In this document: piece after piece, positions 1 to 64,000 of the stretch | How the letters are laid out: each line of letters begins with the position of its first letter | How positions within the stretch are numbered: the stretch's first letter is position 1 | Virus record (IMG/VR): IMGVR_UViG_3300030107_004732 | Coordinates: 1 to 64,000 of that record | Length of the DNA stretch: 64,000 nucleotides | DNA from: a virus | Direction: 5' to 3' (one strand) | Program-made: the position numbers and the translations under genes | Notes under the pieces: generated by a model | The model's input: the letters and a program-made list of their open reading frames with translations, nothing else | The model's database searches: none | Told to the model about the DNA's origin: nothing

Positions 1-92
1 GTACTATCTGAACTTTTAAATATTGCTACTGTATCAGATGTACTTGAATCAACGTGTAATTTTACTGAAGGACTTGTAGTACCTATACCTAC
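1..92. repeat. 92-bp exact direct repeat, copy 1 (copy 2 at 55336-55427)
   Basis: gtactatctgaacttttaaat...gtagtacctatacctac is identical at both places (offset 55335); the sequences diverge at base 93/55428. Confidence 0.95.
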
Positions 93-3000
93 TCTATTAT
101 TATCGCCTTCTACTACTAAAGTATCAGTATCAACAATAAAATCATCTCCTGCATCTGTTCCAAGAGTCACATTAATACTTGTTCCTGCATCTGAACTAAT
201 ACTATCTAATGCTATATCACCTACATTAGTAATATCATTGTCTTCAAAAGAAGCAGTACCACTACTACTTATATTAAATCTTGATGTATCACTATCAGTT
301 AAATCTCTAATATTAAAACCATTACTTCTACTACTAACCTCAAATGCTCTTTGTGTAGTTTTTAATGTTAATACTGCACCACTTGTAGTTGAAGATTCTA
401 TACCAATACCTTGACCACCCCAACCTGTTCCTTTTGCGTGAACTTTATAGTTAGGTGTAGGGTCTGTACCTATTCCTAATCTTGAATTGGAAGCATCAAA
501 CGTAAACTCAGCATTAGTATGAGGTGCTAAAGTACCTGTTGCTGTATCAACAAATAAAGGGAAACAAGTTGAATCACTATCTTCATCTGTTACTGCTAAA
601 TTGCTTGTAACAGGAAAATTATCAGTATGTGTTTGGTGTACAGTAGTACCAAAATCTGTAACAAAAGTTATATCCCAATCATCTGTATAATCATCTATAT
701 CTGAACCACCACCAATTTGCACATCTCTAACTGTTATTTGTGGATAAGACCAAGTAGAATCTACTGCTCCAATAGCAACAAACCAATCCGTATCATCGTG
801 TCCATAACTTACTGTAAAATCTCTATCTTGTTTTTTAGCAAATATCATAGCTGTTTCTGATACCCATTCGTGATCTTCAGTAGCAGTTGATTCACTACCA
901 GGCTCATTCTTATACATATATCCTTGTATATAAGCACTAAATGATTCATCTGTTGCATAATCAGTTACATCTACCCACATACTAATCCAGTCAGTTGCAT
1001 CACCTGTACCGCGAGGTATATGGATTTTTATTGCTCCTGTTACAGCATTTGTAGATGTTCTATACATACCTTTAGGTGGGATTAGTATACTACCACCAAA
1101 TCCTGTTGATGTACCTGTAGGACTTCCAAGATTTTCTACAAATATTCCACCTTCTTTACGAAGCATTAAACTACCGTTAAATGTAGCAGTATCATCAGAC
1201 TGGGTGCCTATAACAAAATCTCCTCCTAAGTCTGTATTTAATGCAGTTGCTAAATCAGCTCCACCTGAAGCCATTAAAACATTACTACCTTCTACTGAAA
1301 TTTTACCTGATGAAACTCTTGCTAATGTAGTATCAGAAGCGTGACCTAAATTTACAGCACCACTAACACCTAGATTACCTGAAGTGTCAAGTGTCATACT
1401 TTGACTACCTGCAATCTTCCATTCATAACCAAGCCAACCTGTGCTATGGGTAGAATCCCAACCTACATACTTAGTATCATCATCTACATAGTATTTACTT
1501 CTAATGTTATTAGTACCCTCACCTGCATACAATATGTAGGCAATTTCGTGGTCATTTGTAGAACTTGATAATTGTATTGCTTTGTCAGGAGTTGTTCCAA
1601 AAGATGCAGTAACATCATCTCCAACGTGTAATAAATGGTTAGGTCCTGTGTTTCCTATACCTACAAATCCATTTGTATCTAAAGTAACTAAACTATCGGT
1701 TCCACCAGCGCCAAAGTACAATTTTTTTGTTGAAGCTGCCTTGATATACATATTTCCAGCACTTGTAATGTTTGTATTATTTGTCCCATTGAAATTAAGT
1801 TCTGTAGCAGAATCATTTGTAATGTTTATACCACTACCTGATAAGTTTAATTTACCTGCATTTATAGTTGCATCTGAAGGGTTATAAGTAAAGTTACCAT
1901 CTGATTCTAAACCTAAATTACCACCATCTGTATCTGCACCTGCTGCAAATATAATAGCATTGTCTTCATCTGTGCTTTCATTATCTGTAATAGTTACTGT
2001 TGTAGCTATTGCTGCTGTACCTGTAGTGTCTTGGTTAAGAGTAGCTATATTGCCAGCAGGTATAGTATCTAATGCTGTAAATATTTGTTTAAAGTCTCCC
2101 CAATCACTTGTAGCTGAATCTCCTGGGTCTCCTGTTCTCCAAAATATACCACCATTTGTTGTTGAAGAAGCATCTGCGTGAAAAAATAATTGATGAGTAG
2201 CATCTCCTGAAGAATCTCCCCAAGGAGCAATAGTCATTAAACCACCATAAGTAGCATTTGAAACACTAGGACCACCAATAGAACTTGATTGTTTAAATTC
2301 AAATCTAACTTCTTTATTAAATATATCAGGAGCATCATACGTGCTTCTTGTGTCTTTCATTGTAATTCTTGCATCAGCAATAGTAGTAGTTCCTGTAAAT
2401 GTCTTATTTCCACTAAATGTCTGTGTGCCTGATAAATGTGCTGTATCTGAATCAAGGTAAGCACTTGCTATTGCAGTTCCTTGCCAAGTACCTGATGATA
2501 TTGTCCCTACACTTGTAAGTGATGAATTAACTACGCCACTACCTAATGTAGTAGCACTTAATACTGAAGTATTATCTATTCTATATTCGTGTCCACTTGT
2601 TAAATTAAGGATTCCATACCCTGTCATATTTCTATTAAAGTCTTGAACAAGTGCATTTCTGTTTGAGTTTGCACTTGAATAAGAAGATATGATACCTATG
2701 TTTTTAAGTCCAATAGTTTTACTTGTATCTGCATATTCAGGAAAAGTTACTGTAACTCTTATATGTTTTTCTGCATTGTGCATACCTGTTGAGTAATACA
2801 TAGCCAATCCAAAACCATTCCATATTCCTGTTGTATGCCAATTAGTAGTTATTCCACTATTAGTAGTCCAATCATTATTGGTATCATCACTTGCATCAAA
2901 ACTACCATCTAATCTTTCTACTACCATTGTAGGTGTTAAACTTCCACCTCCTGAAGCACTTGTTGTCCAAGTTCCAATAGAACTCCAAGTATTTTCTATA

Positions 3001-5204
3001 TAAAATAAATGGTCATCTGCCCAAGTAGATTCTCTTTCTATAACAAATCTAAACTTTCTTTTAGTATTAGTTAACGAATGAGAAGTAGACCTTCTACCAT
3101 CTAACAATTTTTGTAAATCTCCAACATTACTACTATCATCTACCCAAGCACTTGATGAATAATCCCAATATTCAAATGTAATAGGTGTTTGAAATCTTAT
3201 CAAATCTGTTTGTGAGCCATTAATAAACAAAGGCATAAACATATCACCTAATGGACTAAAATAACCATGAGCATTCTCAAACTCTAAACCTCTTTGAGGC
3301 ATGTTCATTCTACCATTATTACCTATTTTAAGATTGTAAGTAGATTGAGCACCTTCGCCTATTGTAACTGTTCTAGCGCTTGAATCAAGATGTAGTATAC
3401 TTTCAGCACTACTATTATGCCATTGAAAATCTATATTAGCATCAGATGATTTTGTAAGAAAAGTATTACTTGTTAACCCTGCATCTACATAGTCAGTACC
3501 ACTATCATCACTAAATCTAACTTGAGGCCACGCTCTATAAAATCTTGTTGATGCAGCATGGGTTACTCTATTGTTACTTCTATCCCATACAGTCATATCA
3601 GATTGATTGTTACTATCTACTGATAAAGTATTAGCATTACCATCATGGCTAAATTGAAAAAAGTTATTTCCATCTTCTTGTTCTGCAAACCTTAAATTAC
3701 CTGCAGAAGAAGGATTACTGCCTGGTCCTGTTATCCATAAATTAGCTGTTCCACTTGCAGAGTGTAAATGTAAATCTGCGTCAGGAGTTGAAGTGCCTAT
3801 ACCTACCCTTTCATTAGTACCATCAAATGTAACATAATTAGTAGTGCCACAAGCTATAACTAAATTATCATCAGGTCTTAAATACATATCTTCATCTGAT
3901 TCTATATATAAATCTTCAGGGTTATCAGAGTTAGTATATATTGAAGTATCTGCACTATCAAACTGTATTTTTTTCTCACCTGGTATATATAAATCCCCTG
4001 TAAATACTGCATCTCCATCATTTTCTATTCTAAATAATTCAGTAGCAGTAGAATCTGTTCCTGCTTTTAATACTTCAAATTGTCCTGTTCCATTACCATT
4101 ACCATCTACTATTAAAGCTACATTTGTTACACTACTTATTAATGTTTGATTTTCAGGACTTCCATCATCATTATCAAATTCTATAAAGTTATTAGTGCCT
4201 GTTGTATCACTTTTAATTTTATTATCAGCAGCAATTATTAAATCACCTGTCATAGTACCGCCTGCTAATGGCAGTTTAGTTGCTATACTATTAGTAACTG
4301 TAGTAGAAAAACTAGCATCATCATTAAGCGCAGCAGCGAGTTCGTTAAGTGTGTCTAAAGCGCCTGGTGCAGAATCTACAAGCCCTGATATTTCTGTATC
4401 TACATATGCTTTAACTGATTGTTGTGTAGGTATTTTAGTAGCACTATTAGAAGCCATATTGTCTTCATCTACTAAAGTAGCTCCATCTACCATATCTGCA
4501 TTTAAATTTGCAACTTTAACTGTAGAAGCTACCGTAAAAGGAGCTGATCCAGAAACAGTAGTAGCATCAGATTGAAAAGTTTGTGCTCTAAATTCATAAG
4601 CACCTATATCAGTATTAGCAGCAACACCTTCAACTATAGCTTTATTTTGAGCTGCAGAAGTGGTTAAAGTACCGCTTGATATATTAAGAGTTCCTGAAGG
4701 ATTTAAATCTACAAAATTACTAGCATGTATATTACTACTACCTTGATCACTAGTCCAATCTAATATTTCAGCACTAGTTATGCCTAAATCAGTTAAAACG
4801 TCTGCAACAGGTTTCCATTGCAATCTGTTACTAGCACCAACAGCTAAATACATTCCTGCACTACTATAACCTGTTGGAGGTAAAGTATATTCTATACTTT
4901 GGGTAGCAGCATCAGAATTTTTAAATGAACTAAAATACTTATTTGAACTGTTAAAAAGTTTTAATTCGCTTTGATTTTTTAAAGTTAAAGAATCAGTTAT
5001 TTCTAATGATGATTTAACGCTTGTATTAAAAGCGCCCTTTTTTTCAGCTTCAGAAAAAGGATACCATTCATCATTAAATTTACCATATAATATTAGCCCT
5101 TTAGGAGTTAAAAATAGCTCAATATCTCCATTTCTTCCTTCAGAGTTAGAAGGTAATCCAATATTAGGGCGTTTCCTATCTCTTTTCCTTGGATCAAAAA
5201 CCAT
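1..5204 (-). CDS. Tail fibre protein, version A (runs off the left edge, >1730 aa; absent from the ORF track)
   Basis: ATG at 5204 overlaps the upstream stop (TAATG) and reads MVFDPRKRDRKRPNIGLPSNSEGRNGDIELF. Contains repeated VGIGTTSP/LHV fibre motifs and APGALDTLNELAAALNDD. Shares blocks with 54819-58853. Confidence 0.88.
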   Translation of the reverse strand, partial: MVFDPRKRDRKRPNIGLPSNSEGRNGDIELFLTPKGLILYGKFNDEWYPFSEAEKKGAFNTSVKSSLEITDSLTLKNQSELKLFNSSNKYFSSFKNSDAATQSIEYTLPPTGYSSAGMYLAVGASNRLQWKPVADVLTDLGITSAEILDWTSDQGSSNIHASNFVDLNPSGTLNISSGTLTTSAAQNKAIVEGVAANTDIGAYEFRAQTFQSDATTVSGSAPFTVASTVKVANLNADMVDGATLVDEDNMASNSATKIPTQQSVKAYVDTEISGLVDSAPGALDTLNELAAALNDDASFSTTVTNSIATKLPLAGGTMTGDLIIAADNKIKSDTTGTNNFIEFDNDDGSPENQTLISSVTNVALIVDGNGNGTGQFEVLKAGTDSTATELFRIENDGDAVFTGDLYIPGEKKIQFDSADTSIYTNSDNPEDLYIESDEDMYLRPDDNLVIACGTTNYVTFDGTNERVGIGTSTPDADLHLHSASGTANLWITGPGSNPSSAGNLRFAEQEDGNNFFQFSHDGNANTLSVDSNNQSDMTVWDRSNNRVTHAASTRFYRAWPQVRFSDDSGTDYVDAGLTSNTFLTKSSDANIDFQWHNSSAESILHLDSSARTVTIGEGAQSTYNLKIGNNGRMNMPQRGLEFENAHGYFSPLGDMFMPLFINGSQTDLIRFQTPITFEYWDYSSSAWVDDSSNVGDLQKLLDGRRSTSHSLTNTKRKFRFVIERESTWADDHLFYIENTWSSIGTWTTSASGGGSLTPTMVVERLDGSFDASDDTNNDWTTNSGITTNWHTTGIWNGFGLAMYYSTGMHNAEKHIRVTVTFPEYADTSKTIGLKNIGIISSYSSANSNRNALVQDFNRNMTGYGILNLTSGHEYRIDNTSVLSATTLGSGVVNSSLTSVGTISSGTWQGTAIASAYLDSDTAHLSGTQTFSGNKTFTGTTTIADARITMKDTRSTYDAPDIFNKEVRFEFKQSSSIGGPSVSNATYGGLMTIAPWGDSSGDATHQLFFHADASSTTNGGIFWRTGDPGDSATSDWGDFKQIFTALDTIPAGNIATLNQDTTGTAAIATTVTITDNESTDEDNAIIFAAGADTDGGNLGLESDGNFTYNPSDATINAGKLNLSGSGINITNDSATELNFNGTNNTNITSAGNMYIKAASTKKLYFGAGGTDSLVTLDTNGFVGIGNTGPNHLLHVGDDVTASFGTTPDKAIQLSSSTNDHEIAYILYAGEGTNNIRSKYYVDDDTKYVGWDSTHSTGWLGYEWKIAGSQSMTLDTSGNLGVSGAVNLGHASDTTLARVSSGKISVEGSNVLMASGGADLATALNTDLGGDFVIGTQSDDTATFNGSLMLRKEGGIFVENLGSPTGTSTGFGGSILIPPKGMYRTSTNAVTGAIKIHIPRGTGDATDWISMWVDVTDYATDESFSAYIQGYMYKNEPGSESTATEDHEWVSETAMIFAKKQDRDFTVSYGHDDTDWFVAIGAVDSTWSYPQITVRDVQIGGGSDIDDYTDDWDITFVTDFGTTVHQTHTDNFPVTSNLAVTDEDSDSTCFPLFVDTATGTLAPHTNAEFTFDASNSRLGIGTDPTPNYKVHAKGTGWGGQGIGIESSTTSGAVLTLKTTQRAFEVSSRSNGFNIRDLTDSDTSRFNISSSGTASFEDNDITNVGDIALDSISSDAGTSINVTLGTDAGDDFIVDTDTLVVEGDNNRVGIGTTSPSVKLHVDSSTSDTVAIFKSSDS

Positions 5205-8200
5205 TACCTTATACTCTTAACCCTATAAACTAAACTTATATCATTAACTACTAAAGAATATATCGGATTAACTGATTCTAATTTTATAGCAATAGAATAG
5301 ATACTATTAGTTGTTCCAGAGGTAAAATTAAATTCTTCTCTAGCAAATGTCTGGGTTTGAGAGTCTAATATATTATCTCCGTCATCTTTTATGGTTGCTA
5401 AGGTCCATCCAATTTCCTGGTTTACTTTATAATATATTTTTACACTTCCAGTTCCTTTGTATGTAATATACCCTCTATAAACTTTCTTTCTAACATTAGG
5501 TTGACCAAAATCAAAATCTTTTGATACCCATTTAGCGCTTTGAGATGTAGAAGTAGACCCATTAGACCATGTGTATAATTTACCAGAACTAATACTAATA
5601 TTATCTGTAACTATATCTATCTCTTCAAGATTATCAATAGCTACTGGTAAAGGTTTGAGAGTAAAATAAGTATTTAACCCTGATGATATAGCTGATCCAA
5701 TTTCAAAATATTCATCTAAAAATACTTTTTTTCCATATTGATCAGTCATAGGGTTAGATTCTAAAAATTCTCTTATATTCTTAGTTAAAGCTTCTGCATT
5801 AGTAGCATCTGTGGCCGTACAATCATCTCCATAACTAAAACCAGTACCAACTCTATTTTTATCGTATTTAGAATGCTCGCCAGTAACGTAAGTAGCACTT
5901 AAGTAAATATTTTGAGAAGCTACATCATCGTTTCTTGAAAGTAATGAAATCTTAATATTGTAAGAAACACCTTTATCTGTTTCTGAATTTCTTCTTGGAA
6001 TAAAATAATAAGTCGCATCATTAAAGTTAACACCATAAGTAGTCCCCACATTAGAAAAATTTGTAATATTTCCATGATGTATACCTGAACCATCTGTATT
6101 ATTAGTTGTGCTAAATGCTAAAGTTGAAGTTCCAAAATTTGAACCATTACCAGAAGATAAATCTTGAGCTGTACCGCCGTAAGCAGAACCTTTTTTTCTT
6201 GATCTCCATCTTATAGTAAAAAATTCAGAATCAGGATCATATGTTGTAGTAACATTAAAATTAGAATTAACGGAAAACTTTTTATTAAATTGAGCAACAG
6301 TTGATTCAGAAGCGGTTAATTTATCTTGCCAAGTTGTTCCTCTAGTAGTAATTTCTTCAGTATTTATACAAACCCATCCGCTACTATTTCTAATAAGTAA
6401 ATAATGCAAATTATCACCTGGTCTACCTATTTGTCCAGCACTATCAGTGTTTGCAAGTTTAAATTGAGCCCAACCTTCAGCTTTTCTGGGCTGATTATAT
6501 GTATCATCTTGATAGAACTCAAAATCTTCGTTATTTTGCCCTAAAACAGTACCAGTAGCATAAAGTTTATTATTAATAACTAACCCATTACTAAAATAAT
6601 CAACACTATCTTCAGCGGGATCAGTCTTAAAAAAAATACTGCCATTTTCAATTTGTAATAACAAAACATTATTAGCTTTATTTATACCATTAGGATTAGC
6701 GCAATGTATTAATAATTGCTGTTTTTCAGGATCAAAACTAATATGAGCACCATTACAATAATGTTTTTTCCAAGTTTCTAGACCTAGAGTATCTTTAAGA
6801 ATATCTAAAAGTTCACCTTCTTTAGAATAAGCATAAATACCTCTTTCGTTTAGCCAAAATATATACTCTGGAGTTTGAGTTACCATGACTGGATTCAATA
6901 CCCCTAATCCTTTGTGTGTGTTTTCTAAAAATTCAAATTCACCAGAAGCGTCAACTATAAACAAATCATCATGTTTAAATACTAATAGTTTTTGCCCAAA
7001 ACCAATAAGTTTTACTATATCTTGTCCATCTTCTGTAACAACATCTAAAAAATTAGTAATAGGCAATATATCGAACTTGTTTACTGGAGATACTAAAATC
7101 CTATCAGGTTTATGTGTTATTTTTTGCTCACCATCTACTTCTCTTATTTTATTAATTGGGAAATCAAAATAGGAAACATTACCTGCATATAATCTTCTAT
7201 TTACAATTGCACTAGTTGTATACCATGCTTGAGTAACTGTTTTATGACTATATCCATTTTTTACTTTATATGTAATATTAGGTACTGTTTTTATATGAGA
7301 TATTGTTTGACCAACTAAAGACCCAGCAGCACTATTAGCAGCATTATCTTCTCTGTTCCAACCATCTCCTTCTACACCATCATGTGATATTGCTTTTTTA
7401 TTGTGCTCAAAATCAAATGTAGCAAGCCAATAAGGATCATCAAACATACCTGTGTTATCTCCAGTAAACCAAATATTTATTCCTACAATTCTAGGGTTAT
7501 ATGAAAGTCTATTAGAATATCCTGAATTTAATGATTTTCCTCTCCATTCTCCAACTGCCCAAGATCCAATAAGTCCATAAGGATCAGAAGTTACATCTGG
7601 AATTATACCACAATCATCTATTTGAGGTTCGTCTAAGGGTAAACTATTAGGTGTGCCTCTATTTAAAACTATACTTAAATTTAATGCAGTATTATCTGCA
7701 ACCTCACCATCATCACCATCAACTCCGTCAGCATATACCCAATTTTCTAATTGAGCACTACTATTATTTACTCCAAAAGTCCATTGTCCAGATCCACTAG
7801 TTTGATGAAATCCTGCTTCTAATGGATTTATTGTTGATTCTAATTGTCTTGTAAATTCTATATTATCATACACATAAGATACTCCTAGAGCTATTTTTTG
7901 ATGATCTCCAGTTTTAAATTGCCAATCTCCAGGGATTTGATTACTTGTGTTGCCAGTTCCTATAGCAACAGCAAATCTATGTGGATAAACTGACATATAT
8001 CTTTTATCATCTCTAGAGCCACCAAAAAAATCAGTACTTGTAACAGCTGTAGGTTCAGTCCTCAAAAATCCTGCTGCCGCATCTCTATTTGTATAAGAGC
8101 CACTATTAACTGGCGCTGTACTACTATTTGTAAATGCTTCGTTTACATTTCCAAAATCAGCATCGTATTCTGGGTTCCCACTATTACTTTCTACTTTATA

Positions 8201-9250
8201 TTCTACAGGAGATAATATGTGGCTTCTTAAAGGATACCATCCTTCTGTTATTCTATGTGCGCCTTTATCTATAACGTTCGCACTAGCATGTGTTGTAAAA
8301 TCTAAATTTGTATCATTATAAAAATTAATCTTATGTTTAAAATGTATAAAACTTACAGGTCTTCTACAATGACCATAAAGCCATTTCTCGCCTGGTTTAA
8401 GTAAAACTCTAAAATTACCATTATCATAATAAGCATCAACAGCAGGCGTATTAAAATAGTCTGAAGATGTAGTTATATGAGAATTTCCTGTTTGTCTCCA
8501 ATCCCATAAATGCTCAATATCAAAAAGCCATGGATCATCATGAAAACATCCAGGATGGTCATTTCTATCTATTTCTCCGTAAAATCCAGCTCCATATGTA
8601 CCTGCATTATAAAATCCAAACATACCTGCATCATGACTTTTAATAACATATATATTATTAGACGGGCTTGTTTCTGCTGGAGCAAATTCAGATCCTATTA
8701 CTCCAGATGCATCGTATGTAGCTTCTATAGCTAAAAGGGCATAATCTTTTGCAGCATCATTAGTAATATCTAATGAATCTTTTACTTTGAATTGAGTATC
8801 AGAAACTTTTTCTATTCTACAAGAAATATTCATTGCAGATGCAATAGGTCTAACTTTTGTTACTCTTATGCCTGTAGTTAATCCATGGTTAATTGTTTCT
8901 AAACCACTTCCATCAGTTGCAGTAAAACTACTAAGACCAACTCCTTCTACTGTTGTAAAACCACCAGCACTACTAATAAATTTAACTACTAAAAATCTTC
9001 TAAAAGCATATTCTGGTTGAATAGCCCAAGTAGTATGAATCCCCACGGATAAATACTCACTATCATATCCTCCTTCGTTTTCTGATAATCCTGGAGCTGT
9101 TACAAAAGAAGATTGAAGAGAAAGTTCACCAGGATTAATACTTACAAATCCTTGAGAATCTTGACATTCATTATTTTCAAGATCTCTGGGGTTTTTGTTT
9201 TTTACAATCCCCCCAGAAAAATCTTCTATATTTAATGTAGCCTTAGGCAT
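5204..9250 (-). CDS. Tail stabilisation/nozzle protein (P22 gp10 / T7 gp12-like), version A, 1348 aa
   Basis: N-terminal EDFSGGI...NPRDL, propeller-like VNRRLYAGNV / RILVSPVNKFD / DGQDIVKL segments, C-terminal SKDFDFGQPNVRKK. Located between lysis genes and tail fibre. Confidence 0.7.
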   Translation of the reverse strand: MPKATLNIEDFSGGIVKNKNPRDLENNECQDSQGFVSINPGELSLQSSFVTAPGLSENEGGYDSEYLSVGIHTTWAIQPEYAFRRFLVVKFISSAGGFTTVEGVGLSSFTATDGSGLETINHGLTTGIRVTKVRPIASAMNISCRIEKVSDTQFKVKDSLDITNDAAKDYALLAIEATYDASGVIGSEFAPAETSPSNNIYVIKSHDAGMFGFYNAGTYGAGFYGEIDRNDHPGCFHDDPWLFDIEHLWDWRQTGNSHITTSSDYFNTPAVDAYYDNGNFRVLLKPGEKWLYGHCRRPVSFIHFKHKINFYNDTNLDFTTHASANVIDKGAHRITEGWYPLRSHILSPVEYKVESNSGNPEYDADFGNVNEAFTNSSTAPVNSGSYTNRDAAAGFLRTEPTAVTSTDFFGGSRDDKRYMSVYPHRFAVAIGTGNTSNQIPGDWQFKTGDHQKIALGVSYVYDNIEFTRQLESTINPLEAGFHQTSGSGQWTFGVNNSSAQLENWVYADGVDGDDGEVADNTALNLSIVLNRGTPNSLPLDEPQIDDCGIIPDVTSDPYGLIGSWAVGEWRGKSLNSGYSNRLSYNPRIVGINIWFTGDNTGMFDDPYWLATFDFEHNKKAISHDGVEGDGWNREDNAANSAAGSLVGQTISHIKTVPNITYKVKNGYSHKTVTQAWYTTSAIVNRRLYAGNVSYFDFPINKIREVDGEQKITHKPDRILVSPVNKFDILPITNFLDVVTEDGQDIVKLIGFGQKLLVFKHDDLFIVDASGEFEFLENTHKGLGVLNPVMVTQTPEYIFWLNERGIYAYSKEGELLDILKDTLGLETWKKHYCNGAHISFDPEKQQLLIHCANPNGINKANNVLLLQIENGSIFFKTDPAEDSVDYFSNGLVINNKLYATGTVLGQNNEDFEFYQDDTYNQPRKAEGWAQFKLANTDSAGQIGRPGDNLHYLLIRNSSGWVCINTEEITTRGTTWQDKLTASESTVAQFNKKFSVNSNFNVTTTYDPDSEFFTIRWRSRKKGSAYGGTAQDLSSGNGSNFGTSTLAFSTTNNTDGSGIHHGNITNFSNVGTTYGVNFNDATYYFIPRRNSETDKGVSYNIKISLLSRNDDVASQNIYLSATYVTGEHSKYDKNRVGTGFSYGDDCTATDATNAEALTKNIREFLESNPMTDQYGKKVFLDEYFEIGSAISSGLNTYFTLKPLPVAIDNLEEIDIVTDNISISSGKLYTWSNGSTSTSQSAKWVSKDFDFGQPNVRKKVYRGYITYKGTGSVKIYYKVNQEIGWTLATIKDDGDNILDSQTQTFAREEFNFTSGTTNSIYSIAIKLESVNPIYSLVVNDISLVYRVKSIR

Positions 9251-9429
9251 TATTTTAAAATAGCTTTCTTAATTACTTCCTCAACAGAATCATAAACAGC
9301 ATCTAGTATTTTACCTTCTGTCTTTTCTGAAATAAAAGGTATATCTACATTGTCATTTAATTCTTTAACAATTTTTTCTTTCATTTCATCATTAAAAATG
9401 TAATCTACTATCATTTGTTTTATATCCAT
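9250..9429 (-). CDS. Small conserved hypothetical protein, 59 aa (MDIKQMIVDYIFNDEMKEKIVKELNDNVDIPFISEKTEG...)
   Basis: TAATG-coupled at both ends; close homologue at 62601-62780. Confidence 0.85.
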   Translation of the reverse strand: MDIKQMIVDYIFNDEMKEKIVKELNDNVDIPFISEKTEGKILDAVYDSVEEVIKKAILK

Positions 9430-9680
9430 TATTTTCTCCTTTTAACTTTTGTAGGTTTGTTTTTCTTTTTAGCAGGCGGTCTGCCTCTTTTTTTGCCGTA
9501 TGTACCTTTACCGTATGGCATTGTTTTCTCACTTTCTAGAGTTTTTATTCTCTTTTCTAAGTTTTTTACTTTTACGTCTAATTCATTATCATCAAATACA
9601 TAAGACATTATTTTATCTAATTTAAAATGTTTTGCTAATTTGTTAGCAACAGCATTTATAACCATTTTAGTTAATATCAT
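9429..9680 (-). CDS. Coiled-coil protein with fused basic AT-hook-like tail (KKRGRPP)
   Basis: Start moved to 9680 (MILTKMVINAVA) by comparison with the homologue at 62901-63113 and an ATGA overlap. Confidence 0.75.
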   Translation of the reverse strand: MILTKMVINAVANKLAKHFKLDKIMSYVFDDNELDVKVKNLEKRIKTLESEKTMPYGKGTYGKKRGRPPAKKKNKPTKVKRRK

Positions 9681-9820
9681 ATTATACTCCATAGTTTTTT
9701 AAAAATTAACACACAGCATACTATAAACACTACACTTATTACATCAACAAAATGGTTTCCGCTATCACTTTCAATAGAGCCTATTGGTGTTTCTATTTTT
9801 ACTTTTTTAGTTTCATTCAT
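9677..9820 (-). CDS. Small membrane protein, 47 aa (MNETKKVKIETPIGSIESDSGNHFVDVISVVFIVCCVLIFKKLWSII)
   Basis: Fills the gap exactly, overlapping both neighbours; one hydrophobic helix. Confidence 0.65.
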   Translation of the reverse strand: MNETKKVKIETPIGSIESDSGNHFVDVISVVFIVCCVLIFKKLWSII

Positions 9821-10121
9821 CAGACATACCACCTTTTTCCATCATTCTTAAAAATTTGTCTTTTAGACCATTTCCACTTAATCTAGCAATAATTTCTACT
9901 TGTGCCTTAAATATACCGTTTAATTTCTTTTGTTCCATTTGCACTAATTTTTGTTGATCTATTAATTTAATAATAATACCTTCCAACCTCTTGAAATCTT
10001 GGTCTAGTTCGTTCATAAGAGTAGATTGGATGAACCGATTTTGTTTCCAAATAAAAAAGCCGAACGCCATCGCTACCGCCACAGGTATTCCAAATTGTTC
10101 CAATATTGTAAGTATGTCCAT
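9813..10121 (-). CDS. Holin-like membrane protein (N-terminal TM helix plus coiled coil)
   Basis: Hydrophobic FGIPVAVAMAFGFFIW; located in the lysis region. Confidence 0.5.
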   Translation of the reverse strand: MDILTILEQFGIPVAVAMAFGFFIWKQNRFIQSTLMNELDQDFKRLEGIIIKLIDQQKLVQMEQKKLNGIFKAQVEIIARLSGNGLKDKFLRMMEKGGMSDE

Positions 10122-10906
10122 TACTTTCCTTTTTTGTTACCATCTATCAGTTCCCCCCACAATGATGTTTTCCCGTTAATAATTTGAATAATATGCACAG
10201 TAAATAATCCTCTCGCATAAAAATCAACTATTGCAAATGCATGTGCCCAATTTATTGGTCTTCCACCAAGCCAAGAGTTTGCTTCTTCCTTCATATTTTT
10301 TAAACATCCAATACTCCAAGCAGACTTAGGTCCATCCATGTGAGTGGCAGACATTTGTTGCAAATCATGCCAATGTCCATACATTACATTACATCCAAGT
10401 TTTCTAAGATGATTAGCAGTATGGTATTGACCACCATATTGATGGCCATGATAAAAGTAAAGTTTTCCCATACGAAGTTTTTTGCCCATCGGGTAGTATT
10501 TATAGCCTCGTTCATTAAGCTTGACAGCATTAGGAAATTTATACTGAGGAATATAGGGGTATTTTTCAACTGCAAAATTAAGCCAATTATCATGATTACC
10601 TTCAGTAATATACTTTTCTTTACAATTTGCTTTATCCAAAGACTCGTCAATCTGATCCATCCCTGCGTTAACATCTTTTACATCCTTATCAAAATCATCT
10701 ATTAAATATTCTAATGGTGGAGCTTTTCTTCTTTTAAATCTCCAAGCACTAAATGCGTGCCATTCTCCAACATCACCTATATCTACATAAGCATCAGGTT
10801 TTACTATTTCAATTGTTTTCTTTAAACAATTAATAGCAGGTTGGTCATGTAATGGAAAATGTTTGTCTGGAGTTACAATAACTCTTTTTACAACACCTTT
10901 ATCCAT
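10121..10906 (-). CDS. Calcineurin-like metallophosphoesterase, version A
   Basis: Motifs PDKHFP, IGDVGE, EGNHD, HGH, GHWH. Confidence 0.9.
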   Translation of the reverse strand: MDKGVVKRVIVTPDKHFPLHDQPAINCLKKTIEIVKPDAYVDIGDVGEWHAFSAWRFKRRKAPPLEYLIDDFDKDVKDVNAGMDQIDESLDKANCKEKYITEGNHDNWLNFAVEKYPYIPQYKFPNAVKLNERGYKYYPMGKKLRMGKLYFYHGHQYGGQYHTANHLRKLGCNVMYGHWHDLQQMSATHMDGPKSAWSIGCLKNMKEEANSWLGGRPINWAHAFAIVDFYARGLFTVHIIQIINGKTSLWGELIDGNKKGK

Positions 10907-10923
10907 AGCTTCCCCTTTCTTTT

Positions 10924-11085
10924 TTATTTATTTAATTCTTTTCTGATTAAGGCAATTTTATATACAAAATATACTATAGTAATCAAACCAACGCCTAAAC
11001 GTACGATTTCAGGCAACATTTCCATAAACTGGATACTTATGCCTCCGCTACCAATTATTGCCGATTTTAGTGTATCTGCGTCCAT
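10924..11085 (-). CDS. Probable holin, 53 aa (MDADTLKSAIIGSGGISIQFMEMLPEIVRLGVGLITIVYFVYKIALIRKELNK)
   Basis: Directly follows the lysozyme; TM helix with basic C-terminus; homologue at 63892-64000. Confidence 0.65.
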   Translation of the reverse strand: MDADTLKSAIIGSGGISIQFMEMLPEIVRLGVGLITIVYFVYKIALIRKELNK

Positions 11086-11490
11086 TTAACCTACACTTCC
11101 TACTATTTTACTCATTTTCTTTGCTCTATTTGGAGTTTGTTTAGCCCATTTGCTATCAAGCATTTCAATAGACGCGTTTTTGAAGTCTTTATCTTTTAAA
11201 TATGTAATTGTTTTTACAAACTTAGAAAAACCTGTTACACCTAATTGGTAGCACATTTCCATAACTACATCTTGAATTACTTTAGGCATAAATGGATACC
11301 ATCCAAATTTAAGTTTAACTCTGTCTTCTAACTCTTGAATTTTACGTTCAAGGATAAGATCGCATATATCTCTGTCTAACTCTAAATCCTTAATTGCAAA
11401 ACCATATCCAATAGTATCTATACCTAAACTATCTTTATAGACAATACCTACATAACCTTCGTTTTCTTTTATACTTTCTCTTAATCCCAT
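11086..11490 (-). CDS. Endolysin, T4-type lysozyme (GH24)
   Basis: ENEGY..YKDSLGIDTIGYG catalytic E-D-T motif; C-terminal EMLDSKWAKQTPNRA. Confidence 0.93.
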   Translation of the reverse strand: MGLRESIKENEGYVGIVYKDSLGIDTIGYGFAIKDLELDRDICDLILERKIQELEDRVKLKFGWYPFMPKVIQDVVMEMCYQLGVTGFSKFVKTITYLKDKDFKNASIEMLDSKWAKQTPNRAKKMSKIVGSVG

Positions 11491-11507
11491 AATATTTTCC
11501 CTTTATA

Positions 11508-12065
11508 TTAATATTCTATGTTAAGTATTATACTAAGATGATCAGAAGTATCTGCACCACCATCACTTGTATTTTGACCTGCTCTTGCAATACAACCCAT
11601 ATATACGCTTGTTGATCCTGCTGCTGCTTCAAGAAGAACTGTAGGGATAGTATTACCAACACCAGCTCCAAAGATGGCTGTTGAAAATCTAGAATTAGTT
11701 AAATCAGATGTGTAAACAGATGCGTCCATTTGCACAACTCCCAAAATTTTTGCTGCTAATGCATTTGAGTTACTTATATTAGGAGCACTATCAACAGTTC
11801 CTAAATCAGTTGCAACTTGCATAAAAACTAAATCAAAATCCCATGCTTGGTCAGCTGTATTAATTACACTACATCCAACAAGTTTAGATTTTCCACCTGG
11901 GTCTAAAACTGCATTTGTAATTTCTACTGAATTAAACAATACGTCACCACTAGCATAATCTGATGACGGTATTGTTGGAGTTGTTCTAAATATATGTTGT
12001 TGAGAAAGCTTATTAGTTGCTTCTTGGACTGTAAATTTATTAAGTCCTGGTTTGTTATTTGCCAT
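11508..12065 (-). CDS. Virion structural protein (beta-rich), hypothetical
   Basis: 185-aa ORF with AGGAGG RBS in the structural operon. Confidence 0.6.
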   Translation of the reverse strand: MANNKPGLNKFTVQEATNKLSQQHIFRTTPTIPSSDYASGDVLFNSVEITNAVLDPGGKSKLVGCSVINTADQAWDFDLVFMQVATDLGTVDSAPNISNSNALAAKILGVVQMDASVYTSDLTNSRFSTAIFGAGVGNTIPTVLLEAAAGSTSVYMGCIARAGQNTSDGGADTSDHLSIILNIEY

Positions 12066-12076
12066 GTTTACCTCCT

Positions 12077-12106
12077 GCCCTAAGCACTGGCTGTGCGTGA
12101 ATGGGC
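12077..12106 (-). promoter_or_regulatory. GC-rich hairpin immediately 5' of an RBS
   Basis: Minus strand GCCC-attcac-GCAC-agcca-GTGC-tta-GGGC followed by AGGAGGT. Confidence 0.4.
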
Positions 12107-12116
12107 TTGTTTATTG

Positions 12117-12821
12117 TTATATTATTGCATTTGAGCCAGAAGCAATTATTCTTGCTCCTGCAACTCTTGTATTATTATATTTTTCTACCATTTTATTAAA
12201 TTGAGCCATAAAATATTCTTTAGCTTCAAGATTCATCATATCTTCAGATATTTTTGCTTTTACATAATAAACTAAAGCTTTTGATAAATAATTAGATAAA
12301 TTTATATTATCATCTTCATCATTTAAAACATCTACCGCATAATATAAAGAAACTGTTTTTTCAAAGTTTGTCCAAAGAGTACTATTACCACTATATTTAG
12401 TATAAAGAGTTATTACATTATTAGTACCAGTATTGTTAGATAGTGATTTTATTTTATGTAAACCATTAAATTTTCCAGCATTTTTTAAGACTATATAATT
12501 GTCAGCAGCTAAAGAATAAGCTGTAGCATAATTAATGTAAGAAGAACTATTGTCAGCAATCTTTAAATAACCGTCAGTAGATTTATACTGAGTTATACTT
12601 ACATCAACAAGATTAGTTGATTCTATAAAATATTCAGGACTATATACATATTGTATTTCTATACCATCAGCAATACTATCTGTAGCAGATTTCCATTGAG
12701 ATCTATTAGAACCAGGTCCATAATCTCTTGAGTTAGCATCGTTATCAAAAGCAGTATCTTTTTCAACAATTGCTATTTTATTACCTTTTATATAATATCC
12801 ATATTTTCTAACTTCTGCCAT
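12117..12821 (-). CDS. Head-tail adaptor / tail ring-like protein (C-terminal adaptor motif)
   Basis: C-terminal LSNYLSKALVYYVKAKISED...EYFMAQF helices resemble podovirus adaptor rings. Confidence 0.45.
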   Translation of the reverse strand: MAEVRKYGYYIKGNKIAIVEKDTAFDNDANSRDYGPGSNRSQWKSATDSIADGIEIQYVYSPEYFIESTNLVDVSITQYKSTDGYLKIADNSSSYINYATAYSLAADNYIVLKNAGKFNGLHKIKSLSNNTGTNNVITLYTKYSGNSTLWTNFEKTVSLYYAVDVLNDEDDNINLSNYLSKALVYYVKAKISEDMMNLEAKEYFMAQFNKMVEKYNNTRVAGARIIASGSNAII

Positions 12822-13108
12822 TATACACCATCCGCATCTTTTATTCTAGGGTCATAAATTAATCTAGGAACTTGTCTATATTCGTCTTTACTATTTAAAT
12901 GATTTTTACATCTAACTTCAAGAACTTTGATTACATCATTTGGTAAATCATAGAACCTTTGATCCTTAGTAATGTCAATTTTTTCAGTAGTTACATGAGT
13001 TTCAGAAATAGTGTTTATTTCTTCTAAACCATCTTTTATATAAGCAATTACTCTACCTGTTGGTATTTCTTCTGCTCCTACTCTTTCTATTAATTCTTTA
13101 ACCTTCAT
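12821..13108 (-). CDS. Adaptor/tail ring-like protein (N-terminal adaptor motif)
   Basis: MKVKELIERV...YIKDGLEEI...YDLPNDVIKVLEVR pattern; likely start at 13108. Confidence 0.5.
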   Translation of the reverse strand: MKVKELIERVGAEEIPTGRVIAYIKDGLEEINTISETHVTTEKIDITKDQRFYDLPNDVIKVLEVRCKNHLNSKDEYRQVPRLIYDPRIKDADGV

Positions 13109-13109
13109 A

Positions 13110-13607
13110 TTAAGCGTCATCTATTATAGCCGCAACTGTACATCTAACTGTTCCTGATGAAGTTGCAGCATGTAAATTATTTACTGTTACATGTGAGCCA
13201 CTACTTTTAAATTTTAAAATAATAGCTTCATCTACGTCTAATTCTACAGAATCAGAATTAGCAGCTGGATCACCACCATCTAAAGTTATATAGACTTTAG
13301 AATTTGTGCTTGTAGACCCATCTGTAGTCCCACTATTTTTAACAAATAAAAATCTTACATAATCACTATTAGATACTGTTCCAGTATCTGTAAAGTTTCC
13401 AGATATTAAATCTGCATGGGAAGCTGTTACGTCAACACTTGTACTATAAAACCATCTATCATTACCATCTGCTTTAGTATACTCTAATTTACCACCTAAT
13501 GATTGTTTTATATCATGATGTATTGCATCTACTGCATCTGCATCTGAATCAGCAGCTATAGTTACGACAGGCGTTATACTTACCAAACCTCTTGCTGTGT
13601 CTGCCAT
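13110..13607 (-). CDS. Virion structural protein, hypothetical
   Basis: 165 aa, S/T/D-rich, in the structural operon. Confidence 0.6.
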   Translation of the reverse strand: MADTARGLVSITPVVTIAADSDADAVDAIHHDIKQSLGGKLEYTKADGNDRWFYSTSVDVTASHADLISGNFTDTGTVSNSDYVRFLFVKNSGTTDGSTSTNSKVYITLDGGDPAANSDSVELDVDEAIILKFKSSGSHVTVNNLHAATSSGTVRCTVAAIIDDA

Positions 13608-14971
13608 TATTGTTCTCCTTGTTGTTGTCTAGGTGCCATAATAGAAAAGGCTTCATTATATTGTTGAGATAACATACCTAATCTACCTTGCATCCATTCA
13701 TATTTTGTCATATTTTTTTGCACTTTATTTATATAATTTTGTACATCTGCTTGATATTTACCTATTTTTGCTGAATTAGATGCTGATGCTTTTTCAACAT
13801 TAGCAGAGAATCCAGCTAAATTATTTTGAAAATCAGTACTTGCTTTTGTTAAGTCTGATTGAAATCTATTCATATTAGCTTGTATTTCACTTTGATACTT
13901 AGTGATGTCATATCCTGTTTCAGCTTGATATGTTTGTAAAGCTTTACTTATTTTTGCTTGATAATCTTGTAATGAAGAAGTTATTCTTTGAGTTTCTTTT
14001 TGAACTTCAACTTGATATTCAGATAACTTTCCTTGATAATCTTGAGCCCATTCACCAATTTCTTTTTGGTATATTGCATTATTCTTTTCAAATTCTGATT
14101 GAGAATTAGCTAATTTAACTTCAAATTCATTTATCTTAGCAGTTATTTCTGTAATTCTTGATTCTAACATTTCTGAATCTTCTTCTGTATTAATCCAAGT
14201 ATTAGCATCTGAATAATTTAAATCTCCCATAATCGGAGCATTATATTCTAAAGTGCTAGTAGATAAAGTAGGTGCATTAAATACTGGCATCACAAACGTT
14301 TCTACTGTTCCTGCTTCAGAAAAATCAACATCTACCCCACCAGGAGGAACAGGTAAAACAAAATCTGTAGGCCCAGTATACGTAGGTAAAGATGTATCAG
14401 AAAAATCTAATATTACAGCGTTTAAATCACTAGGTAAATCATTATCTATATCAGATAAAGAGTTTTGTAATGATTTTATAGCTCCGTACAATACTACTAA
14501 ATATTCGTATTCAGCAGGGAAATCTTGTATAGATGTAGAGCTATGCCCTGTATTTGTTGCATAAGAAACTTGAGTAACAACAATATCGTTATCACTTCCA
14601 GCAGCAGTAGGAACTGAATAAATTTTACCATCTAATTCATACCATCCTGGATTGTGTTTACTTCTATAATGTAAACTATCAGTATCTGTAGCATTATATC
14701 TATCATGAGGATCAATTTGATCGCACTTTCTTAATATAGTAGTGCTATCATGTTCTCTCATTACAGATAATATTTTACCTGTTTTAGTTACATTAGTAGC
14801 AGAATTAGTAGTTATACAAAATTTAGAAGTTTCAAAAGGGTTTAAAGTTGTAATTCTATTAATTACCTCTTTAGTTCCATCTACTAAAAATTGAGATAAC
14901 TCATCATTAGTAGGTGAAGTCCCTATTGATAATCCTGTTAATCCTTCTACTTGTGTTTTAAAATCTGCCAT
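13607..14971 (-). CDS. Tail tubular/adaptor protein with long C-terminal coiled coil
   Basis: FPAEYEYLVVLYGAIKSL adaptor-type motif, then a Q/Y-rich heptad region. Confidence 0.55.
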   Translation of the reverse strand: MADFKTQVEGLTGLSIGTSPTNDELSQFLVDGTKEVINRITTLNPFETSKFCITTNSATNVTKTGKILSVMREHDSTTILRKCDQIDPHDRYNATDTDSLHYRSKHNPGWYELDGKIYSVPTAAGSDNDIVVTQVSYATNTGHSSTSIQDFPAEYEYLVVLYGAIKSLQNSLSDIDNDLPSDLNAVILDFSDTSLPTYTGPTDFVLPVPPGGVDVDFSEAGTVETFVMPVFNAPTLSTSTLEYNAPIMGDLNYSDANTWINTEEDSEMLESRITEITAKINEFEVKLANSQSEFEKNNAIYQKEIGEWAQDYQGKLSEYQVEVQKETQRITSSLQDYQAKISKALQTYQAETGYDITKYQSEIQANMNRFQSDLTKASTDFQNNLAGFSANVEKASASNSAKIGKYQADVQNYINKVQKNMTKYEWMQGRLGMLSQQYNEAFSIMAPRQQQGEQ

Positions 14972-14986
14972 ATTTCCCTTTTAATG

Positions 14987-15034
14987 TTGGGATACCTCCT
15001 TTGGGAGGGGAAGCTCACCATAGGAGGCACCCAA
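14987..15034 (-). promoter_or_regulatory. Long hairpin after the capsid genes (terminator, attenuator or processing site)
   Basis: Inverted repeat ttgggatacctcct...aggaggcacccaa with inner stem; no strong U-tract. Confidence 0.45.
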
Positions 15035-15060
15035 ACTATTATTGTTACTTTATCTACTTT

Positions 15061-15510
15061 CTAGCTAGCTTTACTAGGAATGAAGTATCTAATGTAAAGG
15101 TTGCCGACTAAGCCAGCAGCACTTGCACTAAAATCTCCAGTAATCCATTGTGTAGAAGTCATTGGTTGATACATTTTTCCATTTGTACCACCATTAACTC
15201 CAGAAGTAGCCATTATAGCCGCTGAACCTACATCAGCACCATCTAACAGATTATCACTGCCTGTAGTACCGTCTGCCGCAACGCCTAAATCGATTGTAGC
15301 TGATCCTGTAGCTGCTGTTGTAACATCTAATAAAACACCTTCAACAATAATGTCCTCATTTTCTGGATTTTTCCACGCAAGACCGTGGTCACCAGCAGCA
15401 TGAGTTGTCGCAGTAACTGCAACCCCACTATTAATAGGTACTTTTACTAGTCTAGAAACACCATCAACAAGACCGTCTGCTTTATTTTGTCCATACATTG
15501 GATTTGCCAT
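15061..15510 (-). CDS. Minor capsid / decoration protein
   Basis: 149 aa, A/G/T-rich, directly downstream of the major capsid gene. Confidence 0.55.
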   Translation of the reverse strand: MANPMYGQNKADGLVDGVSRLVKVPINSGVAVTATTHAAGDHGLAWKNPENEDIIVEGVLLDVTTAATGSATIDLGVAADGTTGSDNLLDGADVGSAAIMATSGVNGGTNGKMYQPMTSTQWITGDFSASAAGLVGNLYIRYFIPSKAS

Positions 15511-15521
15511 AACTTATCTCC

Positions 15522-17066
15522 TTATGTCCAAATAGCATGCGCTTCGGGCATTTCCCATTGCATACCAGCTTCAGTTAGAATCATATCTACTCTACGATCG
15601 ACACCTGAGTTCTCTAATGTTTGAACCCCTACGTAGACTGAAGTATCTCTGTTTAAACCATTACCAACAAGTGGACGATAAGCACAATGCTTCATGTTAA
15701 TACCAAGCATTTTAATTTGTGTGCTATCTAAGTGGATGTTTCTAGCCACATTCATATCACCATAAGGTGTTGCGAATGTAGTAATATCTACACCAAACAC
15801 TTTTTTCTTGCCAGTCATAGCGAAATCTGCTCTAAATTGACCAGATATGTGAACGTTGTTTTTAAAGTATCCACCTAATTTATGCATCCAGTTATAAACA
15901 GGAGTCGAAACAAAGAAAACTGTTGCTTGACTACTATTGTATCTAGGATCAACATAACTTGATAAATCATCTAAAAACATATCAGCTGTTTTAGTTCCAG
16001 TATCTAAACTAAAAGCATTACCATACTGAGTAATAAAATCAACCGCACCTTGAGTGTAGTTAACGCCATCACTATCAGTATATTGAGAACCAAATAATAA
16101 AGATTGCTCAATATCATATTTGTGCTCAACTAACTTTTCTTTCCAAACTCTAGCCCACTCATTTGGTTCATACTTCAAAATTGTTGCTCTAGACGTATTT
16201 GTCATAGCCATTGAAGTTTTCCATATTTGAGTCATGCCATAGCCTGTAGAGTATGGTTGATCTTTCCAAGTTTCTGGATAACCAGTACCTTCACCAAATG
16301 CTGTTCCAACTACATAACATCTTTTTCTTTCAAGAAAATCTGCAATTGAAAAACCTGAAACATCTATAGCATCTATAGCATTATTGTGAGCTACATAAGA
16401 TAATAACTCAGTTGCGCTAGATGTACCTTTGATTATTTTACATTTTAAGTTAGCAGCGTTTGATACTGAAGTAGTATCAACTTCCATAACTTTTGCAACT
16501 AAATAATCAGTAGGTGCAGTTGCAGTAGATGCACTTGAGTCATCCCAAGATCCACCGTTTGCACTTGTTGAGTGAGGTATTTTAATCATCTGACCTTCAA
16601 TGAAGAAAGCAGGCTGTGTGCCAGAATCTCCAGGTGAGATTTCGTTAGTAGAATTACCATATACATTCTGCAAATTACCTGCAGATTTGTAATCAGTAAT
16701 CATTGTAAAATAATAAATGTCACCAGCATCTACATCACCAGCAGTTACTAAAGCTGTTTTAGTACTACCATCTATTGATGCAGGAGCTGCTTGACCGTGA
16801 TTTGAAACATATGCATAACGCTTATGCCACGAAGGACGTTTCTCTGTGAACTTAAAAGAAGGATCATCAGTGGCTTTTTTAGATGCTTTTGCAAGAAATC
16901 TAAAAAAAGGATCTTGAGCTATTGCTAGTTCAGAAACCCTGTCACCAAAGTTAAACTTTCTTCGAAGATCGCCAGTGTCTAATCCCGTACCATGACGAGG
17001 ACCAGAAGATACACCATTCGTACTAACCGTATCTGAATATGTCTCTAGACTAAATGAGTCTGCCAT
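15522..17066 (-). CDS. Major capsid protein (HK97 fold)
   Basis: 514 aa after portal and scaffold; KATDDPSFKFTE, TQIWKTSMAMTNT, EHKYDIEQSLLFG, ILTEAGMQW..PEAHA match podovirus MCP patterns. Confidence 0.85.
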   Translation of the reverse strand: MADSFSLETYSDTVSTNGVSSGPRHGTGLDTGDLRRKFNFGDRVSELAIAQDPFFRFLAKASKKATDDPSFKFTEKRPSWHKRYAYVSNHGQAAPASIDGSTKTALVTAGDVDAGDIYYFTMITDYKSAGNLQNVYGNSTNEISPGDSGTQPAFFIEGQMIKIPHSTSANGGSWDDSSASTATAPTDYLVAKVMEVDTTSVSNAANLKCKIIKGTSSATELLSYVAHNNAIDAIDVSGFSIADFLERKRCYVVGTAFGEGTGYPETWKDQPYSTGYGMTQIWKTSMAMTNTSRATILKYEPNEWARVWKEKLVEHKYDIEQSLLFGSQYTDSDGVNYTQGAVDFITQYGNAFSLDTGTKTADMFLDDLSSYVDPRYNSSQATVFFVSTPVYNWMHKLGGYFKNNVHISGQFRADFAMTGKKKVFGVDITTFATPYGDMNVARNIHLDSTQIKMLGINMKHCAYRPLVGNGLNRDTSVYVGVQTLENSGVDRRVDMILTEAGMQWEMPEAHAIWT

Positions 17067-17159
17067 TGGACCATCTCCTTTTCTGTCGTTCCCTCAACTG
17101 CATATTAAATATGCCTTCGGTTCAGACTAAAGTGAAGTTCGGTAGACGGTCTACCCAAT

Positions 17160-18038
17160 CTAACCGAACAAGTTATCTACATTACCATCAAGGCCTAATA
17201 TACCATCAAATAATTGATCATCTTTTGATTTATCAGCTGTTCCTTGACTGTTCGAATCGCTAGCAGTTGTAGGGATATTTCTTACATTTTTCATTTGAGT
17301 AAGCATATCCTGTTTAGTAGAATTGGCCACGTTTGTATTTGCTTTATCTTTGTTTAAAAGATAATAGACATCATCAATGGTTAATTTACGAGATTTTGCC
17401 TGTTCTTTAAAACTTGCAAATTCTTCTTCTGTCATCCCATGCTTTTTAACAAATTCAGCTTCCATATTTTTTTGAGCTATTTTAGCTTGCATTTTTTGAG
17501 CATTTTGCTTTTCACGGCTTAAAACACTACCAACTCTTTGCTGAACTATTCCATCTATATGAGCATTCATAACTTTAGCAGAATCCGAATCAGGATTTTC
17601 CATAGCTTCTGTAGCATCATACATAAAATCTTCAGAAAGATTTAGTTGTTCTTTAACGTCTTTAGCAGGTTGACCACCATTTTTAAAATATGATCTAACA
17701 TGGTCTACTAAACCACTGTCGCGTTTCATTGCATCGAGAACAGGTACAAATGGTTTTAAGTCTTTAAGCTGTTCATTCATTTTAATAGCTTCTCTACTTG
17801 AATCCTTATACCTTTTTTTGTATGGATTGTCCTCATTATCCCAGTTCACATTAGAGCCTTGTGATTGTTCGTGGGTTACCATTTCGGAGCCACTTTCACT
17901 TTGGGTTACTTCTGCGTTATTAACTTCCCCTTCTGCCACCATTCCATTAACGGAATTTTCAATTTGGCCAAAGAAATCGTTAGAGTCATCCATGATATTA
18001 TCTACCACTTTTGAGTTACCTTCTACTTCGTTTGACAT
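17160..18038 (-). CDS. Capsid scaffolding protein
   Basis: Acidic and helical, YKKRYKDSSRE motif, located between portal and MCP. Confidence 0.75.
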   Translation of the reverse strand: MSNEVEGNSKVVDNIMDDSNDFFGQIENSVNGMVAEGEVNNAEVTQSESGSEMVTHEQSQGSNVNWDNEDNPYKKRYKDSSREAIKMNEQLKDLKPFVPVLDAMKRDSGLVDHVRSYFKNGGQPAKDVKEQLNLSEDFMYDATEAMENPDSDSAKVMNAHIDGIVQQRVGSVLSREKQNAQKMQAKIAQKNMEAEFVKKHGMTEEEFASFKEQAKSRKLTIDDVYYLLNKDKANTNVANSTKQDMLTQMKNVRNIPTTASDSNSQGTADKSKDDQLFDGILGLDGNVDNLFG

Positions 18039-18070
18039 TCTTTCTCCTTTTCTTAAAAAAAAATTAAAGT

Positions 18071-18100
18071 AATTTAATCATTACCATCTGTGTTTTGCAA
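18071..18100 (-). promoter_or_regulatory. Sigma70-type promoter for scaffold-MCP
   Basis: TTGCAA-N18-TAAATT on the minus strand. Confidence 0.5.
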
Positions 18101-20419
18101 ATCATTTTTTAAATTATTTATAGCCATTTGTGCCTGAGCATTAGTTTCTGTAATAATTTTTTGAGAATCGGCATCTAATTTTGCTGAATTTTTTTGAACT
18201 TGATTTTTCATTTCAGCTTGCATTAATTTTTGCTCACCCTCTGTTTGCAATAACTCTTTTTCAATTTCAGACTTAACTTCTTCTTTCTTTTTATTAATTT
18301 CAACTGCAGCTTGCATTACTTTATCTTTAATACCAGATTGAACAAGTTGTCTTTCTAAAGTTTCTATAGTTCCACTTAAATCTTTTATTTGTTCTTCTTG
18401 TGAACCTAACTGACTTTGCATTTGAGAATACATTGATTTTCTTTTAGCTATTTGCTCTTTATTCTTAATATCAGTTTCAGCAAGTAAAGCTATATCATCA
18501 ATAATACCTAATTGCATTAATTCTTTTAATTCTGCAACATAAGCCCATCTATTAACAGGCAATGTTGATCCAGCGACTATTCTTACATCAAATTTAGCAG
18601 CAGAATAATCCATAATTTTTCCTACAGCTTCCCCAAAGTCGTTATAAATTGGAATATTTATTTCAACTTTTCTTTCCTCTTGTAAAGCACTTGGTTGCAC
18701 AATCCTGAATACTTTTTGCGCAGTGTAAACACTTTGTGTAAATTGTTTGACTAAAGTTCCTAATTGTTTTAATGCAGGTTCTAAAGAATTTTGCATCCAT
18801 TGTTTAATCCTCCTTGTTCCATATTCATCTAAGGCTAACATGCCTCTATAAGTTTCGTTTGCTGCTCCTGAATCTCCCATCATAGAGCTGTATATACCTG
18901 CTAAGTATTCCATATCATTTTTTGCGCTTTGAACTATTTGAAAAAACGCACTATTTAATGGAGCAGGTTGTACTGGTGTTGGTGGTGTTGAGCCAGGTCT
19001 AATAGGTAACAAAGCTCCAGGAGAGCTAGAATATCTTTCCCAATAATCAGTATCTATACTTCCTTCTTCATGCATCCATCTTAAACTACTTCCTAAAGAA
19101 GCATTATGAACTAATATTTGATGTGATTTATTTATTTCTCTTTGTTTACCTATTAATGGTGATACTGCTGATATTGGAAACGGAGTACCTGTCCATTTAA
19201 AATGAAAAGGAATAATTGGATACTCTGTTATCCCTTCTGGTAACACTTTTGTATATAAAGTTTTATCTCCTACAACACAACATAATTTTATTCTTGTTCC
19301 ATAAAACTGAACATAATCAACTAAAGTTTCTGAAAAGTTTGGATCTTTTTTAATAAGATTAAATTCTTCTTCAGTAATAATAGTATTTTGAACAGTACTT
19401 GCTTTTTCTTGTAATTCAGCCATCATAGATTGAGAAGCTTGTTGAATTTCTTGCTCTATAGCTTTTTGCATATTGGCTATTTCAAGCTCATATCTTTCTG
19501 GAATCATTTTACCTTCTTGAACAGCTATTTGCATTTGTTGTTGTTGTTCTAAAAATTGAACTTGTTTTTCTGCTTGCAGTTGCTTCATTGCTTCTTCAAC
19601 TTGCATTTTTAATTGATCAAGAACTTGAGGTTCTAACTTTTGTCTATAAAAAGCATTAATATAAGAAACTTTTATTTTTTCATAATGTTCCATTAGTTCT
19701 ATTAAATCATCATGTTCTCCATCTAAAGTAACAGACTCATTAGAATCAATATCTTTATAAGAAAAATCTTTTCTATCAGAACCTGTAGACTTTTCGCTAT
19801 AATCAAAATCTTGATCATCTATACTAGAAGCCTTTTTAATTTTTGATTTATGTTCAGGAAATAATGAATACAAATGTTCTTTTGGTAGAATCTTTCTTAC
19901 AACTATATAATTAGCATCTCTAAACAACATATCTCTAGATTTTGGATCTACAAACACATCAAATGGTTCTGGGTTTTTAATAATAACTTCACCCATACCA
20001 TTATCAGCGTCTTTATCTACATTAACAAGTAAATAACCTATAGATTTAGTAACAGCATCATTTATTGCATTAGCATATAAAGTTGAGCCATCAGATTGGT
20101 CCCAAATATAATCAGCCATATCAGAAAATACTGAAGCAACATCTACATCAGACCCTTCTGCACCAACTGCTTGCCATCTAGGTTTACTAGAAGTTGCATA
20201 AAAGTTTAACATTTCTACAACAGGCATAATTCTGTTGATAGTAAAAGTAGGCATACCTTGCTCTTCTAATGCAATTCTTTCATCTTCAGTTAATTGATTA
20301 TCATGAGCAAAATCATAACCCTTTTGATTTACATATTCCCATTGAATCCTTGAAGAACTATTTGCTAAATCAAAAATATCTTTTATACGTTGTGCATTTT
20401 TATCTATTTTCTTTGCCAT
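18074..20419 (-). CDS. Portal protein (P22-like)
   Basis: 781 aa; PTFTINRIMPVV, VFVDPKSRD, YPIIPF, QREINK motifs and a long C-terminal coiled-coil barrel. Confidence 0.9.
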   Translation of the reverse strand: MAKKIDKNAQRIKDIFDLANSSSRIQWEYVNQKGYDFAHDNQLTEDERIALEEQGMPTFTINRIMPVVEMLNFYATSSKPRWQAVGAEGSDVDVASVFSDMADYIWDQSDGSTLYANAINDAVTKSIGYLLVNVDKDADNGMGEVIIKNPEPFDVFVDPKSRDMLFRDANYIVVRKILPKEHLYSLFPEHKSKIKKASSIDDQDFDYSEKSTGSDRKDFSYKDIDSNESVTLDGEHDDLIELMEHYEKIKVSYINAFYRQKLEPQVLDQLKMQVEEAMKQLQAEKQVQFLEQQQQMQIAVQEGKMIPERYELEIANMQKAIEQEIQQASQSMMAELQEKASTVQNTIITEEEFNLIKKDPNFSETLVDYVQFYGTRIKLCCVVGDKTLYTKVLPEGITEYPIIPFHFKWTGTPFPISAVSPLIGKQREINKSHQILVHNASLGSSLRWMHEEGSIDTDYWERYSSSPGALLPIRPGSTPPTPVQPAPLNSAFFQIVQSAKNDMEYLAGIYSSMMGDSGAANETYRGMLALDEYGTRRIKQWMQNSLEPALKQLGTLVKQFTQSVYTAQKVFRIVQPSALQEERKVEINIPIYNDFGEAVGKIMDYSAAKFDVRIVAGSTLPVNRWAYVAELKELMQLGIIDDIALLAETDIKNKEQIAKRKSMYSQMQSQLGSQEEQIKDLSGTIETLERQLVQSGIKDKVMQAAVEINKKKEEVKSEIEKELLQTEGEQKLMQAEMKNQVQKNSAKLDADSQKIITETNAQAQMAINNLKNDLQNTDGND

Positions 20420-20562
20420 TATTTCCCTTGTTTATATTTATTACTTGCTACTATAAATTCACTACCTTTCCAATGTGAAGAACCTTTCGGACTTTTTTTA
20501 TGCCTTTTCCCAACTGGATGTGGCGTACCTTCTTCTGGTCATATGTGCATTTTTTTGCTCAT
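20419..20562 (-). CDS. 47-codon ORF interrupted by one in-frame TGA (possible selenoprotein, or pseudogene)
   Basis: MSKKMHI*PEEGTPHPVGKRHKKSPKGSSHWKGSEFIVASNKYKQGK; TAATG-coupled at both ends; TGA at 20539-20541. Confidence 0.55.
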
Positions 20563-21122
20563 TAGTACCCCGAATTATTATTATTTAATTTATTATTTCT
20601 TCTTCTACCTAATAAATTATTTTGTTGATTTCTTTGATTAGGTCTCATAAAGTTTCTACGACCCATTGAAGGTGTATTCATAACTCTAGAACCTCCACTA
20701 CCTGGTTTACGCATTTCAATATTAGGTAAACCTGCTGGTCTACGCCCTTGACCAACTCCTGTTGGGGAAAATCTTTGCCCTTGTCCTTGATTACCTATAC
20801 GTGGCGTATTTTGTGGCTGAACGTATCTAGGATCTTGTCGCCTTCCACCACCAACATTATCTTGCATACCACCTTGTCCACCAAATGTTGTATTATTATT
20901 TTGAGGTTGAACATATCTAGGGTCTTGTCTTCTTCCAGCACCAAAATTTCCAGTATTATCTGAAGTTTGGCCTGCAGGCATTGGACCTGGGTTTACTCCA
21001 AATCTTTGTGGTCCTCTAGGAGCAAACCTAGAGTTTCCAGCCCTTCTTCTGCCCATATTATTGTTCATTCCTGAGTTTCCCCCCGCTGGCATAGGTCTAC
21101 GACCTCTTCTATTAAATGCCAT
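20562..21122 (-). CDS. Low-complexity R/G/N/Q/P-rich disordered protein, 186 aa
   Basis: AGGAG RBS; internal repeat GRRQDPRYVQPQN x2 with synonymous differences. Confidence 0.8.
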   Translation of the reverse strand: MAFNRRGRRPMPAGGNSGMNNNMGRRRAGNSRFAPRGPQRFGVNPGPMPAGQTSDNTGNFGAGRRQDPRYVQPQNNNTTFGGQGGMQDNVGGGRRQDPRYVQPQNTPRIGNQGQGQRFSPTGVGQGRRPAGLPNIEMRKPGSGGSRVMNTPSMGRRNFMRPNQRNQQNNLLGRRRNNKLNNNNSGY

Positions 21123-21131
21123 GGTTTCTCC

Positions 21132-22700
21132 TTAAGCTACGACCCAACTTTTTGCGCTAGGTCTGTGTTTTGTCCAAACACCCTCTCTGCTTTTTTGCAT
21201 AGATTTAGGTGGATGAGCATGTTTACATGCATACGCTAATGCGTCTATAGTATCATCATGCCCCATTCTTGGACCAAATGTAAAAATTTCATGTTGTAAA
21301 TCATAATGATCTTTTCTTACAAACATACTTCTTATTGCAAATCTTTGTGCTAATATTTCTTGTATTCTATCTCTTTTACTCATTCTATTTCCTGGCTTTT
21401 CAGCACAATATTTAACACTAAAATCATTCTTTCTTCTCATTTCTGAAACCAATGCTTGAAAGACTGGTTTAGACATAGTAGTGTCTTCAATGGTAAAAAG
21501 AGAAGGGTGATAAATTTTGTTATAATCAAATAAATGATCCACAATCCCTTTTTTACCAGTTCCAGGAATCCCCAAAACAGGTAATGACCTATTACGAAGA
21601 TAGTCAAGAACATAGCAATTATTGTCACTATCAATAGCGACCATGATGATAACACTAAAGTCAGTATCTCTTCTAGCGCTATCCGTAGCTGGGTCAACGC
21701 CCGCAAAGACATTAACAGGTTTTTCAGTTCCGTCTTCAAGTATGACGTAGTTAATCCCAGTATCTTCATCATGTTTAAATCTTCCATCCCAAAACTGTAA
21801 ATGATCTCTTGTAAAAATAGCATCTTCACTATTTTGTACTTCCATCATATACTCTTGATAAAACTTTTGTGGCTGACCTGAATCGGCATAGAACTTCTTT
21901 TTACGTTCCATTTCTTTTTTTCCAAACCAACCAGGCCATAAAGATGAACCATCTGGCTGTAAAGCTTTATAACTTATCACATGCCAACTATATTTTTCAC
22001 CTTGTTTAACAGCTTTTTCTTTACCCACAAGTATATTTTGTATAAAGGAGTCAAAGTGAACAGGAGTTCCATTGATCCTAAGCCTACCCGTATGAGGCTC
22101 AAGAGCAGGGAAAACAACTGCGGTAACAAGATTCGCAATTTTAGCACGAGACTCAGACGTAATGGTATTATTTTCATCTTCAAAGTCGTCAAGAACAATG
22201 AGGTCATATCTTTTATGGAGTTTAGCTCCTCCTCTAATGCCTGACAAATTTGATTTTGATATGAGTTTACATCCATTTGTTAGCTCTATATCGTCTTCTG
22301 TCCATTTCTTACCTTTTAAATTACCGAAATAATACGAAACTTTTTCATTATATTCCAAATGGTATTTTATATAATCCAAATTAGGTACACTGATTTTAGA
22401 CGATGCGGCTACCCATCCATAAAATAAAGGGCTTGTAGCAAAACAAAAATCTCTCATAATACTACATTTAGTTAATACTGTTTTACCATGTCCTCTAGGC
22501 AGAATAACAGCTAACTGTCTTTTATCCATATCCATTAAAGAATCTGCTACCTCATAATGAAAAAAGGGAGTTTCACTTCTCATAAAATCGTCTGCTAAAA
22601 ATAATTTACCAAATGAAATCATGTCTTTTTGTGCAAGCATAAGAGCTTCTTCTGCCTTGCTAACGTTTTCTTTATTTATATTTAAGTTATATTTTGACAT
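21132..22700 (-). CDS. terL: Terminase large subunit
   Basis: Walker A PRGHGKT, Walker B LIVLDDFE, GTP motif, nuclease GVDPA and HDDTIDALAY. Confidence 0.96.
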   Translation of the reverse strand: MSKYNLNINKENVSKAEEALMLAQKDMISFGKLFLADDFMRSETPFFHYEVADSLMDMDKRQLAVILPRGHGKTVLTKCSIMRDFCFATSPLFYGWVAASSKISVPNLDYIKYHLEYNEKVSYYFGNLKGKKWTEDDIELTNGCKLISKSNLSGIRGGAKLHKRYDLIVLDDFEDENNTITSESRAKIANLVTAVVFPALEPHTGRLRINGTPVHFDSFIQNILVGKEKAVKQGEKYSWHVISYKALQPDGSSLWPGWFGKKEMERKKKFYADSGQPQKFYQEYMMEVQNSEDAIFTRDHLQFWDGRFKHDEDTGINYVILEDGTEKPVNVFAGVDPATDSARRDTDFSVIIMVAIDSDNNCYVLDYLRNRSLPVLGIPGTGKKGIVDHLFDYNKIYHPSLFTIEDTTMSKPVFQALVSEMRRKNDFSVKYCAEKPGNRMSKRDRIQEILAQRFAIRSMFVRKDHYDLQHEIFTFGPRMGHDDTIDALAYACKHAHPPKSMQKSREGVWTKHRPSAKSWVVA

Positions 22701-23851
22701 TAACGTTTATCATACATTAAATCTCTTAAAAGAGCTCCTGAAGCAGCCTTTGCATCAAATCCACCTTTATGAGAAAAAATTTGATTTTCAAATTGAACCA
22801 TATTATCAGTTTGAGGTGTAAATCTAAAAACTTTAGTTATACTATTTGGTCCAGAAATACGATTTAAATGTTCCCAACTATAAAATCTATGCTCTATACC
22901 TGATTGATGATCTCCTGCATCTTTTCCTTTCCAATGCGCATCAGTATAATTACCAGAAGCAAATAAAACACCTTTTTCTGTAACATCTAATACAATCATA
23001 GAATGTTTACCAGATTCATTTCCAGCTCTTGCTGCAAAATCACCTTCTTCTCCCATAATAACCCAATCACCTGGTTGAGCATTTTGAAAAGAATTAGAAG
23101 GGTTTCCGTCACCAACAGTTGTCCAATGTTTCCAAGATTCAGAAGGATCTCCTTTGTTACCTTTTTGAATTGCGTCAATAATATAATTATTATTACTAGA
23201 CCATTTATCTTCTGTTTTAGACCAAGGTAAATAATTAATTAGTCCAGCACCTGTATAAACTGCACATGCAGTATCAGCACATACTGAACCAGATCTTCCT
23301 TCTGGACCATCTTCACCAGGCATTAACGTAAAATGAGCTTTTCCGTCACCATAAGGAGATTCATAAATAGATTGTACCCCAGCTCTTTCTAAATAAGAGT
23401 TTACAATTTCTGCAGCATAAGGACTTGCTTCATCAAAATTAGCTACACTTGTTCCATACATGTCTTTTGCAAGTTTTATTTCTACTTGTCTTTTAATTTC
23501 ACGCATATGCACTTTATTATCTTTCATACCTTTTATAAAATAATAAAAATCATTAGTTTTGACTTGATTTAATTTTTTAGGGTTTTTTTCTAATTTGTTA
23601 TGATCTACTAAAATATTATAAGCTATATTATCAATATCAATTGAATATATTGATTTAAAGTCATTATCTGAACTATAAACAGGATAACTCCCTCCAAAAG
23701 TAAGTTCAGTTTCAGGAAACTCGTCAGGATGACGGCCTATAACCATATTAGCCATACCTAGCCCAGAAGCTACAGCAGTTGATGCTTCTGAAAGCCTCCT
23801 TCTAGCTTCAGTTGTCCCTGCTTGCATTAGTACATCAAGTAACCCAGGCAT
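22700..23851 (-). CDS. CHAP/NlpC-P60-like cysteine amidase domain protein
   Basis: SVCADTAC...QPGDWVIM...KHSMIVLDV...ASGN: Cys-His arrangement of the CHAP fold. Confidence 0.65.
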   Translation of the reverse strand: MPGLLDVLMQAGTTEARRRLSEASTAVASGLGMANMVIGRHPDEFPETELTFGGSYPVYSSDNDFKSIYSIDIDNIAYNILVDHNKLEKNPKKLNQVKTNDFYYFIKGMKDNKVHMREIKRQVEIKLAKDMYGTSVANFDEASPYAAEIVNSYLERAGVQSIYESPYGDGKAHFTLMPGEDGPEGRSGSVCADTACAVYTGAGLINYLPWSKTEDKWSSNNNYIIDAIQKGNKGDPSESWKHWTTVGDGNPSNSFQNAQPGDWVIMGEEGDFAARAGNESGKHSMIVLDVTEKGVLFASGNYTDAHWKGKDAGDHQSGIEHRFYSWEHLNRISGPNSITKVFRFTPQTDNMVQFENQIFSHKGGFDAKAASGALLRDLMYDKR

Positions 23852-24045
23852 TAATAACTCTTATCTTTTTTTAATTGAGCTAACTCTTCATCTGTTATTG
23901 ATCCATCAATTAGTCTATCAATAATATTTAATATTTGCGCTTGAGGCATGAATGCTTTTCCTACAGGTGAGTTAATAATATCAAATATTTGATCTGCAGA
24001 ACTTCTTATATACTCATCAGTAACATCTAATTTCTTTGAAGCCAT
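23851..24045 (-). CDS. Hypothetical protein, 64 aa
   Basis: Coupled ORF with GGAG RBS. Confidence 0.7.
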   Translation of the reverse strand: MASKKLDVTDEYIRSSADQIFDIINSPVGKAFMPQAQILNIIDRLIDGSITDEELAQLKKDKSY

Positions 24046-24777
24046 TTATTCTCCTATCTCTTTTGGCCTTTCAGCCTCTACTAAGTGTTTGTCTGCAAAC
24101 CCCTGAAATAATGCTCCTGATACCTGAGTAACAGTAGTTTTGTTCTTATCTTCTAAATCCATAATATCCGATAATTTAAACAATGCTTTTAGTCTAGTTT
24201 CATCTTTCTCAGATGTTAATGCAATATTGTTAATGTTTTCAAGTACAGCTTTTTCATCTATACCTATTTCTTTTAATATAGGCTTTAGTTCTTCTTTCAT
24301 AGCCGTCATAATCCTTTTTGTTTTTACAAGTTGCGCAGATTTCTGTTTAGCATAACCAGGGCTATTTGTAGGAAAAGCCTTCATATAAGCTTCCTGTGGT
24401 GATAACCCAGATACAATATACCCAACGAATAGATGCTCATGCTTACTTAGTACGGTCCGATCTAGCAGAACGTCTGCAGAGCTCTTATTCCCTCCAAAGG
24501 AATAAATATTGAGTCTGCGCGAAGTGTCCATCTTCGCCTTGGAGGTTACTGGAAAAGTCCCAGTGCACGTGCCAACGTATTCCCTAACCTTGTTCCGCCC
24601 TTTCGGCACGACCATCTTTCCTTTGCGCAATATTTGTATGTAACAGTTGTCATCAGCCTTTACCCAATCGCCTATATTAGCACTGCGCCAGTTACTTGCG
24701 ATTTTTATACTGCTAGGTATTTCGCTAATGTCATCGAATACAGTATGTTCTATTCTATTTACTTTATATACTCTCAT
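24046..24777 (-). CDS. Probable terminase small subunit
   Basis: FVGYIVSGLSPQEAYMKAF...AKQKSAQLVK HTH and ETRLKALFKLSDI oligomerisation helix; upstream of terL. Confidence 0.65.
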   Translation of the reverse strand: MRVYKVNRIEHTVFDDISEIPSSIKIASNWRSANIGDWVKADDNCYIQILRKGKMVVPKGRNKVREYVGTCTGTFPVTSKAKMDTSRRLNIYSFGGNKSSADVLLDRTVLSKHEHLFVGYIVSGLSPQEAYMKAFPTNSPGYAKQKSAQLVKTKRIMTAMKEELKPILKEIGIDEKAVLENINNIALTSEKDETRLKALFKLSDIMDLEDKNKTTVTQVSGALFQGFADKHLVEAERPKEIGE

Positions 24778-24810
24778 AATAAACAGAGCCCCGTCAAGGG
24801 GCGGTAGGAA

Positions 24811-24987
24811 TCAAGCTTTAGCATAATCCTTACCTATTTTTATTAGTTGCATATCTTCTACAGTTAACTTATATACATTATCTTGAGTTATATCTATAAT
24901 ATCATCATCTTCTATTACTTCTTCCTGTATCCATTCTACAGTATCACTATCTTCATCATATTTAATAGTTAGTATGTACTTTTTCAT
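24811..24987 (-). CDS. Small acidic hypothetical protein, 58 aa (MKKYILTIKYDEDSDTVEWIQEE...)
   Basis: First gene of the leftward operon; ATG lies 5 nt after the -10 box (possibly leaderless). Confidence 0.65.
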   Translation of the reverse strand: MKKYILTIKYDEDSDTVEWIQEEVIEDDDIIDITQDNVYKLTVEDMQLIKIGKDYAKA

Positions 24988-24992
24988 ATTGA

Positions 24993-25021
24993 AATTTATT
25001 AAATGGATTATTTAAAAGCAA
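24993..25021 (-). promoter_or_regulatory. Sigma70-type late promoter of the packaging/head operon
   Basis: TTGCTT-N17-TAAATT; shares CCATTTAATAAATT with 54758-54786. Confidence 0.65.
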
Positions 25022-25088
25022 CAATTATTTTAAAACGACTTTTGAAAATTGTGCAATTTTAGTGCTTGGCTATATTACGCACCCCCGC

Positions 25089-25101
25089 CCCCCTTCGGGG
25101 G
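25089..25101. other. GC hairpin at the strand switch (CCCCC-TTC-GGGGG)
   Basis: Isolated C/G-rich island in an AT-rich divergent intergenic region. Confidence 0.5.
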
Positions 25102-25168
25102 ATTTCCAAATTTACTTTTTAGTTATTTTTGATTTATATTATTTCGTTAACTAACAAAAGGAGATCCG

Positions 25169-25537
25169 ATGGACGAGATCAAGAAAAAGATACTCGCAAT
25201 TATCTTGCGAGGTATGGAAGCGCAGACTAACTGCGGTATCCAAGCTATGCAAATGCAAGCGATTAAAGGTAGAATGCCTAACTGGCAAGCACAACAGTTC
25301 ATGACTAATAACAACCAAGCGTTGTTAGGGTTTGGAACGATGGCTCCCAACATATTAAATGGGACATTGCCTGCACAGCAAGGTAATCCTGAGTTGACTC
25401 AGCTTGTTGAGTTACTCAAGTCGTCAGACAAGGGGTCTAGCAAGACAGATAAGAAGCTAGGTTACCTATCTAATGACATTAAGAACCTTACCGCAAGTGT
25501 TAAAGCATTAGTTGATTCACAACAACCTAAGCCGTAA
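25169..25537 (+). CDS. First early gene, Q/N/M-rich hypothetical protein
   Basis: AAGGAG RBS; followed by its own terminator. Confidence 0.8.
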   Translation: MDEIKKKILAIILRGMEAQTNCGIQAMQMQAIKGRMPNWQAQQFMTNNNQALLGFGTMAPNILNGTLPAQQGNPELTQLVELLKSSDKGSSKTDKKLGYLSNDIKNLTASVKALVDSQQPKP

Positions 25538-25558
25538 GCTTAACAGTTAACAGTAATT

Positions 25559-25578
25559 GGGGTCTTCGGGCCCCTTTT
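25559..25578 (+). terminator. Intrinsic terminator
   Basis: GGGGTC-TTCG-GGCCCC-TTTT. Confidence 0.75.
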
Positions 25579-25791
25579 ACCTATTTTATTACTAAAATAA
25601 CTTAATATTTATACAAATACAGGCAAATATAGTGATATATGGTATGATATAGACATACAGCAATATAGCCTGCTACAATGTATGCGTGTGTGTATGATAT
25701 ATATATAAACTTATACCACACATATAACAAGTATTTTGTTTTCTCCTAACCTATTAACGCCTAGTGTAAAAGCTAGGCAGAAAGGCATATC

Positions 25792-26289
25792 GTGATAGAT
25801 ATTAGCAATAAAGTCATTGGTACTTCATTAGGCCAATGCATTAGGGATATATTAGTTGGACATGTCAAGTTCACTGATGTAATAATGATATATTGTGGTA
25901 CAAACATACAATCTCAAAGAGACCTTAATAAAGTAATTGATAGGTATTCTAGAGATGTATGGGCTTTTCACAATGAAGAAGTAATTAGACAAGTGATAGA
26001 TTATTTTCTATTTAGAGGTTTAATACAACAGGAAAGAGTTGGTAATAACATTTATTATGGTTCTTATCCTAATCATACTAAACTTTGGTATAAACTATCA
26101 GACTTTGATGTTAAAATTCAAAAAGCGTTTACTGTAGTATTTAGCGCTAATTTGGATAATTCTGATAAAGGTGATATACCTGACGCTGATAAAAGACGCA
26201 ATTCTTCAGTTAAAGAAGAGTTGGATGATTTAATATTAGCTAACGCAAAAATTTATGATGCTAAAAGAAGGAGGTGTTTAAATGATTAA
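25792..26289 (+). CDS. Hypothetical phage early protein
   Basis: 165-aa ORF, IGTSLGQCIRDI motif. Confidence 0.75.
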   Translation: MIDISNKVIGTSLGQCIRDILVGHVKFTDVIMIYCGTNIQSQRDLNKVIDRYSRDVWAFHNEEVIRQVIDYFLFRGLIQQERVGNNIYYGSYPNHTKLWYKLSDFDVKIQKAFTVVFSANLDNSDKGDIPDADKRRNSSVKEELDDLILANAKIYDAKRRRCLND

Positions 26290-26656
26290 TATGATACCTA
26301 TAAGAGATGATCATAAGAAAGTATTAGTGAGTGCTAAAGATATAAAAACTATCTTCACTTTTGAAAGAGAGCCACGTTCAGAGACATTAGAGCAAAGACT
26401 TGCTGCTAAAAGAAATAATGAACAAGTATATTGTATTAATATAAAATATGATAGTTATTTTGAAGAAAATGGGATTGTTCTATCATATAGAAATGAATCA
26501 ATACGAGATACGGTATTTGAGAGTATTTATAAAACATTAGACTCCCGATCTAATATAGTTGATAATAGTTCAACAAAGGCAATTGAGCCTGTGATGCGTA
26601 AAGATCCTAAGTTTACATTTTATGATGTATGTGTAGGAGGTGCTTTATATGAATGA
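26282..26656 (+). CDS. Hypothetical protein
   Basis: AGGAGGT RBS; overlaps neighbours. Confidence 0.75.
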   Translation: MINMIPIRDDHKKVLVSAKDIKTIFTFEREPRSETLEQRLAAKRNNEQVYCINIKYDSYFEENGIVLSYRNESIRDTVFESIYKTLDSRSNIVDNSSTKAIEPVMRKDPKFTFYDVCVGGALYE

Positions 26657-26864
26657 TATTTATACAGCAACATTATTGTTCCCAGATGGTCATTTAGAGG
26701 TCTGGGAGCATATTGTTTATAATTATGCAGATGCTAGAACAGTGCATCTTTATTTAGAACTGTTTCGTCTTAATGGTGTGAAAATAGTAGATCAAACAAA
26801 TGATAAACTACTATATATACCTAAAATAGTATCATCATATCAATTAAGGGGGATGTTACAATGA
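26649..26864 (+). CDS. Hypothetical protein
   Basis: AGGAGGT RBS before the ATG at 26649; ATGA-coupled to the next gene. Confidence 0.65.
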   Translation: MNDIYTATLLFPDGHLEVWEHIVYNYADARTVHLYLELFRLNGVKIVDQTNDKLLYIPKIVSSYQLRGMLQ

Positions 26865-27424
26865 TAAGACTATTATTATTATTAAGTGTGTGTTATGGAT
26901 ATGTTAATCTTGACCTATTTGTAACACATGCTGCTAAACAGACTCATAGTTTTGTACAATATGATGGGTCTTATTATGATATTGATTACCCAATGGGTGA
27001 CATATCAAGAGATAAAGGTGTGTGTACTGATGTAATAATCAGAGCATATCGTGATTGTTGTGGAGTAGATCTACAAGAGTTAGTGTACGTAGATATGATA
27101 AATAATAATCATTTATATGATACACCTTATGAGGTTGATAATAATATTGACCACAGAAGAGTAAAGAACTTAAGAGTATTCTTTGAGCATAACGGATATG
27201 TTAAGCCAAATGATGATGAGTTCTATCCAGGTGATATAATTACTTGGAACCTACGCAAAAGAGGTAGTTTACCTCATATAGGAATATTATCTCATTTATA
27301 TAGTATAGATGGACATCCACTGGTTATCCACAATTCTGGTGGTGGTGTAGTTATTCAAGACATATTGTTTAAATATGATATAACTGGCCATTATGTATAT
27401 CGTGGAGAAGGGAGAATAAGATAA
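26861..27424 (+). CDS. DUF1287 (YijF-like) NlpC/P60-superfamily protein with short signal-like N-terminus
   Basis: YPMGD..GVCTDVIIRAYR, DLQ, NIDHRRVKNL, PGDIITW, LPHIGI motifs. Confidence 0.85.
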   Translation: MIRLLLLLSVCYGYVNLDLFVTHAAKQTHSFVQYDGSYYDIDYPMGDISRDKGVCTDVIIRAYRDCCGVDLQELVYVDMINNNHLYDTPYEVDNNIDHRRVKNLRVFFEHNGYVKPNDDEFYPGDIITWNLRKRGSLPHIGILSHLYSIDGHPLVIHNSGGGVVIQDILFKYDITGHYVYRGEGRIR

Positions 27425-27425
27425 T

Positions 27426-27677
27426 ATGTTTAATCCTAACCAATTAAAGCTAGATACTACCATATTACAGTCTAGAACTGTTGGTAATCTAGTAGAAATA
27501 TTAAGAGAAGGCTTAAAGTCTAATGATCCATTGATATTAAAAAAAATGGTAAAGTATATACTTAAAGAAAGAGATAAATCTTTACATATGTACAGCACTA
27601 GATCAAAAGGTGGCCATAGAAAAACTACTGTTAATAAAAAAATAGAAACAATACAAAGGAGTAAAGATGATAATTAA
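27426..27677 (+). CDS. Hypothetical basic protein
   Basis: 83-aa ORF in the early operon. Confidence 0.6.
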   Translation: MFNPNQLKLDTTILQSRTVGNLVEILREGLKSNDPLILKKMVKYILKERDKSLHMYSTRSKGGHRKTTVNKKIETIQRSKDDN

Positions 27678-28016
27678 TATGATAAAATTATGTGCTTATA
27701 CTTTAGCGATTGGCTTAACATTTGTTGGGGCATTTGCTATATTATTCAATGTATTTATTAACATATAGGAGAAACTATGGATGAGGAACATGAGGCTTTT
27801 GAAGCAGCATTAGAAGATATGGGCTTAAATGATGCAATAGTATTTATATTAGCCGATGAATATTATAATTTGTAACTAAAACAGGCTTTCTTTGTTGAGG
27901 ACAATAGTAATGATACTAAGCAAATAAACAAAGGAGGTGTTATGAATTATATTCGTGATAGTAGTAGTGTGGGATAACACTCATGCTACTGCTTGATCAA
28001 AAAATTATTAAACTTA

Positions 28017-28096
28017 TCCTATACCAATGTTAACTTGCCCTTGGCTCATACCCAAGAAGGCGAGAGTCCTGAGATAACAACAGGTAAGGTATAGGA
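28017..28096 (+). ncRNA. Candidate small structured RNA (possible pseudoknot)
   Basis: 9-bp closing stem TCCTATACC/GGTATAGGA with nested stems. Confidence 0.4.
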
Positions 28097-28141
28097 GCGC
28101 ATTGCACGCATTGCAATACAACAATGAATAATGAAATAAAA

Positions 28142-28549
28142 TTGAGAGTTATGAAACAGGCCTGATCACCTGTGGATTAACGATGTGAAACCTGTAGAGC
28201 ATTCTGGTGAGGAGTGTGCAGGTAGACTGTTAGGTGTGACCGCTATAATATCAAGTGATGTTGTAGAACTAGTAGAGGCTAGAACAGTCGTAGAGCCAAT
28301 ATAAATGATAAGGGAATCCTTATCCAGTGGGTGTATATGTCTAGAGATAGACACTGAATACGGTAAGCAGGTCTTACATGAAAACAGATACACTATTTAG
28401 TCTATGGATTAACTACCCATATGTGACGACCTATCGGGGTAACCAGCCCTCATGGAGATAGGAGTAGCATACTTGATCACTCTTGTAGACGAAACACTGC
28501 CAATTAAAAATGGTATCTTGCGGGTGTCCCAAATCCCGCCACAACTCAA
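28142..28549 (+). ncRNA. Candidate large structured ncRNA (~410 nt, GOLLD/ROOL-class in size and style)
   Basis: No plus-strand ORF, raised GC, paired 5'/3' ends, at least 8 hairpins and long-range complementary segments. Confidence 0.6.
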
Positions 28550-28579
28550 ATACTTTTAACCTACTAATCAAGGAGAATT

Positions 28580-29032
28580 ATGAATAAATTTACATGTGAT
28601 ATATGTGGAGACACATCTTATGGTCATTCACATAATACTCAACCATTATTAAATGGACAATGTTGTGCACTATGTAATATGATATTTGTTACAGCATCTA
28701 GAATTACTGGTGTTGATTCATTAGATGAACAAATAGAATATATGATGAAAATGAAAGATGAAGATGAACTACCTGATATGTTCTTAGAAGTTTTAGATAG
28801 AGTTCGTGACTATCAAGGTAAAATATTTCTAGAAGAAACAGCCAAAATATCTATAGAAGATCTAAACGCTAAATTAGATGAATTGGAAGAAGAGAAAGAA
28901 ATAGAAAAGTTAAATATGTCAAAAGAAGAGATAATATATAACTTAAAAAAAGCATTTGACAATGCAATTAAAATAGAAGCTTATGAAGCTGCTGCATTTA
29001 TTAAGAAAAGAATTGAGTCTCTAAAGAGTTGA
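28580..29032 (+). CDS. Zn-finger plus UVR (UvrB/UvrC) domain protein, McsA-like architecture
   Basis: CDIC...CCALC at the N-terminus; LKKAFDNAIKIEAYEAAAFIKKRIESL UVR-type motif at the C-terminus. Confidence 0.6.
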   Translation: MNKFTCDICGDTSYGHSHNTQPLLNGQCCALCNMIFVTASRITGVDSLDEQIEYMMKMKDEDELPDMFLEVLDRVRDYQGKIFLEETAKISIEDLNAKLDELEEEKEIEKLNMSKEEIIYNLKKAFDNAIKIEAYEAAAFIKKRIESLKS

Positions 29033-29232
29033 TTGGTAGGAGAACAACTGATCTGTAGTTGGCTTGACAAGTGCCCTATACTAAACTGCAGATATAGCAC
29101 CCATCATCGATAGGAATACCTAAGGCAAATTGCACTGCATGAGCTGTTGGTGGGTGCTGAGATTTGTATATCATTTACTATAAATATAATGAAAATAAGA
29201 AAAAACATAGAAAAAATATGGAGGATATTAAA

Positions 29233-29733
29233 ATGGGCTTTGATTTAAGTGGTGTTAATCCACAAATAAATAAACCTGAATCTGAATATAAATACTTTAA
29301 AGAAGATAGTGAATTATGGATGTCAGACGACAAAAAAGAACGTGAAAAATACTTTAAAGAAATGGATGATTACCATGAAAATAATCCAGGAGTATATTTT
29401 CGCAATAATGTTTGGTGGTGGAGACCATTATGGTCTTATGTTATCAATTTATGTGACGATATACTTACAGATGATGATATGGAACATGGATCATATAATA
29501 ATGGACATGAAATATCTCAAGAAAAAGCATATAAAATAGGTTTAAGACTATTAAAAGACATAGATTCAGGTAAAACTGCTGTTTATGAAGAATTACACAC
29601 AAAAAATAATGCAGAATTAAGTCAATCTAGCGATAAAGATGCGGCATTTATGTCTAATTATCCATTTGATGTAGATAATGTAAGAAATTTTGCTAATTTC
29701 TGCTTACAATCAGGAGGTTTTACAATATGTTAA
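29233..29733 (+). CDS. Hypothetical phage protein (MGFDL...YFRNNVWWWRPLW)
   Basis: GGAGG RBS supports a start at 29233 rather than 29164. Confidence 0.8.
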   Translation: MGFDLSGVNPQINKPESEYKYFKEDSELWMSDDKKEREKYFKEMDDYHENNPGVYFRNNVWWWRPLWSYVINLCDDILTDDDMEHGSYNNGHEISQEKAYKIGLRLLKDIDSGKTAVYEELHTKNNAELSQSSDKDAAFMSNYPFDVDNVRNFANFCLQSGGFTIC

Positions 29734-30124
29734 CATTTTACCCAGTAAAAACTGAAGAAGAACTAATAACTGAGCTTCATCATGTAAGAAATGATATTGC
29801 TTTATTAAAAATAAGGCAAAATAAGATAATTGATGAACTTGTAACATTAAAAGGAGATAAAGATGCCAAAAACTAAGAAAACTAGAGATCCAATAGATGA
29901 AATTGATAATATATTAAAAACTATAGATAAATTAGAAGGTAATATGGATATTTTAAACACAAATATGCAACATGCTATTGATTTACAGGAAGAAATAGGA
30001 AGAGATTTAGACAAGATTAAAAAAAGGATGGGATTATGATAAATTGGATGAATCTTTGTGTATATGGTGGAATATTTCTACTTGGAATGATAATGTGGTA
30101 TTATATAGTGAAATGGTGGTTCTA

Positions 30125-30319
30125 ATGGATATATTTGAACTAGAAAAAAACAATGTAGTACTTAAAAGAACTGTAAGATACCTTGATGGTGAAATAAAAG
30201 AAATAGTAGAAAAACAAATATTAAGTAACCTAACCAAGATTGATAATTTCTTTGATGATTTAGAAAGAGAATATCAGTCTATTAACTCTTATGAAGAAGG
30301 AGGCCAAAATGGCAACTAA
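30125..30319 (+). CDS. Hypothetical protein, 64 aa
   Basis: TAATG-coupled to a 29-aa hydrophobic ORF (30036-30125). Confidence 0.6.
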   Translation: MDIFELEKNNVVLKRTVRYLDGEIKEIVEKQILSNLTKIDNFFDDLEREYQSINSYEEGGQNGN

Positions 30320-30527
30320 AACAATAAAATTTCTACAAGGTGGCGGCTTTGTAGAAAGACAAACTAACGCTGATACTGTTGAGCAATTAAGAAATGAATT
30401 TCCAGATGATATTAGTAATAATGCATCTGTTGCTGTTAATGGTGTTTCTGTAACTAACACTCATGCTATTGCTGAAGGTGATATTGTTGCAGCTGTTAAT
30501 AATAATAAGTCTGGCGGTGATCAGTAA
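30309..30527 (+). CDS. Ubiquitin-like beta-grasp protein (ThiS/MoaD-like), 72 aa, C-terminus KSGG-DQ
   Basis: VAVNG...IAEGDIV...GG pattern; AGGAGG RBS before the ATG at 30309. Confidence 0.85.
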   Translation: MATKTIKFLQGGGFVERQTNADTVEQLRNEFPDDISNNASVAVNGVSVTNTHAIAEGDIVAAVNNNKSGGDQ

Positions 30528-30536
30528 TTATTAACT

Positions 30537-30693
30537 TAAGGTGGTCGCTGGTCTCGAGACTAAAAGATAGATAGGCACTATTTAAAGCGCTATCTCCACC
30601 TTATAACTTATAGGGCTGTAGTGACAGGCGAGTCAATAACTGTAGCCAGCAATTGGCGTTATGTGAGACTAACGAGGGTCAATCAGCCCTATA
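30537..30693 (+). ncRNA. Two tandem structured RNA elements between the Ubl and E2-like genes
   Basis: Closing stems TAAGGTGG/CCACCTTA (30537-30603) and TATAGGGCTG/CAGCCCTATA (30609-30693). Confidence 0.45.
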
Positions 30694-30710
30694 TTAAACT
30701 TGGAGGGTTT

Positions 30711-32078
30711 ATGACAGATTATAGAGATTATGATTGCATTGTAGATGGCTCAATAGAACAATGCTTAGAAGAAATAGAAGTAGGAGATCTTGAAGAACAC
30801 ATTTATTATGGTCCTCAAGCAGACATAATGGAGAAATTACAAAGATTTAATGCTAGACACAGAGCCGATTTAGAAATTACTAAAACATTTAAATGGAAAC
30901 GTGGTTCTTATGAAAGAGTTGCTGAACTTATGATGAGAGGTCTTGGATTTAGAAGAAGGCCAAGTGGTATGTATAATTATTTACATAGAGAAGATTGGTT
31001 TAGAACTCATACCTGGGATTCAATTAAAAGCCAATTACAAGATATGGATTCTGACTTGTACAGGTTAAGAAATAATGGTGAAGTATGGTTAGATGATCCT
31101 TCTGTTCTTGTAGAAAGAAAAAATTTGTATTCTAATTATTTGATAGAAAAAGTAGAACTTGCTGATGAAATAATAGAAAATGTAGATATAATGGCTGAAA
31201 TGTATCATCAGTTATTTGTTCATCCAACATCACGCTCAAGTAGAAGATATATGCTAGTAACAACACTACGTATTACTCCAGATGTAATGAAAGTTTATGT
31301 AACTGAAGGTAGAAATAGTAATGAACCTGCTAAACATATAGAAAATATAGCTTGTGATACAGATGTATACTTAAATCTTATTACATATCCATTGCAAGTT
31401 ATGACAAGACATTCTAATTATGATAGGCCTTCAATTGATGTAAGTATTCTTGGTCAAGTTGAACAACCAAGCGATAAAGGATATTTATCATTTCCTTATA
31501 TTTCTGGTAGCAGAAACTACAGAGGCGGTTATTTTGGAAATAGTGTTTGCTTTGGTGACCAATCAACAGATGTGCATAATTCATTATATAGATATGATTT
31601 ACCATCTTTTGTATTGCAATGTATACCTTGGGCTACATCATATACTAATATGACACAACCACATAGCAACATTAAAATGATGTATCATGGTGAACCTAGC
31701 AGATTATCTGATGAATACAGATCAATATTTGGTACAAATACATCTAATATGTGTACTTACATACCAGATGGTGATAATGATTATTGTGATGTAAATGAAT
31801 GTGCTCTTAGACATAGTTGTACATTATATAAAGATGCACATCCTCAACCAGTAACACCAGAACAAGCTGAACAAATGACCTTACAATGGGCTACTAGAAT
31901 GGGTGGCGTTAATCACGCTGCTCCAACTATAATACACACAACTGATAATTCAGGCAATCCTGTAACTGTAACTAGAGATAGAACGTCAATGGAACAAGCT
32001 GCAGATGCTCAAGAACCACCAATACAAGGTGATCGTGAACAGTGGCCTGATGAATCACCACAAGGTGACGAAATGTAA
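30711..32078 (+). CDS. Prokaryotic E2-like (UBC-fold) conjugating protein with C-terminal Cys cluster, 455 aa
   Basis: FPYISG...GNSVCFGD resembles the HPN/PxV...GxxCxG E2 active site (Cys codon 31548-31550); C-x10-C-x4-C-x5-C cluster; lies between Ubl and JAB/E1. Confidence 0.6.
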   Translation: MTDYRDYDCIVDGSIEQCLEEIEVGDLEEHIYYGPQADIMEKLQRFNARHRADLEITKTFKWKRGSYERVAELMMRGLGFRRRPSGMYNYLHREDWFRTHTWDSIKSQLQDMDSDLYRLRNNGEVWLDDPSVLVERKNLYSNYLIEKVELADEIIENVDIMAEMYHQLFVHPTSRSSRRYMLVTTLRITPDVMKVYVTEGRNSNEPAKHIENIACDTDVYLNLITYPLQVMTRHSNYDRPSIDVSILGQVEQPSDKGYLSFPYISGSRNYRGGYFGNSVCFGDQSTDVHNSLYRYDLPSFVLQCIPWATSYTNMTQPHSNIKMMYHGEPSRLSDEYRSIFGTNTSNMCTYIPDGDNDYCDVNECALRHSCTLYKDAHPQPVTPEQAEQMTLQWATRMGGVNHAAPTIIHTTDNSGNPVTVTRDRTSMEQAADAQEPPIQGDREQWPDESPQGDEM

Positions 32079-32094
32079 CTTAAAAGGAGGAATA

Positions 32095-32238
32095 ATGGAC
32101 GCTAGAACTTCATACTTTAGTAATGAAATTAAAGACTTACAGTTTAAGTTTAAATCATTGCGTAATGATCATGAAACACTTAAAAAAGAATATAAAATAC
32201 TACAAAAACAAGTAAAAAAGCTCGAGGAGGGTAAATAA
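32095..32238 (+). CDS. Small coiled-coil protein, 47 aa
   Basis: AAGGAGG RBS; TAATG-coupled to the JAB gene. Confidence 0.7.
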   Translation: MDARTSYFSNEIKDLQFKFKSLRNDHETLKKEYKILQKQVKKLEEGK

Positions 32239-33209
32239 TGGAAATATTAATACATAAAGAATCTTGGGATAAGATTATAAATTATGCTAAAGCTGCTTAT
32301 GTCACAGAAAAAGCTGAAATAGGTGGTATGGCTGTAGTAACACAAGATAAAGATGGTGACTGGACTATTGAAAATCCAGTTATATTACCACAAGAAATAG
32401 CAGGGACTACGTGTGACCTAGATAAAGAAGAATTGGCTACGTATTATACTCAAATGGCTATGAAATACAAAGACCAGAAGTTTAGATTTTGTTGGTGGCA
32501 CAGTCATCACACAATGAACGCATTCTGGAGTGGTACAGATTTATCTAGCATTGATGAGTATGGTGAAGGTGAATCAGACGTTTCATTTGCACTTGTTGTT
32601 AATCTAAAAGAAGAATACAAATGTAGAATATCTGTATGGAAACCAGTAGAAATACATCAAGATGTAGAAGTTAAAATATTAGATGATACACCTGAAATAG
32701 AAATACCACTTGATATAGTTACAGAAGTTAAAGCTAAATGTAGAAAACGTACTTATGTAAGTTCTTATAAATCTGGTGGATCTGTATTAGAATCGCCAAA
32801 TAAAAAGCAGTTAGTAATTGGTCAAAATGGATTTGAAAGTAGTTATAATTGGGCTAAATATAGTTGGCTTGATGATGATTTAGAAAAAATTGTTACACCA
32901 CAAGAACAAACTAACTTTGAAGCTAAATGGGAATATGCGACTAATAAAATAACAGAGTTTATTAGACAATTTAATACAGGAGCTTGGAATATGCACAAAT
33001 ATAAATCTGCTGTAACTCATACAAATAAAATATTAGAACCATATGGGATTCAAATAGAAACATTAAACAAGCGTGAGTTAACAGAGTTTATTGAAATGGA
33101 TTCTGAACCATATGAACTGTTAACAGCTGATGATAAATATCATGATATAGCAGAAAGTTTAATAGATTGCGCATCTTATAATCAATCTTATGGAGGGTAT
33201 GGAATATGA
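32238..33209 (+). CDS. JAB/JAMM (MPN+) metalloprotease, deubiquitinase-like
   Basis: EIGG catalytic Glu and WWHSHHTMNAFWSGTD (HxH-x7-S-x2-D). Confidence 0.92.
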   Translation: MEILIHKESWDKIINYAKAAYVTEKAEIGGMAVVTQDKDGDWTIENPVILPQEIAGTTCDLDKEELATYYTQMAMKYKDQKFRFCWWHSHHTMNAFWSGTDLSSIDEYGEGESDVSFALVVNLKEEYKCRISVWKPVEIHQDVEVKILDDTPEIEIPLDIVTEVKAKCRKRTYVSSYKSGGSVLESPNKKQLVIGQNGFESSYNWAKYSWLDDDLEKIVTPQEQTNFEAKWEYATNKITEFIRQFNTGAWNMHKYKSAVTHTNKILEPYGIQIETLNKRELTEFIEMDSEPYELLTADDKYHDIAESLIDCASYNQSYGGYGI

Positions 33210-33859
33210 TAAATACTAGAAGCCAAGATATTGCAGATATATCAGGCATTAAGTTTCACATTGTAGGTTGCGGGGCTATTGGAAGCTCCGTAGCCACACA
33301 ATTAGTAAGACTTGGTGGCAATAATTTTGTTTTATATGATTTTGATAAAGTTGAAATACCTAATGTAGGTGTAAGTCAATATAATGAACAAGATGTAGGG
33401 CTATCTAAAGTAGGTGCTCTAACAAATCATATGAAAAAAATTAATGTAATGATTGAAATAGAGGGAATTGTTGATAAATTTAAATATTATCATGGAAATA
33501 AAGATGATATATTAGTATTAGGTTTAGATAGTATGTCTGCTCGTATGGAAATAGTTAAATTGTTAGCAAAATGCCCTTATAAACCATCATTTGTAATAGA
33601 TGGTCGTATGGGTGCAGAACAATATCAACAGTATATATATGATAATATTACTGTTAAACAATATGAAAAAGATTGGTATTCTGATGAAGATTCTGATCCA
33701 GAACCATGCACTCGTAAAGCTACATCTTACTGTAGTAATATGAGTGGAAGTTTTATATCTAATTCTATTAAGAACATAGTTATGAAACAGCCTTACTTTA
33801 AGGAAATAATTTTCAACTTTTCAACATTAATACTTGATAAAAAGAAATTAGTTTCTTAA
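33206..33859 (+). CDS. ThiF/MoeB/E1-family adenylating enzyme
   Basis: GCGAIGS, DFDKVEIPN, SKV, LDSMSAR, IDGRMG; candidate catalytic Cys in PEPCTRKAT; no CxxC Zn site. Confidence 0.93.
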   Translation: MINTRSQDIADISGIKFHIVGCGAIGSSVATQLVRLGGNNFVLYDFDKVEIPNVGVSQYNEQDVGLSKVGALTNHMKKINVMIEIEGIVDKFKYYHGNKDDILVLGLDSMSARMEIVKLLAKCPYKPSFVIDGRMGAEQYQQYIYDNITVKQYEKDWYSDEDSDPEPCTRKATSYCSNMSGSFISNSIKNIVMKQPYFKEIIFNFSTLILDKKKLVS

Positions 33860-33862
33860 ATT
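33834..33862 (+). promoter_or_regulatory. Sigma70-type promoter for replication genes
   Basis: TTGATA-N17-TAAATT. Confidence 0.6.
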
Positions 33863-33962
33863 CTAAACCCTTTATATCAAAGGGATCTTATGTATAGCAC
33901 ACTGAACAGGGTAGTATAACCCCTATTTCTGCCCTGTTCTCAAAATAAAAAGGAGGAAGCTC

Positions 33963-34466
33963 GTGACAAATATCGATGTTTCAAAACAAACTGGTATTGC
34001 TAAAAGTGTATTAGAAGCAAAAGCCAAAAACGAATCAAATGAGAAATCTTTTGATGAATCTCATGATAGAAGACATGATGAATGGAAATCACCTCAATTA
34101 GATCAATTAGCAGCAGCATTAGCTAAAGCTCAATCTGAAATGGAAGGTGCTAAAAAAGAGAGTACAAATCCATTCTTTAAGTCTAGTTATGCAGACTTAC
34201 ATGCAGTAATTAAATCTTCATTTCCATACTTATCTAAAAATGGACTATCTGTTAGTCAAGGTAATGAAGTAATTAAAGGCGCTGTATGTGTAACAACAAC
34301 ATTAATGCACGCATCAGGTCAATGGATGAGAAGTAAAATTAAACTTCCATTAGCTAAAGTAGACGCACAAGGCGTTGGAGCTGCTGTAACTTATGGTAGA
34401 AGATATGGTTTATCTGCTATGGTAGGTATAGCTCAATACGATGATGATGCACAATCAATTTCTTAA
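33963..34466 (+). CDS. erf: ERF-family single-strand annealing protein
   Basis: NPFFKSSYADL, TTLMHASGQW, QGVGAAVTYGRRYGLSAMVGI. Confidence 0.93.
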   Translation: MTNIDVSKQTGIAKSVLEAKAKNESNEKSFDESHDRRHDEWKSPQLDQLAAALAKAQSEMEGAKKESTNPFFKSSYADLHAVIKSSFPYLSKNGLSVSQGNEVIKGAVCVTTTLMHASGQWMRSKIKLPLAKVDAQGVGAAVTYGRRYGLSAMVGIAQYDDDAQSIS

Positions 34467-34479
34467 TTAAGGAGAACAT

Positions 34480-35016
34480 ATGAGAACAATGACAATAAAG
34501 TCAGGTAGTAGTAATAATCAATATTCTACTGGGTGGCATGAATTAATAGTTTCAAAAGCTAAATATGGTGATTGGAATGGAACAAAATGTATAGACATTT
34601 ACTTTGATGAATATCCAGAAAACTTTAACATGAGAGTTTATGCTAAAACAGGAACTGATGGTGAAGAATTTGCTATTGGTCAAATATATAGATTTGCTAA
34701 TGCTGGAATAAGTAGCGCATTAGAAGGCCCTGATGGCACTAAAGTTGTTAAAATGGATGATAGTGAAGAAGCTTTAATAGGTAAAAAGATGAATGTTTAC
34801 TTTTATAAAGATGGTAAATATTCTAGAATGTTATCTAAAACTGCTCCTACAGAATTTACAAATGCTGTAGAATCATTCACAACAGATGATGTTAGCTATT
34901 GGAAAGGTAAAGCTATAGATTTCTATAAGAAATATGTAGAACCTAAACTTAAAACAAGCTCAGAAGAATCCGTTTCTTCTTCCGAGACCTCCGAGAGTGA
35001 CGATATACCCTTTTAA
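34480..35016 (+). CDS. Single-stranded DNA-binding protein
   Basis: Follows erf; acidic tail ending DDIPF. Confidence 0.7.
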   Translation: MRTMTIKSGSSNNQYSTGWHELIVSKAKYGDWNGTKCIDIYFDEYPENFNMRVYAKTGTDGEEFAIGQIYRFANAGISSALEGPDGTKVVKMDDSEEALIGKKMNVYFYKDGKYSRMLSKTAPTEFTNAVESFTTDDVSYWKGKAIDFYKKYVEPKLKTSSEESVSSSETSESDDIPF

Positions 35017-35036
35017 GTGAGTAGGTAATCGTTAAT

Positions 35037-35275
35037 TATAGGGAGGCAACAACTGGTCCTGTAAGTCGTAAATGACCTACTGAGGAAATTTCCGCAAAGG
35101 AATATGTGAGTCTCCCTATATAAAGATTTGGTAACAGTATAAAAACTCCCTAGATAGTACTCAGTTTACTATCTGACATTTCAGAAATCTAAATTCCATT
35201 AGATTCCGATTATTTGTTTATGAGTATATTTCATACGTGACTATTGCCTGGCTGGAAGTTGCAGGAGTTACCAAA
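35037..35275 (+). ncRNA. Two tandem multi-stem RNA elements
   Basis: Closing stems TATAGGGAGGC/GTCTCCCTATA (35037-35120) and TTTGGTAAC/GTTACCAAA (35127-35275). Confidence 0.45.
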
Positions 35276-35291
35276 AAATTAAAGGAGAATT

Positions 35292-35471
35292 ATGAGAGCG
35301 ACAGAATTTATGCATTTTATGAATAGAACAGATATAGGTTTAGGACAAAATCCTAAAGAAAGAGACTATACACACTATACCCCTAGAATGCTTGCAAAAA
35401 GAGCTAGATATGAGTATCAAAAGATGCTTAGAGAACAAAAAAAATTAAAGAAATCGGAGGAAAAAAAATGA
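35292..35471 (+). CDS. Small basic hypothetical protein, 59 aa
   Basis: AAGGAG RBS; ATGA-coupled to a 34-aa hydrophobic ORF (35468-35572). Confidence 0.65.
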   Translation: MRATEFMHFMNRTDIGLGQNPKERDYTHYTPRMLAKRARYEYQKMLREQKKLKKSEEKK

Positions 35472-35558
35472 TAGAAATAATACTTATAAGTTTATCAATA
35501 TTTATATTAGCTGTAGGAACTTTAATACTGTTAATAAAAAGTGAAGTGGAGAATATAC

Positions 35559-37322
35559 ATGGAGATGATTAAAGAAATAGCATTTGGAGTTAGTAATAGA
35601 GGTAATTTTCAATCTAAAGATGAAGTTTGTGAGTTACAAGGCACTGACACTGATCTATTTGTGTCTTTATATGACTATGATGAAACAGTTGTAGCATATT
35701 ATAGTAAAAAAGGAAGTTTATCAGGATTTGATGGTAACATATATATGCCTACAGAATTTATATTAGACGTTGATGGATCTAGTATAAGAAATGCTAGAGA
35801 TAAATTAATAGGTTTATCAGATATATTAGATGATTGCAATCTATACTATAGAATATATTTTAGCGGAACAGGTTTTCATGTTGGTATACACAATTCAGCA
35901 TTTAAATGGGAACCAAGTCCTAATTTACACGTAAGAGTAAAAGAAGAGCTAACTAAAGCTGGTATCTATAAATTTGCAGACCCCTCTGTTACTGATAAAA
36001 CAAGAATAATAAGACTAGTTAATACTAAAAATACTAAATCTGGATTATATAAAATCTGTATAGAAGATAACTTACAAATATTATCTTCGTCAGATAAAGT
36101 GTTTAAAGAAGAGCTGATTAAATTAGCATCAGAACCTAGAAACATAGATTACGAAGATATTGAATTGAGTAGCCCAGTATTTGATGTAAGAGATAAAGAA
36201 AAACCTGAAGAAAAACCTGAAATTAAGGTAAGAAATAAGCGTGATCCTGTTGCTAACACTTGTATACAGAAAATGTTAGATGGTGCTCCACACGGTAAAC
36301 GTCATATGGTCGCTCTTAGAATAGCATCTCATTTAAGATGGAACTTTCCAGAAAATATTGTAAGATTAATTATGGAAGATTGGCGCATTAGAGTTAACGA
36401 AGGTGCTAAAAGCGAGTTTAAAAAAGAAGAGATGGATGGTATAGTAGAAGGTTGTTATACTGGTCATGATGGACAAGGTTACAGATATGGTGCTGATGAT
36501 CCAGTTATACAGTTTTATTGTAACTCTAAATGTACGTTACACAGAGGTGCTAAAGCCGAAAACATGATGGATTCAAGTAGTATGGAAGATGAATTAATAA
36601 ACTTTTATGCTCAAGACTTAAAACCACTTAATTTAGGTGAGCCATATGATATGAATTTCCCTATATATCCAGGTGAAACAGTCATTATTCAAGCTCCACC
36701 TGCAAGTATGAAGACTATGTTGCTTCAAAATTGGGTAAATTATTTTAAAAGACCAACATACTTTGTTGAAATGGAAATGTCTCCAAGGCAAATATGGTCT
36801 AGATTTGTTCAGATAGAAATGGGGTGGGATGAAAATCAATTAGCTAATCATTACAAACAAATGAAAAATGGTATGGATAAAAGATTTGAATGGTTAACTG
36901 TAGACTATTCAGCTCCATATGCGCATGAATTAGAAAGAAGAATCACCAGCCTACCTGTTAAGCCAGAAATAGTAATTGTTGACCATTTGGGGCTATTTAA
37001 GAGCAAACAGAAAGATAATAACATGAAAGTTGAGGAAGCTAGCCAAGCAATTATGGAATTAGCTGTAAGACAAAATGTGATCGTCTTTGCTGTAAGCGAA
37101 GTATCTAAAGCTGCCTTTAAAGAAGGTATGGACATATCTTCATCTAGAGGTTCATTTAGAATTGCATATAATGCAAATAAATTAATATCTTTAAAGCCAT
37201 ATAAGAACAAAGAAACAGGTCTTGTTGAGCTTATAGATATTAAATCAGATAAAAACAGAGAGAAAGAACATCTGTACGCTAGATTAACAGTTAATAACGT
37301 AAGAATAGAAAAGGAGGGCTAA
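35559..37322 (+). CDS. Primase-polymerase (AEP) fused to DnaB/RecA-like helicase
   Basis: LDVDG, FSGTGFHV, RIIRLVNTKN AEP motifs; PriCT-like region; APPASMKT Walker A variant, EMEMS, IVIVDHL Walker B. Confidence 0.85.
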   Translation: MEMIKEIAFGVSNRGNFQSKDEVCELQGTDTDLFVSLYDYDETVVAYYSKKGSLSGFDGNIYMPTEFILDVDGSSIRNARDKLIGLSDILDDCNLYYRIYFSGTGFHVGIHNSAFKWEPSPNLHVRVKEELTKAGIYKFADPSVTDKTRIIRLVNTKNTKSGLYKICIEDNLQILSSSDKVFKEELIKLASEPRNIDYEDIELSSPVFDVRDKEKPEEKPEIKVRNKRDPVANTCIQKMLDGAPHGKRHMVALRIASHLRWNFPENIVRLIMEDWRIRVNEGAKSEFKKEEMDGIVEGCYTGHDGQGYRYGADDPVIQFYCNSKCTLHRGAKAENMMDSSSMEDELINFYAQDLKPLNLGEPYDMNFPIYPGETVIIQAPPASMKTMLLQNWVNYFKRPTYFVEMEMSPRQIWSRFVQIEMGWDENQLANHYKQMKNGMDKRFEWLTVDYSAPYAHELERRITSLPVKPEIVIVDHLGLFKSKQKDNNMKVEEASQAIMELAVRQNVIVFAVSEVSKAAFKEGMDISSSRGSFRIAYNANKLISLKPYKNKETGLVELIDIKSDKNREKEHLYARLTVNNVRIEKEG

Positions 37323-37469
37323 ATGCCTAAGAAAAGTAAAGAAAAACTAAAATGGGAACATGCTGAAAAATTAGCTAACCTATATGAGCAAAGATCTAAT
37401 TTGGAAGTAGCTTTTATAAAATTAAACGGAGCTATTGAAGTATTGGAATCAATAAAACCTAAGGAGTAA
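37323..37469 (+). CDS. Small hypothetical protein, 48 aa
   Basis: AGGAGG RBS; fills the gap. Confidence 0.6.
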   Translation: MPKKSKEKLKWEHAEKLANLYEQRSNLEVAFIKLNGAIEVLESIKPKE

Positions 37470-37471
37470 TT

Positions 37472-37756
37472 ATGTATTACAACACTAATGATGAAACAGG
37501 GGGAACTCTGCAAAATAGTAGGAATGCTGCAATAAAACAAGAGGATCAAATTCTTGGTATATTTCGAGCATTTCCAAATGAAGGTCTTACACCATTTGAT
37601 ATTGAAGATTTTGCAAATGATCAAGATGTTCATTGGCCTATAACAAGCATTAGAAGAGCTATTACAGATTTAACTAATGCTGGTAAATTAACTAAAACCG
37701 ATATAACTAAACTAGGTAAGTACGGAAAGAAAGTACATACTTGGAAATTAGTATAA
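37472..37756 (+). CDS. Winged-HTH DNA-binding protein
   Basis: GLTPFDI...ITSIRRAITDLTNAGKL...W pattern. Confidence 0.65.
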   Translation: MYYNTNDETGGTLQNSRNAAIKQEDQILGIFRAFPNEGLTPFDIEDFANDQDVHWPITSIRRAITDLTNAGKLTKTDITKLGKYGKKVHTWKLV

Positions 37757-37772
37757 CACTCAGGAGGGAAGC

Positions 37773-37967
37773 ATGTCAAAAAATAAAAAACCTACAATGA
37801 ATGAAGTAAGAGATGCAATAGCTGTAATGATTAGAAGAATTGATGATTTATATAAAGTTATGCATCAAAGTAATTTAACCTTTACTGAATATTTAATGTT
37901 CAAAAAAGAAGGAGATAAATTTACTGAACATTTAAAGGAAAAATACGATAAAAAGGAGGATGAATAA
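37773..37967 (+). CDS. Hypothetical protein
   Basis: RBS; coupled to next gene. Confidence 0.7.
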   Translation: MSKNKKPTMNEVRDAIAVMIRRIDDLYKVMHQSNLTFTEYLMFKKEGDKFTEHLKEKYDKKEDE

Positions 37968-38179
37968 TGAGTTGGTTTTGTGATACTCAAGAAGCAAAAG
38001 ATCATAAGAAAAATTGCAAGAAAAATCCTTGGAATTGTGGCAAATGTGTTTGGATAGATGAATCAGCTATCGCTATGGGAAGATATGGTAAAGTTGTAGA
38101 ATCTGAACCAGAAGCAGAAGAACTTCATCCTTTATTTGAACAGATAATGGAGACTTTTAATGGCAGAAAAATTGACTAA
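37967..38179 (+). CDS. Cys-containing hypothetical protein
   Basis: TAATG-coupled. Confidence 0.65.
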   Translation: MSWFCDTQEAKDHKKNCKKNPWNCGKCVWIDESAIAMGRYGKVVESEPEAEELHPLFEQIMETFNGRKID

Positions 38180-38283
38180 AAAACAATTAAAAGCAATTAA
38201 AAAACATAGGAAAGATAATCCTAAAGAAACAAGTCATGCTCGTAGAGCTAGATTATTAAAAAATAAACCTTGGTGGATGCCTC

Positions 38284-38433
38284 GTGACTAATTGCAATAA
38301 ATGTAAATCAAAGTGCTTCCCTGTGTATAGTTTATCTATAGTTAACGAAATATACGTATGCAGGGATTGCGCTTTTAAAATAATGGAAGGATATTATGAT
38401 AGAAGACCTATTAAAACTGAAAAGTCAGATTGA
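38284..38433 (+). CDS. Small Zn-finger protein (CNKC...CRDC), 49 aa
   Basis: Two CxxC pairs; GTG start. Confidence 0.5.
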   Translation: MTNCNKCKSKCFPVYSLSIVNEIYVCRDCAFKIMEGYYDRRPIKTEKSD

Positions 38434-38704
38434 TAGCATGGTAGAAACATATAAAGATCTACATCCAGATGAGTTTTATGACTTAATGGATAATGGTGAA
38501 TATATTACTAAAGAAGAGTATGAAACTCATGACAGAGGTAATAATACACATCTAGACGGTATGAGTGAGTATAATCAAAAACAACAGGCACTTAAAAAAA
38601 TAAGGGAGGGGACTTATGAAAGCACGTTCCGCGAAAAACAAGGGAAGAAAACTGCAGAACATGGTGAGGGATCGCCTTCGCTCTGTGTTTTCGGAGACTC
38701 TTGA
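38396..38704 (+). CDS. Hypothetical protein
   Basis: 102-aa ORF; 3' end overlaps the resolvase gene. Confidence 0.5.
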   Translation: MIEDLLKLKSQIDSMVETYKDLHPDEFYDLMDNGEYITKEEYETHDRGNNTHLDGMSEYNQKQQALKKIREGTYESTFREKQGKKTAEHGEGSPSLCVFGDS

Positions 38705-38969
38705 GACGAATGATATTGAATCCCAAGTTATGGGAATGAGTGGTGAGGATATTGTATTATCCCCAGCAGCTAAAAGAGCTATAAAATACAGTTTTGAATG
38801 TAAAAATCAAGAAAGATTAAACTTGTGGAAATCTTTAGAACAAGCAGAATCTAACTGTGATAATAGACATCCTGTACTAGTATTCAAAAGAAATAGAACA
38901 AAAACATATGTAGCTATAGAGTTTGATCACTTTATAGAATTAATCGATGAAAAACAAAAGGAGATTTAA
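38616..38969 (+). CDS. Holliday-junction resolvase-like PD-(D/E)xK nuclease
   Basis: SAKNKGR, GEDIVL, SFECKNQE motifs. Confidence 0.8.
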   Translation: MKARSAKNKGRKLQNMVRDRLRSVFSETLETNDIESQVMGMSGEDIVLSPAAKRAIKYSFECKNQERLNLWKSLEQAESNCDNRHPVLVFKRNRTKTYVAIEFDHFIELIDEKQKEI

Positions 38970-39133
38970 TGGAATTAAATCACATAGATAAAACAAATTT
39001 AGAATGGATTGAACAATATTTAGAAAACACATCTTATTCTGAAATACCTGAATCATTTATCAATCAAGTTGACCAATGGTTTGAAACTGTTAGTTACATT
39101 AAAAGTTTAGTAGAATTAAAAAAACAAAGCTAG
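38969..39133 (+). CDS. Hypothetical protein, 54 aa (last rightward gene)
   Basis: TAATG-coupled; ends 3 nt before the convergent stop. Confidence 0.65.
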   Translation: MELNHIDKTNLEWIEQYLENTSYSEIPESFINQVDQWFETVSYIKSLVELKKQS

Positions 39134-39136
39134 TGA

Positions 39137-41839
39137 CTAAAAGTCTTGTAGAGAAGAAAGTATTTGCAAGAGTTCCTCTTCTGAGTACTTCTTCTCTGCC
39201 TTTGATTTCTTAGTTTCTTTAGGGGTAAAATATGTAGATACAGGTTCTGGCATATATTTCTGAAGAGGCATTAATAAAGCATCTTTATAACCTGAAAGTT
39301 CAGGAGTGCCATATAAACCTAATTCTTGTCCTAATAATGTAGGTACACCAGTACCATTTATAGATCTAGGTACAGTTGAGTAAATAAGTCTTCCAATCTG
39401 AGTATTTAAAGTTCTTACTATTTCTTCAGTAGAGTCAGTATTGTGTCTTTCATGGAATTTGATATAACCATTTGAATAAGTTGTCCATTCAGGTCCACCC
39501 ATTTTCATAAAATTAGTAGCAGTTCCTATTCTTATTATATCACTTACAAAAGGACCACCAAATGTTCCAGTAATAGGATCTAATCCAAAAAAGGCTTTCT
39601 TTTTAGCTTCTTCATCGCCAGTTAAATATTCTCTTAACCTAATACCTCTTTCTAAAGTATCGTTTTGTACTAAATTATTAAAATTAGTATTTGTTAAAGC
39701 AGATAACCCTGTTATAAAAGTATATAACATACCCAATCTATATAATCTCCAAGCTTCAGGACTGTTCCATTCTTTAGCAAGTATATCATTACCACCTTTT
39801 TTAGCTATCTTAGCTTGATAGTTAAAGAAATTAATAGCATAAGTTGAAAACTGACCTAAAACAGAACCTACAGGGCTTTTTGTTATATTTGGTTTAGCAA
39901 ACCTATCATATTGATAGTGAAGCTCTTTAACCATTGCTGCTCCATAATTAGAAGCTTTTTTTATAATTTGCCTTTCTACTTCAGGAGTAATATCCATTTC
40001 TGAATCTTTAGATTTTTTTAAGGTCTTTCTTAATAATTCTTGATTACTTTTTAAATCTCTATATTTAGTCATAAATGCAATCTTAAATGTTAAACCCCTA
40101 TTTATTTTATTTTCAACCCACTGCATAGGTTTACCAGTTATCCTTGCAGTATTTTCCATCCAATCATTTATTTTACTAGCAGCAGTTGGACCTTTTTCTA
40201 TAACTCTACCTTCTGGAGTAACTTCTAAATGTGCCATCAAATCTCTAGGCATAGCAAGTTCTTGTATATTAACAAATTCGAAACCATGTCTTTTCATTTC
40301 ATTGTCAACAATAGTTTTCATAGATTCTGATTGCAAATCTTTCATAGCTGTATATATACCTTTATGACCAAAATATACCCAATTTTGTAAAGACTGGGTA
40401 GCATTTCTGGCAGCAGATCTTATATTTAATCCTAATTTAGACATAAATTGAAATGATGTAATAGCTTGAGAAAAATGAGCAAGTTTACTATCTCTAAATT
40501 TTGTGCCTAAAACAGCCTCATGTGTATCACCTATATAGCCTGCTAAGAACTGTAAATGTTGATCATAATCTTTTCCTTCTAATCTTCCCAACTCTTTTAA
40601 AGCATTAGTAGTTTCTTTTGTAACTCTTGCATTATAATTAAATCTTATAACATTATTTGAAAATGTATCAAGAAGACCTATAACATCTTTATTTTGAAAG
40701 TCAAACCTTCCAGATTTCTTTTCAAACGATAAACTAGGCATATTTAAATTGTCAGCTATATTTTTTATCATAGTACCCATATATCCGCTAACATCTTTAT
40801 AATTTGTATTTACTTTACCAGAAAACATATCTTGACTAAATTTAGCAAATGTAGGAGCTATATCTAATACTTGTGTTGGAAAATAATCTTTAGGTTTTTT
40901 AGGAGGGGGAATTTCTTTACCATTTTTCTTTGTATAACGAAAATAATCATTATATAAATTTTCTAATCTTTTTACCTCAAAACCTACACCATTAAACTCA
41001 TTTTTATGAGATTCTAAAACTTTTATATAATCTAATATACCATTACCTAATACTTTCCATAGTCTATCTTTTAATGGTGCTATATTTTGAGCAGGTTTAC
41101 CATTATGCCAAAGATTAACAGCTTCTACTACTTCAGGTCCATATTTTAATTTTGCTGCATCTAAATCCTGTTTTTTAAACTTACTAGGATCTAGCATCAA
41201 ATCATATAAAGCATTATTAATAGCCATTTGAGATTCAGGATCTACATTTTCAAGCCACTTTTTAGCATAAGCGTCAGCCTCTTCAACTTTGCCATCTTTC
41301 ATTAACTTTTCATGAGTAATTTGGTGTTTTTTTAACTCTTCTTGAACTTTATTTCTACCATAACCATACTTTCTCATAAACCCTGTATCACCCATAGCTC
41401 TGTTTAAAGAGTTTTTTATAATAGCTAAATCACTACCTATAGTTTGTAAATTACCATGATAGTAATTACTAGCTTGAACTAAATTATTAAAGTATTTCTT
41501 AGTAATGGGGTTTTTAGATAAAACATTTTCAGGAAGATTAAACAGTTTACCTAAAGTTGTAGGCTTTTTTTCTAATCCATTTAAAAACTTTGTTACATGC
41601 TTATCTAACTTATTTAACTCTTTAGCGTTTGGAAGTCTACTAAACTCAAAATCTAAATTAGGAAGTATTTCGTTAAATACTCTTTCAAATTCATTAGATC
41701 TACCACCAGTCATAGCTTTTATAATTTTATTATCCATCCATTTATCAACAATACCATTTAATCTATTAGCTCTATCTTGTTCACTAGCTTTGACATTTAA
41801 AGGATTTAAACATTTAACAGCCATCGACTCTTCCTCCAA
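39137..41839 (-). CDS. Large internal virion / ejected protein, about 900 aa
   Basis: Helical, KLGLNIRSAARNATQ and FSTYAINF motifs typical of large polyvalent virion proteins; follows the vRNAP. Start may be 41824. Confidence 0.6.
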   Translation of the reverse strand: MEEESMAVKCLNPLNVKASEQDRANRLNGIVDKWMDNKIIKAMTGGRSNEFERVFNEILPNLDFEFSRLPNAKELNKLDKHVTKFLNGLEKKPTTLGKLFNLPENVLSKNPITKKYFNNLVQASNYYHGNLQTIGSDLAIIKNSLNRAMGDTGFMRKYGYGRNKVQEELKKHQITHEKLMKDGKVEEADAYAKKWLENVDPESQMAINNALYDLMLDPSKFKKQDLDAAKLKYGPEVVEAVNLWHNGKPAQNIAPLKDRLWKVLGNGILDYIKVLESHKNEFNGVGFEVKRLENLYNDYFRYTKKNGKEIPPPKKPKDYFPTQVLDIAPTFAKFSQDMFSGKVNTNYKDVSGYMGTMIKNIADNLNMPSLSFEKKSGRFDFQNKDVIGLLDTFSNNVIRFNYNARVTKETTNALKELGRLEGKDYDQHLQFLAGYIGDTHEAVLGTKFRDSKLAHFSQAITSFQFMSKLGLNIRSAARNATQSLQNWVYFGHKGIYTAMKDLQSESMKTIVDNEMKRHGFEFVNIQELAMPRDLMAHLEVTPEGRVIEKGPTAASKINDWMENTARITGKPMQWVENKINRGLTFKIAFMTKYRDLKSNQELLRKTLKKSKDSEMDITPEVERQIIKKASNYGAAMVKELHYQYDRFAKPNITKSPVGSVLGQFSTYAINFFNYQAKIAKKGGNDILAKEWNSPEAWRLYRLGMLYTFITGLSALTNTNFNNLVQNDTLERGIRLREYLTGDEEAKKKAFFGLDPITGTFGGPFVSDIIRIGTATNFMKMGGPEWTTYSNGYIKFHERHNTDSTEEIVRTLNTQIGRLIYSTVPRSINGTGVPTLLGQELGLYGTPELSGYKDALLMPLQKYMPEPVSTYFTPKETKKSKAEKKYSEEELLQILSSLQDF

Positions 41840-44800
41840 CTTTACTATTTGTTATATTTTTTAATCTTTCAGCTCCGCCTGCAGGTGGATCTACAGGTAA
41901 ATTTTCATATGGTGCTCTTTGAGGAACTTTTCTTGGTCCTCCATAAGTTAAATTTTGTTTAGAAGCATCACCAAGCATAATTTGATAACCATTTTCTACT
42001 GCTTTTAAATAGCTTTGACCACCATTAATAGCTCCATATTTAGTAGCACCAACAAACTCAGGTATATAACCAACAGGCATATAGTGTAAGAAACTAGCTT
42101 TAGCCATTTCAGAAGCAAAACTTGGTAATAAAGGTTGAGAAGACATATAATAAGCTACATTTTTATTAGCATTTTCAAATCCAAATAAAGAAGAAACTCC
42201 AGGATTTATATGTCTTTGTTGAAAACTAGGCGACCAACTTTCAAAACTAAACTGAGCAATATCATCAACTAAAGGAAACCCTCTAAATATATCATGTTTT
42301 GCATTTGCAGCATTTGTCATAGTATTATGAACTATTGTACCTCTTTCACCAGGTAATCCATAAACTGCTCTTAATGAGTTGTTTACATGCCCTGAAAGAT
42401 GTGTAAATATCATGTCTTTTTGAAATTCTGTAATTAATTTAGAATCAGCGCTAGATATAAAGTTTAACCCTAATCTAATCATAGATAAGCTTTCTTTCTT
42501 AAAAGAAGGAGTTAAACGATCATGTAAATATGTAAATTTAAAAGGCTCTACTTCTGGAGACATAAGTTTCCATAATAATAGCTGCCCATATCCACCCTCA
42601 GATTGATATTTAGTATATAATCTTTCTAATCTATCCATAATAACAGTATTAGAACGAGTATTATCCATATACCATTCTTGCCCATTAAAGTTCTTTTTCC
42701 AAGTTTCTCTATAAAACTTTTTAAAATCTTTTACATCTTTCTCAAATTGCTTAGAAAGTTCTTTATTTGTAATATTTTCATTTATAAATATTTTGTTATA
42801 TCTATCAAAAGCATTAAACCATATAAGTCTTTCTATTTGATCTACAGAACTAACACCTTCAACACGAACAACGTTATTTTTTGAAATGTATTTATTTAAA
42901 GCATTATCGTTTCTTTTAGCCCAAGAACTTACTGTTGCATAATCAAAAGAGTCAGGTAAAGGACCTTCAGCCCAACCTTTAGGAGCTTTTCTGTCTTTAA
43001 TCATATCATCAATCAGTTTTCTTTTTGAAGCTTCTCTTATACCTTTAGCCCAAGGAACAGATTGTCCAGAACCTGATAAAACCATTTGCTTTTCTATTTC
43101 TCTTTTTTGATTTTTAAGTTGAAAAATATCCTCAGTTAAATACTCTATATATTGTTTATCACCTTTACCATAAGCATTAAATCTAGCTTTTTGTTGACTT
43201 CTTATTCTATAGTCTAAATAGTTAACGTAATTAAGATATTTGTTATTTTGATTTAATTCTTTCATAAACTCTGAAGCTACTGTACTAAAATCTTCAGAAT
43301 ACATACCTTTTTCACTAAACTTTTTAAATTCAGTAAGCATTTCCCCGCCAATTCTACCAGGGTTTTGAAGTCTCATATTATCATGATAACTAACAACAGA
43401 CATAGCTCTTTCAAATGGAAGTTGATTATCCATCCACTGAGTTGTTGCTTTGTTATCTCTAGCAAAATTTGGCCTTATAGAATTGCCATAATTACCAAAT
43501 ATATTAACAATATTATTTTGGTTATCTCTGAACATTCTATTTACTTCACCCTTATCTTGCTTACTTAGGCCCTTTGTTTTCATTGCTTTCCAATATGCAT
43601 ACTGAGAAAGATTAGCCATTTGATTATCAAAAGTAGTAGTTTGGGTTATTATATCATCATAACTTATTTTTTCTCTTTTACCACTAGAAAATTTACCAGT
43701 TGCTAATCCTAATAAATGTTGATAAGGAGCTATAACTGCTTTAATAACTGCTTTTTCTGCATTAGTAAATGTATGACCTGTATCTTCTGGTAACCATTTA
43801 TTTTTAAATTTACCAGAATCATTATAAATTGCTTTACTAAATATACCGCTATAACCATGCTCACTATCTCCAAACAAAACTCTATCAAACCACATATCAT
43901 TGTATTTTTCAGCATTATAACCTTGTCTAGAATCAGTAATGTTTTGTATATCTGTAGCTAATTTATCTATAGTCTTTTCAATTTTAACAGGATCAACATA
44001 TAACTTTCCACCACCATCAGCATTCCTTAATCTCATAGCGAAACCAGCAAAATCTGATTTTGTTTCTGGATTAAAAACACCACCAGAATTATAATGTTTT
44101 AAAGCATTTAATATCCTAGGAGTTTTAACTATTACCCCTCTTAATCTTTGAGCAGCATAATCACTAGCATAAAACTTATTCATAGAAGAAGCGTCTAAGA
44201 ATGACAGATTTTTAGGTAGACTTGTTTTTTGGTTTACTCCATCAGGATTAACTCTTATAACTCTACCAGATAAAGCATTCCATTCTCTTACAACTTCAGT
44301 AGGAGCATTCCACCAAAAATCTAATTTATCAACATCAAAATCACCTTCATGTCTCATAGCAAAATCATAAGCATTTAATTTGACTTGATTACCGTAATCT
44401 TCAGTAAGTATTTTTTTAACACCTATAGCACTTACATCACCTGGTCTTGTATGTGGGTTTCTTCTAAAGTTTGCCATAACTTGATAATTTTTATTACCTT
44501 CTATCTTTTTTACAACATCAGATAATTTGTCGCCTTTAACAATAGATTCATTACCTGTTTCTTTTATAAATTGCTTTAAATCTATAAGATCATCTTGACC
44601 TTTTGGATTTCTTTTTATAAAATGTAAATTTCCTAAATCAACTTCTTTTTGTCCAGCTCTATATGGTAGTTCAGCTTCACCATAAGTATTTACTTCTCTA
44701 CTTCCATTATCCATTTCTCTAAAAGTAGTATAAAGTAATTTTTCACCTGGACTAACAACTGATTGACCACCTAATTCAGTTTTCATACTTAGTATACCAG

Positions 44801-47800
44801 GTTTATCAATAAGATTAGATTTTAATTGATTTCTAAATTGATTAGCAAATGTTGATATTTGAGGTAATCCATTATTTTTAATCCATCTATTATAAGAAGA
44901 AGCATTATCTTGGACTTTCATATTTTCCATTAAATACTTACTATAAGCCAATCCATCAACTAAATTGTTAGAATCAAACTTTTTGTCAGACTCTTTAATT
45001 AAATTCTCTAAACTTCCCCTTAAAAGCCAATTAAACGCCTTATTTGATGCAGATCCACTTAAATGGTTTAATGCAGAATGAGATATTGTGGCGCTGTGGT
45101 CAGCGTTTACTATAGAGCCAATAGAAATATCTTCACCTTTAAGCAACTCTAAATGAGCTTCTCTAAAATCTTTTATTTTTTTACTACTACCTTTTAAATT
45201 AAGGTTGATTAAATCATCAAAAGTTTCCCAATCTTCAAATATTTTTTCTCTATTTTTTATTTTTGTTGCGCTTTCAAACATTACAGCATCAAGACCATTC
45301 TTTTTTAACATAGGATTTAATCTAGGGTCTGCTATAAATGCTGTTTTACCTATAATAACATTATTTCCAACTCTATGTACAATAGGTTTTATTCCGCCTA
45401 AACCAGGAGTATTTGCTGCTCCTGCTAAAGCGTAAAGACCTTGCATAGCTTCTGTACTAACCGCCATATAAGAATCATATTTACTTACTTCTCCGCCACC
45501 TGCCCAAGTTCTTCCACCTTCACCAAATTCATTAACAATTTTACTATCATATTTAAGTTCTGAATCAATTTGCTCTTTTAATTCTTGAAGTATATTAGCG
45601 CTTCTACCTTTTTTTAATTCTCCATTTTTAAACATTTCGTCAGCAACAACAATAATTTCTAGCCCACCATTCTTTTTGATTCTTTCTAAACCTTTCATCA
45701 TTTCAGGGTTTTGTTTTTTACTTATATTGTGGTTGTTATAAAACTCAAATGTTTCTTTTATATAATCAGTAGACATTTCTTTCATAGCAGTATTAGCTAA
45801 AAGTCTTAATCTACCAGCATATTTAGCCGTGGCTTCTGCTCCCTCTGTTTTCATATGTTCCCAAAAATTCTTACCCATATTTTTGTCCATAAACATAAAT
45901 GTAAACATAGTTTGTAATCTTTCAGACTGAATTGTAGCATCAGGTAAATCCCATTCATATTCAAATTTACCAGTTCCCTCATTTTTTTCATTTAAGATTT
46001 CTTTTTTAGATTTAGTAGACGATTTTAATAGCCCCTCTAAAGATTCAAAAACACTATTAGGTACATCAGGATTATCTTTTTTCCATTTTTCTAACTTTTT
46101 CTCAAACTTTTCAAGAATCTTAGGAATATTTTCTCTTTTAACACCTATTCCCCAAGAAAGATCAGCAAGTCTAATCATAATATGACCGCCTGTATTTTCA
46201 TGAGCGAGAACACCCCATTCATCTGTTCTAAGATTTTTGTCTATACTAGTTTTAGATAAGGCAACACGATTAATGATTTCGTTCATCATATTAGCATTAT
46301 CACGAGCATTTATAAGTTTGTTATTTTTTCCCGCAACAACCATATCAACTATAGAGAAAGAATCTTTTCCAAAAATATCTATTATTTCTCTAAATACATG
46401 GTTATCCATAACTGTATGTCTAAAATCAGTATGGACACCGTATCCTTCTGATACAGATAATCTATGAACATTTATTTGGCTTCTTGAACCTAAAATTAAT
46501 TGTTGAACATCATTCATCAACTCAAATTGTTGGTTGCTATCCATATCTTCAAACTTTAATTCTTTATTATTTTTATCATAAAGTATAGCATCATTTATAA
46601 GCTGTTCTCTAGTAGTGTTTTTTGTAAACTCATAATCTTTTTCCAAGCCATATTTTTGTTTAAATGCATCTCTTGTCACAGATTGATACATGTCAATATC
46701 AGAAGCTTTACCCATAGCGCTTCTATAATAATTTACTTGAGATTCTAAATTAGCAATTTCTACGCCTTGTGCTATATCAAATTTTGCCTTATCATAAATT
46801 TCTTGCATATCTTTTTTAAGATTTTTATTCAAAGGATCAAGAGCCAATTCATCTTTAACTATATCATAATAACCTTTTTTTCTTAAAGCTTCTATAATTT
46901 CATTAGAATTAACTGATTTATTTCCATACATCTGATATATATAGTGTATCATTTCTCTTGTTTCTGAGTCAAATTTAGAATTGTTTTTTATAGCCCCTAA
47001 TTGCTTTAAGAAATTATCATGAAGCATATTATTCATATCTTTTCTGACAGCTGTTAATTGACTTATCATTTCATGCAATTGAGAAGGTGTAACAGAAGCT
47101 ACAGTAGATGTAGTTTTTATAAAACCTGTCTGTTTCCCATCTTTCATTTGAACTAAATAGGGACTAATTAAATCTTTGTAATTTCTAAATAACTCAGCAG
47201 CTAAAAATTGTTTTTCAATACCCAATTCAACAGATAGTTGTTCAAATAGTTTATCCATAGTTGGCTCTTTATCAAAGATAGTATCTATTACTACTCTCCA
47301 GCCCTTACCCATTTTATTTTTACTATTTAAATCTAATTTTTTTAAGTCTATATTATTTACTTTAGATGACATTTGATTTATAACGCCAATTAATTCAACC
47401 ATATCCATATTAGGAGTTAACATTTTAAAATCCAAAAGCTTAGATAAAACTTTTCTATCAGTAGAGTTTAATATACTTCCATCTCTTTTTGTTGCTCCTT
47501 TAAAGAATTGATCCATAGCTCTTTCTTGATAAATAGCTTTGAACATATTAGATTCTGTCATATCTCCAGTGCTAAACATAGTTTCCATACCATTGTTTCT
47601 AAACACTCTTCTTAACTCTTTAATATCTCTTATTTGTTCTTGAGTAAATTTAACTTTAGAACCTGTATTATCTAATATTCTTTGTTCATAATTAGGATCT
47701 GTTCTTAATATAGATAATAAACTATTTACAAATCTTGCTTCTGCCCCTGATAAACCTTTTGTGCTAAATTCAGAAATTAAAACACTATCATTGCCTATAA

Positions 47801-50792
47801 ATATTTTACCAATTAAATCTTTAGCAACAATACCATCATGCTTACCAGAAAAATCTCCCCATAAAGGACTTTCTAAATCAGTCATTTTGTTATGAATCTG
47901 CCTTACTCCTCTATAGAAATTCTGATGAATAATTAAATCCATCAAATACCCTTCTTCCATTAAACCATAAGCTCTTCCAACTTCAGGGCCTTGTCTAGTA
48001 CCATTAATTAATTCATCTATTTTAGTATCAAAAGATTCAACTTTTTCTTTTAATCCTTCAAAATCTTTGTTTTTAACTTGTAAAGGTTTAGGGTGTCTTT
48101 CATTATATTTTAATTGCCTTCCATTTAAAGTCTTTACAATTCTGTTGTATTTGTCTAATATTATTCTATTAGAATCAGTAAGAGGCTCACCAGCCTGTAT
48201 TTTGATTGGTAAAAAATCAGGTAACAATTGTTTTCCTGAAGCAGTTTTTCCAGGCTCTTGAAGCATTCTATCGTAATTACCACCTAAGTGATTGTAAATT
48301 TCACTAGCAGCTAAAACGTGATGATTTACAACATCTTTCATAGCTGAATCAGCAGCATCAAATATTATATCATCTAAATGATTAGGGTTTCTTATTCCGC
48401 CTGTTGCCGCTTTAAAATTTGTTTCTGCTAATTTCGCTTCTAAAGCTTTTACTTCTTTTACGGTAAGTTCTGTTGCTCCACGCATTCTTTCACCGCTTCC
48501 AGACAAATAGCCATCAAATATCTGTTGAACTGAATCATACAAAGGATGTTCACCTTCTGCAGGACCCTTTTTGTTAGTTTTAATAGCAGAGCCATCGTCT
48601 TTTACTACCAAACCTTGATCTCTTAATATTTTAACAAGACCTTGAACATCTTCATTCATTTCTAAGTTTCTTAAATGCTTTCTTTCTAAGATTCCAGCAT
48701 TATATAAAGCTTGAGCATTATATATTTTAGGATTAACGCCTAATAAATCTAAATAAGTATTAGCATCTATAAAGTCTTTACCTACATCTTTATGTCTTTC
48801 AGCAAAAAACGTTGAAACTTTTCCATCTTTAGAAACATAATCAACTCTTTTCCCTTGTTTTGTCATAAATGCACCTAACATAAAATTAAAAACTTTATCT
48901 TCTAATGGTACATTGTCATCAAAAACCACCTCATAATTAAACACCATTGATCCTGCTAACATTCTTGGTGTTGAGCCAATTAAGTCAGAAGTAGCTTCTT
49001 TAAAAAATTCATTCTTCCACCTAGCGCCCCAATTCTTTTCTAGGTTACTTAAAGCTGATTTTATCTTTTCAGCACCAGCTTTTGTTTGCCCTAATACTTT
49101 AATATCATCTAATGTTGTAAAAGTATCATCGCTCCATTTACTTTTATTTCCTACCTTTTTAAATAAAGATCTAGCCATAGTAACTAATTGATCTCTTTGT
49201 TTTTGAGTATCCGTTAAATAAGTAGAATAAGGTTGATGTTTTTTAGAAGCATTTTGCCAACCCTTAAGTATAGACCTTCCTATTTTAAAATCTTGCCCAT
49301 CTGGCATCTTTAAACCACCAGGAATCATCTTTGCTGCACCTAATGCATTACCTAATAAGAAAGCATGTTTCCATCTTCCTGTAAAATCAAACTCTCTTTC
49401 TTGGTCTAGCGCCTGAAAAAATTCCATAGGTGTTTCTACCATAGCAAACAATAAACCTTCTTCAATAGTATGTGAAGCTATAGTAGCTATTCTTCCAGCT
49501 CCTGGAGTTCCACCTAAAGCAATTGCAATTCTTTGCTGTAAATTAGTAATAGGTTGAACAGATTTATTGCTTAAACCTAACGCTTTATCTACAATATTTT
49601 TAATTTGAGCTATATTTTGATCAGTATCTCTTAAGCCGTATTTTTTTAATTGCTCTCTTATAACTCTGTTACTATTTTCATTCCAGCCTTTTATAAATAA
49701 GTCTTTACCTTTTTTACTAGCAATACTTTGAGCAATTGCTGTCATACCTTGTGAAGATGATACTCCTTCTCCATACAAGAAGTCCATAAATTTGTTCTGT
49801 TCTTTTAAAGGTAAATTTTGAAACTTTTTATAACCTTGTGCTTTTACGCCTGCTTGTTTTCCTAAAAATTCTGCACCTTCTTGAGCAACTTTTTTAGCAA
49901 CAGCATTAGCTCCATACTTACTTAATCCTTTTATTCCTGCAGTAACTGCTGCTTTAGTGCCTCCAAAAGGTACTAAAAATCCAGCAAAACCACCAAGTCC
50001 AGCACCTACTCTACCTGCAAATGTTTCTGGCATATACTCACCAGGTTTGTCGCCATATTCTTTACCAAACACAGCTTCATCTACATCTAAATAATCTAAT
50101 AATCCAAAGGTTGATAAGTCAGCAGCGTTCCAAAGAAAATTACCTACAAAATCAGCAGCAGAACTTCTAGGTTCTGTATATCCAGCTGGTTTATATCTAG
50201 AAGCAATATCAGAAATAGCACTTAAACTAGACTGTAAATCTGAAGTAGGGGCAACTTGAGGCATATTATTTGTGTAATCGCTAATAGCTCTAGAAATATC
50301 TCCACCATAATTTCTTACAACTTGTGGATCTGAACTTCCAGAATATTCTTGAGCAAACGCTTCGCCAAATCCATTATCATTAGGTCTTAATCCAGTTTTT
50401 TTAACAACATTATTGATTACTTGATTAGTTATGAATATTGAAGCTTTTTCACCTTGTTCAAAAGTATCATATTTAGCTGTCCAATATTGACCAGATCCAC
50501 CCTCTCTATTAGGCCCAACAAAAGATTCTCCCTTTTTTGCTCCAAAATTTTCTTCAAGCTCTGGAGTCCAAATATGTCCACCTGGGTTATTATGAGATTG
50601 AGAACGTGTGCTGTCTTTATATTCCCATTTTTGTATAACATTAAAAATCTCTCCACCTAAATCACTTTGCATTATAGGTTGAGTATATCGTTTATCTTCT
50701 TGCACAGACATATAATCTAGTATCTGCTGATCAGACCAGTTTATACCTCTTTTTGCAAGACTTTCTTTGAATAGTTGAAAATCTGCGGACAT
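41814..50792 (-). CDS. Virion RNA polymerase (single-subunit double-psi beta-barrel, crAss-type) with N-terminal lysozyme-like domain, 2992 aa
   Basis: RRNPHTRP...RHEGDFDVDKL (DxDxD at 44328-44342); GGIKP / IGKTAF..DP / FESATK segments; N-terminal HNNPGG...YDTFEQG. Confidence 0.8.
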   Translation of the reverse strand: MSADFQLFKESLAKRGINWSDQQILDYMSVQEDKRYTQPIMQSDLGGEIFNVIQKWEYKDSTRSQSHNNPGGHIWTPELEENFGAKKGESFVGPNREGGSGQYWTAKYDTFEQGEKASIFITNQVINNVVKKTGLRPNDNGFGEAFAQEYSGSSDPQVVRNYGGDISRAISDYTNNMPQVAPTSDLQSSLSAISDIASRYKPAGYTEPRSSAADFVGNFLWNAADLSTFGLLDYLDVDEAVFGKEYGDKPGEYMPETFAGRVGAGLGGFAGFLVPFGGTKAAVTAGIKGLSKYGANAVAKKVAQEGAEFLGKQAGVKAQGYKKFQNLPLKEQNKFMDFLYGEGVSSSQGMTAIAQSIASKKGKDLFIKGWNENSNRVIREQLKKYGLRDTDQNIAQIKNIVDKALGLSNKSVQPITNLQQRIAIALGGTPGAGRIATIASHTIEEGLLFAMVETPMEFFQALDQEREFDFTGRWKHAFLLGNALGAAKMIPGGLKMPDGQDFKIGRSILKGWQNASKKHQPYSTYLTDTQKQRDQLVTMARSLFKKVGNKSKWSDDTFTTLDDIKVLGQTKAGAEKIKSALSNLEKNWGARWKNEFFKEATSDLIGSTPRMLAGSMVFNYEVVFDDNVPLEDKVFNFMLGAFMTKQGKRVDYVSKDGKVSTFFAERHKDVGKDFIDANTYLDLLGVNPKIYNAQALYNAGILERKHLRNLEMNEDVQGLVKILRDQGLVVKDDGSAIKTNKKGPAEGEHPLYDSVQQIFDGYLSGSGERMRGATELTVKEVKALEAKLAETNFKAATGGIRNPNHLDDIIFDAADSAMKDVVNHHVLAASEIYNHLGGNYDRMLQEPGKTASGKQLLPDFLPIKIQAGEPLTDSNRIILDKYNRIVKTLNGRQLKYNERHPKPLQVKNKDFEGLKEKVESFDTKIDELINGTRQGPEVGRAYGLMEEGYLMDLIIHQNFYRGVRQIHNKMTDLESPLWGDFSGKHDGIVAKDLIGKIFIGNDSVLISEFSTKGLSGAEARFVNSLLSILRTDPNYEQRILDNTGSKVKFTQEQIRDIKELRRVFRNNGMETMFSTGDMTESNMFKAIYQERAMDQFFKGATKRDGSILNSTDRKVLSKLLDFKMLTPNMDMVELIGVINQMSSKVNNIDLKKLDLNSKNKMGKGWRVVIDTIFDKEPTMDKLFEQLSVELGIEKQFLAAELFRNYKDLISPYLVQMKDGKQTGFIKTTSTVASVTPSQLHEMISQLTAVRKDMNNMLHDNFLKQLGAIKNNSKFDSETREMIHYIYQMYGNKSVNSNEIIEALRKKGYYDIVKDELALDPLNKNLKKDMQEIYDKAKFDIAQGVEIANLESQVNYYRSAMGKASDIDMYQSVTRDAFKQKYGLEKDYEFTKNTTREQLINDAILYDKNNKELKFEDMDSNQQFELMNDVQQLILGSRSQINVHRLSVSEGYGVHTDFRHTVMDNHVFREIIDIFGKDSFSIVDMVVAGKNNKLINARDNANMMNEIINRVALSKTSIDKNLRTDEWGVLAHENTGGHIMIRLADLSWGIGVKRENIPKILEKFEKKLEKWKKDNPDVPNSVFESLEGLLKSSTKSKKEILNEKNEGTGKFEYEWDLPDATIQSERLQTMFTFMFMDKNMGKNFWEHMKTEGAEATAKYAGRLRLLANTAMKEMSTDYIKETFEFYNNHNISKKQNPEMMKGLERIKKNGGLEIIVVADEMFKNGELKKGRSANILQELKEQIDSELKYDSKIVNEFGEGGRTWAGGGEVSKYDSYMAVSTEAMQGLYALAGAANTPGLGGIKPIVHRVGNNVIIGKTAFIADPRLNPMLKKNGLDAVMFESATKIKNREKIFEDWETFDDLINLNLKGSSKKIKDFREAHLELLKGEDISIGSIVNADHSATISHSALNHLSGSASNKAFNWLLRGSLENLIKESDKKFDSNNLVDGLAYSKYLMENMKVQDNASSYNRWIKNNGLPQISTFANQFRNQLKSNLIDKPGILSMKTELGGQSVVSPGEKLLYTTFREMDNGSREVNTYGEAELPYRAGQKEVDLGNLHFIKRNPKGQDDLIDLKQFIKETGNESIVKGDKLSDVVKKIEGNKNYQVMANFRRNPHTRPGDVSAIGVKKILTEDYGNQVKLNAYDFAMRHEGDFDVDKLDFWWNAPTEVVREWNALSGRVIRVNPDGVNQKTSLPKNLSFLDASSMNKFYASDYAAQRLRGVIVKTPRILNALKHYNSGGVFNPETKSDFAGFAMRLRNADGGGKLYVDPVKIEKTIDKLATDIQNITDSRQGYNAEKYNDMWFDRVLFGDSEHGYSGIFSKAIYNDSGKFKNKWLPEDTGHTFTNAEKAVIKAVIAPYQHLLGLATGKFSSGKREKISYDDIITQTTTFDNQMANLSQYAYWKAMKTKGLSKQDKGEVNRMFRDNQNNIVNIFGNYGNSIRPNFARDNKATTQWMDNQLPFERAMSVVSYHDNMRLQNPGRIGGEMLTEFKKFSEKGMYSEDFSTVASEFMKELNQNNKYLNYVNYLDYRIRSQQKARFNAYGKGDKQYIEYLTEDIFQLKNQKREIEKQMVLSGSGQSVPWAKGIREASKRKLIDDMIKDRKAPKGWAEGPLPDSFDYATVSSWAKRNDNALNKYISKNNVVRVEGVSSVDQIERLIWFNAFDRYNKIFINENITNKELSKQFEKDVKDFKKFYRETWKKNFNGQEWYMDNTRSNTVIMDRLERLYTKYQSEGGYGQLLLWKLMSPEVEPFKFTYLHDRLTPSFKKESLSMIRLGLNFISSADSKLITEFQKDMIFTHLSGHVNNSLRAVYGLPGERGTIVHNTMTNAANAKHDIFRGFPLVDDIAQFSFESWSPSFQQRHINPGVSSLFGFENANKNVAYYMSSQPLLPSFASEMAKASFLHYMPVGYIPEFVGATKYGAINGGQSYLKAVENGYQIMLGDASKQNLTYGGPRKVPQRAPYENLPVDPPAGGAERLKNITNSKVGGRVDGC

Positions 50793-52649
50793 TTATCCCT
50801 CTAATATTTTTTGTATATCTAACTTTTTAGCCAGCACTTCGCCTTGCTTTGCTCTAGCTTGATTTATAGATTCAATCCATTGATTGTATTCTTCAAAAGC
50901 TTTTCTTACTTTAGGAATTTCACTTGCTACACCAGAAGCGCCTTGTGGAAATAGTTGTGCTAAAAGACCAACCATTGGAATGTATTCTAAAAAACTATTA
51001 GGAACATTAGGATTTAATCTTCTAGCCTGCATTTTTATAAACCTTTCAGATATTCTTTCTAATTCTGTGTCAGTAGGAATATAATTATGTGGTCGACTAC
51101 CTGCTATACCTTTTACAGCATTATCTCCCCAAGGAAAAGGAGTACCTTGACCAAAATTAGCGGCAGCAAACTTATCTAACCCCCGTCTAACTTCTTCTTT
51201 AAGAGCTCTATCTTCATCTATTAAAGCATCTCTTTCAGCTACTTCTGTTTCTAGCTGTCCAAGTCCTTCCATAATCGAATCAACATTTAATGCTTTAGGA
51301 TCGGTTTCAGTATTTTCTTCTTGTGAAATTCTTAGATGTTCTAACCAAGCTTCATATGCAGGATTGGTTTCATTATTAAAATCTATAAATCTTTGTCCTT
51401 CTCTATCTATAAACTCTAAACTATCGTTAATAGCGTTATACCCAAAACCTTCAGCTAATAAAGCTTCTGCATTATTTGCATTTATCGTACCCAAAGAAGA
51501 TATTACATTATCTTTTGCCGCATCTATACCAGTTGCAAGTTCTAGTAAATCTATATCGTAATTACCCCCCATATCTCTAGCTAAAACACCTGCTTGTTGA
51601 TATTGTGTTACTCTATTATGTAATCCAGCATAAATTGGATCTCCCACCCATTGACCATCTTCATCAACTAAAGAAGGATCAAATACTGTTAAATATTGTT
51701 TTAAATCACCATAAGCAGAAGATAATAAAGAAACAAATCCATCATAAGGGCCAGCTACTCCATCAATAGTATCTCTTTCAATGTAGTTAGCTATTCCAGA
51801 ACCTAATGCTGTAGATATATCTGGAAAATTAGTTTGTATTGCAATATTTAAATTATTCCATTCTTCAGTAGCAACATCTACTTGATCTTTATCGCCTTTT
51901 AAATTATTTTTTATTACTGCTAATTTAGAGAAAATAGGTGAAGAATTTGTCACTTGAGCAATAATACTAGGACCTAAGTCCATTGTAGCTATATTAATCT
52001 CTTTAGTTGCTCTTTCTAAATCTAAGTTTGCTAAATGTATATGACTTTCTTTTAATTTAGCTGCAGCCCCAGCTCTGTTTAAAGCAAATTCATAAGTATT
52101 AAAAGTATCAAAACCTTCAATAAATCCTGGCATATTAGCCAAATTAGGATCAACTCCTAGCTGTTCAAAACTTTGAAACAATTTAGTTTTTTCATCTTCG
52201 CTATATCTAAAAGGATTTACACCTGTTTCTCCTTTAGTAAATGCACCAACATCTGTAATGCCATCACCATCAATATCTGCACCTGCAGCATAAGTTTCAG
52301 CTATTCTTTGACCTGTAGCAAAAGAGCTTTTAACATTACTTAAATTATTTAAGTTTACTGAAGATTGAGCATAAAGTGCATTTAAAGTATCAAGCAAAGG
52401 TTGATTTCCTGCGCTATTTACTATATCTACATAATTACTGCTTCTATATTCTTCAGGTAAATTTACGCCAGCATCTAACAGTTGATTTCTGTATTCATTT
52501 TCAAGATTCATTTGATTTTGAAATAAAGAAGCAACTATTTGTTGTTTTTGCATTAAATCATTTTCTTTTCTTTGAAAATAATGATCAAAAACTTTATTGC
52601 TTAAACTATCTAAGGCTTCCCCTATTGCTTGTTTAGCTGCTGCGCTCAT
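50793..52649 (-). CDS. Internal virion / ejection protein, 618 aa
   Basis: Directly upstream of the vRNAP; helical and acidic. Confidence 0.55.
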   Translation of the reverse strand: MSAAAKQAIGEALDSLSNKVFDHYFQRKENDLMQKQQIVASLFQNQMNLENEYRNQLLDAGVNLPEEYRSSNYVDIVNSAGNQPLLDTLNALYAQSSVNLNNLSNVKSSFATGQRIAETYAAGADIDGDGITDVGAFTKGETGVNPFRYSEDEKTKLFQSFEQLGVDPNLANMPGFIEGFDTFNTYEFALNRAGAAAKLKESHIHLANLDLERATKEINIATMDLGPSIIAQVTNSSPIFSKLAVIKNNLKGDKDQVDVATEEWNNLNIAIQTNFPDISTALGSGIANYIERDTIDGVAGPYDGFVSLLSSAYGDLKQYLTVFDPSLVDEDGQWVGDPIYAGLHNRVTQYQQAGVLARDMGGNYDIDLLELATGIDAAKDNVISSLGTINANNAEALLAEGFGYNAINDSLEFIDREGQRFIDFNNETNPAYEAWLEHLRISQEENTETDPKALNVDSIMEGLGQLETEVAERDALIDEDRALKEEVRRGLDKFAAANFGQGTPFPWGDNAVKGIAGSRPHNYIPTDTELERISERFIKMQARRLNPNVPNSFLEYIPMVGLLAQLFPQGASGVASEIPKVRKAFEEYNQWIESINQARAKQGEVLAKKLDIQKILEG

Positions 52650-52669
52650 TTACTACCTTTCTATCCTTA

Positions 52670-53452
52670 CTATGCTTGGTCTGGATCTAGCAGACCTGGG
52701 TCTTGTTCTGCTATCTCCATTATACTACCATAAAAATTTCTTTTGTAAGCTTCTCTAAGATTAGATATACCCATATCTTCTGCTAGGTTTGCTTTTTTAA
52801 TTTGTAAATCTAAACCTTGTTTAACATCCCCCCATATATTTTTTGCTCTTCCTGAATCTAAATTTAAACGTCCAATACTTGATTGAGTTTTCATAAGCGT
52901 ATCTCCAAATTGAGATGTAAAGTTTTCTATATCAAGTTTAGTATCTTGTTTTAAATAACCTTCTTTTTTTGCATCGTAAGGACTAACATATTTAGAATAT
53001 TTATCTTTCCAAGGTTGATATTCTTCATATACTTCAATCCAAAGGTCCGAAATATTATCCATATCATGCATAATTCCGTGATTTATCTGGTCTTCCAACT
53101 TAAGACCCAAAGCATATAACACTGAATCGCCATGACTATCAAGATCTAACAACATATCTCTTGCTGTTTCCATATCTGAATTATATATTTGTGCAAAGAA
53201 GTCAGAATCTTCTCCTAGAACCTGAGATAATTCTTCATAATAACTTGAAGGAGTTTGAACCCATTCACATTCACCGTTTTCACAAATCTGTACGCCGTTA
53301 GCCATAACCTGCGTCCAATGATCTTCAGTTCCACTGTTTGGGTTTCCATAATCTCCAAGATACCAATATTCATCTGCTACACTCGATGTATAATCTGAAA
53401 CTTCGAAAACACTTTCCCATAAATCTTCCATAAAATCAAAATTTTCGTCCAT
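52670..53452 (-). CDS. Acidic hypothetical virion protein, 260 aa
   Basis: ORF in the ejected-protein operon. Confidence 0.6.
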   Translation of the reverse strand: MDENFDFMEDLWESVFEVSDYTSSVADEYWYLGDYGNPNSGTEDHWTQVMANGVQICENGECEWVQTPSSYYEELSQVLGEDSDFFAQIYNSDMETARDMLLDLDSHGDSVLYALGLKLEDQINHGIMHDMDNISDLWIEVYEEYQPWKDKYSKYVSPYDAKKEGYLKQDTKLDIENFTSQFGDTLMKTQSSIGRLNLDSGRAKNIWGDVKQGLDLQIKKANLAEDMGISNLREAYKRNFYGSIMEIAEQDPGLLDPDQA

Positions 53453-53460
53453 AAATCTCC

Positions 53461-53958
53461 TTAATCAGGGTCTTCGCTAAATGCGCCCATTGACATTAAA
53501 TTAGTAAACATATCAAGATAACTTTGTCCATAATTAGCCCAAGCAGATTCTTGACTTCTTTGAAACTTTGTATTTATAGGTTGATAACCTGCATTGTAAT
53601 CTTCAACAAAATTTGAATCACCACCCATGCTACTTGTAGTGCCTATATTAGCTGCTTCAGCAAATCCTGTTGCACCCATTTTTTCTTCTGGAGGCATAAA
53701 TCCTAATTGAAATTCTTCAGTTTCAAGATCTCTTAACTGTTCAATAAAATCAAAACTTTCTTGATCCCATGTACTTCCAATATTTTCTACAAAAGAACCA
53801 TATTCCATCCACCAAACATCAGGATCATCAGTCCAAGAATCTTCAAGCCACCCCTGTTCAGTTAGAAAGTTCGTAAAATAATCTTGTATACTTCCACCAC
53901 TTCGTTCCCAAGAATAAAGTTCTTCACCTATAGTAGCTGCATCATAACCATTTGACAT
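53461..53958 (-). CDS. Acidic hypothetical virion protein, 165 aa
   Basis: TAATG-coupled. Confidence 0.6.
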   Translation of the reverse strand: MSNGYDAATIGEELYSWERSGGSIQDYFTNFLTEQGWLEDSWTDDPDVWWMEYGSFVENIGSTWDQESFDFIEQLRDLETEEFQLGFMPPEEKMGATGFAEAANIGTTSSMGGDSNFVEDYNAGYQPINTKFQRSQESAWANYGQSYLDMFTNLMSMGAFSEDPD

Positions 53959-54734
53959 TAATTATTTTCCCTTTGAAAATTTAATAAATCATATAAAGTT
54001 TTACCTTTTTCATATCCTGGCATCACTTCTTCAAATAAGCTTTGTCTCCAAACCTTCCCTTCTTTAGAAAAAAAGCCTGGAGTTGAAATTTCTCCAGTTA
54101 TAGGATCAAACATTCTTCCAGTAGATAAAGTTTGAGGATCCCATCCATAACCTGCCATAGGAGTTAGATCTGTATTTAAACCCATACCTGCTAATTCTTG
54201 TTCTGAAACATGAAAACCTGCCTCATCATAAACAACTCCATCTTCAATAGTCCAATCTGCAATAGATTGCCCAGCAGTTTCAGCGCCTTCTCGTATTGCT
54301 ACATCAGTAGCGTACTTTCCCGCACTATATAGACTGGTTACAATACTAAAAAGATCAGTCCCAATGCCAATAAGATTTGCTGTTTTTTCACCTTCAAGCC
54401 TAGCTTCTTCATCATCAAGCATCTTCTGGCCTTCTACTTTATTCCATCTACCATAACCAATATCAGGTGTATCGTAACCTGGTTCGTAACCCGTCCATTC
54501 TGTAACTTCTTGTCCAACTCTGTTTCCAGCAGTATAAGCTGCAGAAGCTAAGTAAGGGTTACCTGTGGCCATAAAAGTTCCAACACCTGCAACAATACCA
54601 GTAATTGACCCCCAAAAACTTTGATTAGCAGCATCAGCAGCTATTCTTTCTTGGTATTCTTTCCACTCTTGATATTCATCCCAAGCTTCAACTTGTTGAT
54701 CTTTTAGTAAACTTATATATGCTAAATTACTCAT
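53958..54734 (-). CDS. Probable DNA ejection/pilot protein
   Basis: Gly/Ala-rich hydrophobic segments (FWGSITGIVAGVGTFMATGNPYLASAAY); first gene of the operon. Confidence 0.5.
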   Translation of the reverse strand: MSNLAYISLLKDQQVEAWDEYQEWKEYQERIAADAANQSFWGSITGIVAGVGTFMATGNPYLASAAYTAGNRVGQEVTEWTGYEPGYDTPDIGYGRWNKVEGQKMLDDEEARLEGEKTANLIGIGTDLFSIVTSLYSAGKYATDVAIREGAETAGQSIADWTIEDGVVYDEAGFHVSEQELAGMGLNTDLTPMAGYGWDPQTLSTGRMFDPITGEISTPGFFSKEGKVWRQSLFEEVMPGYEKGKTLYDLLNFQRENN

Positions 54735-54757
54735 AACTAATTCCTTTTCATCAAGTT

Positions 54758-54786
54758 AATTTATTAAATGGTTTTTTAAAAAACAA
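54758..54786 (-). promoter_or_regulatory. Sigma70-type late promoter of the ejected-protein/vRNAP operon
   Basis: TTGTTT-N17-TAAATT; near copy of 24993-25021. Confidence 0.65.
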
Positions 54787-54818
54787 CAACTTTTTTTTCT
54801 TTATTATCTTGTTACCAT

Positions 54819-57800
54819 TTATCCTGAATCTGCGTTTCCAGTTGGATTACTTAATGAATACCAATTTGTTCCATTACAATAAAGTGTATATCCACCATAA
54901 CCTACAACTCTTTCATCAGACCCTGTTGTTAAAAAAATCTTTTGATGTGTTCCTACTGCAGGACTTTCATTGTGTTCTAATTGTATAAAGTTTGTAGTAT
55001 CTGTTTTAACTATATATAAAATCTGTCCTGCTACACCACCACTAAATCCACCTATAGTTACATTATTACTTGAAGTATCTACTTCTAATACTGTAGTATC
55101 TGATACATCAATACTATCTGTAGGCCCTGCAGTACTAAATACAGTATGTTTATACGACACAGTACCTTCTACGTCAAGTGTAGTAGTAGGAGCAGTAAGA
55201 CCTATACCTATTTTACCATTAGAATCTATATTTAAATTTCCTGCGTGTGTTGTGTTATTAGCACCTAATGATAAAGTTGAGTTATTTGATACTATATGAT
55301 TAGTAGTATCATCATCTTGTATTTGTATTCTTGCTGTACTATCTGAACTTTTAAATATTGCTACTGTATCAGATGTACTTGAATCAACGTGTAATTTTAC
55401 TGAAGGACTTGTAGTACCTATACCTACATTACCTGCATTTATAAAGTTATCTGTTCCATCTGTATATAAGGATACTTTTAAAGTACCACCATCATACATA
55501 TGTAATCTACCACCATCAGTAGACTTTTCGCCAATCTGTACAACAGGATTTGTATTAGAATTATCCATAAGAGTAAATCCACTATTGGCTGAACTTGTGC
55601 TATTAGATTTAATAGTTAATGGAGCAACAGTAGTTGTAGTACCTATACCTACATTACCATCAACGTGTAAATATCCATTTGCTTGTATATTACCTGAACT
55701 ATCTAATGTAGAACCTGAAGAACCATATCCACCCCCTACATTTAAATATGTGCCAGTTATATTAGTAATACCACTAACATCTAATCTTCCTGACATTTTT
55801 ACTTTTTCAGAAGAGTTTGTAGTTACTATTTCTAGTATTCCAGCTTTACCAGAAGAATCAAATGATAAAGCACTTGCATTATTATCTGTTAAATCAATAT
55901 CAATAGCAGCATTAGTTAAATCTATATCACCATCATTTCTAAAACCCCCTTGGATTTGAACAGTACCAGTCATAGTAACATCATCTAAATTAGATGTTCC
56001 ATCAATATCAATGTCTCCACTAAAATCACCATCTACTGCTTTTACATTACCATCTACATGAAGTGTTTCAGTAGGATTAGTAAGTCCAATACCTACATTT
56101 TGTGTTGAATGAGCAATAACTAAAGCTGGAGTATGACTATCAGATACGTCTTCAATTCCCCAGTAACTTGCAGGTATATTTGAATTTGTTGAACTTCCTC
56201 CGCCTACTCCTGCTCTCCAACTATAGGATGTACCTCTTTGGTATCTTATAGTACCACCATAACTAGCGTGACCTTCAACCAATATAGCTTCACCATCAGC
56301 ATTGTCTCCATCTAAATGAAGAAGATGAGTAGGACTTGTTGTGCCTATACCAACCGTTCCATCTGTATTTAACGTAACTAAACTATCGGTTCCACCAGCA
56401 CCAAAGTACAATTTTTTTGTTGAAGCTGCCTTGAGATACATATGTCCAGCACTTGTAATGTTTGTGTTATCTCCTCCATTAAAATTAAGTTCTGTAGCAG
56501 AATCACTTGTAATGTTTATACCACTACCTGATAAGTTTAATTTACCTGCATTTATAGTTGCGTCTGAAGGATTATAAGTAAAGTTACCATCTGATTCTAA
56601 ACCTAAATTACCACCATCTGTATCTGCACCTGCTGCAAATATAATAGCATTGTTTTCATCTGTGCTTTCATTATCTGTAATAGTTACTGTTGTAGCTATT
56701 GCTGCTGTACCTGTAGTGTCTTGGTTAAGAGTGGCTACATATGAAGCTCCTATTGCAGTTCCTTGCCAAACTCCTGTACTTATTGTACCTACGCTTGTAA
56801 GTGAAGAATTAAGTACACCACTACCTAATGTAGTAGCACTTAATACTGAACTTGCATTTATTTTATAACTATGTCCTGTTGGTATATTGACATCTCCATA
56901 TCCATCTGCATTTCTATCCCAATCAGTAGTCCATGGTCCTGTATTTCTATCACTTACATAGGTATTTAGTATACCAATATTTTTAATATTAACTCTATCG
57001 TTACCACCTGCAGAGGCATCCCAAGCAGGAAATTCTATTGTTATTCTAACGTGAGTATCATTACTGTGAACACCGCTATTTTTATAATACATTAAAAGAC
57101 CCCATTGGTCTGATATTCCTGTAGTATGCCAATCTGTTGAAAAAGGTGTATGTGTAGTCCAATCGTTAGCACTATCATCACTATCATTAAAAGTTCCATC
57201 AAGCATTTCTACAGTCATAGTAGGACACATAGAGCCACCTGCAGAACTACCAGATGAATATGATGTAGAAGACCAAGTTGTGTCTACATAAAAGCATTGG
57301 TCGTCTGCCCAAGTAGATTCTCTTTCTATAACAAATCTAAATTTTCTCCACTCATCATCTAACTGCCAAGCAGTATTTCTTTCTCCATCTAATGTATTTT
57401 TAAGTCCTGTTAAATTAGTAGTAGGATTATTTTCACTTGTTGTTCCTGATATAGCATCTACCCAAGCACTGCCATTCCATCTTTCTAATGTTAATGGTGT
57501 TTGATGTCTAATTAAATCTTGATGTGATGTTCTTAACATATGTGTTAAGCCCATTTTACCAAAACTACCAAAATATCCATGGTCATTTTCCATTTCAAGA
57601 CCACCAACAGGCATATTCATTCTACCGTTATCACCTATTTTTAATCTAAAAGTAGTTTGATTACTGTCGGCTATAGTAAGGCATTTATCACCTACATCAA
57701 GGTCAAGTATATTATTACTTGCATTATCTCTCCAGCCAAAATTAATATCTGCATCTGATGTTTTCCAGACAAAAGTATTTCCTGTTAAACCTACTTCAGT

Positions 57801-58853
57801 ATAGTCAGTATTGCTATCATCTGTAAATTTAACTTGTGGAAATGCTCTATTAAATGTTTTCTGACCTGTGATTGTTTCATTGCCTGTTAAAGATACTTTA
57901 GTTGCTAAACTATTAGTAACTGTAGTAGAAAAACTTGCATCATCATTTAGTGCAGCAGCAAGTTCATTAAGTGTATCTAAAGCACCTGGCGCACCATTTA
58001 CAAGAGCGCTTATTTCTGTAGCTATTTCAGTATCTACATATGCTTTTACTGATTGTTGTGTAGGTACTTTTGTTGCCGAGTTTGAAGACATATTATCTTC
58101 ATCTACTAAATCAGCACCATCTAATTTATCTGCATTTAAATTTGTAACTACTGTTGTAGAAGCTACAGTAAAAGGAGCTGTTCCTGTTGATACATCTGAT
58201 TCAAAAGTTTGCGCTCTAAATTCATAAGCTCCTATATCAGTATTAGCACCAACACCTTCAACTATTGCCTTTTTTTGAGCAGCTGAAGTAGTTAATGTTC
58301 CGCCTGATATATCTAAAGTTCCTGTACTTGTAATATTTGCAAAAGTAGTTAAATCATTATTAAATGCACTTAGTTTTATTTCATTTATAGCTTTTCTTTT
58401 ATGCTGTTTAGGGTCTGCATCTTTATATTCTAAAACAAATAGTTCATCACCAGCTCCAATATCTGCTGTTAAATCTGCTAGAGTATCAAATTCTATATTA
58501 TCAGGATGAATACCTTCATCAGGAGAAACATTACTTACAGAATGTTGATGAATATTCCAATCAGGAATTGACAAAATATTATTTGCTGATGTCTTTATTT
58601 TTAATTTACTTGAATATAAAGTTATTTCACCAGGAGTTAATGGGATTTTACCTAAAGGAAGTTTAACTATTGTGTTATTTTCTTCATCAGTTGGTTTGTA
58701 TCTACTTAATCTTGAAGAATACCAAATACCATTCATTTTGTATAAAAAAAACGTCCCTCTTCCTGGAACCCTTCTTACAGTTGTATCACCATCTTTTCCT
58801 TCTCTTTTAGATGGCCATCCTGTTTGATATGATATGGCTTTTTGTTTTTTCAT
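54819..58853 (-). CDS. Tail fibre protein, version B, 1344 aa
   Basis: Repeated GNVGIGTTxP..LHV units and APGALDTLNELAAALNDD; homologous to 1-5204. Confidence 0.88.
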   Translation of the reverse strand: MKKQKAISYQTGWPSKREGKDGDTTVRRVPGRGTFFLYKMNGIWYSSRLSRYKPTDEENNTIVKLPLGKIPLTPGEITLYSSKLKIKTSANNILSIPDWNIHQHSVSNVSPDEGIHPDNIEFDTLADLTADIGAGDELFVLEYKDADPKQHKRKAINEIKLSAFNNDLTTFANITSTGTLDISGGTLTTSAAQKKAIVEGVGANTDIGAYEFRAQTFESDVSTGTAPFTVASTTVVTNLNADKLDGADLVDEDNMSSNSATKVPTQQSVKAYVDTEIATEISALVNGAPGALDTLNELAAALNDDASFSTTVTNSLATKVSLTGNETITGQKTFNRAFPQVKFTDDSNTDYTEVGLTGNTFVWKTSDADINFGWRDNASNNILDLDVGDKCLTIADSNQTTFRLKIGDNGRMNMPVGGLEMENDHGYFGSFGKMGLTHMLRTSHQDLIRHQTPLTLERWNGSAWVDAISGTTSENNPTTNLTGLKNTLDGERNTAWQLDDEWRKFRFVIERESTWADDQCFYVDTTWSSTSYSSGSSAGGSMCPTMTVEMLDGTFNDSDDSANDWTTHTPFSTDWHTTGISDQWGLLMYYKNSGVHSNDTHVRITIEFPAWDASAGGNDRVNIKNIGILNTYVSDRNTGPWTTDWDRNADGYGDVNIPTGHSYKINASSVLSATTLGSGVLNSSLTSVGTISTGVWQGTAIGASYVATLNQDTTGTAAIATTVTITDNESTDENNAIIFAAGADTDGGNLGLESDGNFTYNPSDATINAGKLNLSGSGINITSDSATELNFNGGDNTNITSAGHMYLKAASTKKLYFGAGGTDSLVTLNTDGTVGIGTTSPTHLLHLDGDNADGEAILVEGHASYGGTIRYQRGTSYSWRAGVGGGSSTNSNIPASYWGIEDVSDSHTPALVIAHSTQNVGIGLTNPTETLHVDGNVKAVDGDFSGDIDIDGTSNLDDVTMTGTVQIQGGFRNDGDIDLTNAAIDIDLTDNNASALSFDSSGKAGILEIVTTNSSEKVKMSGRLDVSGITNITGTYLNVGGGYGSSGSTLDSSGNIQANGYLHVDGNVGIGTTTTVAPLTIKSNSTSSANSGFTLMDNSNTNPVVQIGEKSTDGGRLHMYDGGTLKVSLYTDGTDNFINAGNVGIGTTSPSVKLHVDSSTSDTVAIFKSSDSTARIQIQDDDTTNHIVSNNSTLSLGANNTTHAGNLNIDSNGKIGIGLTAPTTTLDVEGTVSYKHTVFSTAGPTDSIDVSDTTVLEVDTSSNNVTIGGFSGGVAGQILYIVKTDTTNFIQLEHNESPAVGTHQKIFLTTGSDERVVGYGGYTLYCNGTNWYSLSNPTGNADSG
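55336..55427. repeat. 92-bp exact direct repeat, copy 2
   Basis: Identical to bases 1-92. Confidence 0.95.
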
Positions 58854-59263
58854 TATTCAAAAGTATTTGAACTAACTTGTCGCTTTAATCTATAAATAAT
58901 AGATATATCATTAATACCAATTTCACCATTCATGCTTCCCCATAATTTTAATTGAAATCCAGTAATATTAGAAATAGGACTACCAAAATAAAATCTGTAT
59001 TCTTGAGATTTTAAGTTAGTATTTGTAGATACATTATATATTGAACCAGGTAATGGAAACCAAGTTCCGTTTTCAGAAGTTCTATAAGCAAATCTTAAAT
59101 TGTAAAATGAAGCACTTTTTGATTCAGTCATATTAATTATATATCCTAATATACTTTTTTTAGCATAAGTATTATCAAAGTCTTGCAACTTTGTTACCAT
59201 AACAAACTCATTAAGAGGTTGAGGGTTTGATGTCCATTGTTTTGAGTAAATTTGATTAGCCAT
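58853..59263 (-). CDS. Stand-alone C-terminal domain of the tail stabilisation protein, version B
   Basis: TKLQDFDNTYAKKSILGYI...INDISIIYRLK matches the C-terminus of 5204-9250. Confidence 0.7.
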   Translation of the reverse strand: MANQIYSKQWTSNPQPLNEFVMVTKLQDFDNTYAKKSILGYIINMTESKSASFYNLRFAYRTSENGTWFPLPGSIYNVSTNTNLKSQEYRFYFGSPISNITGFQLKLWGSMNGEIGINDISIIYRLKRQVSSNTFE

Positions 59264-62200
59264 TATTGAGGCTCATTTCCAAGAGATTCATCATCTAATC
59301 CTTCATCTCCTTTAGCTAAATAAGTTAAAGTTCCATTACTACCAAAATTTATAATATTTGTCATATTTTTATTAGTCCCATTATAAAAAATCCTTTTTCC
59401 AAAAGTCCAAAAATCTCCACGTATATTATAAACATAAGCGTTTCCTGAATTAATAGAAGCACCAGTACTTGATTTAATTACGAATATTTCTTTATTTTCA
59501 GGATTATATCCACATATACTTGCATCACTTACATGGTTTTTCCAATCTGTTTTATTTATTCTTAATTTAGTATTTTCCTCTCCTACTGAAGTTTCTAACA
59601 AGTCTGTAATTTCTGAAGAATCTTCTCCTTCTCTATACATATAAGCTGAATTTTTGTTAAACCAAAAAACTCCACCATCAACTTCTATTGAGTGATTTTT
59701 ACTAGTTATGCCTTTAAATTTATTTCTAGATTCAACAAAAAACTGGTCAGGAGTTCCAGATGATATATCTATAACATATAATACATTTGTTTTAAACTGA
59801 AAGATTTTATCACCAATACTAAACAAAGCAACTATTTCATCACCATCAGATATATCTAAATCTAAGACATTTTGAGGATATGGAAATACATCTAAAGAAT
59901 TAACTGGGCTATATACCATTCTATCATTATATCTAGTTTTTGCATTACCTTCTGTAACTTCAATATTACCTATAAAAGCTCTTCTACCACCAATACATGC
60001 TGTTTTATATCTTATATTAGATGTTGTTGAAACATCATAAGGATTATATCCTGCAAAATCAACATATTCTTTTAATTTTGGAGCAGCATACCAACTTATT
60101 ATATCTGTTGTGCCATTGTGTAATTGAACAATATCAGAACCTTGAGTTAAAGATTTCCATTCATAAGTAGCTGTATTACCTTCAGTAGAATCTAAAGTTG
60201 TAATTTCACCACCTTTAATAAAACCTACTTGAAAGTCAATAATTCCTAAATCCCAAAATATTTCATGGTCGTCTTTTAAATCTGTAAAATATAAATGCAA
60301 TCCTTTTATTCTTCTGTCAGGAAAACATAATTCTCCTGCAGAATTTTCAGGCCTCATATATATTTGTGCTTGCAAATGTCTAAATTGTCCTTCTGTACCC
60401 ATATCAAATATGTGAGAACTACCACTACTTTGAAATGCGTGCCCAGGTAAAGACTCTGAACCATCCTTATACATAGCAGATGCATAAATTTTTATATCTG
60501 ACTCATCCCAATCTAAACCTGAATCAGTATCAACTACATCAAACTCTATTCTTACCATTGCTTCATCGGCAGACCATTCCATAGAACTAATTGTATCAGT
60601 ATAAGCATTTTTTTGAACACCTAAATTGTCTTTGTTATCTCCGTAATTACTATCTCCATTAGTATATTTCCATTCTTTAGAATTATCATCACAAAAGAAT
60701 CCAAGAAGATTTTCAGATTCCATAAATTGAAATTGTTGTTCTCCTTCACTATTTTTAAAAAATGAAGTATTATCTATAAAGCCATAATATTTGTTTTTAT
60801 TAGGTAACAAAAAATTACCTTCAATCATTCTCATTATTCCTGCTTCATTATAAAATACAGGTTTTGATTTATAATTATTTTCACTACCATAAACCCAATC
60901 AAAATTTTGTCCCTTATTTACATTAATATGTTCTCCATTAAATTTATCAACCCAACTAGATATATCTTTAGAATATACATCTAAATCAAGTTTTTTTATT
61001 GTTCCTCCACCTTCAACAGTAGTATCACTAGTTGAAACTGCTTCCGAAATTAATAAAACCTGCTCATCTGCTGCACTTGTATTATAAGCGGCAGATTGAA
61101 AATCAATATAAAAAGAAACTTTAAATCCTGCACTTTGCCCTGCTGCATCTGCTGTTAAAACTAAAGTTTTTCCACTATTTTCTTCTGTACAAGTAATATA
61201 TCCGCTAAATTGTGTATTTATCAAAGCTCTAAGATTATCTACTACATCTTCTATTGTTGCAAAATTATCTGTTAAAAATGACCTTGACCATTCTGAACCG
61301 TCTGAATTTCTAGTAATTTTAATATTTACTCTTCCTGCAACATCTAACCCTCCATCAAAAGCTAATTTCCAAACTCCTGTTATTGCATTAACTCCTCCTG
61401 ACGTTGTTTTATCTCCAGCTATTCTAAGTAAACAATTGTCTCCTGCTTCACTAACAAAACCATTTCGCCATATAGTACCTAAATTTTCCATTTGGCCTGG
61501 AACAATTTTTGAGTTAGTAAAATCACTACTATCATATAAATCATCTATAAGAGTTACACTATTTCCTAAAGTAGTCGAAACAGTTACATGAGGTCTAATA
61601 GCTTTATTATTATCTGATGTTCCAACTACATTCTTTGTTAATCTTATTTCATATCCTGCGTTATATAAAGGATTACCTAAATCATTAGTTTGATTTCCTA
61701 ATAAAGATTCTTGAGTTAATTCTGCTGTCCATCCTGATGTTGAGGTGTAATCATTAATTTCTTTTACTAACCATTGAGCAAATGAGTATTTAGAATGAGT
61801 ATAAGCTAAATAATTTTGATTAGATATATCAAAGTTATCATTATCATTATAATTATACCAAGGTAATGCAAAGTTCCAATTATCTCCAGGTTTATCTTGT
61901 ATAAGTATTTCAAAAAATCCAATACATCTTCTTGATTCATTGCCAGCTCCAAAAAATTGAGTATCATTAAAAATAGTTGAATCATTTTGTGATACATACC
62001 AAGAAATAGTATTCTTTGCAAATATAGGACCACCACCATCATAATAAATGTCAAAATCACTTCCATCCGCATCATATAAACTATTATCAAATATATCGCC
62101 TGCTTCTTGGTCTGAATCTGTATCATCAGCTGAAGAAAAATCAATAATTCTAGAACCTGCATCATCAGGCATTAAATATTCTGATGCTCCTAATTTTAAT

Positions 62201-62601
62201 CTGAACCTTAGTCTTCCAGTACTACCAGGGTCACCACTCATCATTACAACTAAATCTTCTATTGTAAATCTAGCACTTGCCTTTTCACCATTAGTAGCAA
62301 TTGCATGCTCTGTTAAAGTAAATTGTAGATTTTCATCTGAAACTAAGCCCTGCCAAGAATTATCGCTTCTTAAATAACCTAAACCTTCTCCACTAATCAA
62401 TTCACCAGCTATAGTGTTTCCTGGAATATTATTATCAACATCTTTATTACGAATAGCACTTCCTGAACCTTTAATTTGACCAAATTTATTTAAATCAAGG
62501 TTTATTGCTTCTGCTAATTCATCAGCATCTAAATCTTTGGGGTCTGAATTATTGTTCAAACCCCCAGAAAAGTTCTCTAATCTCCAAACTTCTTTAGCCA
62601 T
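59263..62601 (-). CDS. Tail stabilisation/nozzle protein, version B, 1112 aa
   Basis: ENFSGGLNNNSDPKDL, GGRRAFIGNI, RMVYSPVNSLD, DGDEIVAL; homologous to 5204-9250. Confidence 0.7.
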   Translation of the reverse strand: MAKEVWRLENFSGGLNNNSDPKDLDADELAEAINLDLNKFGQIKGSGSAIRNKDVDNNIPGNTIAGELISGEGLGYLRSDNSWQGLVSDENLQFTLTEHAIATNGEKASARFTIEDLVVMMSGDPGSTGRLRFRLKLGASEYLMPDDAGSRIIDFSSADDTDSDQEAGDIFDNSLYDADGSDFDIYYDGGGPIFAKNTISWYVSQNDSTIFNDTQFFGAGNESRRCIGFFEILIQDKPGDNWNFALPWYNYNDNDNFDISNQNYLAYTHSKYSFAQWLVKEINDYTSTSGWTAELTQESLLGNQTNDLGNPLYNAGYEIRLTKNVVGTSDNNKAIRPHVTVSTTLGNSVTLIDDLYDSSDFTNSKIVPGQMENLGTIWRNGFVSEAGDNCLLRIAGDKTTSGGVNAITGVWKLAFDGGLDVAGRVNIKITRNSDGSEWSRSFLTDNFATIEDVVDNLRALINTQFSGYITCTEENSGKTLVLTADAAGQSAGFKVSFYIDFQSAAYNTSAADEQVLLISEAVSTSDTTVEGGGTIKKLDLDVYSKDISSWVDKFNGEHINVNKGQNFDWVYGSENNYKSKPVFYNEAGIMRMIEGNFLLPNKNKYYGFIDNTSFFKNSEGEQQFQFMESENLLGFFCDDNSKEWKYTNGDSNYGDNKDNLGVQKNAYTDTISSMEWSADEAMVRIEFDVVDTDSGLDWDESDIKIYASAMYKDGSESLPGHAFQSSGSSHIFDMGTEGQFRHLQAQIYMRPENSAGELCFPDRRIKGLHLYFTDLKDDHEIFWDLGIIDFQVGFIKGGEITTLDSTEGNTATYEWKSLTQGSDIVQLHNGTTDIISWYAAPKLKEYVDFAGYNPYDVSTTSNIRYKTACIGGRRAFIGNIEVTEGNAKTRYNDRMVYSPVNSLDVFPYPQNVLDLDISDGDEIVALFSIGDKIFQFKTNVLYVIDISSGTPDQFFVESRNKFKGITSKNHSIEVDGGVFWFNKNSAYMYREGEDSSEITDLLETSVGEENTKLRINKTDWKNHVSDASICGYNPENKEIFVIKSSTGASINSGNAYVYNIRGDFWTFGKRIFYNGTNKNMTNIINFGSNGTLTYLAKGDEGLDDESLGNEPQ

Positions 62602-62780
62602 TATTTTAGAATAGCTTTCTTGATTACTTCTTCAACAGAATCATAAATAGCAGTAAGTATTTTTTCTTCTGTTTTTTCAGAAATAATAGGAATATCAACA
62701 TTTTCATTTAACTCTTTAACAATTTTTTCTTTCATTTCTTCGTTAAAGATATATTCTACTATCATTTGCTTTATATCCAT
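62601..62780 (-). CDS. Small conserved hypothetical protein, 59 aa, version B
   Basis: Homologue of 9250-9429. Confidence 0.85.
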   Translation of the reverse strand: MDIKQMIVEYIFNEEMKEKIVKELNENVDIPIISEKTEEKILTAIYDSVEEVIKKAILK

Positions 62781-62908
62781 TAGTAACTCCTTCTTCTTCT
62801 TGTTGTTGTTTTTTTGTTCATTCTTTTGCCAGTTCTACCAGCATAAGCCTTAGCGGCTGCTTTACCTTTTTTTGTATAAGGGAATTTCTTACCTCCAACT
62901 TTAGGCAT
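62780..62908 (-). CDS. Small very basic protein, 42 aa (MPKVGGKKFPYTKKGKAAAKAYAGRTGKRMNKKTTTRRRRSY)
   Basis: AGGAGGT RBS; TAATG-coupled downstream. Confidence 0.75.
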   Translation of the reverse strand: MPKVGGKKFPYTKKGKAAAKAYAGRTGKRMNKKTTTRRRRSY

Positions 62909-63113
62909 TTTTACCTCCTTTTGTTTTACAGTTACACTTAAAATTTTTAGGTGGATGTGCCATTTTTTCTAATAAATTAAGGCGTTTATCCATATCTTTA
63001 ACTTTATCGTCTAACTCATTATCATCAAATACATAAGCCATCATTTTGTCTAATTTAAAATGTTTAGTCAATCTGCTAGCTACTGCATTTATTATCATTT
63101 TAGAAACTATCAT
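62901..63113 (-). CDS. Coiled-coil hypothetical protein, version B
   Basis: Homologue of the N-terminal part of 9429-9680. Confidence 0.8.
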   Translation of the reverse strand: MIVSKMIINAVASRLTKHFKLDKMMAYVFDDNELDDKVKDMDKRLNLLEKMAHPPKNFKCNCKTKGGKNA

Positions 63114-63889
63114 TTTTTGTTTCCATCAATTAAATTACCCCATAGGGATGTTTTACCATTTATTATTTGTATTATATGCACTGTAAATAACCCTTTAGCA
63201 TAATAATCTACTATTGCAAATGCATGTGCCCAATTTATAGGTCTTCCTGCAAGCCATTCATTTGACTTTGGTCCCATATCTTTTAAGCATCCAATACTCC
63301 AAGCTGACTTTGGTCCATCCATATGAGTAGCAGACATTTGCTGTAAATCATGCCAATGCCCATACATTATATTGCAACCAAATTTCCGAATATGGTTAGC
63401 AGTATGATATTGACCACCATATTGATGGCCATGATAAAAGTATAATTTTCCCAATTTAAGATGTTTTCCGAATTTGTAATATTTATAGCCACGAACATCC
63501 AACTTAACAGCATTAGCAAATTTATACTGAGGAATATAGGGATATTTTTCAACTGCCATATTACACCAATTGTCATGATTACCCTCAGTAAAGTACTTTT
63601 CTTTACAATTAGCCTTATCGAGAGACTCATCAATTTGGTCCATTCCACGGTTAACATCTTTCACATCCTTATCAAAATCATTTATTAAATATTCTAATGG
63701 CGGTGCCTTTTTTCTCTTAAATCTCCAAGCACTAAATGCATGCCATTCACCAACGTCACCCAAATCTACATAAGCATCTGGTTTAACTATTTCAATTGTC
63801 TTTTTGAGACAGTTAATTGCAGGTTGGTCATGAAGAGGAAAGTGTTTATCTGGCGTTACTATTACTCTTTTAACCACACCTTTATCCAT
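63110..63889 (-). CDS. Calcineurin-like metallophosphoesterase, version B
   Basis: Same motifs as 10121-10906; highly similar but not identical. Confidence 0.9.
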   Translation of the reverse strand: MDKGVVKRVIVTPDKHFPLHDQPAINCLKKTIEIVKPDAYVDLGDVGEWHAFSAWRFKRKKAPPLEYLINDFDKDVKDVNRGMDQIDESLDKANCKEKYFTEGNHDNWCNMAVEKYPYIPQYKFANAVKLDVRGYKYYKFGKHLKLGKLYFYHGHQYGGQYHTANHIRKFGCNIMYGHWHDLQQMSATHMDGPKSAWSIGCLKDMGPKSNEWLAGRPINWAHAFAIVDYYAKGLFTVHIIQIINGKTSLWGNLIDGNKK

Positions 63890-63891
63890 AA

Positions 63892-64000
63892 CTACTCCTT
63901 TAGTTGTTTCTTAATTAACATTATTTTGTAAACAAAATAGACAATAGTAACTATTCCCACACCCATTTTTACTAATTCAGGTAAAAAATCCATAAATTGA
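63892..64000 (-). CDS. Probable holin, version B (5' end outside the window)
   Basis: QFMDFLPELVKMGVGIVTIVYFVYKIMLIKKQLKE, homologous to 10924-11085. Confidence 0.65.
   Translation of the reverse strand, partial: QFMDFLPELVKMGVGIVTIVYFVYKIMLIKKQLKE

Follow-up and report, generated by a model that had tools for sequence, protein, structure and literature searches.

A gene-free stretch in the genome of an uncultured marine phage very probably encodes a real, expressed and structured non-coding RNA of a new family. The window, i.e., the whole stretch of DNA that was analysed, comprises the initial 64 kb of a virus record from IMG/VR that measures 85,245 bp and is rated complete. The large terminase of this phage shares at most 26% identity with that of any cultured phage. 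An earlier note on this DNA had offered two readings of the element, a new class of large structured phage RNA or a short member of the GOLLD and ROOL classes. Conservation, covariation, strand-specific folding and metatranscriptome contigs argue for the new class, and the second reading did not survive the model searches described below. Taken as a whole, the element is likely to specify a stable, trans-acting phage RNA of a new family that is the positional, and probably also the functional, counterpart of GOLLD.

The stretch of 704 bases without a credible gene separates a 32-codon ORF (ending at 27875) from a 150-codon ORF (starting at 28580), both on the plus strand, and lies about 3.3 kb from the small-terminase gene. 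Stop-to-stop frames in 27876-28580 reach at most 49 aa on the plus strand and 76 aa on the minus strand (translation table 11). Reading TAG as glutamine, or using table 4, opened no convincing gene in the gap, and the description of the stretch as gene-free is therefore upheld. It was also correctly described as GC-richer, with a G+C content of 42.2% in the core vs 32.3% genome-wide (85,245 bp). The core sequence is present in a single copy in the genome. The RNA gene forms the head of a rightward operon adjoining the terminase genes, and its core ends 30 nt upstream of the 150-aa Zn-finger gene on the same strand. No relatives of this flanking protein were found among the viral contigs; a search of 5.8 billion proteins brought up a single cluster, 97% identical to it. 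ARAGORN detected no tRNA or tmRNA genes in the window or in the whole record. The observation that no tRNA adjoins the element thus holds for this genome but not for its relatives, some of which carry tRNA-type genes upstream. The parts of the RNA gene are as follows.

28009..28025, plus strand: promoter-like motif (a TAAACTTATACC variant), located where the RNA contigs have their 5' edge
28024..28106, plus strand: transcribed leader domain with nested hairpins, shared only with the closest relative (L024) and located on the same RNA contigs as the core
28107..28137, plus strand: A-rich variable linker from leader to core, replaced by 71 other letters (L024, run X7 DNA contig)
28139..28550, plus strand: conserved core of about 412 nt with 21 helices, closed by 5'/3' pairing, delimited by 12-sequence conservation and by pairing
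28142..28187, plus strand: 5' strands of the closing helices H1 (28142-46) and H4 (28184-87), enclosing H2 and H3 (consensus structure)
28190..28289, plus strand: 5' domain, consisting of the H5/H6 hairpin and the three-way junction H7 with H8, H9 and H10 (consensus structure)
28292..28518, plus strand: central domain (H12, H14-H16, H17-H20), closed by the long-range helices H11 and H13 (consensus structure)
28520..28549, plus strand: 3' hairpin H21 (GCGGG/CCCGC, 10-nt loop) with one pair changed on both sides, then the 3' strands of H4 and H1

Relatives of the element were collected by pattern scans, in which 4 of 9 matches in viral contigs and 10 of 14 matches in metagenomes were true and the remainder chance. 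After removal of three exact duplicates, 12 distinct sequences including this phage remained (8 full-length, 4 partial); the 11 others are marine phage contigs. Core identity across the 12 ranges from 83 to 100%. Similarity in blastn starts at 28121-28139 and stops at 28549-28577, with unalignable flanks beyond, and the interval 28142-28549 proposed in the earlier note coincides with this conserved block. All loci are collinear with this phage, and their syntenic protein genes share 50-90% amino-acid identity. Compared with the closest relative (L024), 326 of 329 core positions and 81 of 83 leader positions (28024-28106) are identical, as are 134 of the 148 bases upstream of the leader, while the neighbouring ORFs reach 79-93%. 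The core is conserved more than the flanking genes. Different cassettes occupy the position of the linker in relatives.

With about five clades and no identity below 83%, the family is a narrow one, and all copies seen come from a single lineage of uncultured marine tailed phages. Scanning the viral contigs with three more patterns returned the same four loci and nothing new, and a blastn search of the phage GenBank collection with 27900-28650 gave no match. Two scans of 185,579 species genomes yielded nothing real; one chance match fell in coding DNA of an unrelated bacterium (L027). Two related contigs (74% amino-acid identity on the DUF1287 gene) are without the whole stretch; in them the small ORF directly adjoins the 150-aa gene homologue, and the element is therefore dispensable for that clade. 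The gene 3' of the core differs among relatives: L011 retains the 150-aa gene, and different sequence or different genes come after the core in L005, L007, L012 and L023. This variation marks the RNA as an independent unit and not as the leader of a single gene.

A consensus structure was obtained with RNAalifold from five sequences and then mapped onto the 12-sequence alignment. The model comprises 125 pairs in 21 helices, and 99.6% of 1338 alignment cells hold standard pairs, a figure to be read with the structure having been derived from the same sequences on which pairing was tested. Covariation in this alignment came out in favour of a conserved RNA: 14 pairs changed on both sides, vs a shuffle mean of 4.9, in a family of about five clades only. 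None of 500 shuffles reached 14, and six slid controls, in which partners were shifted, gave 0-2 such changes. The both-sided changes are located in H3, H7, H8, H18 and H21 (one pair each), H11, H19 and H20 (two each) and H14 (three). They include compensatory transversions from U-A to A-U (H11), G-C to C-G (H19) and U-A to C-G (H14). Because shared descent alone makes many column pairs 'covary' in an all-against-all screen, the cell counts overstate the number of independent events. A search for pseudoknots by this screen returned no informative pairs, swamped as it was by the shared-descent signal.

Eight of the 21 helices are invariant (H1, H2, H4, H5, H10, H13, H15 and H16). Both end-closing helices are among them; H1, H2 and H4 never vary and so provide evidence neither for nor against pairing. 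Four more helices (H6, H9, H12 and H17) are without a both-sided change, although H9 has four pairs with one-sided changes among G-U, A-U and G-C. The helices that close the central domain pair 28292-98 with 28511-18 (H11) and 28325-29 with 28495-99 (H13). The loop of H15 reads GAGA, GAAA or GCAA across relatives, i.e., a GNRA series. Among the unpaired columns, 107 of 159 are invariant. The loop of H3 holds the palindrome TGATCA in 10 of the 12 sequences; window-wide, the count of this hexamer is not above chance. This conserved palindromic loop is the only hint on oligomerisation and proves nothing. Two copies of TGGATTAAC occur in the RNA and vary independently in relatives.

All eight local pairings that had been listed in the earlier note are present in the consensus structure. 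The pairing of the ends (TTGAG/CTCAA) is H1, ACAGG/CCTGT is H3, and CCTGTA/TGCAGG, in the form ACCTGT/GCAGGT, is H5. GACTGTT/AACAGTC corresponds to H7, GATAAGG/CCTTATC to H12, TGTCTA-gaga-TAGACA (as GTCTA-GNRA-TAGAC) to H15, CCTATC/GATAGG to H18 and GCGGG/CCCGC to H21. The long-range match ATCAAGT/ACTTGAT was not borne out: its arms lie within H9 and H20, and the sole change seen in ACTTGAT (two bases, in L005) is compensated locally, in two pairs of H20.

Folding energies exceed chance to a moderate degree and on the plus strand only, and thermodynamics alone would not carry the case. The interval 28142-28549 folds at z -2.32 on the plus strand (1 of 100 shuffles as good) vs -0.54 on the minus strand, and the gap 27876-28579 at -3.70 vs -0.35 (20 shuffles each). 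The presumed transcript 28024-28550 reaches only -1.41 on the plus strand (10 of 100 shuffles as good). Folding better than shuffled sequence was thus seen, to a moderate degree, for the plus strand of the core and of the gap, less clearly for the presumed transcript, and not for the minus strand. The 12 G-U pairs in the window structure also favour the plus strand. The leader region 28013-28100 folds at z -3.28. Its outer stem requires bases upstream of 28024, and would be cut in an RNA that starts at 28024.

Sequencing runs listed for the element number 20 from 13 studies, all marine, seawater, estuary or aquatic, with RNA libraries making up 8 of the 20. In each of four small metatranscriptomes, a fraction of 0.40-0.44 of the words in a 1051-nt query was present, which corresponds to about the size of the element. 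Contigs of four of the 20 runs (three RNA runs from three studies and one DNA run) were compared with 26800-29800. Error-free contigs of RNA run X3 lie only over 28024-28337 and 28308-28492 and reach to 28545, and those of RNA run X4 only over 28034-28500. A single 483-nt contig of RNA run X5 (28029-28511) carries leader and core joined. The metatranscriptome mapping called for in the earlier note thus gave contigs confined to the element in all three RNA runs. Summed word depth over the element is 36-97, 3-9 and 8-11 in the three runs vs 0-6 on 3 kb of flanks, with a depth of 0 over 27406-28011. The contigs cover about 28024-28545 at 10-40x the depth of neighbouring genes. The DNA-run contig (X7) crosses the 5' edge of the element. 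Diverged variant RNA contigs (16 differences in 183 and 20 in 178) show that relatives are expressed too.

The RNA contigs of the three studies start at 28024, 28029 and 28034, contigs being weak evidence for RNA starts, ends, strand and level. In X3, the letters abutting 28024 and 28545 are adapter-like loose ends, which we take to be Illumina adapter ends; their orientation fits a plus-strand RNA if the library was dUTP-stranded. Variants that co-occur, or variant bubbles, may account for the breaks in the contigs near 28308-28337 and 28492-28511.

The RNA data bear on two other accounts of the locus. The first is that the core is a cis-acting leader, riboswitch- or attenuator-like, controlling the 150-aa Zn-finger gene. 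That gene follows after 30 nt on the same strand with no terminator called between, and the same gene is retained in L011. RNA depth, in contrast, drops from 79 to 7 to 0 at the 3' edge, the downstream gene is covered at 0-3 only, and four relatives (L005, L007, L012 and L023) have other sequence or genes after the core. Known cis leaders are, to our knowledge, far smaller than this element with its 21 helices. Control of the downstream gene in cis is thus highly improbable. The second account, scarcely credible in the light of the pairing and expression data, takes the stretch as a DNA-level element (a replication origin or packaging site) or a decayed protein gene, with an incidental RNA signal. 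It would suit a gene-free region of unusual composition close to the small-terminase gene. It does not accommodate strand-specific pairing with G-U pairs, compensatory changes, an RNA-library peak confined to the element, or conservation above that of the flanking genes. Among the relatives there is no conserved reading frame in the core, and indels are of 1-2 nt.

The preferred reading, a gene for a stable RNA, is consistent with the DNA that precedes the core in relatives. Of the 11 distinct loci in which sufficient DNA precedes the core, 4 have a tRNA-Met, a tRNA-like gene or a tmRNA-like domain on the same strand, at an upstream distance of 76-950 nt. L011 has a tRNA-Met and an 89-nt tRNA-like gene (ARAGORN anticodon tta; Rfam recognises the T arm only) ending 76 nt upstream of the core. 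The tRNA-Met lies 470 nt upstream in L005 and 950 nt upstream in L022. An 82-nt tmRNA-like tRNA domain (56.4 bits, cut-off 47) is found 83 nt upstream of the core in L012; a tmRNA_permuted match in the same locus (20.3 bits, E 0.069) was under any threshold and was discarded. The space from the tRNA-type genes to the core is a mosaic of recurring cassettes.

The motif TATATATAAACTTATACC precedes the tRNA-Met in L011, the tmRNA-like domain in L012 and the core leader in L007. An exact 12-mer copy of the motif is present in the window at 25706-25717, and a variant at 28009-28025, where the RNA contigs start. The placement of this variant of TAAACTTATACC is suggestive of a promoter. In the window, TAAACTTATACC occurs at chance level with up to 2 mismatches (15 vs 14.5 expected), and a sigma-70 scan called no promoter in the region of 28009-28025 and no plus-strand terminator.

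The element was compared with all 4227 Rfam families by cmscan, with the window searched at gathering level and slices of 801 and 436 nt at E<=10. Nothing reached gathering level in the window, and only chance matches were obtained in slices. On the core, no family, including GOLLD and ROOL, reached E<=10. At its cut end, L022 gave a weak manA match (16 bits, E 0.23), which is absent on the window core and was taken as chance. No description of the new RNA was found in the published literature, although it might be one of the about 8,500 RNA candidates from IMG/VR in the supplementary tables of Fremin et al. (PMC10690425).

A catalytic or mobile RNA was also considered, be it a ribozyme for processing the tRNA-type genes nearby or something akin to an intron without an ORF. 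The Rfam library includes intron, RNase P and small-ribozyme families. The element is present or absent as a cassette between relatives, tRNA-type genes adjoin it in 4 of 11 loci, and 107 of 159 unpaired columns are invariant, all of which would suit such an RNA. Nevertheless, no Rfam family for self-splicing introns, RNase P RNA or small ribozymes was matched at E<=10. The element lies between ORFs and not within an exon, and the flanking ORFs simply abut in relatives that do not have it. All copies belong to one phage lineage and share their syntenic position, and nothing points to transposition. Catalysis or mobility is therefore a very improbable explanation.

The comparison with GOLLD in the earlier note was a good lead, as GOLLD occupies the same slot in a collinear relative. 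In this record (G003 = L029; 49% identity on the 189-aa gene), about 780 nt are free of ORFs and fold at z -11.9; they contain a bona fide GOLLD RNA (RF02032, 163.5 bits, cut-off 150, E 8e-46). Gene order in G003 follows that of this phage, with the structural genes first, then the terminase, a divergent region, GOLLD, the 189-aa gene and the next gene. GOLLD is thus flanked by the terminase region on one side and by the 189-aa gene homologue on the other, an argument drawn from 1 of 11 records searched, that record being a 10-kb fragment. The slot shared with GOLLD, together with a GOLLD-like layout and no detectable homology, makes a trans-acting particle, i.e., a counterpart of GOLLD, the likeliest mode of action.

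Membership in GOLLD proper was tested with the RF02032 model. It gave no match at E<=10 in this genome (17 candidates scored), with G003 as the positive control at 163.5 bits. The records of L007, L011, L012 and L002 gave nothing at E<=10, and those of L003, L005, L030, L031 and L032 nothing at E<=1; neither GOLLD nor an upstream gap resembling an RNA gene is present in L030 and L031. When G003 was searched with a profile of the new family, only chance-level matches came up (E 1.4 and 6.6), and the best local alignment between the new RNA and the GOLLD of G003 spans 28 nt. The ROOL model (RF03087, cut-off 99.1 bits) found 0 candidates in the genome, a weak test run without a matching control genome. 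The proposal of a short GOLLD or ROOL member accordingly finds no support.

A truly homologous but highly diverged GOLLD, missed by the Rfam model, would be compatible with the common slot, with the similar size (412 nt in the core vs 416 GOLLD model positions) and with a conserved 3' block after a variable 5' region in both RNAs. Their 3' ends are alike as well: a hairpin of 5 bp, rich in G+C and with a loop of 9-10 nt, is followed within 4 nt by CACAAC and an A/U-rich tail. Set against these likenesses are the blank model in this genome and in the relatives' records, the cmscan of 436-801-nt slices without GOLLD at E<=10, and the failure of profile and alignment to connect the two RNAs. Common descent with GOLLD is on balance improbable, and a separate family that is a counterpart of GOLLD is preferred.

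Under the preferred reading, 28139-28550 on the plus strand would be the core of a gene for a stable, highly structured, trans-acting non-coding RNA. The molecule would measure about 520 nt (from about 28024 to 28545-28550) and carry a lineage-specific 5' leader. In relatives, the slot may be viewed as an 'RNA island', in which a tRNA-Met, a tRNA-like gene or a tmRNA-like domain stands behind a common promoter-like motif. The abundant RNA is predicted to fold into a compact, end-closed, multi-domain body, which could serve the infection as a particle or scaffold made of RNA; it may do so in the form of a homo-oligomer, and it may act on tRNAs or ribosomes. It would then be a functional counterpart of GOLLD that is either non-homologous or unrecognisably diverged. 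Action as a stable trans-acting RNA particle of this kind, suggested by analogy with GOLLD, is put forward tentatively, as nearly an even call. Self-assembly of the new RNA is unlikely.

A bolder version of this reading holds that GOLLD and the new RNA are unrelated, interchangeable cassettes that do the same job by the same physical principle, so that the new RNA would also self-assemble into an RNA-only particle or otherwise capture tRNAs or ribosomes. We regard it as rather doubtful. If true, the new RNA would be a second, smaller natural solution (about 410 nt), and the features shared by both would reveal the function of GOLLD-type RNAs. Among RNAs that lack a known function, GOLLD and ROOL are some of the best known. 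A new family in the GOLLD slot amounts to a natural swap experiment, in which common features point to function and differing ones are dispensable. With a core of about 410 nt and a transcript of about 520 nt, the RNA is tractable for cryo-EM and chemical probing, and in RNA data from the sea it could serve as a marker of active infection by phages of this group.

Several known RNAs may be set beside the new one. The tRNA cluster of phage T4 encodes small stable RNAs, species 1 and 2 (rnaC/rnaD), of about 120-140 nt. Like the new RNA, these are stable non-coding RNAs of unknown function, located in a phage tRNA cluster, and they are much smaller. No match to tmRNA was obtained on the core with the standard or permuted models (RF00023) or with ARAGORN, and no tag reading frame was seen. 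A resemblance to tmRNA is provided by the separate 82-nt tmRNA-like domain upstream, in L012 only. The 3' end of the core, where a 5-bp G+C hairpin is followed by the closing strands, may loosely recall a T-arm/acceptor stack in the structure model; the loop of H21 (10 nt) is not a T-loop.

Kretsch et al. (bioRxiv 10.1101/2024.12.08.627333) describe ROOL as a large and ornate RNA that is associated with phages and has no known function; it often lies near tRNA islands and can be very abundant. The new RNA is likewise large, ornate and phage-associated. It differs from ROOL in being shorter (412-nt core vs a 574-position model), in its marine habitat and in having no match to the model.

GOLLD, according to Kretsch et al. 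(bioRxiv 10.1101/2024.12.08.627333), is phage-encoded near tRNA islands, with a conserved 3' and a less conserved, variable 5' region; one marine member is located downstream of a tRNA-Met. It forms a homo-oligomeric, RNA-only 14-mer cage of unknown function, and its expression increases during lysis. The new RNA differs from GOLLD in having neither a match to RF02032 at E<=10 nor sequence similarity, and in a transcript of about 520 nt, whereas many GOLLD members exceed 800 nt. Both are large, multi-helix, abundant phage RNAs. In both, about 410 nt at the 3' side are conserved and the 5' region is variable and cassette-like, a likeness of layout and not of sequence, and both have tRNA-Met or tRNA-like genes upstream in some members, although this genome has none. 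Finally, in the collinear relative G003, GOLLD occupies the very genomic slot that the new RNA occupies in this phage.

Several features lie upstream of the structured non-coding RNA (the core), in the window and in its relatives.

Window 25680-25720 (+): promoter-like block, GT-rich repeats followed by TATATATAAACTTATACC, also present in relatives.
Window 27943-27978 (+): mini-ORF of 11 codons with a strong Shine-Dalgarno sequence.
L005, near 1400-1480 (-): example of the 60-90-nt cassettes that recur upstream of the core.

In relatives, the counterpart of the promoter-like block is followed directly on its 3' side by a tRNA-Met or a tmRNA-like domain; in the window phage, five small ORFs (25792-27875) separate the block from the RNA. 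The mini-ORF is located upstream of the 5' edge of the RNA and is not covered by RNA contigs. Its end is inside a 14-bp hairpin (window 27959-27996), and its peptide is conserved in L024, the closest relative. The cassettes were observed in the relatives L005, L013 and L022, with a length of about 70 nt. One of them is closed by the pair AACAGC.../...GCTGTT, and a second contains a GTGGT/ACCAC hairpin and in L024 takes the place of the A-rich linker between leader and core (window 28107-28137). These cassettes look like exchangeable small RNA modules.

Two tRNA-related features were identified in other relatives of the core.

L012:907-988 (-): tmRNA-like tRNA domain of 82 nt, lacking a tag-coding or pseudoknot body.
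L011:8648-8736 (+): tRNA-like gene of 89 nt, the same in L020.

The first consists of an acceptor stem with G3-U70, an AUUCGA loop, a P2 stem with a closing loop of 16 nt, and a T arm. It matches the Rfam tmRNA model with 56.4 bits (cut-off 47), model positions 1-374 being covered in 82 nt; ARAGORN made no call for this domain. As a phage 'mini-tmRNA', it might accept alanine but fail to let translation resume. The second was called by ARAGORN as a tRNA with anticodon tta (which would read UAA), and the T arm alone was recognised in Rfam. This gene may encode a suppressor tRNA or some other mimic of a tRNA.

Downstream of the core, two further segments were noted.

Window 29028-29160 (+): intergenic element 3' of the 150-aa gene, conserved in the record of relative L003 (4398-4515).
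Window 29325-29441 (+): piece of the 189-aa gene.

The intergenic element is conserved although the neighbouring proteins have diverged from those of L003. Probably a further small structured RNA, it has ends that are complementary at long range (CACCCATCA... / ...TGGTGGGTG) and includes an AACAACTG word. The piece of the 189-aa gene reaches a summed depth of 170 in DNA sequencing run X7, versus 3-9 in the adjacent sequence, and its many contigs diverge to either side. Many different phages in the X7 sample have this short segment in common.

A known RNA was found in a marine phage fragment, the collinear, more distant relative L029 (= G003), in the slot of the core.

L029:640-1420 (+): full GOLLD RNA.

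No tRNA is present on this contig. The whole stretch folds with a z-score of -11.9, and the Rfam GOLLD match (975-1383, 163.5 bits) comes after approximately 335 nt of variable 5' region.

Follow-up and report, generated by a model that had tools for sequence, protein, structure and literature searches.

A candidate virus-encoded ubiquitin-like conjugation cassette among the replication genes of an ocean phage

Background

The prokaryotic cascades of a ubiquitin-like protein (Ubl), E1, E2 and JAB peptidase that are characterised so far, namely type II CBASS, Bil and Bub, serve host immunity according to the published accounts available. Bil (BilABCD), listed by Iyer et al. (2006) as operon class 6d, is a bacterial anti-phage Ubl conjugation system. 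As described, its Ubl is ISG15-like and its E1, BilD, consists of IAD, AAD and CYS domains. The cassette presented here originates from an uncultured ocean phage and is encoded by the virus, whereas Bil is a host-encoded defence. Its Ubl is a probably ThiS-like domain of 72 aa, its E1 a single adenylation (ThiF) domain of 217 aa, and its E2-like protein, with 455-650 aa, possesses extra modules and does not match any E2 sequence family. The single-domain E1, without the inactive adenylation and CYS domains reported for BilD, rules out that the cassette is a Bil system.

There are closer similarities to type II CBASS. The E1 of the cassette is of the minimal, homodimer type and matches the E1-E2 model of PADLOC (2.9e-16) as well as Cap2 in the PDB (1.2e-4), its gene is adjoined by that of a JAB protein matching the PADLOC JAB model (4.6e-7; compare Cap3), and the E2 is non-canonical in both systems. 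However, Cap2 is an E2-E1 fusion, whereas the cassette encodes its E1 and its E2-like protein in separate genes with the JAB gene in between, which rules out an assignment to type II CBASS. Moreover, Cap2 acts on the CD-NTase, whereas the protein activated in the cassette would be a dedicated Ubl, and the cassette is phage-encoded. Bub (formerly 6E/DUF6527) is likewise a diverged prokaryotic Ubl-E2-E1-(JAB) system, and its E2s are non-canonical in that their C-terminal helices are missing. According to its description, however, it forms oxyesters on a Tyr of the E1 and on a Ser of the E2 and possesses the serine protease BubE, whereas both candidate catalytic residues of the cassette are invariant cysteines.

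The systems SAMP/UbaA/HvJAMM1, ThiS-ThiF, MoaD-MoeB and CysO-Mec+ resemble the cassette in their reported ThiS/MoaD-like Ubl with C-terminal GG, minimal E1 and JAMM peptidase. In the accounts available, SAMP and the sulfur-carrier pairs are linked to sulfur-transfer partners and involve no E2, whereas the cassette includes an invariant-Cys, UBC-like protein and its genome holds no such partner. A JAB peptidase acting together with a carrier Ubl is described for Mec+/CysO and for PdtG in PDTC synthesis, and Iyer et al. (2006) list operon classes 4a-4d of this kind. The sole phage pairing of Ubl and JAB that we found in the literature is that of TAPI (Ubl) and TAPK (JAB and NlpC) in lambda/T1 tail assembly, where the predicted cleavage site of the JAB lies behind the last Gly of the Ubl (Iyer et al. 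2006). As described, this pair belongs to a tail module without E1 or E2 and its Ubl is not conjugated, whereas the cassette lies in a replication module and includes E1 and E2-like genes. Our literature search found no publication on this phage cassette.

Results

The window, i.e. the whole stretch of DNA that was analysed, comprises the first 64,000 nucleotides of the IMG/VR record IMGVR_UViG_3300030107_004732; genome-wide family searches covered the complete record of 85,245 bp (85-kb genome). Five co-oriented genes at positions 30309-33859 of the plus strand, on which all features given below are located, encode, in this order, a Ubl, a protein of 455 aa, a coiled coil of 47 aa, a JAMM/JAB protein and a ThiF-type E1. 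All five ORFs are preceded by a strong ribosome-binding site of the AGGAGG/GGAGG type at a distance of 4-7 nt. The JAB start overlaps the end of the 47-aa ORF (TAATG at 32238) and the E1 start the end of the JAB gene (ATGA at 33206). A preliminary description had placed the five ORFs at the same coordinates, with the last three coupled by overlap, and had recognised a diglycine in the Ubl, an intact JAMM motif and a ThiF/E1 enzyme; our analysis agrees with it in all these points.

The first gene (30309-30527; ORF, ribosome-binding site and Pfam ThiS match) encodes a likely ThiS/MoaD-like pro-Ubl of 72 aa with the C-terminus NNNKSGG-DQ. It matches Pfam ThiS with an E-value of 9.2e-4 and 20.2 bits, which is below the cut-off of 22.5. 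Within the family, nine of 20 proteins reach E<=0.1 against ThiS, the best value being 6.4e-5. The only PDB match is MoaD (E 0.73), and the ThiS cluster found in the Atlas (score 0.92) is a lead only. The motif NK[ST]GG is invariant in 20/20 family members and is followed by a variable tail of 1-17 residues; in the close loci the terminus is always SGGDQ (18/18). Since the invariant GG is masked by these variable tails, the Ubl is presumably made as a pro-protein. It is the most conserved of all compared proteins in 19/19 loci, with 88-97% identity across relatives versus values down to 43-85% for neighbouring proteins. One source names a member of this family molybdopterin converting factor subunit. 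Comparison with the distant locus L026 revealed that the 183-nt spacer between the Ubl and the E2-like gene (30528-30710) contains a conserved stem-loop core, AATAACTGTAGCCAGCAATTGGYGTTATGTGA, at the same position in both but within different outer stems; the z-score of the single-sequence fold is -1.89.

The second gene (30711-32078) encodes the 455-aa protein, a candidate E2 that possibly has a built-in targeting module. The ribosome-binding site and the lengths of homologues favour the ATG at 30711 over a GTG at 30621 as start. The protein has no match in Pfam, NCBIfam, PHROGs or PADLOC, and none of 53 diverse family members matches the Pfam families UQ_con or Prok-E2_A-E at E<=1. An Atlas cluster (score 0.85) with Prok-E2_D on 39% of its members is a lead only. 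The family itself is large, with 390 clusters (E<=1e-3; clustered at 50% identity). In the AF2 model (pLDDT 76.5), a helical N-terminal part is followed by a central domain (residues 126-335; 31086-31715) with a predicted alpha/beta fold of the UBC/UEV/RWD type, a Cys cluster and an acidic disordered tail. RWD, UBC and UEV chains match this model in VIA-align with middling Z-scores of about 6, and the non-catalytic RWD and UEV domains rank among the top structural matches.

Within the central domain, Cys280 (codon 31548-31550) is present without exception in 41 close members of the family and in 53 diverse ones, the latter at about 20% identity. The family consensus around it is HPYIS-(about 15)-VCxG. 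The models place Cys280 in a loop after the beta-meander and directly before a helix; in the model of the domain, the pLDDT of this loop is below 50. This placement would resemble an E2 active site in motif and topology, and we regard Cys280 as the candidate active-site residue. Of the cluster C348-x10-C359-x4-C364-x5-C370 (31752-31820), the first three cysteines are invariant in the 53 diverse members, and the conservation of C370 amounts to at least 90%. The cluster is possibly a metal site, in a region modelled with low confidence (block means 57-70). The preliminary description had called the 455-aa protein E2-like, a view which the invariant Cys280 in its HPY...VCxG setting and the UBC-like model support but which lacks a match to any E2 sequence family.

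The 47-aa ORF (32095-32238) matches coiled-coil and leucine-zipper families only and seems to be a variable accessory, since similar ORFs occupy the slot in four of the 12 relatives examined (L007, L010, L015 and L016) and different genes do so in the others. The JAB/JAMM metallopeptidase (32238-33209, 323 aa) is composed of a catalytic domain of about 145 aa and a C-terminal half without assignment. Its matches to Pfam Prok-JAB (E 2.2e-4) and JAB (E 3.1e-4) score under the cut-offs (21.5 vs 25 and 21.0 vs 22.5), and the PADLOC match mentioned above spans residues 2-145. The JAMM motif H88-S-H90-x7-S98-x2-D101 (32499-32540) is complete. H88, S89, H90, S98 and D101 are invariant in 5/5 proteins (window, L026, FpV4 gp51, crAss001 gp77 and a bajarodcaudo homologue), and the upstream Glu is present in KAEIGG.

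The last gene (33206-33859) encodes the minimal E1 of 217 aa, which consists of a ThiF/MoeB-type adenylation domain only, without rhodanese fusion. It matches Pfam ThiF (PF00899) with 68.9 bits (E 4.7e-19; cut-off 28.1), its PADLOC match lies on the E1 part of the E1-E2 model, and UBA5 (1.1e-7) is found in the PDB besides Cap2. The top NCBIfam matches are ThiF equivalogs, with all ThiF/MoeB scores far under the equivalog cut-offs. R5, G21, G23, D45, K68, D108 and R113 are invariant in 6/6 E1s, and we take their nucleotide-binding or catalytic roles to be those of the analogous residues in MoeB/ThiF. Cys168 (codon 33707-33709) is the sole invariant Cys in the six E1s (window, L026, L019, FpV4, crAss001 and bajarodcaudo virus) and the candidate thioester Cys. 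Because its position follows the IDGR strand, it would be located in the crossover loop.

Conservation of the cassette in relatives had been set beforehand as a test. Among 21 related IMG/VR loci, we found the Ubl gene in 19, the JAB gene in 18 and the E1 gene in 16, and all misses coincide with locus or contig ends; the 455-aa gene is syntenic with these three in every locus of sufficient extent. The cassette is also kept in the distant phage L026 and is always located among replication and recombination genes. The gene grouping is therefore beyond chance and co-occurrence holds wherever the contig extends. Pattern scans of 185,579 prokaryote genomes yielded no relatives of the cassette.

The gene order also matches in all eight records examined from Steigviridae (crAss001 gp79-gp76) and Flavobacterium phages (FpV4 gp53-gp50), where the genes of a small protein, of a larger one with about 370-444 aa, of a JAB-type protein and of an E1 lie next to primase and UDG. 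The E1s are homologous to that of the window (tblastn 6e-13 to 9e-20) and the JAB motif is common to the window and the crAss001/FpV4 proteins, so that at sequence level homology is demonstrable for E1 and JAB only. The small proteins there possess an N-terminal module of roughly 90 aa that ends in K-S-G-[GA] and is followed by a C-terminal extension of 130-200 aa, which the window Ubl does not have; hhalign reveals a weak similarity only between this module and the Ubl of the window (E 0.0035, probability 9%). Sequence comparison detects no homology of the gp78-like proteins to the 455-aa protein. Unlike the Steigviridae, the window phage is not placed with crAss-like phages by its MCP. The genes of the crAss001/FpV4 type are presently labelled 'ThiF', 'metalloprotease', 'thiamine biosynthesis protein' or hypothetical.

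Discussion

With somewhat better than even probability (about 0.55), the virus encodes in this cassette its own cascade for ubiquitin-like protein conjugation. This had been the reading of the preliminary description, and it is supported in part, namely by the gene set, the motifs, the synteny, the family sizes and a likeness at the level of the fold. We infer the chemical steps and the target as follows. The Ubl would be synthesised as a pro-protein, from which the JAB would remove the residues that follow the invariant diglycine. Presumably a homodimer like ThiF, MoeB and Cap2, the minimal E1 would adenylate the exposed Gly70 and probably load the Ubl onto its Cys168, from where it could be transferred to the 455-aa protein, namely to Cys280 in its UBC-like domain. 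The N-terminal helical part and the C-terminal Cys cluster of this protein may choose the target, so that a separate E3 would be unnecessary, and the JAB may also undo the tag. Since the cassette is always found among replication and recombination genes, we consider a DNA metabolism protein of either phage or host the most likely target. In eukaryotes, replication factors are controlled by SUMO and ubiquitin.

Direct attachment of a Ubl without an E2 is known from archaeal SAMP/UbaA and from Urm1. It is conceivable, though unlikely, that the cassette works in a similar way, with the E1-activated Ubl being attached directly or used in another acyl transfer. The 455-aa protein would then serve as substrate or scaffold, or it would be an unrelated Cys/metal enzyme from DNA metabolism whose alpha/beta arrangement is simply a common one. 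Such a role would fit the missing sequence link to E2 families and the middling fold match with non-catalytic RWD/UEV domains on top. It would also fit the gp78-like proteins, which share the slot but are not detectably homologous, so that the slot may hold lineage-specific partners. On the other hand, the 455-aa gene is tightly syntenic with the other three, and a single Cys in an E2-active-site-like motif and topology persists throughout a highly diverged family. Moreover, the gp78-like family also has an invariant H-S-H ... C-x-G pattern, and three of its members are weak structural matches of the 455-aa model (probability 0.5-0.7), one of which, a 420-aa entry, was taken as FpV4 gp52 from its length alone.

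It is distinctly unlikely that the Ubl is a sulfur carrier, which would be thiocarboxylated after adenylation with sulfur from a host enzyme and would pass it on to a small molecule, to a nucleoside or to the DNA formed in replication, with the JAB only unmasking or recycling the carrier as Mec+ does with CysO and PdtG in PDTC synthesis. The library and PDB links of the Ubl to ThiS and MoaD only, the molybdopterin label of one family member, the ThiF equivalogs as top matches of a minimal MoeB/ThiF-type E1 and the JAB+ThiS+E1 operons already described in sulfur chemistry (Iyer et al. 2006) would agree with such a function. However, the search of the complete record for MoaE, ThiG, Rhodanese, Aminotran_5, ATP_bind_3 and PALP found none of these six families, while ThiF as positive control recovered the cassette E1 once (1.4e-20). 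As judged by partner enzymes, membership in the thiamin, Moco, CysO or tRNA thiolation pathways is thus not supported, and the absence of sulfur and cofactor partner genes noted in the preliminary description holds for the whole genome. The lack of a rhodanese fusion, the low equivalog scores of the E1 and the constant presence of an invariant-Cys protein with a UBC-like domain also argue against a carrier. Host enzymes could still supply partner functions.

It is very improbable that the cassette is a decoy or eraser against host Ubl immunity (Bil, type II CBASS), with the JAB stripping host conjugates and Ubl and E1 titrating or mis-loading host enzymes, since, although CBASS-type models are the best PADLOC matches of JAB and E1 and host JAB peptidases are reported to reverse such conjugates, a four-gene cascade exceeds the needs of an eraser, and accessory anti-defence genes with their fast turnover differ from a cassette that has a fixed place beside replication genes in three lineages and an extremely conserved Ubl. 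As a biological role, it would be compatible with the mechanism of a conjugation cascade.

Beyond the conjugation cascade itself, one could assume that Bacteroidota phages, from ocean podovirus-like to crAss-like gut phages, own a Ubl conjugation system whose components all belong to families restricted to viruses: a pro-Ubl, a minimal E1, a JAB and an oversized E2 that brings its own targeting module. The system would serve their DNA replication and recombination programme by attaching the tag to a protein of replication or repair, either of the phage or of the host. This joint proposal is tentative and on balance doubtful. Similar gene sets are present in tractable cultured pairs, i.e. crAss001/Bacteroides intestinalis, DAC15/B. 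thetaiotaomicron and FpV4/Flavobacterium psychrophilum, which open a bench route to the question, including for crAss-like phages, which form the order of phages that is most abundant in the human gut. The family of the 455-aa E2-like protein is of interest in itself, as it is large and yet missing from all four libraries searched.

A ubiquitin-style tagging kit of tag, activating enzyme, probable carrier enzyme and trimming protease has hitherto been studied only in cells. If true, a complete and strongly conserved cascade owned by a phage would reverse the picture of host immunity and would represent machinery of a new class, by which viruses take over their hosts or regulate themselves. If the wider proposal for Bacteroidota phages were true as well, prokaryotic Ubl tagging would, beyond host defence, be a viral invention or possession.

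Organization and genomic setting of the cassette

The cassette occupies positions 30309-33859 on the plus strand of the window and consists of five co-oriented ORFs, whose products of 72, 455, 47, 323 and 217 amino acids are, in that order, a Ubl, a candidate E2, a small protein, a JAB and an E1. An RBS of the AGGAGG/GGAGG type precedes every one of them, and the last three are coupled by overlaps (TAATG between the 47-aa and 323-aa ORFs, ATGA between the 323-aa and 217-aa ORFs), which bears out the gene arrangement given in the preliminary description. The start of the 455-aa gene is the ATG at 30711, since both the lengths of the homologues and the RBS disfavour a longer version from a GTG at 30621. 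Directly 3' of the cassette follow genes for an Erf-type annealing protein, a 178-aa protein without assigned function and a primase-helicase fusion.

The IMG/VR record comprises 85,245 bp and is rated 100% complete; the window, with a G+C content of about 32%, is its first 64 kb. Between about 25 and 39 kb lies a plus-strand block, flanked on both sides by minus-strand blocks that carry the terminase, portal and capsid genes and a number of giant ORFs, among them a 2,992-aa ORF (41814-50792, minus strand) without any PHROG match. The major capsid protein (15522-17066, minus strand) yields one weak match in a collection of 50,697 phage records. From its layout, the genome was at first taken to be crAss-like; this assignment was rejected, as Crassvirales are absent from the matches of the major capsid protein, which finds only Polaromonas phage Tiera (6e-5). 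The terminase is matched best by its ICP2-like and roseophage counterparts, to which it is about 25% identical. Judged by these proteins, the window phage represents a lineage without cultured relative in the collection of 50,697 phage records, and they do not show it to be crAss-like itself.

The Ubl, the JAB and the slot between E2-like gene and JAB

The 72-aa protein scores 20.2 bits with the Pfam ThiS family, just under the cut-off of 22.5, and ThiS is matched at E<=0.1 by nine of the 20 members of the Ubl family (best value 6.4e-5). MoaD sequences (E 0.73) are the only ones in the PDB reached by this family, and in a language-model atlas the Ubl adjoins viral clusters labelled ThiS. All 18 close copies that were read end in ..NNNKSGGDQ, and the sequence NK[ST]GG is invariant in the 20-member alignment of the wider family, so that the diglycine noted earlier is kept throughout. 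The tails behind it are unrelated to each other and between 1 and 17 residues long (C, CK, DQ, RSC, SVDLLITIK, SHFCILTSNDLALKYTK). Such a tail pattern is that of modifiers needing a peptidase to expose the C-terminal glycine, and it marks the Ubl as a predicted pro-protein. The JAB would be the obvious candidate for removal of the tail.

The JAB domain is located within the first approximately 145 residues of the 323-aa protein (Prok-JAB 2.2e-4, which is under the Pfam cut-off; PADLOC JAB 4.6e-7). The H-S-H-x7-S-x2-D motif is complete, and the JAMM protease was thus rightly described as intact. With tblastn, this protein gave a single match (8e-4) in the 50,697 phage records. The 47-aa ORF in front of it matched coiled-coil families only, in agreement with its previous designation as a coiled coil.

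The slot between the E2-like gene and the JAB gene is a hot spot for accessory genes. Five related phage loci possess a protein of 287-289 aa with a CEYKCSYCY motif (CxxxCxxC, radical-SAM-type) at this position (L004 3486-4349; L013 2032-2901; L014 2708-3577; L018 7318-8187; L021 7416-8285). Directly before the JAB, a conserved protein of 83-100 aa (MSFVTENSMKAHYKRLSCRTIKIN...) is encoded in five relatives (L002 3409-3693; L010 1563-1814; L013 2979-3230; L014 3655-3939; L019 5670-5972), three copies of which terminate in ..YGG and two further residues (..NIYGGPK, ..NIYGGEK, ..RMYGGVK), the two others stopping earlier. This protein could be a second substrate of JAB or E1. It is absent from the window, where the 47-aa coiled coil is found instead.

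The E1

The 217-aa protein consists of a ThiF-type adenylation domain, which scores 68.9 bits in Pfam (cut-off 28.1). Its best match in the defence libraries is the E1 half of CBASS Cap2-type E1-E2 proteins (2.9e-16), and among relatives of solved structure UBA5 (1.1e-7) and Cap2 (1.2e-4) match best. An alignment of the E1 proteins from the window, the distant phage L026, the related locus L019, FpV4, crAss001 and bajarodcaudo virus revealed R5, the GxGxxG glycines, D45, K68, D108, R113 and a single cysteine, C168, as invariant. C168, the candidate thioester cysteine, is one of four cysteines of the window E1, which do not include a CxxC pair. C168 follows the IDGR strand, and the crossover-loop cysteines of ThiF and MoeB are likewise placed after this strand, so that C168 probably occupies the equivalent position. 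Since the window E1 is devoid of a second adenylation domain, a CYS domain and a ubiquitin-fold domain, it resembles the homodimeric ThiF, MoeB and Cap2-type E1 enzymes and not BilD.

The 455-aa protein

No match for the 455-aa protein was detected in Pfam, NCBIfam, PHROGs or PADLOC. When a profile built from 41 close homologues was searched against 1.84 billion representative proteins, it retrieved 390 clusters at E<=1e-3, of which 214 also reach E<=1e-10. Most have lengths of 420-650 aa, and these numbers make the family a large and diverse one. In a diverse alignment of 53 members, which apart from four close ones are only 17-26% identical to the window protein, C280, P317, G327, C348, C359 and C364 are invariant, and G34, P35, Q36, N47, T57, W62, G65, P262, W307, N319, P329 and C370 are nearly so. 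E2 enzymes carry an HPN...C signature. The family consensus around C280, HPYIS-(about 15)-VCxG, recalls this signature. None of the 53 members was assigned to an E2 family in a Pfam scan. For this reason, the Prok-E2_D label suggested by the atlas (on 39% of a cluster, score 0.85) is left unconfirmed. A profile search of the PDB with the diverse family returned coiled-coil noise only.

An AlphaFold2 model of the 455-aa protein built on the 41-sequence alignment has a pLDDT of 76.5 overall; from residue 100 to residue 310 it contains blocks that reach 80-96. Helices reach to about residue 125 and are followed by a core of a long helix, a five-stranded meander, more strands, the C280 loop and two helices, and then by a Cys-rich stretch of low confidence and an acidic disordered tail. 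When residues 126-335 were modelled separately with 16 sub-ranges from relatives, the pLDDT was 72.8 and fell under 50 in the C280 loop. Foldseek alone again gave no match for this domain model, but 29 of the 50 VIA wide matches listed are titled E2/UBC, UEV, UFC1 or RWD, next to 10 other things.

Close to the C-terminus (residues 386-399; window 31866-31910, plus strand) the protein contains the diglycine-like motif EQAEQMTLQWATRMGG, which is invariant within the close clade and is followed by the variable, acidic, disordered tail. We considered QWATRMGG in this region as a second diglycine processing site and rejected it, as L026 has ..LQNRMGM.. and the site is unconserved in the diverse alignment.

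Conservation and distribution

A homologue search with the 455-aa protein resulted in 47 proteins and in 21 IMG/VR loci, on which the window proteins were placed by tblastn. Of these loci, 19 contain the Ubl, 18 the JAB and 16 the E1. Those without a Ubl (L010, L022) or a downstream gene (L011, L017, L020, L004, L009) all end before the gene position, and consequently none is a counter-example to the gene set. Identities in this set are 88-97% for the Ubl, 75-85% for the E1, 65-84% for the JAB and 43-77% for the 455-aa protein, the Ubl being the most conserved of 14 compared proteins in 19 of 19 loci. The distant phage L026, found via P0094, a family member of about 20% identity, has the identical order of Ubl (34% identical), a 615-aa member of the big family, JAB and E1, followed by an AAA_24 ATPase, a 178-aa-type protein and a primase-helicase. 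P0094 was the only distant family member to yield related loci; P0054, P0060, P0160 and P0074 yielded none. The genes thus co-occur, as had been anticipated, wherever a contig reaches.

Neither blastn with the cassette nor tblastn with the 455-aa protein gave a match in the 50,697 phage records. Pattern scans of 185,579 prokaryote species (one genome each) for the 455-aa family and the Ubl found no relative, with one or two peptide patterns that would miss distant ones. BFVD contains an identical 455-aa protein under a UniProt accession, so the sequence is public, though unnamed.

The spacer between the Ubl and E2-like genes (window 30528-30710; L026 5907-6000) has a core of about 32 nt (AATAACTGTAGCCAGCAATTGGYGTTATGTGA) that is nearly identical and at the same position in both phages. 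The outer stem around it differs (GGGCTG/CAGCCC in the window, GAGAGCC/GGCTCTC in L026), and the closer relatives L005, L006, L007 and L019 lack the core at this place. In appearance the core resembles a recurrent RNA motif of this genome. RNAalifold over seven loci gave no supported consensus (7 pairs, 0 compensatory).

Three marine metatranscriptome runs from three studies contain 42%, 27% and 6% of the sampled words of the cassette, and their contigs cover parts of the Ubl, 455-aa, JAB and E1 genes at depth 2-6, compared with about 40 on the nearby non-coding RNA at 28.0-28.5 kb. With DNA carry-over possible and uncovered bins meaning nothing, this coverage is compatible with transcription of the cassette and is not proof of it. 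A non-coding stretch at 28024-28545 reaches depth 12-40 in three studies, approximately ten times that of the cassette, and the contig ends there show Illumina adapter-like letters. One RNA-library contig skips 649 nt of the window (35067 to 35717) and a second has 182 nt (35121 to 35304) swapped for 28 other letters; both differences probably reflect variation among strains in the spacer that separates the 178-aa gene from the primase-helicase gene.

Similar gene sets in cultured phages

Tblastn with the E1 matched 80 phage records, of which 29 are labelled Bacteroides, the same number Flavobacterium and 12 'uncultured', the small remainder being weak; the strong matches are Steigviridae (Crassvirales) and Flavobacterium psychrophilum phages. 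All eight annotated neighbourhoods examined (crAss001, FpV4, bajarodcaudo virus 1, cr128_1, cr106_1, cr85_1, cr111_1 and DAC15) have the order primase, small protein (~200-290 aa), ~370-444-aa protein, ~365-423-aa protein and E1, followed by UDG and recombination genes. In the ~365-423-aa protein at the JAB position, we verified the JAMM motif for crAss001, FpV4 and bajarodcaudo; four other copies are annotated with a metalloprotease domain, and that of DAC15 is unannotated. The E1 is, by its sequence, clearly homologous to that of the window, whereas for the JAB it is the motif region that indicates homology (BLASTP 5e-5 and 2e-6).

The small proteins, like gp79 of crAss001, share an N-terminal module of about 90 aa that ends in an invariant K-x3-S-G, then G or A. 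The gp79-like gene of cr106_1 (L030 171-1374) is interrupted, shortly behind the K-S-G motif, by an inserted HNH endonuclease gene. The module there forms a 92-aa ORF of its own, ending in ..KSGKF, and the C-terminal part is another ORF; by isolating the module, the insertion marks a domain boundary. When the window Ubl was compared with these N-termini by hhalign, thin profiles gave E 0.041, and fuller profiles E 0.0035 at a probability of 9%, which is no more than suggestive of a relationship. Against the PDB, the N-termini found nothing relevant.

The ~370-444-aa (gp78-like) proteins have an invariant Y-x-H-S-H ... C-x-G pattern. Comparison of the 455-aa family with crAss gp78 and FpV4 gp52 was not significant in BLASTP, and hhalign probabilities were below 1% for single gp78-like sequences and 0.35% for an eight-member alignment. 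Weak structural matches of the whole 455-aa model in BFVD are a CrAss-like virus protein (probability 0.54), an unnamed 420-aa entry (0.69), which we take to be FpV4 gp52 by its length alone, and a cr128_1 protein (0.51). The window and the cultured phages therefore have the arrangement in common, with homology shown for two of the four components. As the cultured carriers all infect Bacteroidota and the G+C content is low, there are hints of a marine Bacteroidota host for the window phage.

Comparison with known systems and possible function

Among systems already described, Bil and type II CBASS (Cap2/Cap3) come closest, then Bub. The cassette lacks the E1 architecture that defines BilD, the E2-E1 fusion of type II CBASS and the Ser/Tyr chemistry of Bub. 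Because it lacks defining features of each, we class it as a putative virus-encoded cascade of its own, whose E1 is minimal, whose E2-like family is oversized and unclassified, and whose pro-Ubl resembles ThiS. SAMP-type and sulfur-carrier systems have Ubl, E1 and JAB in common with it but no E2. A literature search outside subscription journals and supplements found no published description of a phage-encoded E1/E2/JAB/Ubl cascade; lambda TAPI/TAPK was the only phage Ubl+JAB pairing found in print. The same literature did not link crAss-like phages to ubiquitin or ThiF, a point on which supplementary gene tables may bear, and a term search in Yutin 2021 and the jumbo-phage review PMC7824862 gave nothing relevant.

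The Ubl might alternatively serve as a thiocarboxylated sulfur carrier instead of a protein tag. As the preliminary description had noted, the genome offers no partners for such a route: MoaE, ThiG, rhodanese, class-V aminotransferase, ATP_bind_3 and PALP domains are all absent from the complete 85,245-bp record, in searches that found each of them in 11-14 of 14 control genomes and that, for the ThiF control, found the cassette E1 once. The probability of this explanation is thereby lowered, but not to zero, as the sulfur could still be obtained from host enzymes.

In the proposed protein-conjugating cascade, the JAB would trim the pro-Ubl behind Gly70, which an E1 dimer would then adenylate and bind as a thioester at Cys168. 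Cys280 of the UBC-like domain would receive the Ubl from the E1, and the extra modules of the 455-aa protein may choose the target to which it is transferred; the JAB might also reverse the tag. Since primase, helicase, Erf/exonuclease, UDG and resolvase genes adjoin the cassette in three lineages, proteins of DNA metabolism would be the first place to look for its targets.
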